A stretch of 61,099 nucleotides of DNA, filler included, from Basidiobolus ranarum (taxonomy: Eukaryota), in the NCBI GenBank assembly GCA_040143965.1. It is 7 parts of 7 records of this genome, joined end to end, with 100 filler letters (N's around TTAATTAATTAA, not from the genome) between each part and the next. Parts side by side here need not be neighbours in the genome. Positions count along the whole stretch, not along the records: positions 52,485 to 61,099 come from JASJQH010000948.1; 6 more parts are not named here. One strand, 5' to 3'. The notes under the pieces are model-generated. The model saw only the letters and a program-made list of their open reading frames with translations. It did not search any database and was not told where the DNA came from. This document shows, one piece after another, positions 1-61,099 of the stretch. Made by a program: the position numbers and the translations under genes. Position 1 is the first letter of the stretch, and each line of letters starts with the position of its first letter.

Positions 1-2
1 AG

Positions 3-801
3 AAAAGTAAATCAATTATATGAAATATTCAGGAGTTTGTGTAATAAGATATAATAGATAAGTAGGGTTAATAAGACATGCTTGTTATATAGATATGGAG
101 ATATTCCTATGTAGAATATAGGGGCTATAGATATGTTGCTTTCTGTTTCTGATATATGTATCATAACTAAAGTTAACTATAATGTTGAATAAAGATTAAT
201 TATCTAACAACATATTAATTTGGGCTTAAGCTAGGCAGAAGTTTGAAAATTTAGACCCTCCTGAGAATAATTTGAGATGACTTATTAGTCAAAGGAGAGT
301 ATTAAAATTAGCATAGCCCAAGCACCAATATATTGATATATAGCTTGGCATTTGGCTGATTCATACTTCCTCAAGATACCACCCACTATTCTCAATTGGA
401 ATCTCCTTGGCATACTTTTAGCAATTTAGAAGTTATCATATATGTGTATTTAGCAAATGTATTGCAGAAGCCCCAACTCTGTGCATATGTTCCTGGAACC
501 TTTCTTAGCACATGCCCTATGTATGTTAGTTTACCTCTTGAGAGAACCATAAATGTCAACTTTCTATGCAATAAGTAATTGTTGGAGGAGCTTGACATAA
601 TGGGGGTGGACTTGATATATTAGAGATGACTTATGACAGTGTGTGGCGACTTATATAGCAGAGAAGTAAATCAATTATTTGAAATATTTAGGAGTTTGTG
701 TAATTGAATATAATGGATGCGTAGGGGTAATAAGACATTCTGGTTATATAGTTTTTGAGATATTCCTAATTACAATACAGGGGTCATAGATAAGTTGCTT
801 T
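3..801. repeat. Diverged ~140-bp direct repeat (3-142 and 663-801) flanking retroelement debris
   Basis: AAGTAAATCAATTATATGAAATATTCAGGAGTTTGTGTAAT...GTTGCTTT recurs at 663 as AAGTAAATCAATTATTTGAAATATTTAGGAGTTTGTGTAAT...GTTGCTTT, roughly 80% identical by eye. Confidence 0.85.
300..600 (-). mobile_element. Degenerate dispersed repeat, probably the 3' part of a non-LTR retrotransposon ORF2; homologous to ~60035-60290
   Basis: Aligns by eye with 60035-60290 (AGAAGCCCCAACTCTGTGCATATGTTCCTGGAACCTTTCTTAGCACAT vs AGAAGCCCTAAACTTTGCACACATGTTCCTGGGACCTTCCTTAACACAT). Minus-strand remnant GHVLRKVPGTYAQSWGFC resembles a decayed LINE zinc-binding tail. Region is CpG-poor. Confidence 0.45.
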
Positions 802-1940
802 GAGAATGTCATGGAAAATATAAACAAGTTGTAAAAATTTCAAAAATTTAACTTTTTGTAGCGTTTCTACAAGATATGTGAATATATTTGATCTTTTTGA
901 CACATGGGTTACTTAATAGAGTGGCAGCAAATATTTCAAAGATGACACAAAAATACTTTGACTTGAAACGCTAATATTCTTAGCAATATTGAGCCATGCC
1001 GTCTGCTTGGGTAATAAAGATATTGTGATAGGTTATGCGTGGCTTGTGATATTTTTAACTTTCAATATGCAGAGCAGTCAAAACTTTCGATTAACTATTT
1101 TCAAGTGGATTTTGAGAAGCTACACATGATACTTTGAAGATGATTTAAGAATACATATACTTATATATCAGTTGCTAAAGAGCTATTGAAATTGTACAAG
1201 AAGCCTAGAGTATACACGACATGTTTGATATTCAGATGGGGAATAAATATATGCATATCAAGGGTAACAACCAAACATTGATCAGCACATGCACTGGCGA
1301 GGGGAAAAGTGGGTATAGGGTTAGGGTTAAGACTACTAATATTTGATGAATTTTGAGTGAAGAATCAACAAGCTAAATGTGAACTGAATTCAAATCAAAT
1401 CCCCAAACGCTATACCCTATTCTGGCTATTAGTAATTCAGATCAGATAAAGATGGCGTTAGAATTTTCCAACAATATGGGCAAACCTCGTGCTAGGAGAG
1501 TTTCAAGGTCGGTTTTCAATGGTGATGATCCATATCTCATCAGCTTTGGAATAGAAATATTCTATCAAGGGGATTTGTCAACTGCTCACTAGATAGGTTT
1601 AAATGGGTGCAAAAATTCTACGTGTGGACGAAGGCTGTTGATGATTGATTGGGATAGTTCCACCACATAATTTCATACGTAGCAATACGGCGCTTCACTA
1701 CGAGAATTTATGTTTCCAACATATGCTAGCAAAGAGTAGTGCTGTTTGCAAAATTTTCCAAAGCATCTCATGCTTAGATCTTCCAGATCAGATAAACACA
1801 ACAGTTATAGAGTGATATTGCTTTCAATGAATCGAGTTTATTTGCGGTGATATATTGAGTGAACATGTGTGAATGCTAGTGTTTTCAATAATAGAATCCA
1901 CTGTGATTTAGTAAAAACATACGTTTACTTACGACCAAAC

Positions 1941-2195
1941 TTAATGTTCAACAACAAGCTTTTCGGTTTGGAATTGAGAGTTGATGAAACCTTGTCTCTT
2001 AATAACTGTCAGCTCCTTCTTACCACGCTGGATTAGACTCTGCACTTTCTCAGCTTCGGTCACGGAGGCATTGGCTCGGAAAGCATCACGAGTGCGACGA
2101 ATTGCGTATTCTCTGAAGTTGTATGAGGAAAAGGTGTTTCCTGCTTTTAGCAGATCTCTGTAGAGACGTAGAACTTGGGTGCGTGTATCAGCCAT
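1941..2195 (-). CDS. ISD11: LYR-motif protein Isd11/LYRM4 (Fe-S cluster assembly, Nfs1 partner)
   Basis: 84-aa intronless ORF with VLRLYRDLLKAGNTFSSYNFREYAIRRTRDAFR and C-terminal KLVVE, typical of LYRM4. Confidence 0.95.
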   Translation of the reverse strand: MADTRTQVLRLYRDLLKAGNTFSSYNFREYAIRRTRDAFRANASVTEAEKVQSLIQRGKKELTVIKRQGFINSQFQTEKLVVEH

Positions 2196-3531
2196 CTTTT
2201 AGGTGCAAGCTAAATATATCGGATGGAAGATGAATAAGGAGCAAGCTGCTCCTACAAATCAAAAATACTCCATTGAAATGCTGCGGCGATCACGAAATGA
2301 TCTCATCATCACTGGAGTAAGATCAAAAATAATCTTCTACTTTTCGAGATCTAATTCTTATTTTTCCACCAGTAAAAGCTGGCGATAACCCATCTTGGTA
2401 GCCAGAGAATCAATCAAACCACTACACAGACCCTTATTGTAATTGCTATATTCCTTTGTGTAGAGCTCAATAATTTATCGTTGGTGAAGCAAGTCACCTT
2501 GTCTACCGTGCTGGATCTTTCCCTCTGGACAAGCAACGGCTATAAAGATTCAAGTGTACGAATATCATCTTTGGATACTTTCAGATTAGTAACAGGCCAA
2601 TTGCTCCTTCCAGTAGCTAACACTTTATCTACAATTTCGTAACACTGTACACAGGTGTAAGAAAGAATGAGCATCCGAAGTATGTTGAGCACATGGAACT
2701 TGTCTAGCTAGCTACAAATAGCCTCCACTTAACTCATACTTGTGGATTTCTCTTTTGAATCTCAAGGTTATTAGGCATAAACTCAAAAGAATCTATCTCT
2801 GAACAGTATACCTCTTTACTGAAGTCCCAGAAATAGCACACTTGTCGTAACCATTTTTCAAATGCAGCGACAACAGTAAGGAGATCTAGAAACTCAGCAG
2901 AGATGAACATGAAAATACATGTCTATAAAGACAAACCCTTTATGAAATCAACTTAATAGAGACTGCTTTCATTGGCATTAGATGGCTAGAAGAATAGTTA
3001 ACCATAGCAGACCAATCATCGGGATTGAATTGCAATTGCTGCGAGTGCTCAACATAATCTTTGATTGGTAGAGTAAAGTGTATTTACATACATTCAGGCC
3101 CAACAAAATTAGGTTCGTCGCAACATGCAAAAGTGAGGTCAGATGTCTTCTCTAAATAAACCCCTTTTCCATAACCTTTTAGTCCCCTCTTTTTTCCTCA
3201 ATAACATCTGATTATATTCGTCTTTTCCAGGCATCTATTTAATTACATAAATACAAGATACAAACTACTGTTTTGTGTTGCTCTCATTTGGTTGCTCTTA
3301 ATTAGCCTCGAAACCCTTTAAAGTTGAATTCTTCAACATTATACGGTTATCCTCTCGAAAGCCCATCTGAGAACTTTCACTTGAAGTTTTTACTGTACAA
3401 CTATCAAAAATCTGTTTGTTGAGTTTAGAAACTCTACATTACAACCATTTTTAACTTGACATAAACGAGATATTTTCTCAGTTAATATTCTTTACGTTCT
3501 TGCACTAACCCAATTCGACCAAAACGCTAAT

Positions 3532-4556
3532 ATGGTTTTAATATATTTCTTGACCAAAGCTGTGTGGTAATGAAATTCCCCGCCTAATTTTCTCTAAAGT
3601 TACACAAAGATTAATGTTTATCTCCATTCTAGCACTGTTGGTGGCTTAATATATCCAGCATATGCTTCATTTAAAGCCTTAGAGGAGCGTCGCTCCGAGG
3701 AGCTTCTAACATGGCTTATGTTTTGGATAGTAATGGGCGTCTTTACAGCAGTAGAATTTGTAGCTGATATAGTAGTATTCTGGTAAGTTTTATTTTTGTT
3801 TTAAAAGTTGTTCGATGCCTTGTTATCCATAAAGCTAAGCAGCAGTATGTATGTACTATTTAAGGTTTCCCTTTTACTATCAGCTGAAGATGATTTTTAT
3901 TTTATGGCTCATTTTACCTCAAACACAGGTACTTAATTTTACACGAAACTTTGGGTTAATAAGTTAAAACTGAGCCTTTAAATTCCCACAGGGCTCCACA
4001 TATTTATATAATACATTCATCCATCCAACCTTAGCTCGTCATGAAGCCGAAATCGATGGTATGCTAGAGAAAGTTCAAACGGAGGTGAAAAAAACCTCGG
4101 TTGAAATGGGTAAACGGGGTGTCGAAGTATTACAGAAGGCAGCCATGGAATCATTAACTAAGGTATCGTCGGTACTATAACTGGTGAAAGTTTTCGTTCT
4201 TGTGTAATCGATTTAACAATGGTGTCATGGATTAGGGTCAGTTCATACTGATGGATCACCTTGCACAACAGAGCGAAACTGGAGAAGCTTCAACTTCTGT
4301 GCAGTTAGAAGAGATAGACGATGAAGAGGAGGCTGACGTGGTCAACAACACAACAAGTAAAATTCAAAATGAAGAAACACCTGTTCAAACCACTAAAACT
4401 CGTTCAAGAACCAAATCTCGACCTCAGAGGGCCAGTAAAAACGATATCGTTGTCATCGATGAAATCCTATCTTTTTCTGACCGAGATGTTAATGACTTGA
4501 CCGGATTTGACTCTGATTCTGATACTCCACTAATCTTGCGCACCCGGAGAACTTAA
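3532..4556 (+). CDS. TB2/DP1/HVA22 (REEP1-4-like) ER-shaping membrane protein, 5 exons
   Basis: Hand-spliced GT-AG exons give MVLIYFLTKAVC/TVGGLIYPAYASFKALE..WLMFWIVMGVFTAVEFVADIVVFW/FPFYYQLKMIFILWLILPQTQ/GSTYLYNTFIHPTLARHEAEID../acidic tail (ORF 4251-4556). The short N-terminus and HEAEID helix fit REEP1-4 rather than REEP5/Yop1. Confidence 0.9.
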
Positions 4557-5300
4557 AGTACTAACGCATAACATCTTCGTGAATTCAGTCCCTACTTGCA
4601 ATTTAAGTTCAAATGCGAAAAATTCAAGATGTAATTGAGGTCTTGAGAATACTGTACCAGCATATATTGTCACTTGGATTTGTCACGGCTTACATTTCTA
4701 CTCCCTCCCCCATTCTACGAACATAGCTGTCAGTTGATTAACGCTCTTTTTCATTGCGCAGTACTTTCCTACTTTTTTCTAACCGAATACTTCAACTTGT
4801 TTAATCAACTAACTAGTGTAACTTACCCATAGCAAATGTGGAATGGGCCAAATAAACCCACCCTTTTTGTGCTCATCCTTAGCCATCGTAATGATTGACA
4901 TATACGCCCTCATCAAGTTCAATCTTAATCGAAAAACCAGTGAATTGCAAGCTCCACAATTCTACGTGGTAGAGGGTTGATCAATTTAATATAGAGTTCA
5001 TTGTCATGGCATAAAATAATAGGAATATATACCCCATTTAATATCATTATTATAGCTGGTGGATATTTGAAATATTAGTGATGCGTATGACTTCAATTTC
5101 AGATTTCATCAAATGAAATTCTTGCAAATTTAGTTTAAACTATAGTGCATTACAGATCGTTCAACGTAACATTCACTATCTTATTAGCTATTTCTAGAAG
5201 ATACAAGTGATATAGCTCTTGAAATCATTTTACCATTGAGTATTTCTTGAACTTGACACTCGTTTAGAAAACTCTCTAGACCCTATACATTTACTTACAA

Positions 5301-6704
5301 ATGTCCACTGGCCAGATCTCCGTAGATCCAGTAGATAGAGTGCGAGTCGTTGTCATAGGAGATAATGGAGTGGTAAGTGCAGCCTTTTTTATTCTAGCTT
5401 CACCGCCTCAAACCCCCTATTTTAAGTTATTCATGATAGAATTGCCGAACTGATTCTATGCCCTTTTTTACTTGTGTCAGGGTAAAACTAGTCTAGTTCA
5501 CTTACTTAGTCATAACGAACCGTTGAAGCAATTCTCACGTTCAGGTGGCTTCTCAGTAGATGTCAAAGTATTGTTGAAAACATTCCGAATCCTATAAACA
5601 TTTGCTTTTCTCTTACTTATATATATATATAGTTACACGAATACAGAGGAAATCACAAGAATTATTGGGTTGAGTTTGTGGACGTTTTCGGAACAGCTAA
5701 ACACGCGAAATCAAGAAACGTTTTCTACTCCAACGTAAATGGTATCGTTTTAGTTCACGACTTGAGTAACCGCAAATCATATTATAATTTATGGCGGTGG
5801 ATGGAAGAGGTGCTGGAATCAGAAGCATTTAAAGATGGAGAGCGTATTGGTCTTGGAAATCATACTTCAACTCCAATGCAGGGAAGTCATTACAAGAGGA
5901 GAAACAATGGTAAGCTATATAAATGCATTCACTTCTTACCAGTGAACTTACTTACAAACCTATATCTAGAATTTGATTTTGAGTTAACTATAGGTGAGAG
6001 CAGAACCTCTATTCCAGTACTGATCGTCGGGAATAAGGAGGATTTAACTTCGGAAGCAAGTCGTCCACGTCGATATAGTATTGCTGATGAATTTGGTGGA
6101 GAATGTGTTAACACGGTAAATCTATCATTTGAACTCTCACTGGACTACATCATAACGTTAATCCTTGAATGTAATACTTTAGTGTGCAATAACCCCATTG
6201 TCTGGAAATACATCCGAGAGAATCGAGTCATTTTTTGACAAGGTTATTGAGAGAAAGTTTGGGGATAGTTTATATCGTAACAATTATGTTAGTACACCTT
6301 CACGATCAACCAACTCGGGTGCCAATACTTCTTTCAGTCCACCTGGTTCGCCTAAACCATACGTAAAAGAGCTACCTGATCATAGAAGACGACTACCACC
6401 GACAACTGGAAGTTTCTATGGGGCAGCCAGCCCCGGAAGCTTAAGGGGCCGTACTCGGACCCCGAGTGTGGGTCGGCCAGGAAGCCCCATGCGCGATCCT
6501 AGGTATAAATTCCGATTTTAACTTTTATGATTACAATAGATTAACGACATCTCTCAACCATTGTTCAGGAGTAACCCATTCTTTGCACAGGAATCGCCTA
6601 CACCTAGCCATCATGTATCAAGTGCTAGCGGAAATGCCCTTTTACCACGACCTGGCTCGCCAGGTAGAATATTTAGTAACCCTACGAAATTCCACTATAA
6701 ATAA
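5301..6704 (+). CDS. RABL3: Rab-like protein 3 (RABL3/LIP1-type small GTPase), about 6 exons
   Basis: Spliced product has VRVVVIGDNGV/GKTSLVHLL (P-loop), SVDVK/LHEY, EFVDVFG, RNVFYSNVNGIVLVHDLSNRKSYYNLWRW and VGNKED. The last intron (AG|gtataa..ttcag) extends the ORF to TAA at 6702-6704; without it the stop is at 6521. Confidence 0.85.
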
Positions 6705-8668
6705 ACGTCTTAAATATTGTTTCATCATATTTATACACCAACCCTACTTGTATAACACCTCCTAAGGCTAAGCAAAGATAATATGAGTTGAGAAGAAGCT
6801 AAACTCCGATCTTTGCTCTCTGTCATATGGGGATTCTATGGGAAGTTACGACTCCAAAAAACTCGGGTTGGAGCTCACTTGTTTTAGGCCAAGTCTCCAC
6901 TGTTTATTTACTCTGAAATTGCCCTAATTACACACTACCAGAACTGGCAAGTACAATTCTAAGTCATATTAATAAGTCGAGCCCACTTGGTGATTATGCG
7001 AAATGTTGGACACAATAGATGATCGAATTTTGGAGTAAAAAACCAGGCTATGAGACCTATTTATCGAGAATCGAAGACTCGAAAAATAGATTGAGGCTAG
7101 ATGAAGTTGAACCATTCTTTGCAAACTATTCTCTGATTATGCTTCATAAAGACACCATAGTAAGGTGGGTTGCATGAAGAGTGGGCTCTTTGATATGGCA
7201 TGATTGGTACTCAAACAGTACAGTCTCTTTCGAACTGGAAAGATGCTGCTGCCACTGTTATTAGATAAGAAGCCCTTGCCCATATCGTGGCTATGACATA
7301 AACAACGAGCACCACAAGTTGTACTTTTAAAGCTCTTTCGCCTCTTAGATGTGCTGAAAGTTCACCTAGGTTCAATTGTTGGTGTAGTTGGAACTATATA
7401 CTTGGCGTACCTTCAGGACATCTCCAAGAGCTTGTCGGAATTGATAAATTATCTAGAAGCCTTCTCTTAGCATTAGAGTAACAGAAAAAGAAGATTTGAT
7501 AAAACCAAAATGTCTTAATCTCGCATGGCTACTTACAGTGACCTCTATTGTCCATTCAAGGCATGAATAATTCTTCATGCGTGAAAACTACATTAAAGAA
7601 TGATTTTTGCATATCACCAATATTCTCAAACAATTTAGTTGCTCCTTAATTTCGTAATATCTCCATCATAATGTGAAATGTCCTCCACACTAAGAAGTAG
7701 TGGGGCAGCAATATGATGAAGATGGGTACAAAACATCACCAAATATGTAGAAATATTTATTAAGTATCCAAACCGAGTCAACTAGATGTAGAGGCCTAGG
7801 TGACATGGAATAGGAATAGCGAAACTCCGTTGATCGTGCTCTCAAAATTGTTCATTGCAAAAAGACATTCCTCTTGTTTTTGTACAACCATTTACACGTT
7901 TCCGGGCGGGTTTCAAGTAATCTTTACTTGAACGAGGAATGTTCCGGAAAATCGCAATGAAAGTTCACATCGGAAATCTTTATTTCAATCAGATACAGAT
8001 CGCCAATCTCACTAGTACTTCATAGTTAGAGCTATCTTACACTCTTTTGAGTGGAATTCTCAATGAGACTTGTTCACATTAACTTTAGGATTTCATTGTT
8101 ATCATAGGATTTGGAAACATGGTTTGAAAATTCGAGATTACCTTGTATAGTGGTGATTTGACGTGAATATGAAAGTGAGCTGTCGCAACATAATTTCTCG
8201 GGTAGGTTTGATTCCTGGACGTACTCAGGATTCTTGAATGAGCTCTGTATTGCACAGATCAAGGTAACACCAAACGATGCTAACATTGAGGAATACGTTG
8301 TTTCGCTAGAATAACGATACTTCGAATGCTAACTTTCTCTCTACCTTTCACTTATTTGATAGCCTCCTGATCAACAAAAACCAGAGCAAACCTCAAATTT
8401 ACCAGTATCGGAAGATCTGGGAAAGATTACACATGTATGTGATACACTCTATTAAATCAATCTTGGTGATGAACTAATATTGTCCGAAGGTCACCAACTG
8501 ATGTTGGAAAAAAACTCAAGTAACTTGAACGTAAGGGTTCTCTTCACTTTCACCTTTAACAATTAACTAGAAACTGCCGTGGGGTAGAAAAAAAAGCATG
8601 ACACTCACTACCTTACATCGGCAATAGAAACAGTAAAAAGCGATAACACCTCAAGTTCCTGTCGCAAT

Positions 8669-8768
8669 NNNNNNNNNNNNNNNNNNNNNNNNNNNNNNNN
8701 NNNNNNNNNNNNTTAATTAATTAANNNNNNNNNNNNNNNNNNNNNNNNNNNNNNNNNNNNNNNNNNNN
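8669..8768. other. Artificial contig linker (N44-TTAATTAATTAA-N44)
   Basis: Six-frame stop linker. Identical linkers at 17425-17524, 26171-26270, 34915-35014, 43657-43756 and 52385-52484. Confidence 0.99.
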
Positions 8769-9214
<446 letters not shown>

Positions 9215-10470
9215 TTACCTTAGCCTCGTCATCTACACTAGGATAAGACCCTCCAAATTATTACGTAGCAATAGCCCTGTCAAACTTCTAGAATACCGAA
9301 TTTGATAAACTGGGAATCGGTTAACGATACTTTCCGACAGTCTCGATTCACATTACCTTTATTGGTTCGAACTCAGTACCGATTAAATCGGATCGACACA
9401 ATGTGGGAGAAATCGATTTGATCAAATGCCGACATTATCCAGAGATCTTGGTTGGTTACGCGAAAGAATGTGAAAGAATACTTCCCAGTTAGCTGGTAAA
9501 CATGTTAGCCACACCATTAATAGATATATATTGGATCACTTAATCAAATTGGCTTGTTGATAGTATCATGATAGTATTCCGACCTGATAATACTAGTATT
9601 AGCGATTGATATTGGTAGAAATCAGGATAAACAATCCCCATTTACGCATTCACCCAGCCAAATTATGTTGAAGTTGACATCTAGATTTTTACCCTCTGGT
9701 CTTAGGCCCTAATCTTTTAATTGTAACACCGGAATTTGTTATTTTTTGGATCACCGAACTTTTGGAACCTCTATGCTTAGATGATGGATTAGACTAACTA
9801 ATGGAAACATGATTAGTTTAAACTCGAATACATTCCAGGATCTGATTAGCCCTCTCAAATTGATTTAGTTTGAACATCAATACTCTGAACAGCATTTAAA
9901 TCCGTCAGATTAGACACGATTGTTCTTTATGTCTACACAAAAATAGCTCACACGGATTAGGATCTAAATTGAGGAATCTTGAATATTTATTAGTGTTGCT
10001 AAATACAGTTCAGCAAATACATCTGGAATGTACTATATTTGGGTATGCTTATGCACAATGCATTTATCCTTTACATAAGAATATTGATAGCTTCGTGTTG
10101 AGAAAAAAACTCAACAATGACTCAAAAATGGCTCATTCTTTTGCCCTGAGCCAACTATACTTGGTGCTTGCTTAAGTTGTTGTATATTGATGGTCCTTTT
10201 ACAGTATCTGATTGCCTCAATCAGTCAGAAATGTAATTAGTACGCTGTATATTGTATATATACTAGGGCTAATATCTCAATTGACTTCAAGTTGTATTTA
10301 TCTAGATTTAACCATGAAAGGTGGCTTTAGCATATCATTTCATGCAGAGTGCAGATCGAACAAGTAGTTGAGAAGCAAGCTTTGTGCAAGAATCAAAACT
10401 ATCGATATGTGAAATAAGCGCTATTTATTGGTTTCTTACTTTAATTAAGTACGAGTCGGGGCCCGAATGA

Positions 10471-10500
10471 TTACATCAGTACTGCGTCAGTACTGAGTAA
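10471..10500. promoter_or_regulatory. Near-perfect 30-bp inverted repeat containing bZIP-like sites upstream of the kinase
   Basis: TTACATCAGTACTG-CGT-CAGTACTGAGTAA; contains TTACATCA, TGCGTCA and TGAGTAA (TTACTCA on the minus strand). Confidence 0.4.
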
Positions 10501-10956
10501 CCGTCGCCCAAAATCATATATGCATGGACCACAAATGTGTGTTCCCAACACCCGTGAAATATCGTGTAATGTAAAATTTCAACCAGATGAGTCGCGCGAC
10601 ATTCAATCACTCAAGGGTAACCAATATACGATGGCATATGATGGAGTTGTTTCAGGCGAGTTCACCGAAGTCTAAATGCCAATCAAGCTGTAGTAATAAT
10701 GAACTCCATTAATGACAGTCACATTGATCTTCACCAAGTAACATTGATAACTTGGGCGTATACCCATTAGAATCGTCCCCCCCCTCGATCACTCAAGATC
10801 CACACCCCACATCACATCCCCCTTCTTTCTCAAGCAACCGTAGTTTAAAATTCGGCTTGTAACTTTGCGTGCCTCTTGGCTTATTTCATTCACAAGTCTT
10901 TACCAAGTTCATATTCCACCAGTTGTACATAGAGGCCTCGAAAAGAAATACCAAAC

Positions 10957-13159
10957 ATGATGAAACAGATTAAAAACCTTTTCAAAAGCTCCACTTCTGG
11001 TAAGTCTATTATTGCGGGAAGAGGTTTCTATAGCTTTGAATACCAAGACAATTCTCTACTTAGGTCACGAAACACTGAATTCAAGTTGTTATATCGCCTC
11101 CAAGAGGTCAACTAATCCTCCTATTTTGGTGACGGATGGTGACTTTCACGAAGTACGTAAAAGGAAAACTTCAGTGAAAACTATTGGGACTGAGTTTAAA
11201 AGTGACCTAAACACCAATATTCCTACGTATCCTGAATTGAACAGATACAAATTAATGGAGAAACTTGGAGAGTAACTAGACACAGTCAGTTGGAGGTTTT
11301 TCTGTGCAACTGTTAACCTCTTATTTCCGTAGTGGTGCTTTCAGTGACGTTTACAAAGCATACGACCTTACAAGTCAAAAGTCAGTGGCCATCAAAATCG
11401 TAAGAAAATTTCAACTGAATACAGCTCAAGTAAGTGGTGATTTTGTTGATCAACCTCCTCGCCCTCGGTCTGATTCAATGCGAACTTTACTGGTTTATTA
11501 GCGAGGAAATATATTAAAAGAAGTGACTATCATGCGTAACCTCAATCATCCCAATGTAGCCAAATTATTGGACTTTAAAGAGGCCAAAGACTTTTATTAT
11601 CTGATTTTGGAGCTCTTGGAAGGAGGTGAACTTTTCCACAGAATCGTCAAACTCACTCACTTTTCAGAGCTTCTGTCGTGTCATGTGATCAGACAGGTAG
11701 CGCTAGGGATTCGATATTTACACGAAGAGAAGGGAGTCATCCATAGGTGATTCGAATTTAACGAAATCCCCATCGACATGTTGATATTAACCGTGTACTT
11801 GTAGAGATATTAAACCCGAAAATCTTCTGTTTCAAGGAATCCCTTACAAATACGGAGACATGATCACTGATGAGCCTATTGAGCTTGATGAGGAGAAGCT
11901 GGATGAGGGTGATTATCTTGAGGGGATAGGTGGGGGAGGCATAGGTGTGGTTAAGATTGCAGATTTTGGTCTCTCTAAAGTAGTATGGAATAGTGATACT
12001 ATGACTCCATGTGGAACTGATATCCTTTTCGTAGTACTTGTTGTATATTGGTGTTCTAGAGCTCATTAATCCTTAACTCTACAGTACTTGGGTACACAGC
12101 ACCGGAGGTAGTTCGTGATGAACGCTATAGCAAATCAGTGGATATGTGGGCCTTAGGTTGTGTACTTTATACCCTGTAAGTATTTTAAAAACCCCAAAAT
12201 CATTCAATATTGTATGTTAATCCAGGTTTGATTAGACTCTGTGGATTCCCACCCTTCTATGATGAAGATATCCAAGTTCTCACTGAAAAAGTGGCCATAG
12301 GATACTATTCATTTCCATCTCCTTGGTGGGATGACATTTCTGATACAGGTTGGTTAGATCCTCTTATACTTTTGCTTTGCATTCTCTAAGTCAAGAATCA
12401 ACTAGCCAAAGACTTGATTTCTCATCTGTTAACTGTGGATCCCTCTGCTCGTTACACCATTGACGAGTTCTTCTCTCATCCATGGGTCCAAACCAAGGTA
12501 TCTTTTAAAAAGAAAATGAACCCAGTCCACCTGACTCACTCTTCATTTCCTGTCACGTGCAATAGATGGCTAAATGTAATCAATTGGAATCCGAAGTGAA
12601 TTCTATTCAAACAGCAGCCTCTTCACCAACAGGGTCTGATGATGAATTTTACCTCAAAAAAGATGGTACCTCAGTGGTACGAAAGAATCGTCACCTTATG
12701 CCATTACCAGTTACTCCGAACATTTCGATTAAAGAAGCCATTGATGTATCATATGCAATTCACCGAATGGAGGATGAAGAAGCGGCTAAACATCACTTTC
12801 GGAGTACTATCCAAGGTCAAAATGGTCATACAAATCATCGAGGTTTTCTGGAGATGATGAACAATCATCCAGATGAAGCGGACGTGAATCTCCTCAATGT
12901 CGCTTTCCAAAACGCTGGTATGTCTGGTGGATATAAGCCACGACGACGAGGTAACTTAACCCCTGAATATCGTGCGAACTTCACCGCCGAAACATTGGCC
13001 ACCAAATTAATAAAGGCAACCACTACTACCGCTGCTACTACCACGACTGCTACTACCACCACCACAGGATTGTCAAATCAAGGCTTTCAGCTAAGTTTAG
13101 ATCAAGCCACTTTATTAAGTAGAAGGAAAGTAAAAATGGACGAACTATCATCAGACTGA
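10957..13159 (+). CDS. srk1: CAMK-group MAPK-activated protein kinase (Srk1/Rck2 type), multi-exon
   Basis: [41 protein letters not shown], the family insert [32 protein letters not shown] (across an AT-AC intron), [22 protein letters not shown] and C-terminal [15 protein letters not shown]. Confidence 0.92.
12020..12087 (+). other. U12-type AT-AC intron (68 nt)
   Basis: 5' ATATCCTTTT, branch TCCTTAAC at 12070-12077, 3' AC. Removal restores G|TT = Val in GTVGYTAPE. Confidence 0.93.
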
Positions 13160-13380
13160 TTTTCAACGTATATGCATATAATTAGTTAAAATTTTAGTAT
13201 AATATATCTAATAAATTTTGTTCTCTTCCTTTCACAAGCTAACTCTATTGAACCAAAGCAAACTTGGTTGAAAATGCATGCGAGGTGAAGAGGAGTAATG
13301 TAAGGATAGATGGGGATTTTATTGCATACTGTCTGAAGCAGAAGTATAAATTGGGTAATTACTACATGAATATGTACTCT

Positions 13381-15311
13381 TTAGTGAATAGGGTTAGGAA
13401 CAGCTTCTGATAGTTCATCTTCGCCATCGAGTTCTCTACCCATCTTTTTGTCTAGTCGACAGACAGGGTTGTTCTTAATCATAGTCAAGTCAACCTTATG
13501 TCCTAACAGCTCACGAATGTTATCAATATCGTATTTGATCATGGTGGGTCGTTCCAAAGAAAGACCCCAGGCAATCACACGAACATCAGGATCTAAACCA
13601 AGGGGAAGCAACATCTCAGGACGGAACATTCCAGAGTTACCAATTTCTACCCATTTTCCAAGACCCTCGTGATATGAGAAGATCTCCATACTGGGTTCAG
13701 TATAAGGGTTGAAGGCAGGCTTGAAACGAATGTTCTTAACACCAAGCTTCTTGAAGAACTCCTCCAAGAATCCGATGAGATCACCGAGGGTCAAGTTCTT
13801 GTCGGCAACCACACCTTCAACTTGATGGAATTCGGCCAAATGGGTAGCATCAACAGTTTCATTACGGAAGACACGATCGATGGAGAAGTACTTGGCAGGT
13901 TTGAACTCGGGTTGGTTAGCAAGGTGATAAAGCATGTTGGAACTGACAGCGGTGGTGTGAGTTCTGAGTAAAAGCTTTTGAGCTTCTTCTTCCTTCCAGT
14001 CATACCCGTAACCAATGGAGCCATGACCACCGTTGGTATGAATATCCTTGACCTTCTTCAAAAGTTCTTGGGGGAAACTATCAGTAGTAGCGGGATCCTT
14101 CAAGAAGAAAGTGTCATGCATATCACGAGCAGGATGTTGTTGAGGTTGGAAAAGGGCGTCAAAGTTCCAGAAGGAAGACTCGACAAACTTGTTAGTAGGC
14201 ATCTCACTGAAACCCATTTCGAAGAAAATTTGACGGAATTCCTCACGGACTTTAAGGAGAGGATGAAGATGACCACCAGGTGGGGAAATACCAACAGCAT
14301 CAAAGTTGTACTTCTTGAAGCTTTGATTTCTCCACTCGCCACTAAATTTATTCAACACTGTAAGTAATGTTTATTGAAAGGATATAAAGGGTCCTAATGA
14401 CACTAACCTTTGCATCATTTCGTAAGTTAATTCGGTGGCTTGCTTTTGAATAGTCAAAGCGAATTTGGCACCCTTCTTTACGGAGTAGGTGGTAACTTTC
14501 CTATATGGATTTAACGCATTATGAAAACAATCGAATGAAAACATCAAGTAAAAAGTGAGATATTACTGTTTATCGCAAAGCTTTCTACGCTTCAATTCCT
14601 TGAGTACTTCGGCGTTGGAGTGAGTTCCAGTTTGCTTGATGACGAGCAAGTCATCCTTGGTCTGATCTTCAACCTTCTCAACCTAGAAATGGGTAACGAA
14701 ATAGAGTTAAAAAAAGCCTTCATAAGAGGTAATCAATTGAAGACACTTACGGAGCGAACAAGATTAGCGCCGTTCTTTTTGATCCATTTGTTCTTGAAAG
14801 CTTTGCCTTGACCAATCTTAGCGACATTGCCAAGCTTTGACTACAAAGCGAGGTGAGTAAGAAATTCGGTTGATATTCATGAATAAAGAAGAAATAACAA
14901 ACAAATTTCTTTGTTCTTTAATTTGAACACGTACTTGAAGTTCAGCGATAGCAATACCCTCTTCTCCCTCTGGAATAGCGTTGAATACGGTAACTTCATG
15001 ACTACCAGTTTCAGCGATTTCTTTTCCTTCTTCTGATAAATACCAGACTTCAGTATCGAGAGACTTATACTCAACCATCTTGATAGAAAATAAACGCTAA
15101 TAAGTCCTCAAGAAACCAAAAAATTATCCAGTTTCCTATAATTTCCAGATGGAATACACACCTCCTTGCTCAACAAACTGTTGAGAGCACCGAGCAAAAC
15201 AAGTTGGTCGACAACAGCTCCATCTTCCAAAGTAAAATCTTGGGTGTCAGCGATCTCACCTTGAGTATCAAGGGTTTTAAGAACGTGAAGTTGAAGGCTT
15301 TCCTGTGACAT
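13381..15311 (-). CDS. FRS2: Cytoplasmic phenylalanyl-tRNA synthetase alpha subunit, 6 exons
   Basis: N-terminal [23 protein letters not shown], then [78 protein letters not shown] and [16 protein letters not shown] introns. Confidence 0.97.
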
Positions 15312-16512
15312 AGCAATAAAAGAAATAAACAAAGCTACTTCGGCGAAAGGAGCAAACGGATATTCGAAGACATCAAAGTATGGTGAAAATTTCTGATTTG
15401 AAAGATGGGTGGATGGAAATTTTTGTCGAAAGTTTAAAAAAAAAATAGCCCATCAGAATTAGCGCTACAATATTCAGCATCGTTGTCACTAGTAATACTC
15501 GTAAAGTTGTTTAAGTTTGATTTTGAAATAATAATCTATATAAACTGGAAAATACATTTATGATGAGGGTTTTATATTTTACTTTATATCATTACACTAC
15601 TGCGTTAGACTAACAGTCGTGTTTATCATGAATGCCGTGAACGCATATCTTCGTTGGTCAAGCTTCAACAATATACGATTAGTTCATTACCAGCTTTCTT
15701 ACAATGAATAATGACCAGACCACTGTAATTTAATGGTGACTAATTTATAAGCATAACACCAACAACTGGATGTACATTTGCTTTTATTGTTTGGTTGGGA
15801 AACTTAGAAAACATGACCTTACTGATGGTGCTCTTACCGGTCTTTGGTGAATTAAAAAGGGTAGAAAGTTGTTCAATATTCATATATGTCATGATAATTA
15901 CAATTTATGGTTTCTCTTGTTGTCGAAGGTAAACATACACATGTGTCGGTATTTTACAGTATTAAGCATATAAAAATCAGAAAAATAACCTTTCCTGACG
16001 GTTTCCCAGGTAGGCATGTTTTCAGTTATTACTCCACATAACTCTAACCCGGCCTTTGGCACTATTAAGAAATTTATCTAGTTTTCAAGAACATCCAAAC
16101 CAAACTCAAGTTGACTTACATCCTTCGAATAAAAGAGAAGGATACTTACAATAAACAACCACATATTATACCTCCGCAGTACAATAAATGGTGATTCAAC
16201 GAGTTGAGAGAAACCAGGCCTATTAAGTTAGCTAATAGTAGCGTATTGATTACCAAAAAAATAGATCATTAAACTACTGCTTCATGTTGTTGATAAAAAA
16301 CAACATATAAAATAAATTCGAACACAAAAATAAAAAATGGGCCCATATTATTATAATGGAGCTTCATTAAGCTAGGTAATTTCTTTCATTACGTTGATCC
16401 GGGGGCTGCTAAATCGCCCCAACCTTTTTTTTTTTCTTCAACATAGACCATATAAAAGCAGTTTTTCCAATTATCTTCATCTCATCGTTTGATCGATTCA
16501 TATACGTTCATC

Positions 16513-17424
16513 ATGTCTTCTGCCACTGATAACAAGCAACATCTTTCCATCGTCATTTGTGGTCACGTCGATTCCGGTAAGTCTACCACTACCGGTCGTC
16601 TTCTCTTCGAACTCGGTGGTATCCCCGAGCGTGAGATGGACAAGTTGAAGCAAGAAGCCGAACGTCTTGGTAAATCTTCCTTCGCTTTCGCTTTCTATAT
16701 GGATCGTCAAAAGGATGAACGTGAACGTGGTGTCACCATTTCCTGCACCACCAAGGAATTCTTCACCGAGAAGTGGCATTACACCATCATTGATGCTCCC
16801 GGACACAGAGATTTCATCAAGAACATGATTTCCGGAGCCGCTCAAGCTGATGTTGCCCTTCTTATGGTCCCCGCCGATGGTAATTTCACCACCGCTATCC
16901 AAAAGGGTGACCACAAGGCCGGAGATATCCAAGGTCAAACTCGCCAACACGCTCGTCTTCTTAACCTTCTCGGTGTTAAGCAACTTATCATCGGTGTTAA
17001 CAAGATGGATTCCGATACCGCTGGTTACAAGGAAGACCGTTATGTTGAAATCCGTGATGAGATGCAAAACATGTTGATCAAGGTCGGATGGAAGAAGGAT
17101 TTCGTTGAACAATCCGTTCCCGTTATCCCTATCTCCGGATGGCAAGGTGATAACTTGTTGACCAAGTCTGCTAAGATGCCTTGGTGGAAGGGTATGGATG
17201 TTATCAACCAAGTTGGTGACAAGATCCACATTGATACTCTTCTCAACGCTTTGAACGAGATGGTTGTCCTCCCCACTCGTAACACCGAAGCTGCCATGCG
17301 TCTCCCCGTTTCCGGTATCTACAAGATCAAGGGTGTCGGAGATGTCGTTGCCGGACGTGTCGAACAAGGTACCGTTACCCCTAACACTGAAGTTATCTTC
17401 CTTCCTACCCACACCGCTGCCAAC
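16513..17424 (+). CDS. efl: Elongation factor-like GTPase EFL (not canonical eEF1A), truncated by gap
   Basis: HLSIVICGHVDSGKSTTTGRLLFELGGIPEREMDKLK, SSFAFAFYMDRQKDERERGVTISCTTKEFFT and VPADGNFTTAIQKGDHKAGDIQGQTRQHA are EFL-diagnostic. Strong codon bias; TATAAAA at 16451. Confidence 0.95.
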
Positions 17425-18824
17425 NNNNNNNNNNNNNNNNNNNNNNNNNNNNNNNNNNNNNNNNNNNNTTAATTAATTAANNNNNNNNNNNNNNNNNNNN
17501 NNNNNNNNNNNNNNNNNNNNNNNNTAGTATATTTTAAAGGGATTATAATATTGACATTGAGTACCAGGAAATTTCATCGTTGTCCACAAAAGAATCCGAT
17601 TTTGGAAGCAGAAAATCAGCTGGCCCAAATTGGAATAGAGTTGGGCGGAGTGAATCTTGTTTAGAAGTTCTCGACGTGTATAACAGCCGCGGGAATCTTG
17701 ACTACCAAGTTCATAGCCAAGCAAATATATCTTCTCTCCCTACCGATTCATGTCTATCGGACCGCTGATAATACCAAATTAGTGTCTGATTATAGCGTAG
17801 TTGAAGCGATCGGCCTAAATGGTATACTCTGCGTAAATTGGGCGTATTGGCTGCCACGAACTGTAGCCCCTGTAGTAAACCACTAAAGTATATCAAGGTT
17901 AGAGATTGCATAATACCCGCTGCGAGCATAGAAAGGAGTTTCTTTTGGGTTTACGTGTGGTTTTCGATTTGTCTCAAGACAATGAATAGTGAACGGGGTG
18001 GAGATACCTCATTATTGTACATCATGACAAATCATTGTGTAATGCTGTAATAGATCTTAAACAATATTTGACTGAATTGTTTGTAGACTTTGTATCTGAT
18101 GAAATGAACAAGTGAATTGACGGGCAACGAGAGAACCCGAATGCCAACATGTAAGGGATAGACGTGGGACATTAACGCGATGCAGAAGAAGCACAATGTT
18201 GCTGAGGGTGTCTGTGCATGGAGGTGATTGATAAAGCATGAACGGTTGAAAATTTCAACAGTTGTATATTTAGGAATCCCGCAAACAAACACCGAATAGA
18301 AATGAGCCATTCTTAGCACTACGTATTAAACCCATCTGGATCTTACAACCTGATAGTGTAAGGTGAGTGAGACAAGGTTTTTACGCATTCCATGCTCTGG
18401 AGTGCATTAACTATTGGGTCACTTGTGATATGATCGCGATCTGTGTGATGGAATTCGAGAAATAAGACTGGAAAGCAGACAGGAGGCTTGATCAATAGGT
18501 TGGTAATAATAATATCAATTAGAATATTAATAGTAGTTTAAAAAGAACTTAATTAACGCCAGGGGAGTGTAATGCATCCTAATTGGTGCACTACATCTAA
18601 TTATATTACAACTTGGACTTATTCTATTTCTCTACAGTCATTTTCACTTGTACCAAATTCGGCAGCCAGATTCCAACAGAAATCTAAATAAGCGGTCTAA
18701 ACCTCTGTTGTCGCCTCATTTTCTTGATGCCATTCGTATTCATACTTATTTGCTGATATCCGACTAGAGCCTCTTTCTTTACAACGTCTTACCACTTCAC
18801 ACGGTATAGAGCAGTCATACAAAA

Positions 18825-20279
18825 ATGTATGCTATATTTCTGCTTTGTCTGCTATTTTTCGTTCCTTGCATTTCGGCTGAGGAAGTGAAGAGATTTACCG
18901 ACGAACCGATATGCTACGAAAATATGCGTCCTTGGGACGCAAGTTCTCAGGTTCAAGTACCTTGCAAAATGGTAGAGGCCTCGAAGATTCGAGGTGACAA
19001 AGTCCTGGCTGTTGATGCCAACTCTACTATGCAGTTAAGCTTCCATTGCAGTTCAGACGAAGCTACCTGCAGTAAAGTACGAGCGACTTTTGATACTGCG
19101 TTCAAACTCATTTTGAATGTCATAACTCTCCAAGAATCTGTAACTGTAAATGCCTCATTTGTTCCCTTTTGTAAGGAACTTGGAGAATGCAACTCTCAGT
19201 ATCGTATACTAGGTAAGGTATTAAAAGATACAGAATTGTAAGAAAATTAAAAATAACCGTAATGCCTTGAAAATTGTAGGTAGCGCCGGTCCTGCCAGAA
19301 CCATGATTATGACTGATGATGATGGTCGTAGGAGGTCTTTCCCTCAAGCATTACTCAAACAGCAAAAACTCAATAGGCATCCTGTTTACAGTAAATTTGA
19401 TATCACTGCAGCATTCAATGCCGATGCTAATTTCTGGCTTCCAGTAAGTAGTAATTGTTTGAACTTTCTTGATTTGATGTCTAATCTACTCCCTATCCGC
19501 AGACTGACGGACGCCAAATCACCTCGAGCCGGAGCGACTTACTTTTTGTTATTGTACACGAGTTAATTCACGGGCTAGGGCTCACATCCTCTTGGGCAGA
19601 CTATATCAACGATGTTCCTCAAGTTTTGACACCTAATATCCTTGTATCCAATACTAAGAATTCTTTAGTGTTTGGCGGGTTTTTTGAGAATGCTTTCGAT
19701 CGGTATCTGGTCGAGTACCCCTCGATGCGTCCAATCTCACAAATTACGGATGAACTGAACCAATCTTTCGGTGGACCTGGTGCGCCTTTTGTGAGTGAAG
19801 CTCAGTTTGTTTCTACATTTGCAGTATCTAGTCAATACTCTGCCGGAGTTAGATTATTCAATCTTTCGACCACCCCTCAATCTCTAGCATTTTTGCCGAA
19901 GAATACATCTACCTCTGCTGATCCTATCATTTTAGAAACGAGTCTCAAACCTTACGCTCAAGGAAGTTCCATCTCTCACTTCGACTACAAAACCTACACC
20001 AACACTGCTGATTTTTTAATGCGTTATATGGAGGACCCTGGAACAACGCTAGAAGCTACTATCAAGAAAGGTGGAAATTACGCCGGTGGCCCTATTGGAC
20101 CCCATCTCACAAGCATTTTACAGACTTTGGGATATGAGATCAATCCCAATCCAAGACCAATTTCCGAGATCTTACCCGCTTCAAATCCAACGAATAGCTC
20201 GGCTACAAGGCCGACTCTCTCGTACTATGCCATGGCCTTGATGACATTCACCCTCTTTCTACGTAACTGTGAAGTGTAA
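18825..20279 (+). CDS. Secreted, probably GPI-anchored zinc metalloprotease-like protein (442 aa; exons 18825-19212, 19280-19443, 19503-20279)
   Basis: Signal peptide MYAIFLLCLLFFVPCISA; spliced VIVHELIHGLG (HExxH); downstream GSSISHFD..FLM; C-terminal S/T spacer plus hydrophobic tail. Confidence 0.8.
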
Positions 20280-21232
20280 GTGTAATGATACGACTCATGA
20301 CCGTGGTTTGAATTTATTTTATCATCTCACCTTGTTTCTTTTAAATCAATCTTTCCTACTATTTAATCATCCTTGTACTTTTCTCTCTTACTATTCTCAT
20401 TACTTATATAGTATTTTTGGAGAGTCACTTTTTGTGTAATTAAATTATTCTGAAGCGGGTTGACTTGGATAGAATAAAATTTAATCTTTGAACAATATAG
20501 ATGCACCATTGTCTAGCTTGATTTGCAAGCCATCATGTATTAATCTGGATATACTGTCTGACTTCGATACTTAAAAACAGGTAACCAGGGACTTATTTAC
20601 AAGGACAGCTCCGACTAGTTTTCTGCGCTCCTTATCACACAATCCGTACCGGAAGAGATTCATTCAGGAACAAGCTGAATAAACGTAGGCAAATTGTACA
20701 TCCTAGGATCCGAATCATATTAATAAAAACACAAGATATTACGTCCTTAGCAGATGCTCCCAAGCCCATGTAGTTCTACCGAGAGGGATCGTCCAAATTA
20801 TCAATCTATTTTCTGCTAGCAGTGCGTTCTGAATATCTTCAGTTTCTTTCCCACTTGATTTTCCAGTGAGAGATGAAGCTCGGTTCTATCAAAGGTCCAT
20901 TCAAGTTATGCAATATACCTGGAAGTGACCATTGATTGTTTTGATAGTCGCACCATATATATGATTTGCATACGTATTCATACACTTAACGTAACTTATC
21001 TTGGTAGGTCACAGTGAATATTACAACCATCTCAAGACTACTGGAAACTTCGGTTCAAACTTTAGCGCTTGTATTCAGTCTTTAGAAAGAGTACCAGTTG
21101 CTCTGGTACTTGATGGCTTAAGAACAGGATGATCCATACTAAATTAAATTCAGCTTCGTGGAATCGACCACAAATTTTTATTAATATTGATATTGGATGA
21201 AGTAGTATAATATTTACTCGGGACAATTCAGA

Positions 21233-22951
21233 CTAGATGACAAACCATATGATACAAAATATATATACACAAATGGCAGTAAAAGCTACTTCTGCTAACG
21301 TAGAGAAAAACTCTTTTAGTAAACTAATACACTTACTTCTCTTAGAGTCACCATATAAGTTCGAATTAAGTTTATACTCTCTCATCAAGTGAACAAGTAT
21401 AATGATGATTGACCAGACGAGGGCTACGATGTACATTAAATAGATGGTGAGTTGGTTCGGTAATAAGCAAATATCCAAGGCAAAGGATTCTTCTGGACTT
21501 TGGGTCTCCGCACCATCTGGGTTATGCAAGCTCAGTAGACCAAAGCTTGGTATTGAATTTCCCTAGAATTTATAGTTAGCATGCTGTAGATTCATGGATG
21601 TTGTATAGATGCACCTACTTGAGCCCAGGAAAACGTTCCAATCTGAGTAGTTCGATTGATTCAAGTAAAAATCATCAGTTTGTTAATATTTGTTAGACAA
21701 GATATATTAGAATAAGACATGGTTTACCGTATGCTATATCAATTGAAATATGAGTAAGAACCAGGTTGCAACAATTTGAGTAGGCTTTGTGAGTATATAT
21801 GTGGAAAGTTAAATACCTCTACAGCTGCTCCACCCTTATAGTGGTGCACATGTTCACATTGATCGTGATCATCTCCACTTAGGATCAGTACCGGTTTGAC
21901 ACCATTTAAAATGAGATTGCTTGGATCCTTCTCAATGAGATTTTGGAATTGGTAGCCCTTGCCTTGGTGGATAGGAGTGGGACCATTGCGTAAAGGACCA
22001 CAGGTAGCAGTATCTGGGCGGTAAAGCGGAACATGAGTAATAAGCACTTTCGGTAACAAAGTATCTATACTCAGAAAGGGATGATTTGGTTAATTTAGAT
22101 CCTAATATTCGCGTGCAGCCTTCCAAGCTGAAAAGAAAAATACCTTTAGATTTTTCTATCAGTGCTTGCGCTTCTCTCGCATACTTTTCGGAGCCACCAT
22201 TCAGAGCCATGGTATTGAGAACTACTATTGAATGATTCCCGATATTTACTGAATAATTGATTTCACCAAATTTATCAATAAATCTATCATAAGCATGAGG
22301 GACTGTGCTTTTGCCGAAGCCTATGTCGTGATTTCCAGCCACAGAAAACAAATATGTACTAGACTTTACAGTGGAGAATACGGAACTGAAACGGTCGTAT
22401 TCTTCGAACCAACTATAGGGTTATGAATTGCATTTGAGGATTGAAAACCAATAGTCAAAAAAAATCAATACTATGCTTACGCTTTATCTTCCCATTCACG
22501 GCCTCCATCAAATAAATCCCCAAGATAAAAGATAACCTGAGGTTCCATCTGGCTCTGTAATATACGATAGGTACGCTTCATATATATATCCGTGTAAAAT
22601 TCTACTAGACGGAGAATAAATCCATGCTGTTTGTAAGAATAAGCGTCGGTTATTTGAGGATCAGCAATCAACGCCAAACGTATTGGAGTTTTTCCCTACA
22701 AAGTAGATTAAAACGTGTTCAGTAATAGTCGTGCTTGTGAAGGCACTTACTTGAGGTAGAGTCCAATGAGATAGTGTAGGCCACGTGCAAGACCAAATGG
22801 CCAAATAGAAGCATAGTATTTCGCCATATAGGAGAAGAAGAGCCCATAAAATTTTGAGAATATTAGGTGGTCGAAAAGAAAATGTACCAACTGCAAGTAG
22901 TATCTTTTTCTTTACAATCCTAAGAACTCTAGGAAAGTTGACGGAATTCAT
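21233..22951 (-). CDS. CDC1: Calcineurin-like metallophosphoesterase Cdc1/PGAP5(MPPE1) family, 7 exons including 6-nt and 24-nt exons
   Basis: N-terminal TM, IADPQITD, GDLFDGGREW, AGNHDIGF, THVPLYR, GKGYQFQN, SGDDHDQC, E/HT/IGTFSWAQ/GNSIPSFGLLSL, two C-terminal TM segments. Confidence 0.88.
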
Positions 22952-24169
22952 GTTTTTAATAGATAAAAGGGGAAAGAATTGTTGAATGAGTTAGAGCCTC
23001 AGTTACTCTATTTCAGGATATATTAGGGGTCTTGTCCTATGTTATTAGCAAATTTTTTATTACGGATTCTTGTAATCAAACGAATATGTAAATACTGTAG
23101 TTAACTTGAGATATCAATTGCATGTAATAACCTTGTCTTCTTCAATCGCTATAATTGGCTGCTTGTTTATGCTCACGTGTCTTTATTTGCTTTCGATTGA
23201 TTTGCTCAACAGTGTAACATTTGTGATAGTTATCGAAATTGAGGTAGTGCTTTGGATAAATGTCCCAGAGAAGGTAGAAGTTGACATTACCTGCTCTGCT
23301 CTCTCGTCCACGTCAGAGTTAAATAGAAAGATATGCTCACAAAGGACGTCAACATCTTCATGGTGACCAACATTTTTATGCCTTTTCCAATTTGAAATCA
23401 CCCCAGGTATTAGAGCGTATTCAGTCGTCTTTTTATTATCTAACTTCAGGTAATTCTATTGTTGAGTCGAGAAACAACCACTCCCTGAACATCTTCGATT
23501 CTGCAGACTAGATGATACTATCAGAAAAATAAAAACCACTGGCTAGGTTTTATAATTAGCGGAAGTTGGTAATAAGCAAGATAATGATTCTCTTGTATAT
23601 TTGTTTCAGTCCTGGCACTCACTATGTTTACTTCACAATTAACCGGTGTTTCACCAATTTGATTTGAGGTCTCAGCAAATACTGAAGAGAGAACAACCAT
23701 GGCGATGTTATACGAAAACGACATATACCATGATAGTATAATATAGTGCTCAAAAAATAGATTGACTCTTCAATAAACGTTAAAAGCAAGTTCCACAGCC
23801 TTCGGTATCCGACACAAATTCAGAAAAATGACCATTCCAAACTCAGCGGCAAGCTAATGAATACAATCATACTCTGAAGACTCGCAATCACCTTTCCATA
23901 AACAATCGAAGCTGTTACTCAAGATAATGAGAATACCAGATGTTTTACTCACTAAAGAACTACGTACACCACTCTCCTTTTATTTCACCGTGATGAACAT
24001 TATAGTTCTGCCATCACCGCATAAATGCTATTTGATTGAGATAATGGAATCTAGATTTATAAGCTCTTGTATTCTGGTACTCTTACATTTGAGAATAGAA
24101 AGATATATATTCTTTTGAAAGGACGATTTCTATTTCGCTAGCTATATTGGGCTCTATTTAAACACGCCA

Positions 24170-24249
24170 GTCATATGATCGTTAAGGATTCGTCGTACAG
24201 AGGAGGAGAAAAGATGGTGCTAACAATGCACCTGTAAATAGTAGGATAT
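24170..24249 (-). other. Candidate U12-type AT-AC intron (80 nt) in the 3' UTR of the Alba gene
   Basis: Minus strand: ATATCCTAC at 24249, TCCTTAAC at 24188-24181, then gatcatatgAC ending at 24170. Confidence 0.65.
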
Positions 24250-24279
24250 TCGAATTGGTATACACAAGAGCATGTATGT

Positions 24280-24753
24280 TCAAACGTCTTTAGGCAGTAT
24301 AGTAGTAAGTGTGATCTCAATAACAGGAATACGACGACTTCCTTCCAAACTAAGTAAGAGGTTGAGCAAAATAAACCTAACATTTTGGGTTATAGAAAAA
24401 CTTACTCTTCTCTATTTTCATCTGAAGTCTTTTCCAATACTTGTGAATCAATATTTGTTTCCTGCTTGAGAGCGCCACTTCCTTGGAGGCGTTTGATTAT
24501 CTCAACTACGGTGACAGCCTTGGTGACAGCATTACCCTTGGCTTTGAATAGAATGGAATCAAAATTTTTTTCCTAATAATAATAAATCAGGGTTAAACAA
24601 AGATGCTGACGGCAACATTGAACATATAGGAACTACCTCTAATAGTTTGGTAGCGTATGAGACATAGCTCTTTATTTTTCCTTGCGAAGTAACATGGATC
24701 TCATTTTCTTCGCGTGAACCAAGAATCTCGGATTTCGAGGGGTTGTCCGACAT
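24280..24753 (-). CDS. Alba-domain (Rpp25/Pop6-like) nucleic-acid-binding protein, 3 exons
   Basis: NEIHVTSQGKIKSYVSYATKLLE/EKNFDSILFKAKGNAVTKAVTVVEIIKR../..RRIPVIEITL, matching the Alba G-x-A-x-x-K-A-V-x-V-x-E-I-I-K-R signature. Confidence 0.85.
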
Positions 24754-25914
24754 CGTTACTGATAAAGGTTCTAGGACGCAAATTTTACGATTTTCAATTC
24801 ATAACAAAATACAAATTATTCATTAAAAACAATCAACGATGACCAATTTCAATAATCATTATCATCCAAAATCTGGCAGTCCTTTTTTTCAATGATTCAA
24901 ACTGATTTAACTTTCATTCATTGTACTCGTTCTAACTGGATCAAATGTAGTTATGTTTGTTAGAACACTTTGCTCCCAGGTCAAAATTAGAATTCTATTT
25001 TTCGCCAGTAAATACTATCAATGGGCTACTTAGTTAAAAATAGTAAACTTGACGACTTTTATCGCCAACATTGTGCTATGCCGTACAAATATGAGGTTTT
25101 CCTCCCAGTATCTTTTTCATGATAATCAATCGTTTCCTCGTTTGTGCTCACTAGAAGGGTGGGATATTCGCAAAGCTTCCTTCTACACAAATGAAGACCT
25201 ACTAATAAGTTTTAGAAGTGAGAACTTCAGAGCTTTGCAATTTTCACAGGTAAGGCCATATGTAGTAAAGCTAACATACGTTTACTACGCTTAATTGATA
25301 CCAAATTATACTATTTTCGTAGGTAATCACGTTGTGATAGGGCTGTTCCTATGATTACTAGTCTGGGGATGGATGTTATCTACAGGTAAACAAATTGCGA
25401 TGCGAGGCCTAGCGCCTTTCTCTGCTCCAAAAGCATATATATAATTTCCCGTGAAAGTTGGGTAAGAGCTTGAGGATGCGCTAAAATTTGGAAAGGTGAT
25501 GCTTTAATTTGACCCGATATGCTTGTACTGCTTTTCCTGGCAATTATTCAAATCCAATCTACGTAGCTGTTTAATAAAGGATCTTGATGATTCTTGTCTT
25601 AAGAGTCAGTCCGGTAATGTAAAGCGCTTTCACTGATTCATTTGTACAAAAGAGGTATTGATATGGTTTTGTTGAGCCAAGTTAAATTAAAGATGGTTAA
25701 GAATCTGTGGAGATTATTTCCATCTTCTGCAGGAGAGCAGAGCGAATTTATTTCATAAATCTCCTATTCACCGGCTATCATTATGACCAAGTTATATAAG
25801 CATCTAAATTCCACTACAGAAATGCCAGATATTAGTTACTAGCATCTCCCTCCACACCGGTTTCTAAGTCGACTTTAAACTTCTTTTAATAAACACTAAT
25901 ATTCGAGTAAATCC

Positions 25915-26170
25915 ATGATGAAGGTTTTTGCTATTATCACCACTACCTATCTCATTGCTAGTAGCCAGGCCGCCACAAATTACCTGCCCAAGGCTGGAGC
26001 TGGCAATCAATGCGAAGCGGCGGATACTTACAACCAATGTATTGACAATGGTTTGGCCACCACGTGCTCACCCACCGATAATACCTGCAATTGTAAGCAA
26101 GCACAGATTTTGGTTGCCTGTGTCAACTACTGCACTAAGGACCTTGGTATTGCTGGATTGGGTGCAGCAC
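25915..26170 (+). CDS. Small secreted cysteine-rich protein (CFEM-like spacing), truncated by gap
   Basis: Signal peptide MMKVFAIITTTYLIASSQA, then C-x8-C-x8-C-x6-CxC-x8-C-x3-C; ORF open to the gap. Confidence 0.7.
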
Positions 26171-27904
26171 NNNNNNNNNNNNNNNNNNNNNNNNNNNNNN
26201 NNNNNNNNNNNNNNTTAATTAATTAANNNNNNNNNNNNNNNNNNNNNNNNNNNNNNNNNNNNNNNNNNNNTTCCAATTGTACGTATGGCTAGTCACGCAC
26301 TTTTTGAATTTCTTTAATGCCATTTACTAGCTATTCTAGTTCACATATTTCTACGTACGGTGTGCGCTTGAATTTGTTATTGTTATTTCCCGAGTGTTGG
26401 CTCTACAGGTGCGCCATATTCAATCATATTCGTGTTGTGGCAAATACAACTGCATTTCCAACTACGTGTTATTTACTATGTGGTGGCTGAATCTCAACGA
26501 TAATTTGTGATTCAGTTTCAACTGACGTACGTTACACGCCTTAAAATAGATGCTTTTTATCGTGGCCATGGCCCATGTTTGTTACCTGTTAGTCGAGTGT
26601 AAATGCCATTTCATGGAACCATTTGCAAGCGCACCTTTCCTTCAAATTCTACTTTCGATGGTTTGTTGATTCAGGTGAAAAGAAATGCAACTAGAATTAA
26701 GTTGAATGCGTACTAGGTAAGGCTACCTCAAGAGACACTATGCCTTCTTGATGAAACACTAATATGAGTGGTAGATATTTAGCAACTGTATAAGGTATTT
26801 GATGAGAGTATGATTTCTCTCTCGGTAGATATCTTAAATATTGTAGAAGCCTTATTTTTCATGTGAAACAATATTCTTTGCAAACAATGTAGATGGTGTC
26901 TTGTTGAGCTTGTATTCTTGCTTTGTACCTCTGTCCAGTATCTAAAAGTATCGCACCTCACTGTGATGAAAATCACCGATTGAAAATATGTAGGCATCTT
27001 GGAGGTATTTATTACAGTCAAGTAGGGAATTTGATGGTTAAATATAGTGAGCGGGTGTTTAGTGCACTAACAATTGCTCCAGTTGATATAGAATTTACGC
27101 GAGACCATATCTGTGAAATGATACTGCATAGATGTACAAGAATAGGTAAATCATAATAATATTTCAGTGGTAGTAATATATTGCGTATCACAGCTGAGTG
27201 CCCTTCCTGTCATTAGTAGTCGCATTGTTGACTGCTTTACGAATAATAACAATCGAACCTTGAAAACTGGTTTTAAACTTCACAGCATGAAACTTTACAT
27301 CACTGAAACCATCAGAGGTTCCTTACTTCCCTTTTCAGTATTTCTTTTGTATGCGCCCTGGGGCTTATCTACTCTTGGAATTTCTCTTCTTTGCGTGCAT
27401 AGACAAGTGAGCCAGAGAAGGCTTGCTCTACCTGAACGAAAGGATCGCACAATGATGCTTATAATGAGTGTATTCGCTTGCCCGAGTTTCAAAATATCTG
27501 CTCCTACTGAAGATACGGAGACTAAACGGAACAACTGAAGATCAAGATAGGCATTTGCAATGCTATAAAGAGAAAGTCTGCATAAATGGGATTAAAATAC
27601 CTTTTGTAGTATGATCAATGACATCATTCGATTTCAGGCAACGTACTGCCAAGATAAAGTATTATATGAAACATACGTATTACCACTAGTTCTTGCGCCA
27701 CAAATATTCTAGCGAGGGTTAAATCTTCTGAAATGCTGTTAATGTGATACAAACTACCATTTACACCTTTTGGCTATCAGCGTTTTGTAACGAACGCCGC
27801 AGTTTAATGCTTACAAAACTATAAATAGTCCCCATATCCTATTCTCTGCTACTCACATTCCTTTAACAATAATTCTCTTTTTATTTATTGATCAAAGGAG
27901 TAAA

Positions 27905-30900
27905 ATGCCCTTCGTTTCTGCTTTAAAAGAAAGTTTTGCAACTGCACCAATTCAAGACCGAGAGGCCATTGTCCAAAAACTAGCTACGGCTAATACTGAT
28001 GACGCAAATTACTACCAAGGACTTGTAATTCTGCAAAAAATCTATGACGAACTAATGAAACAAGAAGAGCCCACCAAAGCTCGGAAGCCAACTTCCATTG
28101 AAAGTGATCTTTCAAACGAGATGCAAAAACTTTTAAAGAATATCCCAGCCCATAGTGAAAGATATATTGAACTCAACACTCGTTTTCATCTTTTGATTTA
28201 TCCCATTGAAACTTTAAAATCAGTCGAATTTATCAAAAAGGGTTTATATATAGACTTGCTAACCCAAAAGCAAGTGGAAAAAGAGGAAAACCATGGTACC
28301 ACTACTACAGCCTCCACTTTGGACAACAATCTATTTAGCGGATTCAATATTTTGAAAAACAGCTTCGATCAATATCAGTTGAATGGGGATCTCGATGTTG
28401 ATGTTTTGGCGTTTCCTGAAATAAAAACTGCTATTCTTGACAAGAACTTATTGTCTGATGACGAAGAAGTCGCTCTTTTGAAAAAACTTTTCTTACATCC
28501 AACCGAGAAGCTTTTAGGCAGTAACATTTTGGATCGTTTGAGTCGACTTTGGAAATTACAACATAATGAAGAACACAAGCAGTCGAATTCGTGGCGTTTG
28601 CAGGATTTACCATTTTACACATTTACTCTGTCACAAATGGATCAATTGATTGAAAATATACCAAATATTGTACTTTTGTATGAAAATTTTATTCGCACGT
28701 ATCTCGAAAAATTAGTACCAGCTCCTTACTACAGTAGCTACTCCAATGGCGATTCGATTTCTTTTTGGGATGACGATGAGAACATTTTGAATGATTATTT
28801 GAAACGTCTGGAAGCTTTTGTTCAGAAGTTACCTCCTATTTACTTTCTACTAAAGTCTGCTGTGAAGTTTCACCAACTACGCGTCGATATTGTGCGACAG
28901 GATTTCCAAGAAATTAACTTGATTCAGTTAGTATTGAAATTTATTATAGATTTATAATATATTGACTTCTTTTGTTAATAGGTATTTAGAGGGCGCATCT
29001 GATAAGTCTATTGCAGCATCTACTCACATTTCCAATGTATTTTCATTCAATAAGCAAAACAATACCGGATTCGACAACACCAATGGTATCACTGCAAAGA
29101 CTTGTATTGATATTCCTCTTTTGGGTTCTTGTGAAATCCCGGAAACAGATAAACTACAGGTTGTACAAGAATATCTCACAGGCTTGATTTCTCAAGGAAA
29201 GTTCACAACCAACATCGAATCTCTCGGTGCCTATATGGATTATCATGATGTCTTGAAGCCTCTTTATGCAAAAATCATGTTAACCATATCTCCAGAAATT
29301 CAACAATCTTGGGCCACAATGCTGGGATCCTCACAGTATGAACGTTTGGTAGCTGAGTCCTCGGTTACATTTACACCTTCCACATTAAATGCATCTGTCA
29401 AGAGAAAACCTGGAGACTCCATACGTCTTTCTATTAGAACAAAGAATATTCAACGTCTCGCTATCCGTGTATTTCAAATCAACACAGAAAATTACTGTCG
29501 TGTTCATATCAACAGTGATGCGAGAACCATTGCTGACAAGAATAACAAAATCGATCTTGACGGTCTCTGTCCTACCTGGGAAAAGGACATCGATTTTAGC
29601 TCCGAGCCTGCAATTCGAGTCAAAACAAGCGATTTTACTTTTGGCAGTGAAGGCTTTGCTCCCGAACTTTTCGAAGGACGTGGTCTTTGGGTGATTGAGT
29701 TTGTTGGTGGTCAAAATCAATGCAGAGCTATCATACAGAAGGTAATAAGAAGATAATGGATTTTCAACTATTAGCAAAGGCATGATACTAAAGTATCTTT
29801 CTCTATAGGGCTACCTTAGACATGTAATCCAGGAAACTATAGCTGGACATGTCGTTAGAGTATTGGATGAAACTGGGTTGTCTCTTGAAAACGCAAAGAT
29901 CTGGTGCGATAACCAATATTATCAGGTAATGTATACCTACTTCATGATTAGTTGTATATGCATTACTCACCATCGTTCTTTTCTTTCTATCCATTACATA
30001 TTAGGCTGACGAATCCAACAATATCCTAATACCATATTTACCATTTAATGGTGATGCTAAAATGAATAAGATGTTATTAATATCAAAAGTAGACGATTTT
30101 TGTGAGCCAGCAAGCTTTTATCAATTGGCCGAAGAATACAGATTGGAGGCCGATTTCTATGTAAATCCTGAGATGACTTCATTCAACAAAAAGTCTACAG
30201 TAAGTAACATTCCTCTATTGATACTGATGTGGAAGGCATACTCAATTCTTTTATGTAGGTCGTTGTCAACCCAAGATTGACCATGAATGGTATCTCCATC
30301 CCACTTTCTCTTATAGAGAAGATGTCTTTACTTGTTGAATGTATGAACGTTGATGGTGTGACCAATAGCACTACTTGTCAAAATATCGGCAAATACCCGA
30401 GTTCCATCCATTTTGAGTTCATGGTACCTGATCGTTGTAAGTGATTTCTAAATTTACATAAATCCTCATTAGATACTAACCTTCTGTACATACAATAGTG
30501 ACGAATCTTGAGTTCTCTCTTCAAGCCAAAATCAAAACACTGAATGATACTTTGAAAACAATTGATGTGAAACATAGTATCCAGTATAGTTCACCTGTTG
30601 ATCACACTGGAGTACCTGCAAGCGTTCATTTGAAGAAAGCTGTAGACGACAACTATTTCATCTATGCTTTTGGAAAGAACGGGGAGCCCAAGAAGGACTA
30701 TGAAGTATCGCTCAAGTTGAAGCACGCATACATTCAATATCGTCAGGTTGAAGTTATTTTGAAAACCAATTGTGAGGGCATCATTGAATTAGGCAAATTA
30801 GCGGGTATTCAGTGGATCGAGTATTCCAACTCCTCTGGTGCATACAAGCAGTGGTTAATCAACCATAATAAACAAAGTCTCTTGCCTCCTGCTATTTGTG

Positions 30901-33900
30901 TATCCACTAACACCGCTTTTAAACTTTCTTGCCCTTCACCCTCAACATCCGAATCTCTCTTTTCGTTGTACAAAATTGGTGTAAGAGAGTATGATCTAAT
31001 TTTATTTATTCTGAATCCAATCTTCAGTACTAACCTTGCCGTGTAAAATGCTAGGATGCTCATTGAAAATTTCTCTGATCGCATTGAAAAGAAGGATTCC
31101 TATATTGTTATTTCTGGCCTACCTGAGGGGGAATATATGCTTTACACTGCCTCTGTCTCTGAAGGAACAAATCAGATCAAGTGCACTGTTATTGAAGGTC
31201 AAATTGATTCTGTTGAGAGCCAAGCGACACCCGGTGAGACTAGTAAGAAGGAACATTTTTGGTCTGATTGGATTATTGGTAACAACAGCTACGCCAAGCA
31301 AAATGGTATCGTGTTGCATCGACCTTTGGATATATCTGATATTTCTGTATCAGAGAGGAATGATGTGACTATCCAATTACAAAACTGGTCATCAAAGTCA
31401 TTTGTGGTTATCACCACAAGTACTTTTGTACCTACTAGCTCAGAATCTTTGGCCATACTTATGAATAAGCGTTCGTTGCCAAGAACTCTTGCACAAGAAA
31501 ACAGAGTTATATCAGACTCCAAGTCATTGTTTCTGGATGATAAAAGATTAGGTGAAGAATATCAATACGTTTTAAATCGCGCCCGTGCTGAAAAATGGGT
31601 TGGTAGTAATTTAACCAAGCCTACCTTATTGATGTATCCCAAGGTAAATTGCTCTACGACTCTTATAATGAAATGTTCAAACCTATTTTAACCGTTCTCT
31701 CGCTGATAGAAAAATGCTTCCACTAGTTCTGATTCAAGATATCTCCAAAATGAAATAGCCAAAAAAAGAAAATTAATGACCAGATACGGAGGTGGAGAAC
31801 GCGCTTTTCTTGCCGACGCAATGTGTTATAGAAAGATGGGTGACATAGGAAGATTAACCGAGTCTAGCTTAGCATTTTTGGATCATTATTCTCCCATTTT
31901 GATTCTGCCAGTATCAGCTGATGGAACTATCTCTGTTGAACGTCAATCACTTGGACTTGGTAACTTGGTACAAGTTGTTGCAATCTCTGGTGAGCAAGTA
32001 GTTTACAAGAACACTGTCTTGTCTTCAAGCGATTTCTCTGAATTTAAATACAACGATCTTCGTCAAAAATCTAGTAGCAACAAGGCTCTTATTCGCTCTA
32101 AAGTTGTCAAGAATCTTTTACCCAAAGAAAAGTTGGTCATCAACACTAATGAGTATGAGACAATCGATAGTTTTGAAAAGTTATTCGATACCATCAAGAC
32201 CATTTCCACTGTGGGTGATTCCTTGGCTAACGAGTTTGATTATTTAAAGACTTGGCCTGGTCTCGATGCTGAAAAGAAACTAAAACTGCACGAAGAAAAA
32301 GTATGCCATGAGCTAAACTTTTGGCTCAAGAAAAAAGATACCCTATTCTTTAAGCAGTTTGTTGAACCTGCAATTAAGGTAAGAATGACAAGCATTTACA
32401 TTTCTAAAATATCATATGCTCATCATTCCTTTCACTCTATTTAGAGTAAAGTTCAAAAAACATTCATGGATCTTTACCTTGTTGACGGAGACCTTTCTGA
32501 ATACAGTAGCAATATTTACAAGTACGCACAGCTAAATACAGTTGAGAAGTCTCTATTGGCAACGAGGAGCTCAAATGAATTTGCCAAGACTGTTCTCCGA
32601 GTTTTCAAGGAAGCTTTCGATGATAAAAAAATTGATGAGAGATCTGATGCTATTTTCGATTCGATTCTCGCAGGTAGTGCACTTGCCTTACCCCAAAATC
32701 TCGATAGCATTGAAGCTTATGAGAACGTTGAGGTGGCACCTCCTCCAGCTCATTCATATGGATTCGGTGCTCCAAGTGGTGCAAGTTTATTTGGATATGG
32801 ATCATCCTCTGCACCTCCTCCTCCTCAACTACGTAGCTCTGCCTATCAACAATCACCTGGTTATAGCGCTCAATCGCCTGCTTACTCAGCTGCATCAGCA
32901 TTTGGTCAATCTGATGGTCTAGTCGACGACGATGACGACGAAGAACTTCAAGAAGCTACTAATGAATTAAGAGAAAAAGCTAAACAACGACAGAAGAAAG
33001 TTGCATATGAATTTGCTAAACAAACAAGTGAATGGATTGAAACTGGCTATTATAATAGTCAAGATACCATTCCCGTTAAAAAATTCTGGATTGATTACCT
33101 CGAATATCACTTGGAGAAGAGCGGTGATGAACAACAAGATGTATTTCTATCCGAAAATTTTATGTATTCTCTCAGTAACTTGACTGAAATCATGTATGTA
33201 TTAAGTTTGATCGATTTGCCATTTGAAACAGAAACAAATTGGACAAAGGAGGTAACAGAGACAAACTTGGAACCTGACAATGGTGCCATACAACTGGCTA
33301 TATGTGCATCACCTACTCATCCTTTAATGGTCTTTTACCGCACTTTAACCGAAAGCACAACACCTTTTTCACCGCAGAGTGGTAATAGTGACAACAATTT
33401 AATGCTTGGACAAGAACTGTTTTTGTATGACAAGAATACGCCCATTGATTCGGATGAATGTATCAAGATCAATCCATTGTCTAGTCACCTCGATCCACTA
33501 GTGGAGTATGGCAATCATGTCATTATCAGCAATGTATCGGGTAAAACGTTGACATGTCAAGTTACTGTTCAAGTTCCCACTGGTTCTGTGCCCTGTGCAG
33601 ATACCCCATATTGCAAATCCAGAACAATTTCTATTGATCCTTATGCCACTTGGCATAAAGTTGTCGGCTCCTTTTACTTTCCTTCTGCGGGTGAATATAC
33701 CATCGTGCCAGTTACTGTATCCACCTTATCCGGTGATAAACTTCTTGGAATGATCGAAGCTATCGATGTTATCGTTGTTGCAAAGTCATCTTCCGAAGGC
33801 AATATTAGCTCTAACGATGCTGAAAGTCAATCACTCTCATTAGCTTCTTGGCCCACACTTGCTAATAGTGGCTCTGCTGAGAAAGTGATCTCCTTCCTTG

Positions 33901-34914
33901 AAAATTACAAAAAGTTGGACCGACTCGATTTTAGTATGATTGGATGGAGAATGAAAGATGGTTCATTTGCTCGTCAAGTATTTAATACACTGTCGTTGGG
34001 TCGTTGCTTCTTTTCTCAAGAACTTTGGAAATACGGTGTCTACCATCAATTTGATGATATTATCAGAGATTTGTTGAATTTCGATAGCAGCAACATATTA
34101 GCCAACACCGGACAAGTATTTGAGTCACCTTTAGTCAGTAAAAAGAGAGCAGATCACACTCAAATTTATGACTACTACCCACTCTTGAATGCTCGTGCTC
34201 ATCCGTTGAAATCTACTTCTCATGAAATTTTGAATGCTCAATTCTATGAAAGATATGATAAATTCCTCAGCTACTTGAGCCAGCAATCCAGTGAGCCTTC
34301 CAACACTGATTTGGTCATCTTGACGCTATACTTAATTTTGCAAGATCGTATTGGAGATGCTCAAACTACGTTCTCTCGCATCCAACTAGGCTCAAGCGAT
34401 ATCGATTGCCAAGTACAAACTGATTATCTGGAGGCTTACTTGAAGACACGGATACCTGTTGTTGACCAAATGGAACAGCAAATCCAGGACCTTGAGTCAG
34501 TCAAGGAAATTGCAAGCAAATACAAAGATTTTGGTATATTGAAATGGCGCAAATTATTTACGGAGTTGTACGATTTTGGTTGTGAAGTAGAGCAAGGTGA
34601 TTCCACCATCACAGGTGACCCAGCTCGTCGTAGCACAAGAATTCAATCTGAGCCTATCCTTGAGTTTGAAATCCACCAAGAACAGCAAGAATTGATTGTT
34701 CAATATGCCAATTTGAAATCCGTCGATGTCAAATACTACGAAATGAATATTGAAGTCATGTTCTCTACGAACCCCTTTATGAATGATCGTGCTACTTCTA
34801 TGATGAGTAATGAGAACTTTACCTGGGTTAAGCCTAACTACACTTCAAGAGTCGATTTCCCTGAAACACAAAAGACTTCAGTTACCCTTGAGCCAAATAT
34901 GGAGGAGGATTATA
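27905..34914 (+). CDS. Giant uncharacterised protein (>2160 aa, 9 exons, 3' truncated by gap)
   Basis: Exons 27905-28926, 28982-29741, 29809-29925, 30005-30199, 30259-30436, 30499-30988, 31055-31643, 31710-32378 and 32445-34914 join in frame with GT-AG introns. TATAAATA at 27820. No signal peptide. Confidence 0.85.
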
Positions 34915-35054
34915 NNNNNNNNNNNNNNNNNNNNNNNNNNNNNNNNNNNNNNNNNNNNTTAATTAATTAANNNNNNNNNNNNNNNNNNNNNNNNNNNNNN
35001 NNNNNNNNNNNNNNCTATAAAATCAGAGGCAAAAAAAAAGGAATACCTAAAATA

Positions 35055-35238
35055 TCCAATTGTTTTTATAGCAACAACATGTTTGCAAAACCAATTTTCC
35101 CCAATCCAAATGATTTTGGGCCAAAGCTAAAAAATCCAACTAAATTGGATAAAAAGCAACATTTAGAGTCTCCAATTTTTTCTTATAACAGCTACATATT
35201 TCCAAAGCCAATTTTCCCAGAACCAGATGAGTTTTAAG
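35055..35238. repeat. Diverged ~65-bp local duplication in AT-rich DNA
   Basis: TCCAATTGTTTTTATAGCAACAACATGTTTGCAAAACCAATTTTCCCCAATCCAAATGA vs TCCAATTTTTTCTTATAACAGCTACATATTTCCAAAGCCAATTTTCCCAGAACCAGATGA. Confidence 0.6.
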
Positions 35239-36848
35239 AATAATACATAACATACTAAATATAACATATGACTTGTGTTATTTTTTTTGATTTTGGCAAA
35301 TTAGAAGATGGTCTCAAGGGATTTTGATACTAAATAATAATCAGAAAATATATTAAGCAGAAAAATACTTAAAAATAAGCAAATTGCCAAAATTGTATTT
35401 TAAACAAAAGTGTAAAAATGAAAATTAGAAATAAAAAGGATTGGATTTGAAATGGAAATATGTAATAAAAGGAATAAAGATGGAAAAATGGGAAATGGGG
35501 AAAGGAAAAACTTATATTTTTATGGGAAAAAGGATGGTACACCTATATATAAATAAATAATCCTATAAAATATATAAAATAGTTTTGTCCCCCTATATAT
35601 ATCCCATCTGCAGAGAGAAGAAGATTACATTTTTCACCAAATCTGTACCAACTAATAAGAAAGTAAAGAAGTTGCACAAGAAGGTGTCTACCATCAAAGA
35701 TCTTAGCTTAAGATATAACCACAACAAAGAAACATTACATCTGCAATACTCCCTTCTTTCTTTTGATACTGTGATGACTGTATCCCCCAGATGCCTTCTT
35801 TACATCCTTACCCTTACTAGAACATATATACCCTAACCCTTTGAACTATAGTGTCTATCAAATGACAATGATTCAAGAAGGGATAAGATCAGATGTATTT
35901 ACAAAATGAGCTGTTTTTAAAACTAATGCCATTAGGGCATATCAAAACTCTTGTAGAGATTATGGCACTAACCTTTTGTGTACCTAAAGCTCCTTGATAC
36001 TTGTTATCTCTAAGATATTAAAGTCATTTATCTGATGTATACCAAGTGACATATTTTACAATAAAAAATGTAGGCTCAAAATTTGAGTGCTGTGAGAATA
36101 TTGCATGTTAAACAATTGGAATGCTATTTGGTGTGGCCTTATCAGCATCTCCTGCCTAGCAAAGTAGGTTACCTACTGAGAATTGCAACTAGCGAATGTA
36201 GATATGCTCACTAATTCACCCATAGTATAGGCCTGTATTATAGACAACATTTGAATTGATTCCACTCTATTATGGTTGAAAGAATAGCTCATAGCTCTCT
36301 CGGATATCCAGTATAATGGTATTCTGTACATGAATATGACTCTTTGCTGGTTTGAATTCGATGCATATCGATCGCATGGTGAAACTTAGTGAATGTATCT
36401 ACTAAATATAAAATGAATGAAACACAAGCATTAAACAATACGTTGCAGTAAAGTTGAAGTGCTGGCGCTGGCGCTGGTGCAATACTCTACCTTAATAGTA
36501 GTTAACATCGGATCAGTAGGAATAAAGAGGAGATGATAGAGTCTTGACTTTAACATAGGTGTTCAGGTGCTGACCGAGCGACCTTGGCCAAGAATGAAAA
36601 ATTGGTCAGACGTTTCTATGGAACTTAGAAAGTACCAATCGTGCTGATTGATGACACACACTCAGTGGCTATGTCACCGGAATATACGTAACGTTTGAAG
36701 TGATAATCACTTTGCATGAAATCTTGAGCACTTCTTGGGCGTCTATAAATTTGGAACGAAGTTGTAGAAGAAAAAGTATTAACCTGGAATATCAAGCAAT
36801 ATCACGTAATCCAACTTCTCCACTTTAAATTAAATCATAAACATAACC

Positions 36849-37355
36849 ATGAGATTCGCACTTGTAACTGTTGCTTTAGTCGTCTGTATGGCTCCAGCTT
36901 ATCAAGCTTCCGTCAGTTTGGATGGGAGATGTGGAAATGGGGTTGATTGTCCAACTGGAGCATGTTGCTCCACCTGGGGCTTCTGTGGTACTGGATCTGC
37001 TTACTGTGGTGGTAGCGGAACTAACGGTAATAACAATGCCAATAGTGGTGGTAGTAGTGATAATGGTAATGGCGGTGGTAGCAGTGATGGTAATGGTAAT
37101 AATGATAGCCAACCACCGCATAACGAGCCCAATCCGGATAATTCTCAACCAAGTCCAGCACCGACCCAACAAGGTGGTGATGAAAATAACGCTGGAAGCA
37201 CACCACAGCAACCGATGGCAACAACTCCAGTAGCTGCTAATCCGGAACCAACTCCAAGCAATAATAACAAAGCAAATGGAGGGGAATCTCTTTTCAATCC
37301 GCTCACAGTACTTAGTGGAGTAGCAATTGTATATACTGGATATTGGAATTATTAA
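36849..37355 (+). CDS. Secreted chitin-binding (CBM18/hevein) protein with G/N/P-rich stalk and probable GPI signal
   Basis: Signal peptide; DGRCGNGVDCPTGACCSTWGFCGTGSAYCG; low-complexity stalk; hydrophobic C-terminus. TATAAAT at 36744. Confidence 0.9.
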   Translation: MRFALVTVALVVCMAPAYQASVSLDGRCGNGVDCPTGACCSTWGFCGTGSAYCGGSGTNGNNNANSGGSSDNGNGGGSSDGNGNNDSQPPHNEPNPDNSQPSPAPTQQGGDENNAGSTPQQPMATTPVAANPEPTPSNNNKANGGESLFNPLTVLSGVAIVYTGYWNY

Positions 37356-38885
37356 CTTGAAATTACACTAAGCCTATAATCCAACATCATCAAAGTGACA
37401 CTTTTAAGGAAATTAATAAATCATTCACTTTATCTACTTAGGTTATAGATCTTTAGTTTCTACTTGAGATCATTTCATTGGTAAGCTAACAAGGACTTGA
37501 CAACAAAACTTCAATGGAGTTCTTGCTATCCTTGGTTCAAGATATATTCACTGCAGATTTTGGAGCATCATATTGTGTGCTTGTAGAAGTCTTGATGATG
37601 TGAGTATACCATAATGTATTTCATTTGCAGATGGGGGTACGTATTCCATTTTTAGATCTGCATCTTATTATATTGAAAAGTTCCAAAGTAGGCGATATTG
37701 GGTATTATGAGTAAAGAGTGGGATAGAAAGACATAATTTCAATATATTATCATCTTTAACTACCAAAATGCTCTCAGAGATACTACATCGTGGTAGTAAT
37801 CAGTGATACTCCTACATGCAAATGTACTTTCAAGTAATTATATTTATATTACTCTCTGACAAGTTATACATTGGAAGCCCTTGATCAGCTGTGTTGCATT
37901 CTAAGCACCTATATATTGCAATTATTTCTCACATCACAACAAGGGCTACAGTAATTGGCAGAAACCAAGGATAAAAGTATAGCGTATGCAAAAGGACCAT
38001 TTTAAGATTCAATAGTTTTAACATCAAGTCCAGAAGTTTATTTGTACAGACTACAAAAAGCAGTCTGATTGTTTAAAACCATTTCGCATTCAAACAGGTT
38101 TGTAGCACGGTAGATTCATCTAGGTATGGTTGCTATTTCCCATTCCGCTTAAACAATGAATATTTGTTAGTTACGTAAATAACAATTTCCACTATATATG
38201 AGTTCTTGAATTTCTCCATAACCTACATGTACAATATACATATTTACTGAAAGTTAGTGAGATCATCTGAACCATATTGCTTAGGTTATGAGTCAATTAG
38301 TGAGAATAATTATTCAAGAATATAACAGGTAGCATCTTCAGTAAACATCTCTCTCAGCTGGCATTATCCCTTTATAATGGAATATATTTACTCAGCTAGC
38401 TGATAGTAACAAAGAAGTGAGCCCTTTGTACTAACATTAATAGTAACCTAGCAATCAGGGAACCCCTATTCACTGATTACAGTGTACTAAGTGCATAATC
38501 TTGTCTAGGCATCTTAAACTTGATGACATTCTTGCTACTCAAAAAGTACACATCAAGATCGCCAATTATGCTTTACGGAAGATATCTGTTCTTTACAGGC
38601 TTCAACTGGAATGATATTATACACGAGAAATTACTACAACCAGTGCCTAGATAAATCATATACTAGCATTCAAAGTAAGATCAAGAGCTACATTAGTCAA
38701 GTCTATGGTAATATCCCCATTTAGCAGCAGATTCAAGGGGTACTCTTAAATGGATCAGAGATACTCTAATCATTATAGAATGACTTGGATTACACACCGT
38801 TGCTGATAGTCTTTAGATACACTTGCGTGTCATTTTGGGCGTATAATAGGGGATATTATTTTCCTGTATCTAAAGTCATCTTTGT

Positions 38886-38938
38886 ATGAGTCATGTTTAC
38901 TGGGATAGAAACTGGGGATAGAAACTGGGGATAGAAAC
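38886..38938 (+). promoter_or_regulatory. AP-1/Gcn4-like site plus 3x 13-nt tandem repeat just upstream of a TATA-like element
   Basis: ATGAGTCAT (38886-38894), then ACTG(G)GGATAGAA x3 (38899-38936), then CATATATATA at ~38952. Confidence 0.5.
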
Positions 38939-39158
38939 AGGCCGCCACAAACATATATATAGCGTACCAAAACTACAGATTTCCATCAGACTCAACATTT
39001 CAATTGCAACCCGCATTGAATACTACTACAAGGTACACATAAACTACTGTATACGATTAAATGTCTAGCTCTTAAACTAACTTGATTACACTTTTTTTAC
39101 ATGGTACTCTATTCCGCTTTTCTTTCTGTTAATAATCCTGGTTAACCTTCAAAATAGG

Positions 39159-39593
39159 ATGAGTGCTACTTTATCAAATGGCGTATATAGAATTGAGCTT
39201 CCACATGATCAGCTCGTTACACAACCAGAAGGTAGTGAGACTGGTCCAGCTTACCTATTACCTCCGACTGGCAATGCAGGCGAACAAGAATTTGAAATTA
39301 GCGAAAATTCGGATGGCACAGTGAATATTCGAAATATCAAGTCAGGGCATTACCTCAGCAGCGAGAATGAAGTGAATGCTACTATTATCTTGGAAACGCA
39401 ACCAAAGAGTTGGACTCTGACTCCAGGGACTGAACCTTCTACCTATGTTATCCAGCTTCCAGGTGAGCCAGTTGACGGGGAAATCTTAGCTGTTGACATG
39501 TCGCTTTTAAGGATTTTCCCACCAAGACTTGCACTTCGACCATTCAATGAGAGGGATGGGCAACAGCAATTTAAATTTAATCCTCTTCAATAG
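39159..39593 (+). CDS. Cytoplasmic beta-trefoil (ricin-B-like lectin / protease-inhibitor-like) protein, 144 aa
   Basis: LSNGVYRI start, QxW-like repeats (EQEFEI, PKSWTL, QQQFKF) and DGTVNIRNIKSGHYL. No signal peptide. Intronless CDS with a 5'UTR intron 39033-39157 (ag|GTACAC..AATAG|G ATG). Confidence 0.75.
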   Translation: MSATLSNGVYRIELPHDQLVTQPEGSETGPAYLLPPTGNAGEQEFEISENSDGTVNIRNIKSGHYLSSENEVNATIILETQPKSWTLTPGTEPSTYVIQLPGEPVDGEILAVDMSLLRIFPPRLALRPFNERDGQQQFKFNPLQ

Positions 39594-39992
39594 AGGTAGC
39601 TAAAAATTAAAGAATCACCCATGTTGTTCTTGAGTGTAAGAGGAGGCAATCGCGAAATAAATGTTGTATGCACCAACACCAGTATGACATCAACGATGTA
39701 ATCAGAATTAATGGACAAAGCACATTTCCTGGATTAATATATAAAGTAAAGAAAGCATTATTCTGGATCTCTTCTGGGTCTCTAATCTTCGGTATAACAA
39801 TGCATTTGATGTGTAGTAGCGACTATGTTATTTTTATTAGGAAATGATTACTCAAATTATTGGTTTATTTGTTACCGATATTGATATTAATACTGATACT
39901 GATTTAATACTCTTATTTATAAAGATCTAAATGTAAGGAAAGTGAATGAGCACTAATCACTAGATGAATGAGCAACAATCAATAGAAAGCCA

Positions 39993-42900
39993 CTACAAAG
40001 CAGTTACCGGCTCTACTTGAAGATAGTCGGCGATCTTTGTGACGTACGGCTCAAACATGAGTTCATGATGTTTGGCTTCTATGCTTCGTACGACTACAAT
40101 GGACGAGTATTCTGACCAACCATAGCATGTTTGTTGTCTATCAAGCTCCTCAAGCTCATCCTTTGCATCCGACCCTTTCAACAAGACTATACTGGCGTCT
40201 AATTTCTTGATTGGGGGTTGATATTTTCTCATCAACTGCACATTCTCATGAATCTTTTGCAATATCATCTGGGAGGCTGCTTCTTCTAATTTCCATCCAC
40301 CCGAGACTGATATCATTGTCAAATACTCAAGGGCAGAGTGTTGATTGGAATGTTCCTGCAATCGTCGCCGAGTATGAGGTGCTATCGTATCGATAATGGT
40401 CAGTCTTGATACCTTTTGACCTTGGCACTCGAGTTGACGTGCAATCTCAAAGACAACCAATCCACCGAAAGAGTACCCGTGAAGGCAATAGGGACCTTCA
40501 GGCTGGGCGTTTAGGATTGCCCTCAGATATCTTGTAGCAATCATCTCGATAGAGTCGAATGATTCATCAGTTCCAAGGGTGGGATCGCTGATGGAGTACA
40601 ATGTGCAATGCATGTATTTACCCAAAAGCTCAAAATAGCTAGCTACACCTGTAGCACAGTGTACGATAAACATTGTTGGACCACCTCCCTCAGAGATCAA
40701 AGTCAAGCAATCATCATCATTCTCTTTGATGATATCGCCAACGCATCTATATTTGAATTGAGGAGAATGAGCAACACTTCCTGATGGTGCCATATAGAGT
40801 GGGGAGCTATCAAGTGTCTGGAGTGCCTCTTTTGAAATGGTCTTGATGCCATTAATTAATTCGACTTCCCACAAATCAAGCCAAGATTGGATCTGTGATT
40901 CGGAGTACATAATGTCACTGTAGGTTATGCGAACTTCAAGTTGGTCTCCTACATGTTGAGCAAGGCAATCAATAACTTGATGACGTCTCCACTTAGGAGG
41001 TACGCCACCCAAATCAAATTTGTATTCAGAATCGGACGGTATGGGGAGTAAGTAAGAACTAGCGATATCGTGACTCACAATGTTAGGCATATACCCCAGG
41101 GTAAGTTCCGGTGGGCCCTTCTCAAAATGCGGGGCGGTTTTACCGTTCATGTATTTCAAAAGACCGTAATTCATTTCATTCCCGCGGATATGGCGTTGCT
41201 GAGAGATGGTTTGACGAATAGCATCTTCTAACCGCTGACTCTTTCCCACTTCGATAACAATTGGATATAGGTTAGTAAAACATCCTACTGTCTTTGAAAT
41301 ATCGACTTTATCATCTCCAAATTGGCGTCCATGCGACTCTAATGTGACAGAGAGAGCGTCCCTCACGAATGTACAGCAATAGGAATACGCTAGCGAAGCG
41401 ACTAGCAAATCTATAATTTCTACATTCGCAGATGGCCCACAATATCTTTCGGCCAATTTAGTGAAGTAAGGGTCGAGCTTGAAGGACATTGAGCGGGCAT
41501 TTTCCGTAGTATTATTCGTAAGTAATCCAATATCCGTGATAATAGGTTGAGTTGCTGGTTGTGTAGGCCACGAGCTCATGTCCAACGTTTGTGCATAGTC
41601 ATACAGCAGTTGATTCCATTGCATGTAAGATATTGACTTGCGATCGGGGGTATTTCCTTGGAGCAGTAATCCTAGGTCTTCCCATATAGAGCCCCATGAC
41701 GATAGGTCGATGATCAAGTGGTGAACTGCCATGAAAATCAACTGCTGGCCATCTGATAGATCATACAATGCGAATTGGAATAGAGGTTTCGACATCAGAT
41801 CAAGACTACTCTGAAGCTCATAAATAGAATCCTTCAACTCTGTTCTGGATTTGACTTGCGTATGATAGACTTCAAATGGAAGCTCTGCAGGTGCGATCAC
41901 TTGTGCTTTCCATAAATTTCCGGAGCGCTCAAAACGGGTACGAAGGATATCATGATTTATGATTAGTTGTAGAACAGCAGACTTCAAGAGAGTCAAGTTT
42001 GTCGGGTACTGCATTTTAAATAGCCAGCTCTGATTAAAATGATTGATATTCTCTTGTTCAAATTCCATAAACATATGCTGGTTGGCAGTAAGGTGGACTT
42101 CACATTGAACTAATTTATCAACAGTGAATCGTCCGACCATAGCACCTCTAGCATTCTGGGCAAGTTGACAGATAGTATGGTTTTTAAGAATACTCTGTAC
42201 CGCGATCTGAATACTATGTTTTCGACATTCAGAAGAAACACGTATGGCCAATATAGAGTCACCACCAAGCGAACGGAAGGAGTGATCGATACTAATGCTA
42301 CTTTGAGGAATGTTGAGGACCTTCGACCAGACTTCTTGAATGAGCAACTGAGTCAAATTTTGAGGCTGTATAATATCATATTTATCAGTCTCGATGAATT
42401 CTCCCGAGGAGGTCGCTACTTTATTACTACCCTCCTTTCCATTCGTCGAAATTCTCATAATATCTTCCAGACTTGAGGACGAGAAGAGATCTGACAGTTT
42501 ACGACGATCAATTTTATCACTTGAATTGATCGGAAGGGTGTTGAGTGGTAACCAAATATTCGGAATCATATAAGGTGGTAGGCGTTTGCCCACGAGTACT
42601 TTCAGCTCTTCCATGTACCCAGACACCGAAGTAACTTGTGATCCTGATAGCAATTCCGGTTCAGCGACTCTACTCTCTACATCACAGAATGTCAAAAAGG
42701 CCACCAAGGACTTACGATTCACTGTCTGATCGGTAGCCAAAGCCAATACGCATGCCCTTGACACCTGCGAGTGGTAATGAAGCGCGTGCTCTATCTCATC
42801 CAGCTCAATTCGTAATCCATTTAACTTGATTTGATTGTCCATTCTACCAACTATTCTAACTGTTCCATCTTCATTAAAAAGCGCCAGATCACCGGTACGA

Positions 42901-43656
42901 TAGATTCTGTTAGCAGTGTCGAAATCACTAGTGACAAATGCCATTTCTGTGAGGTCAGGTCGGTTCAGATAACCTCGAGCGAGTTGAGGACCAGAGACAC
43001 AAAGTTCGCCAACCACACCTAGCGGGACAGGTTGCAAATTGGATCCTACAATCAAGATATTGTTGCCATCTATTGGTTTCCCGATATTATTGCACATCGT
43101 ATTTTCAGTCACATTACAATTAGCTAGAATAGCCACTGCAGCTTCTGTAGGTCCATATGCATTACAGAGTTGAACATATGGTGACCACAAATCTTGAACT
43201 GTGGTAGTCATCATTTCGCCACCCAACGCTACTCGCTTCACACTTGGCACTTCGAGGGGATCGATCAGTGTTGCGACGGAAGGAGTGAGCATAAGTGCTG
43301 TCACATTCATTATATTTATGCACTTTTCCAAATCAGAGAGCAGGTTCTCTTTTGAGGCAAGTGCAACACAAGCACCCGAAGCTAATGTGCAAAATATCTC
43401 AATTACAGATGCATCAAACGTATATTTGGCAAATTGCAAGACTGAATCCATAGAGGTAATGCCCCAAAGACTATAGAATGCTTGGACAAAGCTCGACACA
43501 CTTCGGTGCTCCATCATGACACCCTTAGGCATTCCAGTAGAGCCGGATGTGTAGATTACATAGCACAGATTTGAACTACTCAAATTGTTCACTTGAGGGT
43601 TCTCGATGCTATTCTGGTCAAGTGATAGATTATCAGTGTCAAGCAGAACAACGACT
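39993..43656 (-). CDS. Non-ribosomal peptide synthetase, terminal part A-T-E-TE (5' truncated by gap)
   Basis: A: YTSGSTGMPKG, FDAS, NAYGPTE, GPQLARGY, YRTGDL, RIELDEIE, KIDR. T: LGGDSI. E: HHLIIDLSSW, LESHGRQ, SKTVGCFTNLYP. TE: GYSFGG, HHELM. Frame is open to the gap and intronless. Confidence 0.93.
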
Positions 43657-43756
43657 NNNNNNNNNNNNNNNNNNNNNNNNNNNNNNNNNNNNNNNNNNNN
43701 TTAATTAATTAANNNNNNNNNNNNNNNNNNNNNNNNNNNNNNNNNNNNNNNNNNNN

Positions 43757-46112
43757 GATCTTTAGTTGCTCACCATATTGACTAATTCCAGCTCAAAAAT
43801 GCTCTAAATTGGAACTCACAAGCCAAAAATGCATATTTCTTGGTTACTGTGATGGATCTAGGGCCTATAGACTGCTTGATACCAAAAATCAGAAGGTTGT
43901 TAATTGTACAGATATGATTTTTGATGAAAAAGCAAATTTTGCACCTCAAATCACAGCTTGATTCAGAAAACACAATCAGCACTATTCAGCAAGTGTCTGA
44001 CAAAATTCCAGCTGTATCTGAGCCCTATTCAGCCAAAATACCAGTCCCAATTACATCAGAGGATGATTCAGGACCTAGATGATCATCCAGAAGGAGAAAT
44101 TAGCCAGGAAACTGGTAGAACACTTCCAATCATGATGTATACACTTATGCGGCATTCTGTGACAAGCCACAGACTCTAGATCAAGTTTTGAATTGTGCAG
44201 AATCAAAATTATGACAAAGGCAATGTATGAATAGTATTCTTCACTTCAGGACAATAAAATGTGAGCTTTAAGCCCTCCACCATCATGGAGAAAGCTAATA
44301 AGTTGCATATGGGTTGGCAAAGTCAAAAACCAAGCTGATGGAACCATGGAAAGGTACAAAGCAAGATTAGTTGCAAAAGGTTATTCCCACACACCAGGAG
44401 TTCATTGTAATGAAAATTTTGCTCAAGTTGCTAAGTTTAGCTACATTAGATCTATCCTGGCACTCTCAGCCATCCATAACATTCACTTACAGCAAATGGA
44501 TGTAAACGCAGCCTTTCTGAATGGAAATCTACAAGAAGATATTAATATGGAGCAACCAGATGGATTTGTTGACCCAGAACACCCTGTTATGGTCTGTAAA
44601 CTGCAAAAATTACTATATGAACTCAAACAAGCACCTAGGGCATGATACAACAAGATAGATACCTATTTGGAATCACTAGAATTCCAAAAATGCTCAGCAG
44701 ATTGCAGTATTTACATCAAAACAACTGGAAATAGGATCCTTTTCTTGGCACTATATAAGGATGAGTTGATCATAGCCACAATTGTTCTAGAAGCACTGAA
44801 TCAGACAAAAAGAAGTTCATCAAACCAATATCAGATAACTGGTATGGGTGAATTCAGTTACTTTCTTGGAATACAAATCAAGAGAGATAAACCCAATCAG
44901 AAAATTATACTGAATTAGTCTAGACACATCCTAGACATCCAAAAATGCTTCAACATGGAGGAAAGCAAACCATATCAACACCCATGGTTCCCAATGTAAA
45001 ATTAATCAAAATTTTGTCTGTTTTGAACCAAAATGACTGAAATCAAAGCCAGGAGTTTCATTATCAATCCATGTTGGGTAGTTTAATGTATACAATGGTT
45101 GAAACAGATCCAGACATTGCTGTGTTAGTGGGAACTCTCAGCCAATATCTCAAAAATCCTGGATCTGAGCACAATACTGTAATAAAACAAATATTCAGGT
45201 ACTTGAGAGGGACTGTAGATCTAGTTCTGGAATACTCTGCCACTTGTGATGCAAAAATTTTGAAAACTACAGTGATGCAGATTGGGGAAGAAACCTTGAT
45301 GATAGAACATTAACAACTGGGTACACTTCTCTCTATGGTAATGGAGCCATCACTTTAAATAGTAACAAGCAATCAACCATAGCTCTTTCCACTACAGAAG
45401 CAGAATATATGGTTGCCTCTGCTACTACACAAGAAGCTATTTGGTTAAGGAAGTTATTTGCAGACTTAAGATACATGTAAAAATATGCTATTACTGTATT
45501 GGAAGATAATCAGAGTTGTATTTCATTAGCTAAAAGCCCTACATTTCAAGCCGGAACACAACATATAGATATTGGGCATATTTTATTAGAGCAGCAATAG
45601 AGAATGATATAATTGAACTTGTCTATTGCCCAATTGAAGTAATGATAGCTGACATTTTAGCCAAACCATTAGCTAAAGCACAATTTGCATTATTAAGATA
45701 TAACTTAGGTTTAAGAGTAATACAAAATAATTAGTTGAGTGGGAATGTTGATATAAGGTAAATATCAACTCATCATTTAGTAATTAGTTTATTCATATTC
45801 TGATAATTTAGCACTCAATTCTGCCATTCAAAGATGCATGTTTATTGCTCTAATTGATAGAAATATCAAATAGATCACTTTTACTAATTTTCTCTGTTTT
45901 CTCAAAACATCTCCTAATCACCTCAAATTTCCACCCATGCTTAACAGGCATGATTGTTATGATCTAAGCATATCAAATAGTCCTATTTTATAGTAAACTA
46001 TGAATAGGACATATTCAATTCAATAAAACATAAGTGTCTAATTCACAGATCCAAATATTGTTCAAAACATGTCCATATCCCCTACACACTTTAAACAAAA
46101 ACTTGATTTCAT
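43757..46112 (+). mobile_element. Degenerate Ty1/copia LTR retrotransposon (integrase tail, RT, RNase H, PPT, 3' LTR)
   Basis: [69 protein letters not shown] then TGTTG at 45746. Many stops and frameshifts. The LTR end (45946 or ~46112) is uncertain. Confidence 0.9.
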
Positions 46113-47730
46113 TTATTGATAAATATGCAAAATACAGTTGGGTCTACTCTATGGAAAGAATTGAAGGAGCTCTTTCAATCATTAAAGACTTTAAAACACA
46201 TGTAGAGACTGCAACTGGAACTAAGATCAATAAAATACATCTTGATGATGGTGGTGAATGTACTACAACACTGTTTAAGCACTTTTGCAAAGTGCACAGA
46301 ATTAAGCAAGAAACTACTGCCCCTATTTACATCACCTGAAAGAGCAACAGGAACATAATAGAAATGGCAAGATATATGATAAATGCTCACAGTTCATCTC
46401 ATTACTTTTGGGCAGAATCTGCTACTACAGCTAGATATTTGAATAACAGGTGTTTTACAAGAAGTGTGTCTAACTTCACATCATATCTAGCTTCGTTTTG
46501 ACTTAAAACTGAGGTAAAACATTTGGGTATCTTTGGATTTGATGCTTATGTAAAAATTATGACCAAAAATTAGTGTAAACATGATGCAAAAAGTAAGAAA
46601 TGCATATTTCTGGGTCATAATATTCAAGCTAAGGCCTACAGACTCTATGATACCAAATTTTCCAAGTTAATCAAGTGCAGGGATGTTTTGTTGAATGAAA
46701 ATGGAAACTTTTCTCCCAAAATAAAGTTGTGGTACTTTTGTCCCAAAACAGAAGTTTAAATTGAATTTGAAATAGCCCTGATTACGATACAAGTATCAGG
46801 CTTTAATTGATAATCAAACTTGGATTTTAACCAACTTACCTGATGATAGAAATCCATTGGCTGCCAATAGGTGTTTACAGTTAAATACAACTGCAATGGC
46901 GATATAGAACAAGACAAGGCCAGACTAGTGTCCAAGACTATTCCCATTCACCAGGAGTTGATTATACAGAATCATTTGCTCCTATAGCAAAGTTCACTTC
47001 AATAGACTGATTTAGCAATTTTAGCCAAATATCATTTTATTTTGTATCACATGGATGTAGAAACTGCTTTACTGAATGGCTGAGGAGATCTATATGGACC
47101 AGCCAGATGGATTGATGAACTTAACAAACCCTAAAATGTTTGCAGACTTTGGAAAACACTCTTTGGCTTACAATAATCTCCATGAGCTTTGAATAGCTAG
47201 ATAAAAGCTTGTTTGGAAGTACCCAAATTCTGAAGAATAATGCTGACAACAATATCTACCGCAGGCCATATAAGACAAAACCAGTTCTATTAGTCTAATA
47301 TGTAGATGACCTTATTGTAGCAGCAAATGACTTTGATAGTTTGGAGAGAACCAAATGTAGCTTATCTGCCATATTCAAAATGACTGATCTTGGTTACCAT
47401 GTGTACCATCTAGGAATGCAAGTTAAGATAGATATAACTTCCAAAACACTAACTTTAAATAAGTCTAAGTGTGAACTATATGTACCAAAGAAGTTTAAAA
47501 TGGAAGAATATAATCCAATATCTATCTCAATGGAGATAAATCTTTCCTTGCCCAAAAATGGCCTAAATCAGACATTTTTAGATTCAAGTGAAAGCCAGAA
47601 ATTTCCTTATGAAGCTGTGGTCAAATGTTTGATGTATATAATGGTTGGAACATGGCCAGATTTTGTATATTCTGTGCAAGTTACATGCCAATATCTTCAA
47701 AATTATGGCTGTGATCAAATCATAGCAGTT
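46113..47730 (+). mobile_element. Second degenerate copia fragment (integrase core to RT)
   Basis: ISFIDKYAKYSWVY, IHLDDGGEC, YFWAES, KKCIFLG, KARLV, LYVDDL, FKMTDLG, VGTWPD. Confidence 0.85.
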
Positions 47731-48099
47731 AAGGAGACAATTTCACATGGAGCATCATTTCACCACAGGTATGCTCCAATGGGAGCTCCAGGAATCTATA
47801 GCAAAGGCCTACAATTGATAAGCATTATGAAAGTTGCAGCAGGGAATGTATCAAATACTGGCATAGATTCAGTCTATCTTCTTTATACCGGTAATAAAGC
47901 TTTACACAGCCAATCACAAACTCCTCACACAGTTGCTGTACCTGCCTGAGATCAGCCAATCAGAGTTGATGAGATACAAATACATTAATGATGTCCACAA
48001 TCAACTCACAATGTTGCCAATGCTTATCAGGCAGAAAGCTTTCATGATTCCATCTGAATATATAAAAATCCAATACTTCCAGTCTTTGCATTTGATTAT

Positions 48100-48970
48100 A
48101 TGCCTAGATAAGTGGATATTGATAGGAGTTCTAGCAAAATATGATGGTATCCTGACATTTTCAAGCATTTTCTCAATCAATTTAAACTTTGAACCTATCT
48201 CAAATGGCTCATTCAGATTGAATTTTCCACTATACAGCAGAGTAGGTGGTACTGGAATGTTTTTAAATAGTAAGTGCATAGTGCCTAATGGGAAGTTCTG
48301 GCTCCAGCTGATTTCCTTTAGCAATAATATCTTAGGCTTATGGCCAATCTCAAGTTTGATGTTAGATTGACTATTTGGTGAATCAATATTAGTGAGCATA
48401 TTAAAATCCAACAAAGCTCTTGATCATATAATCATGAAGCTTAGTGTTCTAACTGGATAGTAGTAATATGTACGCCTGGAATAGTAAACTCCATTGATTT
48501 GACAAAATCTACAGAAAAATAGTGCATGCCAAATATGAGCATCAAAATTTTACAATGTATGAATGCCTTCAAAATACCATTGAGAAGTCACCATCATACC
48601 ATCAAAATCCCTGGCAGAATGCAAGCCACCAATATTTTGATAATTCTCTTATGGTTTTGCAATCCAGAAGGGTGGATCCAATATGGATCAATTAAATTTT
48701 ATCTTTGTTAGGGAGTCATGCAAGTATGGTGATCAAAATTGAGACAAATAACAATCAAAGGAACAATTTATGGCATCCAGATATTGAGTATCAGCCTGAA
48801 TAAACTATTGATCAATTCTGCATATTTGAGATATCATGATGTACAATTTCAGATGCGGAAAAATACAATCAGCCAACTACTATAAATTGAGTTTAGAAAG
48901 TGAATTACAAGTTTAATTTTGCTCAATGTTTTCTAATTTTGGATCAGTACCTGGGAATATAGGGATTTCA
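48100..48970 (+). mobile_element. Highly decayed non-LTR (L1/Tx1-like) reverse-transcriptase remnant
   Basis: Ordered remnants YDGI (~PDGI), LWPISSLMLD (~WRPISLLNxD), IDFDKIY (~DFEKAY), GVMQ (~GVRQ), KVNY and YLGI across frames. Confidence 0.5.
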
Positions 48971-50479
48971 GAATTGCATTATATCTGTAGTGCTAATATA
49001 CAAGCCAGGCAATGGAATTTAAATCCAACATGCTCTGATTTGTATTGCAGTGGATCCAGCCTAATATAGGGGACATTACCAATTTGATAATCTATGTTAA
49101 GATGATGTGAACTCAAATACCTAACACAGCATAAATGTGGGCCTCATGAAGCTCTGATATACTGATGAACCATTGCTATGTGATTGCAATTGATTGGAGA
49201 TATGAGAGTACTACCAGTGAGATATAGGCTATATAGATCTCATCTTACAACATAAAGTTCCAATTTTAGATTGATTCAGTAATCTTAATGGAAACAAAGA
49301 GCAGAATCTGGATTTTTGTGCCATGAAGAACACAGCAACTATAATTATGCCTGATTGCATCACAAATATGATACCAGAAAAGGAAGTGGACAGATTTGTA
49401 GTACTTGTGATTGCAAAAATTAATATGTGATTGTCTAATTTGCTGGGATGAGCACTCAAATCAGTAAGGAGATAACAAGAAATATCTGGATGAATTAGAT
49501 CATCAGACTAAGGCATGGGAAAGACTGAGTTATGAACTTTAATAACTAAGCAGTGTTAGTTAATGTTGTTTATTGCAGGAAGTATCTGATTGATAAGAAG
49601 TCAAAGGCATGTCAGCAGAAACCACAAAATCTGGTCAAAATCTGGATGCTTAAAGAGCACAATGCTGAAGCAGGGGAAGTAGGAAACTTCCCGCCCAAAG
49701 GAGAGAAGACTACAGTATCAATAAAGAAACAAAGTTGAAGAAGTCAGGCTTGAAGAAAAGCAAGGAGCTTGCCATATAGGGATGAAAATTAAAATTGACC
49801 TTCTGGGCAACATTTAAGATACACTTGGCCAGTACTTGGTCATTATGTGCATACACTGGTTGAAAGAAAGCTAGCAATCAGATCTAACCAAAAATATACT
49901 ATGTATTAGAGTTAAGTCAAAGATTTTACCCATTACTCTGAATTGGAACTTAATTAATACATATTTTGCAACTTTGAAATTCTTGGATATTCAAATTTCT
50001 CCAAACTAGTGCTTGAGGCTCCATATTGTGCACAAATGTTGCTAATTTGTTCACATATTGACAAAAGTATAAACGTCAACTTCTACTCATTCAATTGATA
50101 AGTAGAAACTACCAGCTTCTCAATTTCTTGAACCACTGGCAAAGCTTGCACTCTTTGTGATGACTGCTTCTCAATCTGCTGAAAATAGGATGAAACCAAT
50201 TATCAACTTTAGAAAAAAAAATGAAAACACTGCTGTAAGAAAGAGTACTTTGGGTTACAATTGTGTGTGTAGAAAATAATTTAAAATTCTCTGAAACCAA
50301 ATTTTTACACCTGGTTAAAGAAGACCTATATGCTTTTAACATAATATGTCTCAATTATCATGACAATTTGCTAATTCAATGTCTAAGAGCCAAAATGGCT
50401 AAGAAGATATGATAAGCCAGGTAGACATCTACCATGTAAAGCATATGGGAGCCTCTTCCAAGTGGTTAGGAGAATTAGA

Positions 50480-51080
50480 GAAATGGTGGAGTTCCCTTGT
50501 TGATTTTTTGAGTAAAAAGTAGACATTTAGGGTTTTGTCAAGATCTAAACAACCTAACATGTTCACTATGTTAAGGAAGGTCCTAGCAGCATGTGTGCAA
50601 AGTTCAGTGCTTCTAGCACAAGACTGAAAAAGCTATATATTCGAAAACTTCCAAGTTAGTAAAAATAATCAAAGTAAATTCTGATTGAGAAGGCTGGATA
50701 ATATCTTAGTGAAATAGAAGATAACTAAGGACTCTACTGAAGCTTACTATACAGATGTTTAGGCAAATACTATTTCAACTTACCAAACATGTTCTGCTGC
50801 CAACAAGATGTTCCAAAGAAGACACTTCTTTAACTTATGGATGAAGCCAGGAGCAAATATTAAATTACTAATTAATAGAGTCACCATTTCAGTGGATGAA
50901 ATGGAATGCATTGAGGTCTGAACTACTGATCAAGATATCATAGTTACAGTCCTGATCAGCCTCTAATGCATGTTTTAAAACCTGGTAGCAGGTATATGAT
51001 CCAGAACTGAAAATATGAGAGTGTTATGCAGACTGCTGGATGAGGATTTATATTAATTAGGAACCAACTGAAAGAATGAA
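50480..51080 (+). mobile_element. Degenerate copia gag (UBN2-like) fragment
   Basis: RRHFFNLWMKPGANIKLLINRVTISVDEMECIEV*TTDQDIIVTVLISL resembles copia gag. Confidence 0.55.
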
Positions 51081-51329
51081 GAAAAATGTTTGCAGGCTGT
51101 GGTAAACCTTCCTATCAAGAAGAAAAGCTCCTGAAGAAGAAAAGAAATATATTCTGGCCTTGTAGAATGTTCTGTACCTCTATTTTGCTGTGGGATATAA
51201 GGTACAGTAGTGTGTTACATAGTTCCATACTTAGAACAAAAACTAGCAAAGTCCTGAGAGCAGTATTATTCACCTTTATCACTTCTTAATACCCTTATTT
51301 TTATGCTGATTCATTTTCTACCATTGTTT

Positions 51330-52384
51330 TGTAGTTTTTAATGCAGTTAAGGCTCCAGATTTTGATTTTGGCAAGAATGCCAAATAAAATCTTGTTTTGT
51401 CAACAATAAAGATTCTGAAGTGGCTTTTGCCACCTATTGAAATGTAATTCATTGACCATATTGGTCAGAATGAGTCACAGCAAAATTCCAAGAGGATTCA
51501 ATATTGCTCAAGCTTGAAAACAGCTGTCTTCAATGTTTTCCATAAATGCAACTATCTTGCAGATCCAATTTAGTGATATTTACAAATTCTTAGCCTGAAA
51601 CAAGCTGATGATGGATCATTTGGGTCTGTTTTGATCAAGGTGTTTATGGGATTTGGAAGTGTTTTAGACAAAAGTTGGATTTGTGAATTAGACACTTTAG
51701 TTTTATTGAATTGAATGTGTCCTGTTTAGAGTTTACTATGAAATAGGACTTTTGGATGTTCTTAGATCATAACAAACAAGCCTGCTAAGCATGGGTGAAA
51801 CCTTGAGGTGGTTTGGAGAAGTTTTGAGAAAATAATGAAACTGGTAAAAGTTATCTAATTGATGTTTCTCTCAACTAGAGCAATAAACAAACATAGTGCA
51901 AGGAGGGGAGTGAGTGCTAAGTAATCAGAATATGAATAAACTAACTACTAAATAATGATTTGCTATTTACCTAAATTCAACATTCCCACTCTACTAATTA
52001 ATTTGTATTTTTCTTAAATCTAACTTATATCTTAATAATTCAAATTGTGCTTTAGCTAAAGGTTTGGCTAAGATGTCAGCAATCACTTGTTCAGTAAGGC
52101 AATAGAGAAGTTCAATTATATCATTCTCTATTTGCTCTCTAGCAAAATGATGCATAATATCTATATTTTTTGTTTTGGCACAAAATGTAGGGTTTTTAGC
52201 TAATGAAATAGATATTTGATTATCTTCAAGTACAGTAATAGTATCTTTTTGCATGTGGCCTAAGTTTGTAACTAACTCCCTTAACAACATAGCTTCTTGA
52301 GTGGTAGCAGAGGCAGCCATATACTCTGCTTCTGTAGTGGAAAGTGCTATGGTTTGTTGCTTGTTACTACTTCAAGTTATGGCT
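51330..52384 (-). mobile_element. Inverted sibling copia copy (RNase H, PPT, LTR at ~51627-52384) abutting an integrase remnant
   Basis: EAEYMAASATTQEA..EDNQISISLAKNP..ADILAKPL. The reverse complement is colinear with ~45345-46112. Followed by THSDQYG..SIGGKSH..FIVDK remnants. Confidence 0.85.
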
Positions 52385-52485
52385 NNNNNNNNNNNNNNNN
52401 NNNNNNNNNNNNNNNNNNNNNNNNNNNNTTAATTAATTAANNNNNNNNNNNNNNNNNNNNNNNNNNNNNNNNNNNNNNNNNNNNG

Positions 52486-52595
52486 ATTCAACCATTAGTA
52501 TTAGGTCTGAAAGTATCTTTTGTTCTGTTCTGTTTTATCTGGGTAAGAGCTTGTTATCCTCGTCTAAGATATGATCAATTAATGTCATTCTGTTG
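52486..52595 (+). pseudogene. nad1: Mitochondrial nad1 fragment (NUMT or chimeric contig end)
   Basis: Translates IQPLVLGLKVSFVLFCFIWVRACYPRLRYDQLMSFC, the conserved ND1 FIWVRAxxPRxRYDQLM motif. Confidence 0.9.
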
Positions 52596-54259
52596 CCACA
52601 CATATCTGGTGATCGCAGTGCTCTACCAAACACTATTGAACTTGGTCCTAGGAATGAAATATCTAAACCACTGGGTCCCGACCAATCGGGGTGGTTCAAG
52701 GAACCTGCCACTTGATATTTGCTAGGAGTATGGTATAACTGCCAGTGTATCTTTAACATCACCTCAGTGGTCATACCAGTTACCCGGTTGGCCCGAGCAA
52801 ACGATGTGCTGGTTTGATGGGAATTGACCGCTTGGTGGATGTTTGCACATGCTGATGAAATAGGAGCGCCAACGGCTGCTCTAGTATTGGTCGTAAATAT
52901 ATCGTCGCTATACGAAGTAGAGTTAGTTGTATAAATAAAAGTACTTCAATGCTGCCTTCTTACATGATTACTTTGGTATCTTGGATAAAGATATGTGAGT
53001 ATGACTCTAGTAACGTTCCTATTCCTCCAAGATGATCTGCAATATTTAAAGATCCATTTTAGTTCATCTCTTAGTAGACGATGGCAAATACTGCACTCGA
53101 GGCAATGTAATTATATGTCATATATATACCTTCATCTAAATGGGTAACAATTAAGTGGCTGATGTGACCCTTTTGCGGAACTCCTTCAACAGTAATCGAA
53201 GAGTTGCCAATTACGCTTAAGATATTTTTCACTGCAGAACCTGATCCACCACCATCTACCAATAGCCTGTCAAGATTCCATAATTGACACTCAGGAGCAT
53301 TTCTCACAGTTGCGCTTGTGTACCGGTTATTTCCATTACACCTCCAATGCTCAAAGGTAAGTATGAAGCTACAAGTATAGAGTCTCTTGTCAATGATTAA
53401 AGGTATATTAAATACTCAGGAAACCAATACCTGCCTATCACCTCTACCAACTTGTACCATGTCCGTGGTTTGAAAGCGTACGTCACTCTCCCCCTGCCTC
53501 ACACTGATATCATTACACACAATAGATTCGAAAGTGGTATTTGGGTCTGTTCCTGTACGCAAGTAGGCATTTTTAGTGTATTCAAGAACATGGTAGATGG
53601 GCGCTTGTTGTACTGTCAGAAAGAAAATGTTAAATAGTTCTGCTTGGTCTTTGTTATCAAGCGGTATTTTGTTTGTATAATACCAAGAATCATATATATT
53701 TCTATACTGTGTAGACAGATATTCTTGGTTACTGCCTGATAACTCTCTAGCAACTATGTCCGTATTGGACTGCTTGCATGAATTATTGTTAAGAAATTCA
53801 GCTATGGCGTCGGCTAATTTTTGTTTGTCAAAGTCATTTCCTCCTAAATGTAATAGCAGTATAAAGTTAGTACTGGAGTGAGAGTCAGGGCTTTATATTT
53901 AAATTACCGACTGGTTGCCTAAGGTAAGCAACTGAATTCTCATCTTGCTCAAATCGAGTTCCGTTACTGAAGAACTGACAATTTATCGGCCCCTTCGATT
54001 TTGAATCGTAGGAGATGTTGATCCCTTGACAAGAAGTTGTTTCTAAGCACCACGAGAAGCATACACTTTCTCTATCTGTTTGGATTCGCTCTACTTCGGC
54101 GCCCACTATTCTCTGCTTGTTAACGTATGCCAGGTACCCCGTCTCGGAAGTTAGATTAGCAGGAAATGCAGCTACTCCGTGATAATAAGAGAGGATCCAC
54201 ACCAAAGTGTACACCACACTTAATGTTCCCATCCAAGGACTTAGGGACCTTGCAGTCAT
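52535..54259 (-). CDS. Secreted PAN/Apple + ComEC-like metallo-beta-lactamase-fold fusion protein (5 exons, 481 aa as assembled, C-terminus replaced by antisense nad1)
   Basis: Exons 54259-53908, 53843-53435, 53368-53130, 53036-52964 and 52907-52535 join in frame without stops. Signal peptide; PAN Cys pattern CFSWCLETTSC..NCQFF; MBL motifs VQVGRGDS/FIL, LLVDGG, THLDE/DHLGG and FLGP. Confidence 0.82.
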
Positions 54260-54767
54260 ACTTTATGACTCTCTTGGCTGGAAGCTGCATGACTTTATAT
54301 ACAAGTTAATTGGATTCTGCTAGTCATTCAGTAAGGATTACCCACTAGGAGAAAACCACCGATTGATTGGCAGAGCAGGTCAAACTTGTATATTTGATGG
54401 AGTACATTTAAGGCGTAACATTCCACAACCGTGTAGTATATTGCATAGCTTGGCTATATTTCTCAGCTCTGTAATAGGTGTGGTTACCAATTGCAACCAT
54501 TGAAACCTGGATACTAGCTTGAAATATACGACCTTCTACAGTTAGTACTTCAACCAGACGCATGAAACCTCAACGGTTGTCACACTTTGTATATCTCGTT
54601 CTTTCAAAATCCCAATTTTTCAGGGAATATTGGATCTAAGCCTTATGAATGAATACCTCTCTACTCATAATTTAACGCGAAACTACACTCCGTGAATGTA
54701 TCTTTTTTTCTATAACAATACATTAAACATAAGTCCGCATTCCTTTGTTCTGATTAAATCTTTATAC

Positions 54768-55016
54768 CCACAAAAGTCATCTCTACCCCAATATCCACTG
54801 TCACATGAGAATTTAACCCGTGTACACCACAGTCTCAAGGAACTGGTTGAGCGTCGATTTTGAGTCTTAAAATTAGGAAATATCACAGTCACCTGCTTCG
54901 GTATCACAATTTCTTGACAACCTTGTCCACAAAAGTCCGGCCAAATCTGCAACTTCCAAATTGTGAACAGCATTCAACAGCGCAAGGCTTATCCTTGCTG
55001 CATTGCCAAACTTGTC
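54768..55016 (-). pseudogene. Frameshifted tandem CBM18 (hevein) exons like the N-terminus of subgroup-C GH18 chitinases
   Basis: CSKDKPCAVECCSQFGSCRFG[fs]PDFCGQGCQ[fs]NCDTEA/DCG..SGYWGRDDFCG. At least two single-base frameshifts; no GH18 core found. Confidence 0.7.
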
Positions 55017-57879
55017 CTAATGGGAGAAAGACCAGATTAGATTAAATTACTGTCTTGGCCAAGGTATATAATTTCTTTGTTAGTAGCAGCTTAACCTAAG
55101 TTAAGAAAAACAAATATTTTAAAATGGCAATAATCGCCACTATGTTCATAGCCAGCATAGCAGTATAAAGTAACATCGGGTATACTGTAGTTTATAAGAG
55201 CCAAAGTCTCATATAAATAATTTCAGTAGCTTTCATATAGAGTGCATTACATTAGATTAAGTAATTAAATGTCGACAATAACGCAGTGAATTGAGAAGTC
55301 AAGTTGTAATGATGGTAACCTATTATATGCAGTAGTCATCCACTATCTCGGTACACAGCATAACTATATCCACTATTGGATTCTTTTCTCAGGATACACT
55401 TTAGTTGACTCGTACCACTGGAATTTTCTCTACCTGTCCAGGACCTTAGACAATGATTGATAATCTATGCCACTCTCCCCAAGTACCTCATTAGTGCAAT
55501 CCCACTTGAAGTAGCTAGTGGAGAATGAAATAAACTTGAGGTGTTGCAATCTCTTAATACTTCAAGACATAAGTTCAAGTAGCGGTTGACACTTTTTTTT
55601 TCAACCAGTAACGAGGTACAAGTAGATTCAGGAACACCAGAAGTTACATTTCTCCTCTGTTAGTGGGAAATTGAGTACGCTTCACTCGGAATTCTAAAAT
55701 TCTTGAGTTGGCCAGAAACGCAAATATCTGCCTTTACAGTCGCTACTGAAGATGATATCCTCACTTTAGTTACTGAGGTTTGCAAGGAGACTTTGCTTAC
55801 TACAGAAATTAAATGCCCGGTGACCATCTACTACATTGATTCTACTTACTGGCACAATGTAATTAACTTTAATAGCCACGTATCCAAAAGCCTAAGCTCA
55901 TCCGTGAATGTTGTTATTCCTTATTCTCGCTTTTAATAGATAAAGTTCAGCGTACACTATTAAACAGGGAGATTATAGCAAATCCATCTATGAGCAATAT
56001 GGTATTAACAAATTACCTTCTGTCCGAGATAATCCGGGCCTTGATTGCAACCATTTGACAACAGGACAAAGCATTTGCATTCCTCAGGTTTGCAGGAAAG
56101 AACACGATGCTCAGGATAAAAATCCAGGACACCTGTCTCTTGGTAATAGGCACCTAGGGTTAGGTGGGTACAAAGAACTTATGTTTCAGCAACCCCACAT
56201 TAGACTGCTGTGATCTTTATGTGAATCATATATATTGTATATCTCACCCTGCAATAATTCCACCAACAGTCACTGCTGCTTTACCGTAAGTTTTTCTCAC
56301 CTTATGGCTACTCACTCAGTTCGTCCTACACCTTCCTACTTTTCTTCGCAAATATATGGATAAGTCAAAAGTTGAGCTGCAATTACTAAATTATCTTTTC
56401 TCATGAAATCTTCAGTAATCCAACCTCAACCCAAATAATTCCGCCAACAACCACTAGTGCTCTACCGCAAGTACTTTTTGTATTGCCAGTATTCATTAAA
56501 TAGCTCTGTCCGTAATTTCTTGCTTTCCTTTAGATATATTGGTGCTACTAGTTATGCTAGTTTGGAAGTGGTCTTGTAGAATATTTAAAATGATACGAGC
56601 AATGTCTATAACAAGCCAATGTGAATGCATAGTACCATAATGTAACACTAAATCCGGTACTTCGGTTGGACAAGATGGTCAATGCCCATAACAGGTCAAT
56701 GCGGGTATAAATTAACATACCGATAAAACATCATGATCCCCCTGCGGAACTTGATCTTAAAGTGTTGAACTTCTCTGCGTTGAATTTACCCTACAGTATT
56801 TCTCACTAGGAAAATAAGCACTTTTTTTGTGGCTTAAAAGCTTGATTTCTGATGCCATTCGCTATTTAGTTTGTGGCACTCCAATGGTTGAGTATAAATT
56901 GTCGGTATACAAGGTAAATCATATAACGACATTCTATTACGTATGTTCAAATAGAGCGCTGTAAAGTTATTTTTATAAGCCAGGAACATCCTATCCCAAT
57001 TCAATTGAGAAGGAAAGAAATTTACTCTGTGATATTAAAAAGTAGGCTTCTTTGACTATCATATGACTTTGTATTACAAAACTAGAACCCATTATTACTC
57101 TCTTGGTTTGGAAATTTACCGTACTACGTCCATAACATTCACCAACCGGCAATCAACGATTGAGTGCCAGATCAAACAGAAAGGTTTGATGGAGCTGTGT
57201 ATAGTACATCGTAAACGTTGCATTTCACAACCACAAGTTATATAGCTTAAAGAAGTTTTGAATCTATCTGTACTTGGTTACTATTTGTGCTTATTGGTAC
57301 CAGGATACCAGTTGGAAAATTGTCACCTTCCACATTTAGTGCTTCACTGAGACTTCTCGCAAGTGGCTAAACCTCAAAAGATCAGTGGGCCTACACTATG
57401 CGTATAAATTACACCAATGGGGCTATTCGACTAGACTCGCAGGGTAATTAGTGAACATATTTCTCTGTTAAATATTTCAAATCCTTGGCCAAGGAACTGG
57501 CCAGATATAGAAATTTCCGGTCTACGGGTCAGCTAAAGTGTTTCCTTAGAAAAGGATCTTATGATGAATAAAATACCGAGGAGTACCCCAATTATTGGTT
57601 ACTAGCATATCCAGGCCAATGATAATCATCTATACATTGACACTCTTCTAGCATACCGGCCACTGAGCAGTATTATATCCAGGTATCTAATTACAATCGA
57701 GGGCATGTAGATCTGGGAAGGAAAAGTGAACCGGATTCGGCATGTTCTACGATGTTTAGTTTAGACAACTTTATAGAAAGCTAGGTCAAAATCAACCTAT
57801 CCCAATTGAACTCCACCCCACTGACTCTTATTGTATAGTTGAACTGGTTGATACTAAAGAAAAAAGGATTGTTAGATCG

Positions 57880-58680
57880 CTACGTGTATAGTAATTGCAC
57901 TCTGGTAAGATAACTACTTGTAGCTGTAGCATGAGAATTGCAACCCATTGAAACGCCAATGGTAAGATCATCTAATGAAATACCCGATTGATTGAGAGAT
58001 AGCAACAGTTGGAGTAATGGAATTAAAATATTAAAGCAAAAGTATTACCACCTCGCACTCTCCTACTAAGAATCCAATTTACAATGAGTGCGCCTGAAAT
58101 ACCAATCAATACGACCAAGATTACACCAAGCGTGACATCTCCACCAATGGTAGTAATTAAACTAATAGTCAGGGGAGTAGTGATTGATCTTGGTGAAGCA
58201 AGGTTAGGATTAATGTTTGGATACAAATAAGGTTCGAGTGACCAGGTCAAATTGAATAAGAATCACCTTCCTGCAGAAGCTAGTGAATGTTCGATACTTA
58301 TTCCTATAGCGTGGCAGATCACCGGATATAGAAAGATGGTCAAAATTGAAAGGATTGGAATAACTAGTAACATCTCAAACATCTATTAAATAAGTCATGT
58401 TGAGATTAGTCAAACAATTGCCAAGATGAACATGGATCATACTTTTGTATCCTCGAACATCTTTTCTGAATTTAGGCATGTTGAAAGATCAAACTGTGAG
58501 CATCTCCCGTCGGCCTAATCTTAGCAAGGATAGGAAACGTATCCCAGAGGAATAGCTAGTCAAACCTAGTGCAAAACGAGCCAGAACGAAGAACCCAGAG
58601 AAGAGATTTACCATGATCTTCTTGCCTCTAACCGCCGATATGCTTTTGGCAAGTGATAGAACATACACTATAAAAAACAA
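57880..58680 (-). pseudogene. LrgB-like (CidB/LrgB, PLGG1-type) membrane protein, decayed/truncated
   Basis: Spliced LTIFLYPVICHAIGISIEHSLASAGR/SITTPLTISLITTIGGDVTLGVILVVLIGISGALI../DDLTIGVSMGCNSHATATS, matching LrgB RSxTxP and GxxxGxxSHxxxT. It stops before the last helix and the upstream frame is broken. Confidence 0.7.
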
Positions 58681-59899
58681 TTCAATGGGAGTAGATTATT
58701 TTTGGGTTAATACAACCAGCACTGTGTTACTTCTGAAGGCATTTTACTACCCAACATTAGCTCCTGCTCTTCTTAACAATATTACATTCACTTTTCTTAT
58801 TGACTTCTGACTCTTCCCTCTCACTATCAATTTTATGATTGCAAACTGGTCCCTATCAAGGTTACCATTCAACTTATACGATTTTTCGAATTTGTTTACT
58901 TCTGGATATCATGGTACTCATTTGTACTGATGTTGCTCACTGAGGCAAAATGTAAAAATGAGAAAAGTAAAGAATTGCGCAAGAGCCTCTGTTAATATAA
59001 CCTTAGGATGTTATCAACTGTATCTATCACTATCCACATATTAGTGCTCAATTCTTAAACTGGAGGTTCTGAATTTCAAGTAGAGTTATCTTGGATTCTC
59101 TACTTCGATACTAATCTATTGACGAGATATTCATCTGTGACCGGTATCTTTGAAATCATTGTTTAGCATCGATATGCTAAGGAGGATTGTATGCGATACT
59201 CACTCACATATTTCCACAAGAGCTAGCACATTTTATTTACTACCAATTAGACAGTAAAGAAGCTGATTTTATAAACAATCTCCCCAAAATCAAGTTCAGA
59301 TTTTGACGTACTCCTGGTTCGTAAATTGTAGATGGACTATTATGGACAGCAGGTGCATAAAATAGGGAGGACAAATATCATACAGACAATACTCTTCAAC
59401 AAGAATTGCCCTTAATCTCCTGCTCCCGGCTTATTTAAGCAGATTCTGTATCTAGGAAATGGCAAAACTGTGAGTATACAGAAGAGTTTTTGTTCCATTA
59501 AGAATATGCGCAAAATGGCATTTGATTTTAACTTTGCGTCAATTATAAAGATTATACATCTTAGTTTGCAGTATGAACTTGGCTCTTGTAATAACATGAG
59601 AAATAAACAACTGAGAATATCTAAGGTCAATATATAATGCAATACATATACATAGTAAAGATGTCAGCATATAGTATTACAAATTTCAGTAATTTGAGGT
59701 TTGAGACACAAAATCCTTATTACCGATCAGAAGCACAATACTAGCCTGATTTTAGATTGTTCTGGGAAATCTGTTACTAAAGCTACATGTCTGACTGCTT
59801 ACAATAACTCCAGCTAACATTACAACATAGTACCAATTTCGGATGCTGCTCCACTTATCTACTATATCTTATTACACAAACTCCTGAATTTCTCAAATA

Positions 59900-61099
59900 A
59901 TTGATTTGTTTCTCTCCTATTCGTATATGGTTTAGAGTAAAGCAACTAAAACAATATCACAAGTTGTCACTAAGTAGTAAAGTCTATCATCATTATGACT
60001 AGATCCTCCAACAAAACAATAGTATTAGCTGTTGAAATTAGCATTGCCTAAACATCTATACAGTCATATACAGCTTAGTGCTTAGTTATCCTATATTGAA
60101 CTAAGACATTACCCATTATTCTCATGAGGAATTTACTTAGAAGTTTGAGGATATATATATATCTTGATAACTTCTGCTAGAAGCCCTAAACTTTGCACAC
60201 ATGTTCCTGGGACCTTCCTTAACACATTCTACACGTTAGTTTGTTTACTTCTTGACAAAACTATAAATGTCAACTGAATACTCAATAAATCAATCAGTGA
60301 AAACCACTAATTTCTCTAGCTCTCCAAATCACTTCCAACAAGCTCCCAAAATACTTTAACCGTAGCTTCTGATATAAACAATCATACAAGCCCAACTTAG
60401 CTTAAAAAAAGACCTGAATAGCTTTGTTACCTTAGCATCTAACACAGCAGCATATGCTTCCATTAGCTCATTCCAATATATGCGCCTTTATTCTTATTCC
60501 ATTCCGGTATTAATTCTGCATTTTATCTCCCAGTTGTATAAACATGAAATCCATTTTGTAACCAATTTATCACTATGGTATAAGAATCGAGTCTAGATAA
60601 TTTGCCAAGTACAAGCATATTTTTGGTTGCTGTGCATATCTGACTGTAAGAATCTTCCCTAAATTATGGCTTAATTCTGCTATATCTTAATCTAGTGTAA
60701 ACAAAGGTGTCTATTCTGAGGTATGTGGAACTAGAAGCATAATACAAGAAGAGTGAACCTATTTAGATTATATGCACTACAAGTGTATTTTCTTGAGAGC
60801 ATTAGTCAGTCATTTGGCCTCAAGCCAATAGTCACCAATACCTCAATTAAGAACTTGTCATGATTCTGATCTCGGCATACTGATCCACTGCATATGGAAC
60901 TCTTCTATTATTAGATTATGACATCATATCTACTGTGCCATCCCTTCTCGGCAATTTGGTGTCAGTTCATCCAGATTACCTTATATGAAAGTCATGTTCT
61001 TTGGAACATTCCATGAAACCTAACCAATCATTTCATCCCACACATAGTGTATTTCCGCCAAGACCTTCCATGGAAGGTCACCTGATCATCCTTACATCA
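59900..61099 (-). mobile_element. Degenerate repeat, probably LINE ORF2 3' region, same family as 300-600
   Basis: Direct similarity to 300-600; CpG-poor; no intact ORF. Confidence 0.4.

What the first reader, a model, noticed from the sequence alone, without database searches (positions are those of the whole stretch)
27905..34914. Giant (>2160 aa) signal-less orphan protein, possibly macroglobulin-like, of a patchy bacterial/protist family
Seen: nine exons in one frame with conserved-looking blocks IDLDGL, GRGLWVIEFVGG..RAIIQKG, AGHVVRVLDETG..AKIW..Y.AD..ILIPY, FEFMVPDRL, LGEEYQYVLNR, CHELNFWLKKKD..FF, KTFMDLYL, YYPLLNARAH, YLILQDRI and YYEMNIEVMFSTNPF. Recollection, not searched: these blocks match ~2000-aa hypothetical proteins of Planctomycetes and scattered eukaryotes. 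Inference: the alternating beta-rich stretches resemble MG domains of bacterial alpha-2-macroglobulins, followed by helical regions. There is no CGEQ thioester motif in the visible part and no signal peptide, suggesting an uncharacterised cytoplasmic cage, coat or trap protein.
Basis: partly seen in the sequence, partly recalled or inferred. Interest (0 to 1): 0.7.

Follow-up and report, generated by a model that had tools for sequence, protein, structure and literature searches.

The report
Mucor-type CAGE cage-protein gene
This is a nearly complete gene for the giant subunit of the recently described hollow 'CAGE' protein complex, and its sequence says it comes from a Mucor-like mould rather than from the fungus the assembly is named after.

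Summary
Window 27905-34914 (+) carries a nine-exon gene that gives 2163 aa without a stop, has no signal peptide, and is cut off at the end of an 8644-bp contig (about 150 aa are missing). My splice model is letter for letter the public record 'K7432_011754, partial [Basidiobolus ranarum]'.

The protein has no Pfam domain but is not an orphan. One search found 1373 cluster representatives, mostly ~2100-aa proteins of Planctomycetota and other PVC bacteria with N-terminal leaders. Mucorales, Mortierella-type fungi and a dictyostelid also have it.

Size, lack of known domains, domain order, taxonomic spread and the bacterial-only leaders all match the CAGE family (bioRxiv 10.1101/2025.09.22.677704). 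That family forms a ~1 MDa hollow homotetramer of unknown function.

AlphaFold models of both halves have alpha-2-macroglobulin/complement proteins as top structural matches, through MG-like beta-sandwich arrays. There is no thioester motif, no A2M Pfam hit and no clear TED, so it resembles A2M but is not a member.

The sequence nests inside Mucoraceae (AU p 3e-49). A control gene on a neighbouring contig is 93% identical to Basidiobolus meristosporus. The contig is therefore most likely a Mucor-like contaminant, less likely a recent fungal transfer. The kind is known, so interest is modest.

The parts
26271..34914 (.). The contig that carries the finding (8644 bp), bounded by N44-TTAATTAATTAA-N44 spacers
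   Evidence: Its length equals the 'longest_contig 8644' given for P0001.
26271..27904 (.). 1.6 kb upstream with no convincing coding frame, so the contig holds only this gene
   Evidence: the longest stop-to-stop frame is 130 aa and no gene was recognised. It was not searched further.
27905..28926 (+). Exon 1 (aa 1-340 plus 2 nt). The start ATG is conserved as MPF[IV]S in Mucorales orthologues.
28982..29741 (+). Exon 2, with the blocks IDLDGL and GRGLWVIEFVGG..RAIIQKG
29809..29925 (+). Exon 3
30005..30199 (+). Exon 4
30259..30436 (+). Exon 5
30499..30988 (+). Exon 6
31055..31643 (+). Exon 7
31710..32378 (+). Exon 8
32445..34914 (+). Exon 9 (823 aa plus 1 nt). It runs off the contig end, so the gene is 3'-partial.
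27905..29354 (+). N-terminal all-helical region, aa 1-465 (introns included in the span). aa 141-465 were modelled; aa 1-140 were not.
   Evidence: helices up to model residue 325. It corresponds to helical domains 1-2 (1-443) of Tetrahymena CAGE1 in the preprint.
29361..31607 (+). Array of about six to seven MG/Ig-like beta-sandwich domains, aa 468-1105
31533..31640 (+). Strongly conserved segment, aa 1081-1116 (LGEEYQYVLNR...)
   Evidence: mean pairwise identity 0.55. Y1092, R1096, G1104 and P1110 are invariant.
31641..31862 (+). Hypervariable loop of near-constant length, predicted disordered, aa 1117-1168
   Evidence: length 43-62 (median 50) and identity 0.17 in 60 proteins; pLDDT under 50 at model residues 965-1026.
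32172..32714 (+). Helical domain with the invariant CHELNFW..KKD..FF and KTFMDLYL blocks, aa 1272-1430
32715..32999 (+). Low-complexity, predicted disordered insert (Pro/Ser/Gly/Tyr-rich, then acidic), aa 1431-1525, variable in length across the family
   Evidence: pLDDT 31-40; length 28-147.
33390..33785 (+). MG-like beta-sandwich, aa 1656-1787
33849..34595 (+). Helical region with YYPLLNARAH and YLILQDRI, aa 1809-2057
34656..34913 (+). Start of the C-terminal beta domain (YYEMNIEVMFSTNPF), cut by the contig end

Best explanation
The region is a real, spliced, 3'-truncated gene for the ~2300-aa subunit of the CAGE complex.

Shown here:
- the gene structure;
- collinear, full-length homology to a very large Pfam-less family of ~2100-2500-aa proteins (PVC bacteria, Mucoromycota fungi, a dictyostelid);
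- a fold made of an N-terminal helical region, an array of MG-like beta-sandwiches, helical domains, a further MG-like sandwich, a helical region and a C-terminal beta domain;
- no thioester motif and no signal peptide.

Inferred from the preprint on this family: four copies assemble with D2 symmetry into a hollow ~22 x 16 x 12 nm shell with slit-like openings around a ~600 nm3 cavity. The shell sits in the cytosol in eukaryotes and outside the cytoplasm in bacteria. No catalytic motif is known. My best guess at how it works is a passive container or trap that holds protein clients in its cavity, as tetrameric alpha-2-macroglobulin does, but without a thioester.

Origin: the sequence is of Mucoraceae descent, in one clade with Mucor mucedo, Thamnidium and Helicostylum. 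It sits alone on a short contig of a Basidiobolus ranarum assembly, so the contig is most probably DNA of a contaminating Mucor-like fungus.

My odds: CAGE-family membership about 0.9; Mucoraceae descent about 0.97; contaminant rather than integrated transfer about 0.6-0.65.
For: Gene. Nine exons, eight GT..AG introns of 55-79 nt, 2163 codons and no stop. The product is identical to P0001.

Family size and shape.
- 33 hits among 7998 scored candidates: 15 named Mucorales proteins at 34-64% identity, Modicella, and named Kiritimatiellia, Verrucomicrobiales and Planctomycetota MAG proteins at 25-28%.
- 1373 cluster representatives at E<=1e-3 and 533 at <=1e-30, mostly 2000-2400 aa.
- A profile search added Cavenderia fasciculata DFA_06970 (2497 aa, 1763 bits), Mortierella polycephala, Apophysomyces and Rhizopus.
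- The alignment is collinear over the whole length.

No known domain. 0 of 9 exon translations and 0 of 1 full-length bacterial relative reach a Pfam cut-off.

Leaders. By eye, most bacterial relatives have a hydrophobic leader before the conserved IGF.E.FALA..R motif, and the fungal ones start at that motif.

Match to the preprint 10.1101/2025.09.22.677704 (I read Results, Discussion, one Methods section and Data availability). It describes a ~2200-aa subunit with no Pfam or SCOP domain and 15 domains: helical 1-443, beta sandwiches 444-1195, helical 1244-1559, beta 1606-1738, helical 1751-2011, beta 2014-2215. It reports A2M as the top Foldseek hit for two sandwiches. More than 2/3 of homologues are bacterial, chiefly Planctomycetota and Verrucomicrobiota. 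Mucor, Mortierella and Dictyostelium are named as carriers. Signal peptides occur in bacteria only.

My models have the same order at nearly the same positions: helical to 465, beta 468-1105 and 1181-1245, helical 1272-1430 and 1506-1595, beta 1606-1787, helical 1809-2057, beta from 2078.

Origin.
- The protein sits in a 100%-supported clade with M. mucedo, Thamnidium and Helicostylum, inside Mucorales.
- Holding the other 10 Mucorales rows as a clade without it costs 283.8 lnL units, p-AU 3e-49.
- The PheRS exon of the second contig is 93% identical to B. meristosporus and 76-79% to Mucorales. The database therefore holds B. meristosporus, yet no B. meristosporus relative of the giant protein appeared.
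- There is no other gene on the contig and no DNA shared with the other six contigs.
Against: - I could not align the protein directly to an experimentally defined CAGE subunit (Tetrahymena I7MLD7 or Dictyostelium AbpF). No tool gave me those sequences. PDB entries 11KS and 11KT named in the preprint did not appear in either PDB copy. The preprint's Table S2 list of homologues is a supplement I could not open. The link therefore rests on matching descriptions and on a dictyostelid relative whose orthology to AbpF is assumed.
- Tetramer formation was not tested for this protein.
- The container or trap function is a guess. The preprint itself leaves function open and saw no substrate density.
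- Contamination is not shown. GC, GC3 and tetranucleotide use do not set this contig apart from the other six (r 0.86-0.93). Intron length is the same as in the genuine Basidiobolus PheRS gene. Read coverage could not be examined.
- The nearest sequenced relative is only 61-68% identical, so the donor or contaminant species is unsequenced.
- Both word-indexed searches scored only the ~8000 candidates sharing most words. The absence of a B. meristosporus relative is therefore suggestive, not proof.
- The AU group was named after I had seen the tree.
Confidence: 0.58

Rival explanations
1. Same CAGE-family gene, but truly integrated in the Basidiobolus ranarum genome after a recent fungus-to-fungus transfer from a Mucoraceae donor.
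For: The phylogenetic nesting fits transfer as well as contamination. Composition and intron size are indistinguishable from the other contigs of the window. The sequence is not close to any sequenced Mucor (61-68% identity), which leaves room for divergence after transfer. From my own knowledge, not checked here: Basidiobolus is known for many acquired genes, though those reported are of bacterial origin.
Against: Nothing links the contig to Basidiobolus DNA. It carries no second gene and shares no repeat with the other contigs. Mucoraceae and Basidiobolus have similar AT-rich composition and short introns, so the lack of a compositional difference says little. Contamination of a fragmented assembly needs fewer assumptions than transfer of a 7-kb, eight-intron gene.
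Confidence: 0.3
2. It is a true, highly diverged member of the alpha-2-macroglobulin/thioester-protein family. It would be a protease trap with an MG ring, a bait region and a TED-like domain that has lost the thioester.
For: - For both models, the top Foldseek matches are C3, C4, C5, CD109, A2ML1, TEP1 and bacterial A2M. Best E is 2e-6 for the C-terminal model and 1e-10 for the N-terminal one, with 550-1000 alignment columns.
- A hypervariable disordered loop of constant length follows the sandwich array.
- The C-terminal domain profile matches the C-terminus of an A2M-domain protein, P0306, at 93% probability.
- The bacterial members appear to be exported (hydrophobic N-terminal leaders, by eye). 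Bacterial A2Ms are exported too; that is my recollection, not checked here.
Against: - No A2M-family Pfam model is matched.
- A family profile finds no A2M or complement chain in the PDB sequences.
- CGEQ is in 0 of 185 proteins.
- The first ~465 aa are all-helical (aa 141-465 modelled). As I recall, solved A2M proteins have no such region; I did not check this.
- The neighbours in 57 bacterial loci show no conserved partner.
Confidence: 0.05
3. It is an old, vertically inherited Basidiobolus gene that merely looks Mucor-like.
For: The family is old in fungi: Mortierella-type and Mucorales sequences form one clade that follows the accepted taxonomy. The preprint also reports chytrid members.
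Against: The sequence is nested deep inside Mucoraceae with 100% support, and the alternative is rejected (p-AU 3e-49). No relative from B. meristosporus or any other Zoopagomycota appeared, while a housekeeping control found B. meristosporus at once.
Confidence: 0.02

Closest known systems
CAGE complex subunits: Tetrahymena thermophila CAGE1-3 and Dictyostelium discoideum AbpF (McCafferty et al., bioRxiv 10.1101/2025.09.22.677704)
   Same: Same size class (1890-2418 aa there; 2163+ here and about 2300 in orthologues). No Pfam domain. Same order of helical and beta-sandwich domains at nearly the same positions. A2M is the best structural match for the sandwiches. Same taxonomic spread (Planctomycetota and Verrucomicrobiota majority, Mucor, Mortierella, dictyostelids). 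Signal peptides in bacteria only.
   Different: There is no direct alignment to the solved proteins. This copy lacks its last ~150 aa. It carries a ~95-aa low-complexity insert (aa 1431-1525) that varies from 28 to 147 aa across the family. Assembly into a tetramer was not tested here.
Mucorales orthologues annotated as hypothetical proteins, for example Helicostylum pulchrum EDC94DRAFT_524762, Mucor mucedo EV154DRAFT_462599, and Thamnidium elegans INT48_003690 and INT48_002047
   Same: 61-68% identity over the whole length, the same MPF[IV]S start, and one 100%-supported clade.
   Different: They lie on contigs of 68-313 kb in Mucorales genomes. This one lies alone on an 8.6-kb contig of an assembly named for a fungus of another phylum.
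Alpha-2-macroglobulin / complement C3-C5 / TEP / CD109 superfamily, including bacterial A2M (E. coli ECAM, Salmonella A2M)
   Same: Strings of MG-like beta-sandwiches give the best structural matches for both halves. Both are giant proteins. Human A2M and CAGE are both hollow homotetramers (preprint). The bacterial CAGE-like proteins appear to be exported, and I recall the same of bacterial A2Ms.
   Different: No sequence-level similarity to A2M Pfam models or to PDB chains. No thioester motif. No demonstrable TED or CUB. The large helical N-terminal region has, as far as I recall, no A2M counterpart. Global superposition is poor (TM about 0.1).

Membership tests
CAGE complex family | Significant sequence similarity to an experimentally defined subunit (Tetrahymena CAGE1 I7MLD7 or Dictyostelium AbpF) | tested here: inconclusive
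   Neither sequence could be obtained with the tools, and PDB 11KS/11KT are absent from both PDB copies. Indirect support: the family profile hits the dictyostelid Cavenderia fasciculata DFA_06970 at 1763 bits. Its orthology to AbpF is assumed, not shown.
CAGE complex family | Subunit of about 1900-2400 aa without any Pfam or SCOP domain | tested here: met
   2163 aa plus about 150 missing. 0 of 9 exon translations and 0 of 1 full-length bacterial relative reach a Pfam cut-off.
CAGE complex family | Domain order: helical N-terminus (~1-443), six beta-sandwiches (~444-1195), helical (~1244-1559), beta (~1606-1738), helical (~1751-2011), beta C-terminus | tested here: met
   The AF2 models (pLDDT 80.5 and 71.6) give helical to 465, beta 468-1105 and 1181-1245, helical 1272-1430 and 1506-1595, beta 1606-1787, helical 1809-2057, and beta from 2078. 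The comparison is by position only; no coordinates were superposed.
CAGE complex family | Taxonomic spread: mostly Gram-negative bacteria, above all Planctomycetota and Verrucomicrobiota, plus scattered unicellular eukaryotes including Mucor, Mortierella and dictyostelids | tested here: met
   Nearly all of the 80 loci kept are Planctomycetota. The exceptions are Ozemobacter-type (3), Elusimicrobia (1), Bacteroidales (1) and one unassigned.
CAGE complex family | Bacterial members carry an N-terminal signal peptide and eukaryotic members do not | tested here: met
   By eye only; no predictor was run. Hydrophobic leaders precede the conserved motif in most bacterial proteins and in most of 52 full-length ORFs. 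All fungal proteins start at the motif.
CAGE complex family | Homotetrameric hollow shell of about 1 MDa | not testable with these tools
   Four copies of 2163 aa exceed the 1000-residue limit of the complex predictor. No job was sent.
Alpha-2-macroglobulin / TEP family | Match to the family's sequence models (Pfam MG2, A2M, A2M_BRD, bMG domains, TED_complement) | tested here: not met
   No such hit at E<=1 for the nine exon translations, nor at E<=1e-3 for a full-length bacterial relative. A family profile finds no A2M or complement chain among PDB sequences at E<=10.
Alpha-2-macroglobulin / TEP family | Array of MG beta-sandwich domains | tested here: met
Alpha-2-macroglobulin / TEP family | Thioester motif CGEQ in a TED (alpha/alpha toroid) domain | tested here: not met
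   CGEQ is in 0 of 185 family proteins. As I recall, some true A2M/TEP members, such as C5, also lack it, so this alone does not exclude membership.
Alpha-2-macroglobulin / TEP family | TED-like helical domain between MG7/CUB and MG8 | tested here: inconclusive
Alpha-2-macroglobulin / TEP family | Flexible, hypervariable bait region inserted after the first MG domains | tested here: inconclusive
   A disordered loop at aa 1117-1168 has near-constant length (43-62) and 17% mean identity, next to a 55%-identical segment. Whether it is cleaved or acts as bait is unknown.

The most novel reading that the evidence does not exclude
CAGE proteins, this one included, may be remote thioester-less relatives of the alpha-2-macroglobulin/complement superfamily rather than a wholly new fold. 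On this reading an MG-domain array is followed by a hypervariable, disordered, bait-like loop of constant length (aa 1117-1168), and four subunits close into a cage. The complex would then work as a cleavage- or binding-triggered trap for proteins, outside the cytoplasm in PVC bacteria and in the cytosol in eukaryotic microbes. The preprint reports A2M matches for only two sandwiches and calls the fold novel. Here both halves of the protein have A2M/TEP proteins as their best matches, in long collinear alignments.
Probability: 0.15. Interest if true: 0.75.

Novelty: new member of a known kind. Interest (0 to 1): 0.3.

Why it matters
For the scan, a 'giant orphan' can now be given a name. It belongs to a very large family (1373 representatives at 50% identity) whose structure was published as a preprint in 2025 and whose function is still open.

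For genome curation, this is a concrete case of a probable fungus-in-fungus contaminant, or else a rare inter-fungal transfer, in a public Basidiobolus ranarum assembly. I would expect screens aimed at bacterial or animal DNA to miss such a case.

For the family itself, three observations may help anyone who wants to test what CAGE does. Both halves resemble A2M/TEP proteins. A hypervariable loop of constant length sits behind the sandwich array. No conserved gene neighbour was found in 57 bacterial loci.

Tried and rejected
- **Composition as a contamination test.** GC, GC3 and tetranucleotide correlation do not separate the contig from the six others.
- **Intron length.** The genuine Basidiobolus PheRS gene also has introns of about 45-70 nt, so this does not discriminate.
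- **Shared repeats.** There is no blastn match between this contig and the others. That gives no link to Basidiobolus, but it is also no evidence against one.
- **Operon context in bacteria.** Among 57 loci of at least 12 kb, the commonest neighbour groups are sulfatase (9 of 57), DUF1501 (7 of 57) and, in 4 of 57 each, PSD1/PSCyt, PQQ propeller and protein kinase. As I recall, these are simply abundant planctomycete families, so there is no conserved partner.
- **Sequence search of solved structures.** Nothing for exon 9. The family profile gave only a low-complexity match at E 1.2.
- **ESM Atlas.** Only unnamed, mostly Planctomycetota clusters, and no structure search was possible.
- **TED-like toroid.** Not supported.
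- **Missing C-terminus elsewhere in the window.** Not found.
- **Literature.**
  - 'alpha-2-macroglobulin' + 'Planctomycetes' + 'horizontal gene transfer': 0 papers.
  - 'macroglobulin' + 'Mucorales': 26 papers, one of them the CAGE preprint.
  - 'AbpF' + 'Dictyostelium': 4 papers, seen as a listing only.
  - 'Basidiobolus ranarum' + 'genome assembly' + 'contamination': 2 papers. I checked passages of one; those passages say nothing about this assembly. The other I saw as a listing only.
- **Complex prediction.** Not attempted, because the tetramer is far over the size limit and I had no basis for choosing an interface fragment.
- **Supplements of the preprint.** I could not see Table S1 (domain matches) or Table S2 (3,521 homologues). 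They may already list this protein or its Mucor relatives.
Full report
**What is there.** The 61-kb window is not one stretch of genome. It is seven contigs of 8668, 8656, 8646, 8644, 8642, 8628 and 8615 bp, joined by spacers of the form N44-TTAATTAATTAA-N44. The finding lies on the fourth contig (26271-34914).

On the + strand, nine open pieces can be joined by eight GT..AG introns of 55-79 nt. Their donors are of the GTAAGT, GTTAGT or GTATGA type, and two have ACTAAC-type branch sites. The result is one reading of 2163 codons without a stop, starting at the ATG at 27905 and running off the contig at 34914.

The product is identical to a public protein, 'hypothetical protein K7432_011754, partial [Basidiobolus ranarum]', recorded on one contig of 8644 bp. 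The 1.6 kb upstream holds no recognisable gene. About 150 residues are missing and they are not elsewhere in the window.

**Not an orphan.** No Pfam model is matched by any of the nine exon translations or by a full-length bacterial relative. No PDB chain is similar in sequence.

The family is nevertheless very large.
- An exhaustive HMMER search with the last exon gave 1373 cluster representatives at E<=1e-3 and 533 at E<=1e-30, most of them 2000-2400 aa.
- A named search gave 33 hits among 7998 scored candidates: the protein itself, 15 Mucorales proteins (34-64% identity), Modicella, three named PVC-type bacterial MAG proteins (25-28%), and 13 others without a useful name.
Of the 80 loci kept, nearly all are Planctomycetota. 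The exceptions are three Ozemobacter-type MAGs, one Elusimicrobia MAG, one Bacteroidales MAG and one unassigned.
- A full-length profile search added Mortierella polycephala, Apophysomyces, Rhizopus, Pilobolus and the dictyostelid Cavenderia fasciculata (2497 aa, 1763 bits).

Fungal and bacterial proteins align collinearly from end to end. Most bacterial members begin with a hydrophobic leader followed by the motif IGF.E.FALA..R...LIPGT. The fungal ones begin exactly at that motif (by eye, no predictor was run). In 57 bacterial loci of at least 12 kb there is no conserved neighbour. The commonest are sulfatases (9 of 57) and DUF1501 proteins (7 of 57), which I recall as abundant in planctomycetes anyway.

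**Fold.** Two AlphaFold2 models were made with family alignments.
- Residues 141-1340 (47 rows, mean pLDDT 80.5, pTM 0.77) are helical up to residue 465. A run of beta-sandwich domains follows (468-1105), then a disordered loop (1105-1166), further strands, and a helical domain from 1272.
- The last exon, residues 1341-2163 (54 rows, pLDDT 71.6, pTM 0.53), has helices, then a disordered low-complexity insert and a further helical stretch. After these come beta domains (1606-1787), a helical region (1809-2057) and the start of a beta domain.

Foldseek against the PDB puts only complement C3, C4, C5 and CVF, CD109 and TEP1 in the listed rows for the C-terminal model. Best E is 1.9e-6, and 57 hits have E<=1e-3. 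For the N-terminal model it lists C3, CD109, A2ML1, C5, TEP1 and bacterial A2M, with two exceptions in the list. Best E is 1.2e-10, with 269 hits at E<=1e-3. Alignments run over 550-1000 columns but TM-scores are about 0.1.

CGEQ occurs in 0 of 185 family proteins. Membership of the A2M family is not met by sequence models or by the thioester, and a TED is not shown.

[quoted passage not shown] I read its abstract, Results, Discussion, the Methods section on sequence analysis and the Data availability statement. I could not read its supplements.

The preprint describes a ~2200-aa protein with no Pfam or SCOP domain. It is helical at 1-443, has six beta-sandwiches at 444-1195 (two with A2M as top Foldseek hit), is helical at 1244-1559, beta at 1606-1738, helical at 1751-2011 and beta at 2014-2215. 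Four copies form a D2 hollow shell of about 22 x 16 x 12 nm around a cavity of about 600 nm3. This was solved at 5.6 A for Tetrahymena and 3.3 A for Dictyostelium AbpF.

It reports 3,521 BLASTP homologues. More than two thirds are bacterial, chiefly Planctomycetota and Verrucomicrobiota. [quoted passage not shown] Signal peptides are predicted for most bacterial members and are generally absent from the eukaryotic ones. Function is left open; the authors discuss a chaperone or a molecular container.

Every one of these descriptors matches what I had found independently, including domain positions within about 50 residues. I therefore file the protein as a CAGE-family subunit, at about 0.9.

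The gap is that I could not align it directly with the solved proteins. Their sequences were not obtainable, and the PDB entries named (11KS, 11KT) are in neither PDB copy. It is marked as having partly failed a later check, and I use it only as a lead.

**How it most likely works.**
- Shown: the domain architecture, the absence of a leader, and the absence of a thioester or any recognisable catalytic motif.
- Inferred from the preprint: tetramerisation into a cytosolic hollow shell with slit-like openings.
- Guessed: that it holds or traps macromolecular clients.

One feature may bear on this. Directly after a very conserved segment (aa 1081-1116, mean pairwise identity 0.55) comes a loop (aa 1117-1168). 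The loop is predicted disordered, keeps its length (43-62 residues in 60 proteins) and is almost free to vary in sequence (identity 0.17). That is how I recall bait regions of macroglobulins behaving. I offer this as the boldest reading, not as a result.

**Whose gene is it?** In two maximum-likelihood trees the protein sits in a 100%-supported clade with Mucor mucedo, Thamnidium elegans (two copies) and Helicostylum pulchrum, deep inside Mucorales. The fungal clade otherwise follows the accepted taxonomy, with Mortierella-type sequences basal, and the bacteria form their own clade. Forcing the ten other Mucorales rows into a clade without the window's protein costs 283.8 log-likelihood units, p-AU 3e-49 (the group was named after the tree had been seen).

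As a control, the phenylalanyl-tRNA synthetase exon on the second contig of the window is 93% identical to Basidiobolus meristosporus and 76-79% to Mucorales. That contig is therefore genuine Basidiobolus and the database holds its sister species. Even so, neither search for the giant protein returned any Basidiobolus meristosporus or other Zoopagomycota relative (both scored only the roughly 8000 best word-sharing candidates).

The contig carries no second gene and shares no DNA with the others. Composition and intron size do not discriminate, and read depth could not be examined. I put contamination by an unsequenced Mucor-like fungus at about 0.6, a recent fungus-to-fungus transfer at about 0.3, and vertical descent at about 0.02.

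**Verdict.** It is a member of a family already described in a 2025 preprint, in a lineage (Mucor) that the preprint names. Its presence in this assembly is more likely an artefact than biology. Novelty: new member of a known kind. Interest: 0.3. Two things remain of interest: the unresolved function of CAGE, with a possible distant kinship to macroglobulins, and the curation flag on the assembly.

Noticed in passing
window 8669-8768, 17425-17524, 26171-26270, 34915-35014, 43657-43756, 52385-52484: The window is seven separate contigs, in descending length, joined by N44-TTAATTAATTAA-N44 spacers. Neighbouring 'genes' across a spacer are not linked in the genome.
   Followed up: yes
window 39996-43655 (-): An intron-free 1220-aa frame with AMP-binding, PP-binding, Condensation and Thioesterase domains. 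This is the end of a non-ribosomal peptide synthetase, and it runs off its contig.
   Followed up: partly
window 13384-15311 (-): Phenylalanyl-tRNA synthetase alpha gene with several short introns. Its large exon is 93% identical to Basidiobolus meristosporus. It was used as the control for a genuine Basidiobolus contig.
   Followed up: yes
window 16456-17424 (+): A 323-aa frame with an EF-Tu-type GTP-binding domain that runs off the contig end.
   Followed up: no
window 47299-47946 (+): A fragment with a weak copia-type reverse transcriptase match (RVT_2, 28.3 bits, below the cut-off of 31.6) on the sixth contig.
   Followed up: no
window 36834-37352 (+) and 39081-39590 (+): Frames with a chitin-binding (hevein-like) domain and a ricin-B-type lectin domain, on the same contig as the NRPS.
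   Followed up: no
L065:6464-12919 and L065:13267-19605: A Planctomycetota MAG carries two full-length copies of the bacterial relative in tandem. Thamnidium elegans also has two copies.
   Followed up: no
protein P0306 (2515 aa, metagenome), residues 2337-2494: A protein with true A2M-family Pfam domains plus TPRs has a C-terminal stretch that matches the C-terminal beta domain of the CAGE-like family. hhalign gives 93% probability, E 3.4e-7, over 153 columns. The shared motif resembles ...DGYTDLRGRFDY.
   Followed up: partly
window 31641-31862 (+), aa 1117-1168: A hypervariable, constant-length, predicted disordered loop lies directly after the most conserved segment of the beta-sandwich half. 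It is present in fungal and bacterial members alike.
   Followed up: partly

Follow-up and report, generated by a model that had tools for sequence, protein, structure and literature searches.

The locus at 54259-52535 on the minus strand of the window (61,099 nt of Basidiobolus ranarum DNA, in which seven contigs are joined end to end) is a genuine spliced gene of five exons, with homology supporting all four of its splices. The explanation we favour, and consider probable as a whole, is that the product of this gene, K7432_011765, would start with a hydrophobic leader and continue through a PAN/Apple domain and a conserved helical linker into the first half of a ComEC-type metallo-beta-lactamase (MBL) domain, and that the gene belongs to a small fungal family of the metal-dependent hydrolase type. 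It lies at the edge of the last contig (52485-61099), and its features, all on the minus strand, are as follows.

54167-54259, minus strand: start codon and N-terminal hydrophobic segment, residues 1-31, from the translation; possible signal peptide ending ...HGVAA|FP.
53915-54139, minus strand: PAN/Apple domain, residues about 41-115, with four cysteines, inside exon 1 (53908-54259), from the structure model and Foldseek.
53844-53907, minus strand: intron 1, 64 nt, GT-AG, with TACTAAC; the junction is identical in the GenBank protein.
53491-53843, minus strand: first part of exon 2, a mostly helical linker, residues about 118-235, conserved with the paralogue P0002.
53435-53490, minus strand: last part of exon 2, the start of the MBL domain up to GRGD; G252 and D253 are invariant columns.
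53369-53434, minus strand: intron 2 as originally predicted, 66 nt, GC-AG; GenBank removes 53386-53430 instead.
53130-53368, minus strand: exon 3, MBL strands with LLVDGG and the first part of THLDE|DH, from translation, alignment and Pfam.
53037-53129, minus strand: intron 3, 93 nt, GT-AG, splitting HxDxDH; the splice restores THLDEDHLGG, where P0002 has THLDEDHIGG.
52964-53036, minus strand: exon 4, DHLGG and the next helix, from translation and alignment.
52908-52963, minus strand: intron 4, 56 nt, GT-AG, with AACTAAC, from the spliced frame.
52595-52907, minus strand: homologous part of exon 5, a variable insertion and the FLGP strand, to ...LRSPDMCG, from tblastn; GC 0.476, exon-like.
52485-52594, minus strand: tail with the annotated last 19 codons, the stop at 52535-52537, a branch-point-like TACTAAT and the contig edge at 52485; no supported homology.
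56900-57034, minus strand: relic of the N-terminus of another family member, related to the gene but separate from it, with 49% identity to P0002 residues 23-67 (E 8e-9).

Joining 54259-53908, 53843-53435, 53368-53130, 53036-52964 and 52907-52535 on the minus strand gives 1446 nt, or 481 codons with no internal stop, followed by TAA at 52537-52535, and the spliced translation holds VQVGRGDSFIL, LLVDGG, THLDEDHLGG and FLGP. The stop-free five-exon frame with these MBL motifs, as put forward in the original prediction, was thus reproduced, and it matches the GenBank model outside intron 2. The description of the gene as hidden did not stand, however, as it is already annotated in GenBank as K7432_011765 (P0001), a hypothetical protein of 488 aa that is 100% identical across exon 2 and is auto-named an MBL-domain protein in UniRef. 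Let us consider whether the frame could be an artefact made of chance ORFs, or of a PAN gene and an MBL fragment wrongly joined. In line with such an artefact, exons 2, 4 and 5 taken singly match nothing in Pfam, and the one match of exon 3, to DUF1598 (E 0.075), is at chance level. Against it, the paralogue P0002 is collinear across all five exons at 57% identity, also by tblastn, and the PAN-linker-MBL order recurs in P0003 and in the chytrid protein P0007. We therefore regard an artefact of this kind as scarcely credible. Neither a stop nor a frameshift interrupts the 469 homologous codons of the frame, and the ends of the four introns are all plausible.

The two gene models differ at intron 2 alone. 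The original prediction removes 53434-53369, with GC-AG ends (GCAGGT...TGTAG), whereas GenBank removes 45 nt with GT-AG ends, 53430-53386, which results in a 7-residue insert, RQRLYTC, in the protein. Because none of the 11 relatives in the 12-sequence family alignment has residues at this position, the GC-AG splice is favoured over that of GenBank.

The PAN/Apple fold, claimed from the sequence, was borne out by structure comparison. The PAN region of the P0001 model has pLDDT 75-94, and apple domains of factor XI or (pre)kallikrein account for its top five Foldseek matches and for nine in all among the matches listed (prob 1.00; 75-87 columns, rmsd 2.3-4.7 A). The small fold is what the domain has in common with the apple domains of factor XI and plasma prekallikrein; unlike them, the window's PAN is a single domain with four cysteines, is 12-17% identical to them and falls below the PAN_1 cut-off (PF00024; 16.1 and 13.2 bits vs 21.4). 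PAN_4 (PF14295) is likewise not passed by the window's copy (13.4 bits vs 27), and it is passed at the aligned region by the relatives P0005 (30.1) and P0006 (36.3), which adds to the Foldseek evidence for the fold. The four cysteines align with those of P0002, P0003 and P0007. The linker that follows matched no Pfam family; it is predicted to be helical, with pLDDT <50.

For the MBL domain, the call is marginal when the window's copy is taken alone and solid for the full-length paralogue K7432_014481 (P0003). P0001 residues 296-353 exceed the cut-off of Pfam Lactamase_B (PF00753) by 0.4 bits (23.1 vs 22.7), and P0003 reaches 29.3 bits on the same family. The front half of the domain is modelled with pLDDT of about 80-89 in a P0001 model whose overall mean is 60, and only the first MBL sheet is confident; the Foldseek MBL matches of this model have prob 0.6-0.98 with E>1e-2, and none of its matches reaches E<=1e-3. 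The 12-sequence alignment has 13 invariant columns, GD, LxDxG and HxDxDHxxG among them, all of which the window's copy keeps. It is without two metal-binding motifs, TGD and HH[GA]S, both of which are found in P0003, P0007 and P0015. The original prediction had pointed to intact paralogues as carriers of the missing motifs, and P0003 is such a copy, with GPGDS, LIDGG, THLDLDH, IGP, NMIS, FTGD and PHHAS.

The assignment to the ComEC/Avs1a type of MBL holds for the family on three grounds: it keeps HxDxDH, NxxS, TGD and HH[GA]S; its best NCBIfam and PADLOC profiles are Avs1a, DRT-associated MBL and Lamassu MBL; and the solved structure that the full-length paralogue matches best is the ComEC MBL domain. 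On the Avs1a profile of NCBIfam (NF041809, cut-off 420), which neither protein passes, P0001 scores 20.8 bits and P0003 61.7, and P0003 has 28.3 bits for ComEC. In PADLOC, which gives no cut-offs, P0001 scores 14.9-25.4 bits, and P0003 scores 84.6 for RTasMBL, 76 for the Lamassu MBL (LmuA-MBL) and 46.6 for Avs1a. The ComEC/Rec2 profile TIGR00361 gives 10.3 bits against a cut-off of 190.05, not passed, and Pfam finds no Competence domain (PF03772) in P0001. Of 159 structural matches of the P0003 model at E<=1e-3, mostly MBL-fold enzymes among the matches listed, the best in the PDB is the beta-lactamase-like domain of ComEC (9ic4; E 6.1e-10, target TM 0.72), followed at ranks 2-3 by Pce/CbpE (2bib, 1wra; E 7e-7) and then by yeast PDE1 and arylsulfatase. 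The nearest clusters in the ESM Atlas are bacterial stand-alone MBLs and the 'ComEC/Rec2 family' (TM 0.58-0.73).

The C-terminal domain of ComEC/Rec2 in 9ic4, from Moorella glycerini, is also the best PDB sequence match, and it shares GxGD, LxDGG, HxDxDHxGG, NxxS, (T/S)(G/A)D and HHGS with the fungal proteins. Unlike ComEC, the fungal gene has no competence membrane domain, resides in a eukaryotic host, carries introns and places a PAN domain and a linker ahead of the MBL; moreover, the stretch from HxDxDH to NxxS is longer in the fungal proteins by about 55-75 residues, and the window's copy is without the second half of the domain. The MBL proteins Avs1a, HamM and the Lamassu/DRT partners, which give the top-scoring named profiles, share with the fungal proteins insertions relative to ComEC. 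They differ in that the fungal proteins score far below the family cut-off (420 for NF041809) and are multi-domain and eukaryotic rather than stand-alone and bacterial. No protease family, as a partner, was found in the five upstream ORFs scanned, and the logic of operons does not apply to a fungus. The phrase 'bacterial-type enzyme' in the original prediction is apt for the type of the family and not for its immediate kinship: the closest relatives are found in fungi (chytrids, Umbelopsis) rather than in bacteria, and give no sign of a recent transfer into Basidiobolus.

How large is this family? When 1.84 billion representatives were searched exhaustively with HMMER, 16 proteins came up at E<=1e-3, so this family of early-diverging fungi, which is uncharacterised, is very small. 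The MBL part is matched in P0003 of B. ranarum, P0007 of Phlyctochytrium, P0009 of Umbelopsis, P0014 of Entophlyctis, P0015 of Blyttiomyces and P0011. In word-index homologue searches the whole protein brought up nothing beyond the two B. ranarum proteins, and the paralogue's MBL part brought up four distant bacterial-type MBLs. The closest paralogue, P0002 (K7432_008445), is 55% identical over 87% of the query (E 1.5e-155) and 57% identical across the collinear exons, and P0003, at 27% identity, aligns throughout PAN, linker and MBL, as does P0007. Fuller members have the order leader, EF-hands, membrane helix, Cys-rich region, PAN, linker and complete MBL; in other relatives this type of MBL is fused with a GH18 chitinase. 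The fungal EF-hand/helix/Cys-rich/PAN proteins, named 'hypothetical' or 'EF-hand domain', comprise K7432_008445, K7432_014481, HDU97_002454 of Phlyctochytrium and basidiomycete relatives. Pfam found an MBL in none of the four basidiomycete relatives; in one of them, P0005, the C-terminal region read as sequence has no MBL motifs, and the other three matched the query over the EF-hand-to-PAN part only. The window's copy, the shortest member of the family, has leader, PAN, linker and MBL as both B. ranarum paralogues do, but between leader and PAN, which share one continuous exon, it has nothing that corresponds to about 310 residues of P0002. Relative to its closest paralogue it has lost this block of EF-hands, helix and Cys-rich region.

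The 3' end of the gene needs particular attention, as the annotated stop of K7432_011765 is 50 nt from the contig edge. In the tblastn alignments of both P0002 and P0003 homology stops at 52595, 110 nt short of that edge, so this copy has neither TGD nor HHGS. The GC content of the tail (0.327) is that of the introns (0.323) rather than of the exons (0.426). A MAFFT alignment had offered the annotated tail NRMTLIDHILDEDNKLLPR as a homologue of the NxxS..TGD segment with the stop falling at TGD, a candidate rejected by a shuffle test: the score of the tail peptide was equalled or exceeded in 297 of 2000 shuffles when the profile left out P0002, and in 430 of 2000 when it included P0002. We think it probable that the final 19 annotated codons and the stop do not code for protein, and that the annotated C-terminus is an artefact of the assembly edge.

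We lean slightly towards a gene that continues past the contig, with the tail as an intron. One observation sits poorly with such continuation: no GT donor follows the last homologous codon before the contig ends, and the only candidate, a poor GC donor at the MCG codon, would mean two GC-AG introns in one gene. The main competitor, a recently truncated copy, we hold to be a doubtful though substantial candidate, and we set aside only a small share of our expectation for something other than these two. In the truncated case the stop at 52535-52537 would be real, or a rearrangement would have followed codon 469, and the locus would be a decaying paralogue, either a pseudogene or a non-catalytic PAN protein; its product, ending before TGD and HH[GA]S, could not build the two-metal site, a consequence to which we attach the same reserve. 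An in-frame stop with no GT donor ahead of it speaks for truncation, and the GenBank model of the closest paralogue likewise ends just past FTG. The relic at 57034-56900, with a stop codon directly upstream and a degenerate EF-hand loop, is a decayed fragment of another family copy, and together with the lost EF-hand/helix/Cys-rich block it would fit a decaying locus. On the other hand, the 469 codons over five exons without stop or frameshift, and the retention of every invariant family residue, argue for selection that acted until recently; assembly truncation is the simpler cause of a break situated 110 nt from a contig edge; and the composition of the tail is intron-like.

As to the surroundings, weak collinear matches at 55629-55507 and 54412-54332 (E 0.65 each) were considered as a decayed tandem copy and rejected, as neither has DNA-level similarity, which leaves the relic at 57034-56900 as the one retained. 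The 156 nt at the contig end are not repeated anywhere else in the window, so no transposon is shown at the break. For a candidate copia-like ORF at 51997-52371, beyond the filler linker, Pfam found nothing, nor did it for the relic. A LysM ORF is found on the same contig as the gene.

What chemistry might the intact members carry out? Since this type of MBL is found in the ComEC nuclease and in defence pro-nucleases, metal-dependent phosphodiester hydrolysis would be the likeliest, with DNA as a first guess for the substrate. HamM and Avs1a are reported to be DNases once proteolytically activated (PMC12799240), and a protease-associated MBL is reported to be a Zn-dependent dsDNA nuclease (bioRxiv 10.1101/2025.11.14.688446). 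A nuclease is one option among several, given that a phosphorylcholine esterase, an arylsulfatase and a cyclic-nucleotide phosphodiesterase are also found among the solved MBL neighbours of the P0003 model. The family MBL might instead be a cell-wall or glycan phosphodiesterase like pneumococcal Pce, directed to polysaccharide by PAN or GH18. The high rank of Pce/CbpE, with PDE1 and arylsulfatase next, the carbohydrate-related nature of the fusion partners and the LysM ORF on the same contig are in keeping with that alternative. Pce/CbpE, the second-best structural neighbour, also pairs an MBL-fold phosphodiesterase with a surface-binding module, but is only 9-10% identical to the fungal protein and carries choline-binding repeats, not PAN. 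Against a glycan phosphodiesterase, the top structural match and the top sequence profiles are ComEC and the defence DNases, and the HxDxDH, NxxS and HHGS set agrees with the ComEC domain in the alignment. We think this alternative unlikely.

The original prediction went further and described an intact secreted, surface-targeted nuclease or phosphodiesterase effector acting outside the cell with PAN as its targeting module, a description that derives from a single feature, the N-terminal hydrophobic helix. Residues 9-28 are modelled as a helix with low confidence, and the N-terminus is 72% identical to that of P0002. Signal peptide cleavage and secretion may be proposed from this leader, and secretion, nuclease activity and an effector role for the window's protein are likewise suggestions drawn from its sequence. 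PAN and Cys-rich modules are usually extracellular, and both the MBL domain of ComEC and the Pce esterase work outside the cytoplasm. The two best structural neighbours of the family, both extracytoplasmic, point in the direction of a secreted effector, as do the fusion of the same MBL type in relatives to GH18 chitinase, an extracellular enzyme class, and the direct passage of the leader into PAN in the window's copy with no membrane helix between; a hydropathy scan found none in P0001. Yet the catalytic half is missing in this copy, and nothing in the data points to a target organism, which the word 'effector' implies. Furthermore, fuller paralogues with the same leader put EF-hands and a membrane helix between it and PAN, which by simple reading would place PAN-MBL on the opposite side of the membrane. 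The effector as a complete reading seems improbable to us.

More speculatively still, one may imagine that early-diverging fungi (Basidiobolus, chytrids, Umbelopsis) keep MBL nucleases of the ComEC/defence type displayed extracellularly on PAN or GH18 modules, the longer forms being coupled through a membrane helix to calcium-binding EF-hands as a calcium-regulated or protease-gated DNase, with the window's copy a freely secreted derivative. We consider this a long shot. If true, such a DNase system may target the DNA of bacterial biofilms or gut competitors, or scavenge DNA, and would be a eukaryotic counterpart of bacterial pro-nuclease effectors.

Lastly, irrespective of these details, the value of this single locus is smaller than that of the family: for the locus it consists of one splice-site correction to the GenBank model and a warning on the annotated C-terminus. 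ComEC-type MBL nucleases are known from bacteria, where they serve in DNA uptake and against phages. The papers covered by our literature search hold no description of conserved eukaryotic multi-domain relatives of this type, though the supplements of two defence-nuclease papers may list eukaryotic homologues. The relatives described here, fused to PAN, EF-hand or chitinase modules, occur in fungi that live among bacteria. Should the intact members prove to work outside the cell as nucleases or phosphodiesterases, they would be relevant to the way in which Basidiobolus and other gut fungi handle the DNA, biofilms or cell walls of bacteria, and would add a eukaryotic branch to a family studied in bacterial immunity.

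The gene lies on the minus strand (54259-52535), and when the five exons of the original prediction are joined, 1446 nt, they do read as one open frame of 481 stop-free codons followed by TAA at 52537-52535. The gene is annotated, not hidden as had been claimed, since its exon 2 is 100% identical to the B. ranarum hypothetical protein K7432_011765 in GenBank (P0001, 488 aa), which carries the automatic UniRef name 'Metallo-beta-lactamase domain-containing protein'. Introns 1, 3 and 4 are GT-AG (64, 93 and 56 nt), and the two models differ solely in intron 2, drawn as GC-AG of 66 nt in the original prediction and as GT-AG of 45 nt (53430-53386) in GenBank. The GenBank splice inserts RQRLYTC between GRGD and SFIL, at a position where none of 11 relatives in a 12-sequence alignment has residues and where the paralogues read GRGDSFVLAF and GPGDSFVLTF; judged from these sequences, the GC-AG version is therefore probably the better supported, at the cost of a GC donor.

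Six linkers join seven contigs of ~8.6-8.7 kb each end to end, so the window is not one continuous stretch of the genome, and features read through the linker points are artefacts. The last contig spans 52485-61099 (8615 bp, equal to the length on record for the contig of the GenBank protein), and the gene sits at its low-coordinate end.

Linkers and features near the gene
8669-8768, 17425-17524, 26171-26270, 34915-35014, 43657-43756, 52385-52484: linkers, N44-TTAATTAATTAA-N44
51994-52371, minus: open frame of 125 codons at the neighbouring contig's end, reminiscent of the C terminus of a copia-type polyprotein; no Pfam match at E<=0.1
55944-56213, plus: LysM-domain ORF upstream of the gene on its contig (Pfam 23 bits, cut-off 20.9)
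56900-57034, minus: relic of an N-terminus of this family, with 49% identity to the paralogue P0002 over its residues 23-67 (E 8e-9)
58023-58262, minus: LrgB-like ORF fragment upstream of the gene on its contig (34.5 bits)

The fusion of an apple-type PAN domain with the front half of a metallo-beta-lactamase (MBL) fold is likely, with low domain scores for this copy taken alone. With Pfam, exons taken singly gave only a sub-threshold PAN_1 match (16.1 bits, cut-off 21.4), and the whole GenBank protein gave Lactamase_B just over its cut-off (23.1 bits versus 22.7). An AlphaFold2 model built from a 22-sequence alignment (mean pLDDT 60) is confident for PAN (residues 41-115, 75-94) and the front half of the MBL domain (236-390, ~80-89), with pLDDT below 50 in the linker (117-234) and residues 394-444. 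Foldseek against the PDB placed factor XI/prekallikrein apple domains on top (probability 1.00, rmsd 2.3-2.9 A), followed by MBL-fold enzymes (0.6-0.98), with no match at E<=1e-3. Compared with P0002 (K7432_008445, 824 aa, 55-57% identity), the window's copy lacks ~310 residues comprising the EF-hand, helix and Cys-rich region, and this difference is genuine because leader and PAN share one continuous exon.

How the gene ends is less straightforward. In tblastn, the alignments of both P0002 and P0003 (K7432_014481, a second paralogue) end at 52595, at ...LRSPDMCG, 110 nt short of the contig edge. We think it somewhat probable that the gene continues beyond that edge, as the 469 intact codons and the retention of all invariant residues would suggest. 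The 110-nt tail has a GC content of 0.327, against 0.323 in the four introns and 0.426 in the exons, and holds TACTAAT shortly before the edge; against continuation through an intron, however, no GT donor follows the MCG codon in the tail, only a weak GC candidate. Recent truncation of the window's copy is a lesser but real possibility, in line with the loss of the EF-hand block and with the fragment at 57034-56900, where a stop codon lies immediately upstream and the aspartates of the EF-hand loop are substituted, which suggests a decayed second family copy on the same contig. Whichever reading holds, the window contains no complete MBL domain. A MAFFT alignment placing the last 19 codons on the NxxS..TGD block was rejected in a profile test, in which 297/2000 and 430/2000 shuffles scored at least as high as the real sequence. 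The GenBank model of P0002 likewise stops just past FTG, with 13 residues (LGLMTFKFIFAIC) aligning to nothing in its relatives, as if the model had run on into an intron or had come to the end of its contig.

A word-index search of 5.8 billion proteins found nothing besides P0001 and P0002, and an exhaustive HMMER search with the two-sequence profile against 1.84 billion representatives returned 16 proteins at E<=1e-3.

Matches of the two-sequence profile
MBL part: B. ranarum P0003 (979 aa); Phlyctochytrium planicorne P0007 (1258 aa); Umbelopsis P0009 (P0024 being a cluster member); Entophlyctis P0014; Blyttiomyces P0015; unnamed protein P0011 (325 aa)
N-terminal part only: Basidiomycota EF-hand/PAN proteins P0004-P0006 and P0008

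P0003 and P0007 run in the order leader, EF-hands, membrane helix, Cys-rich region, PAN, linker, complete MBL, and P0003, with NMIS, FTGD and PHHAS, is the intact paralogue that had been sought for the missing NxxS, TGD and HHGS-type motifs. P0024 and, from Entophlyctis, P0014, P0028 and P0029 combine this ComEC-like type of MBL domain with a GH18 chitinase, a second fungal architecture for the domain. In P0028 the first 590 residues are a Cys-rich repeat region that the other aligned sequences lack. The closest relatives come from fungi rather than bacteria, so recent transfer into Basidiobolus is not indicated.

The type of MBL domain is best seen in P0003, whose profile scores all lie well under membership cut-offs wherever these are given.

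Profile scores of P0003
PADLOC: RTasMBL 84.6 bits; Lamassu MBL model 76 bits; Avs1a 46.6 bits
NCBIfam: Avs1a 61.7 bits; ComEC_Rec2 28.3 bits

The top PDB sequence match is the MBL domain of ComEC, the bacterial DNA-uptake protein (9ic4), whose LLVDGG, THPDADHIGG, NNNS and KVPHHGS face the fungal motifs. The AlphaFold2 model of P0003 (mean pLDDT 66.5; MBL region mostly 60-92) has 159 structural matches at E<=1e-3, led by 9ic4 (E 6.1e-10, target TM 0.72) and then pneumococcal phosphorylcholine esterase Pce, an arylsulfatase and yeast PDE1. In the ESM Atlas the MBL part of P0003 lies near clusters of bacterial stand-alone MBLs and clusters named 'ComEC/Rec2 family' (TM 0.58-0.73), and two of its four word-index relatives (25-34% identity) are named ComEC by JGI. 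One report describes the defence MBLs HamM and Avs1a as DNases that a partner protease unmasks, likening them to the ComEC nuclease domain (PMC12799240); another describes a protease-associated MBL as a Zn-dependent dsDNA nuclease (bioRxiv 10.1101/2025.11.14.688446). Given these matches and DNase relatives, the likeliest chemistry of intact family members would be phosphodiester hydrolysis, with DNA as a first guess. The window's gene is not a ComEC, as it has no competence domain (Pfam), nor is it an Avs1a, its top NCBIfam profile (20.8 bits, cut-off 420; ComEC_Rec2 10.3 bits). As a relative of the ComEC/Avs1a MBL clade it is eukaryotic, has introns and combines several domains.

The leader of the window's protein is hydrophobic and ends at a putative cleavage site, and in the fuller paralogues the same leader precedes the EF-hands and membrane helix. 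Directly ahead of this helix, five of seven relatives (P0002-P0008) have a dibasic (Q/E)KR, P0003 having QAR and P0007 none; the motif may act as a positive-inside signal or be processed by a Kex2-type protease. ComEC and Pce act outside the cytoplasm, and together with the GH18 fusions this makes us lean towards an extracellular role for the family. The further proposal of an effector is supported by no result.

Our full-text literature search found no paper on fungal PAN/EF-hand/GH18-MBL proteins, and lactamase, ComEC and nuclease are all absent from the main text of a survey of horizontal transfer in early-diverging fungi. We consider the family moderately interesting, the window's locus being an edge-truncated, domain-poor member of it, already in GenBank.
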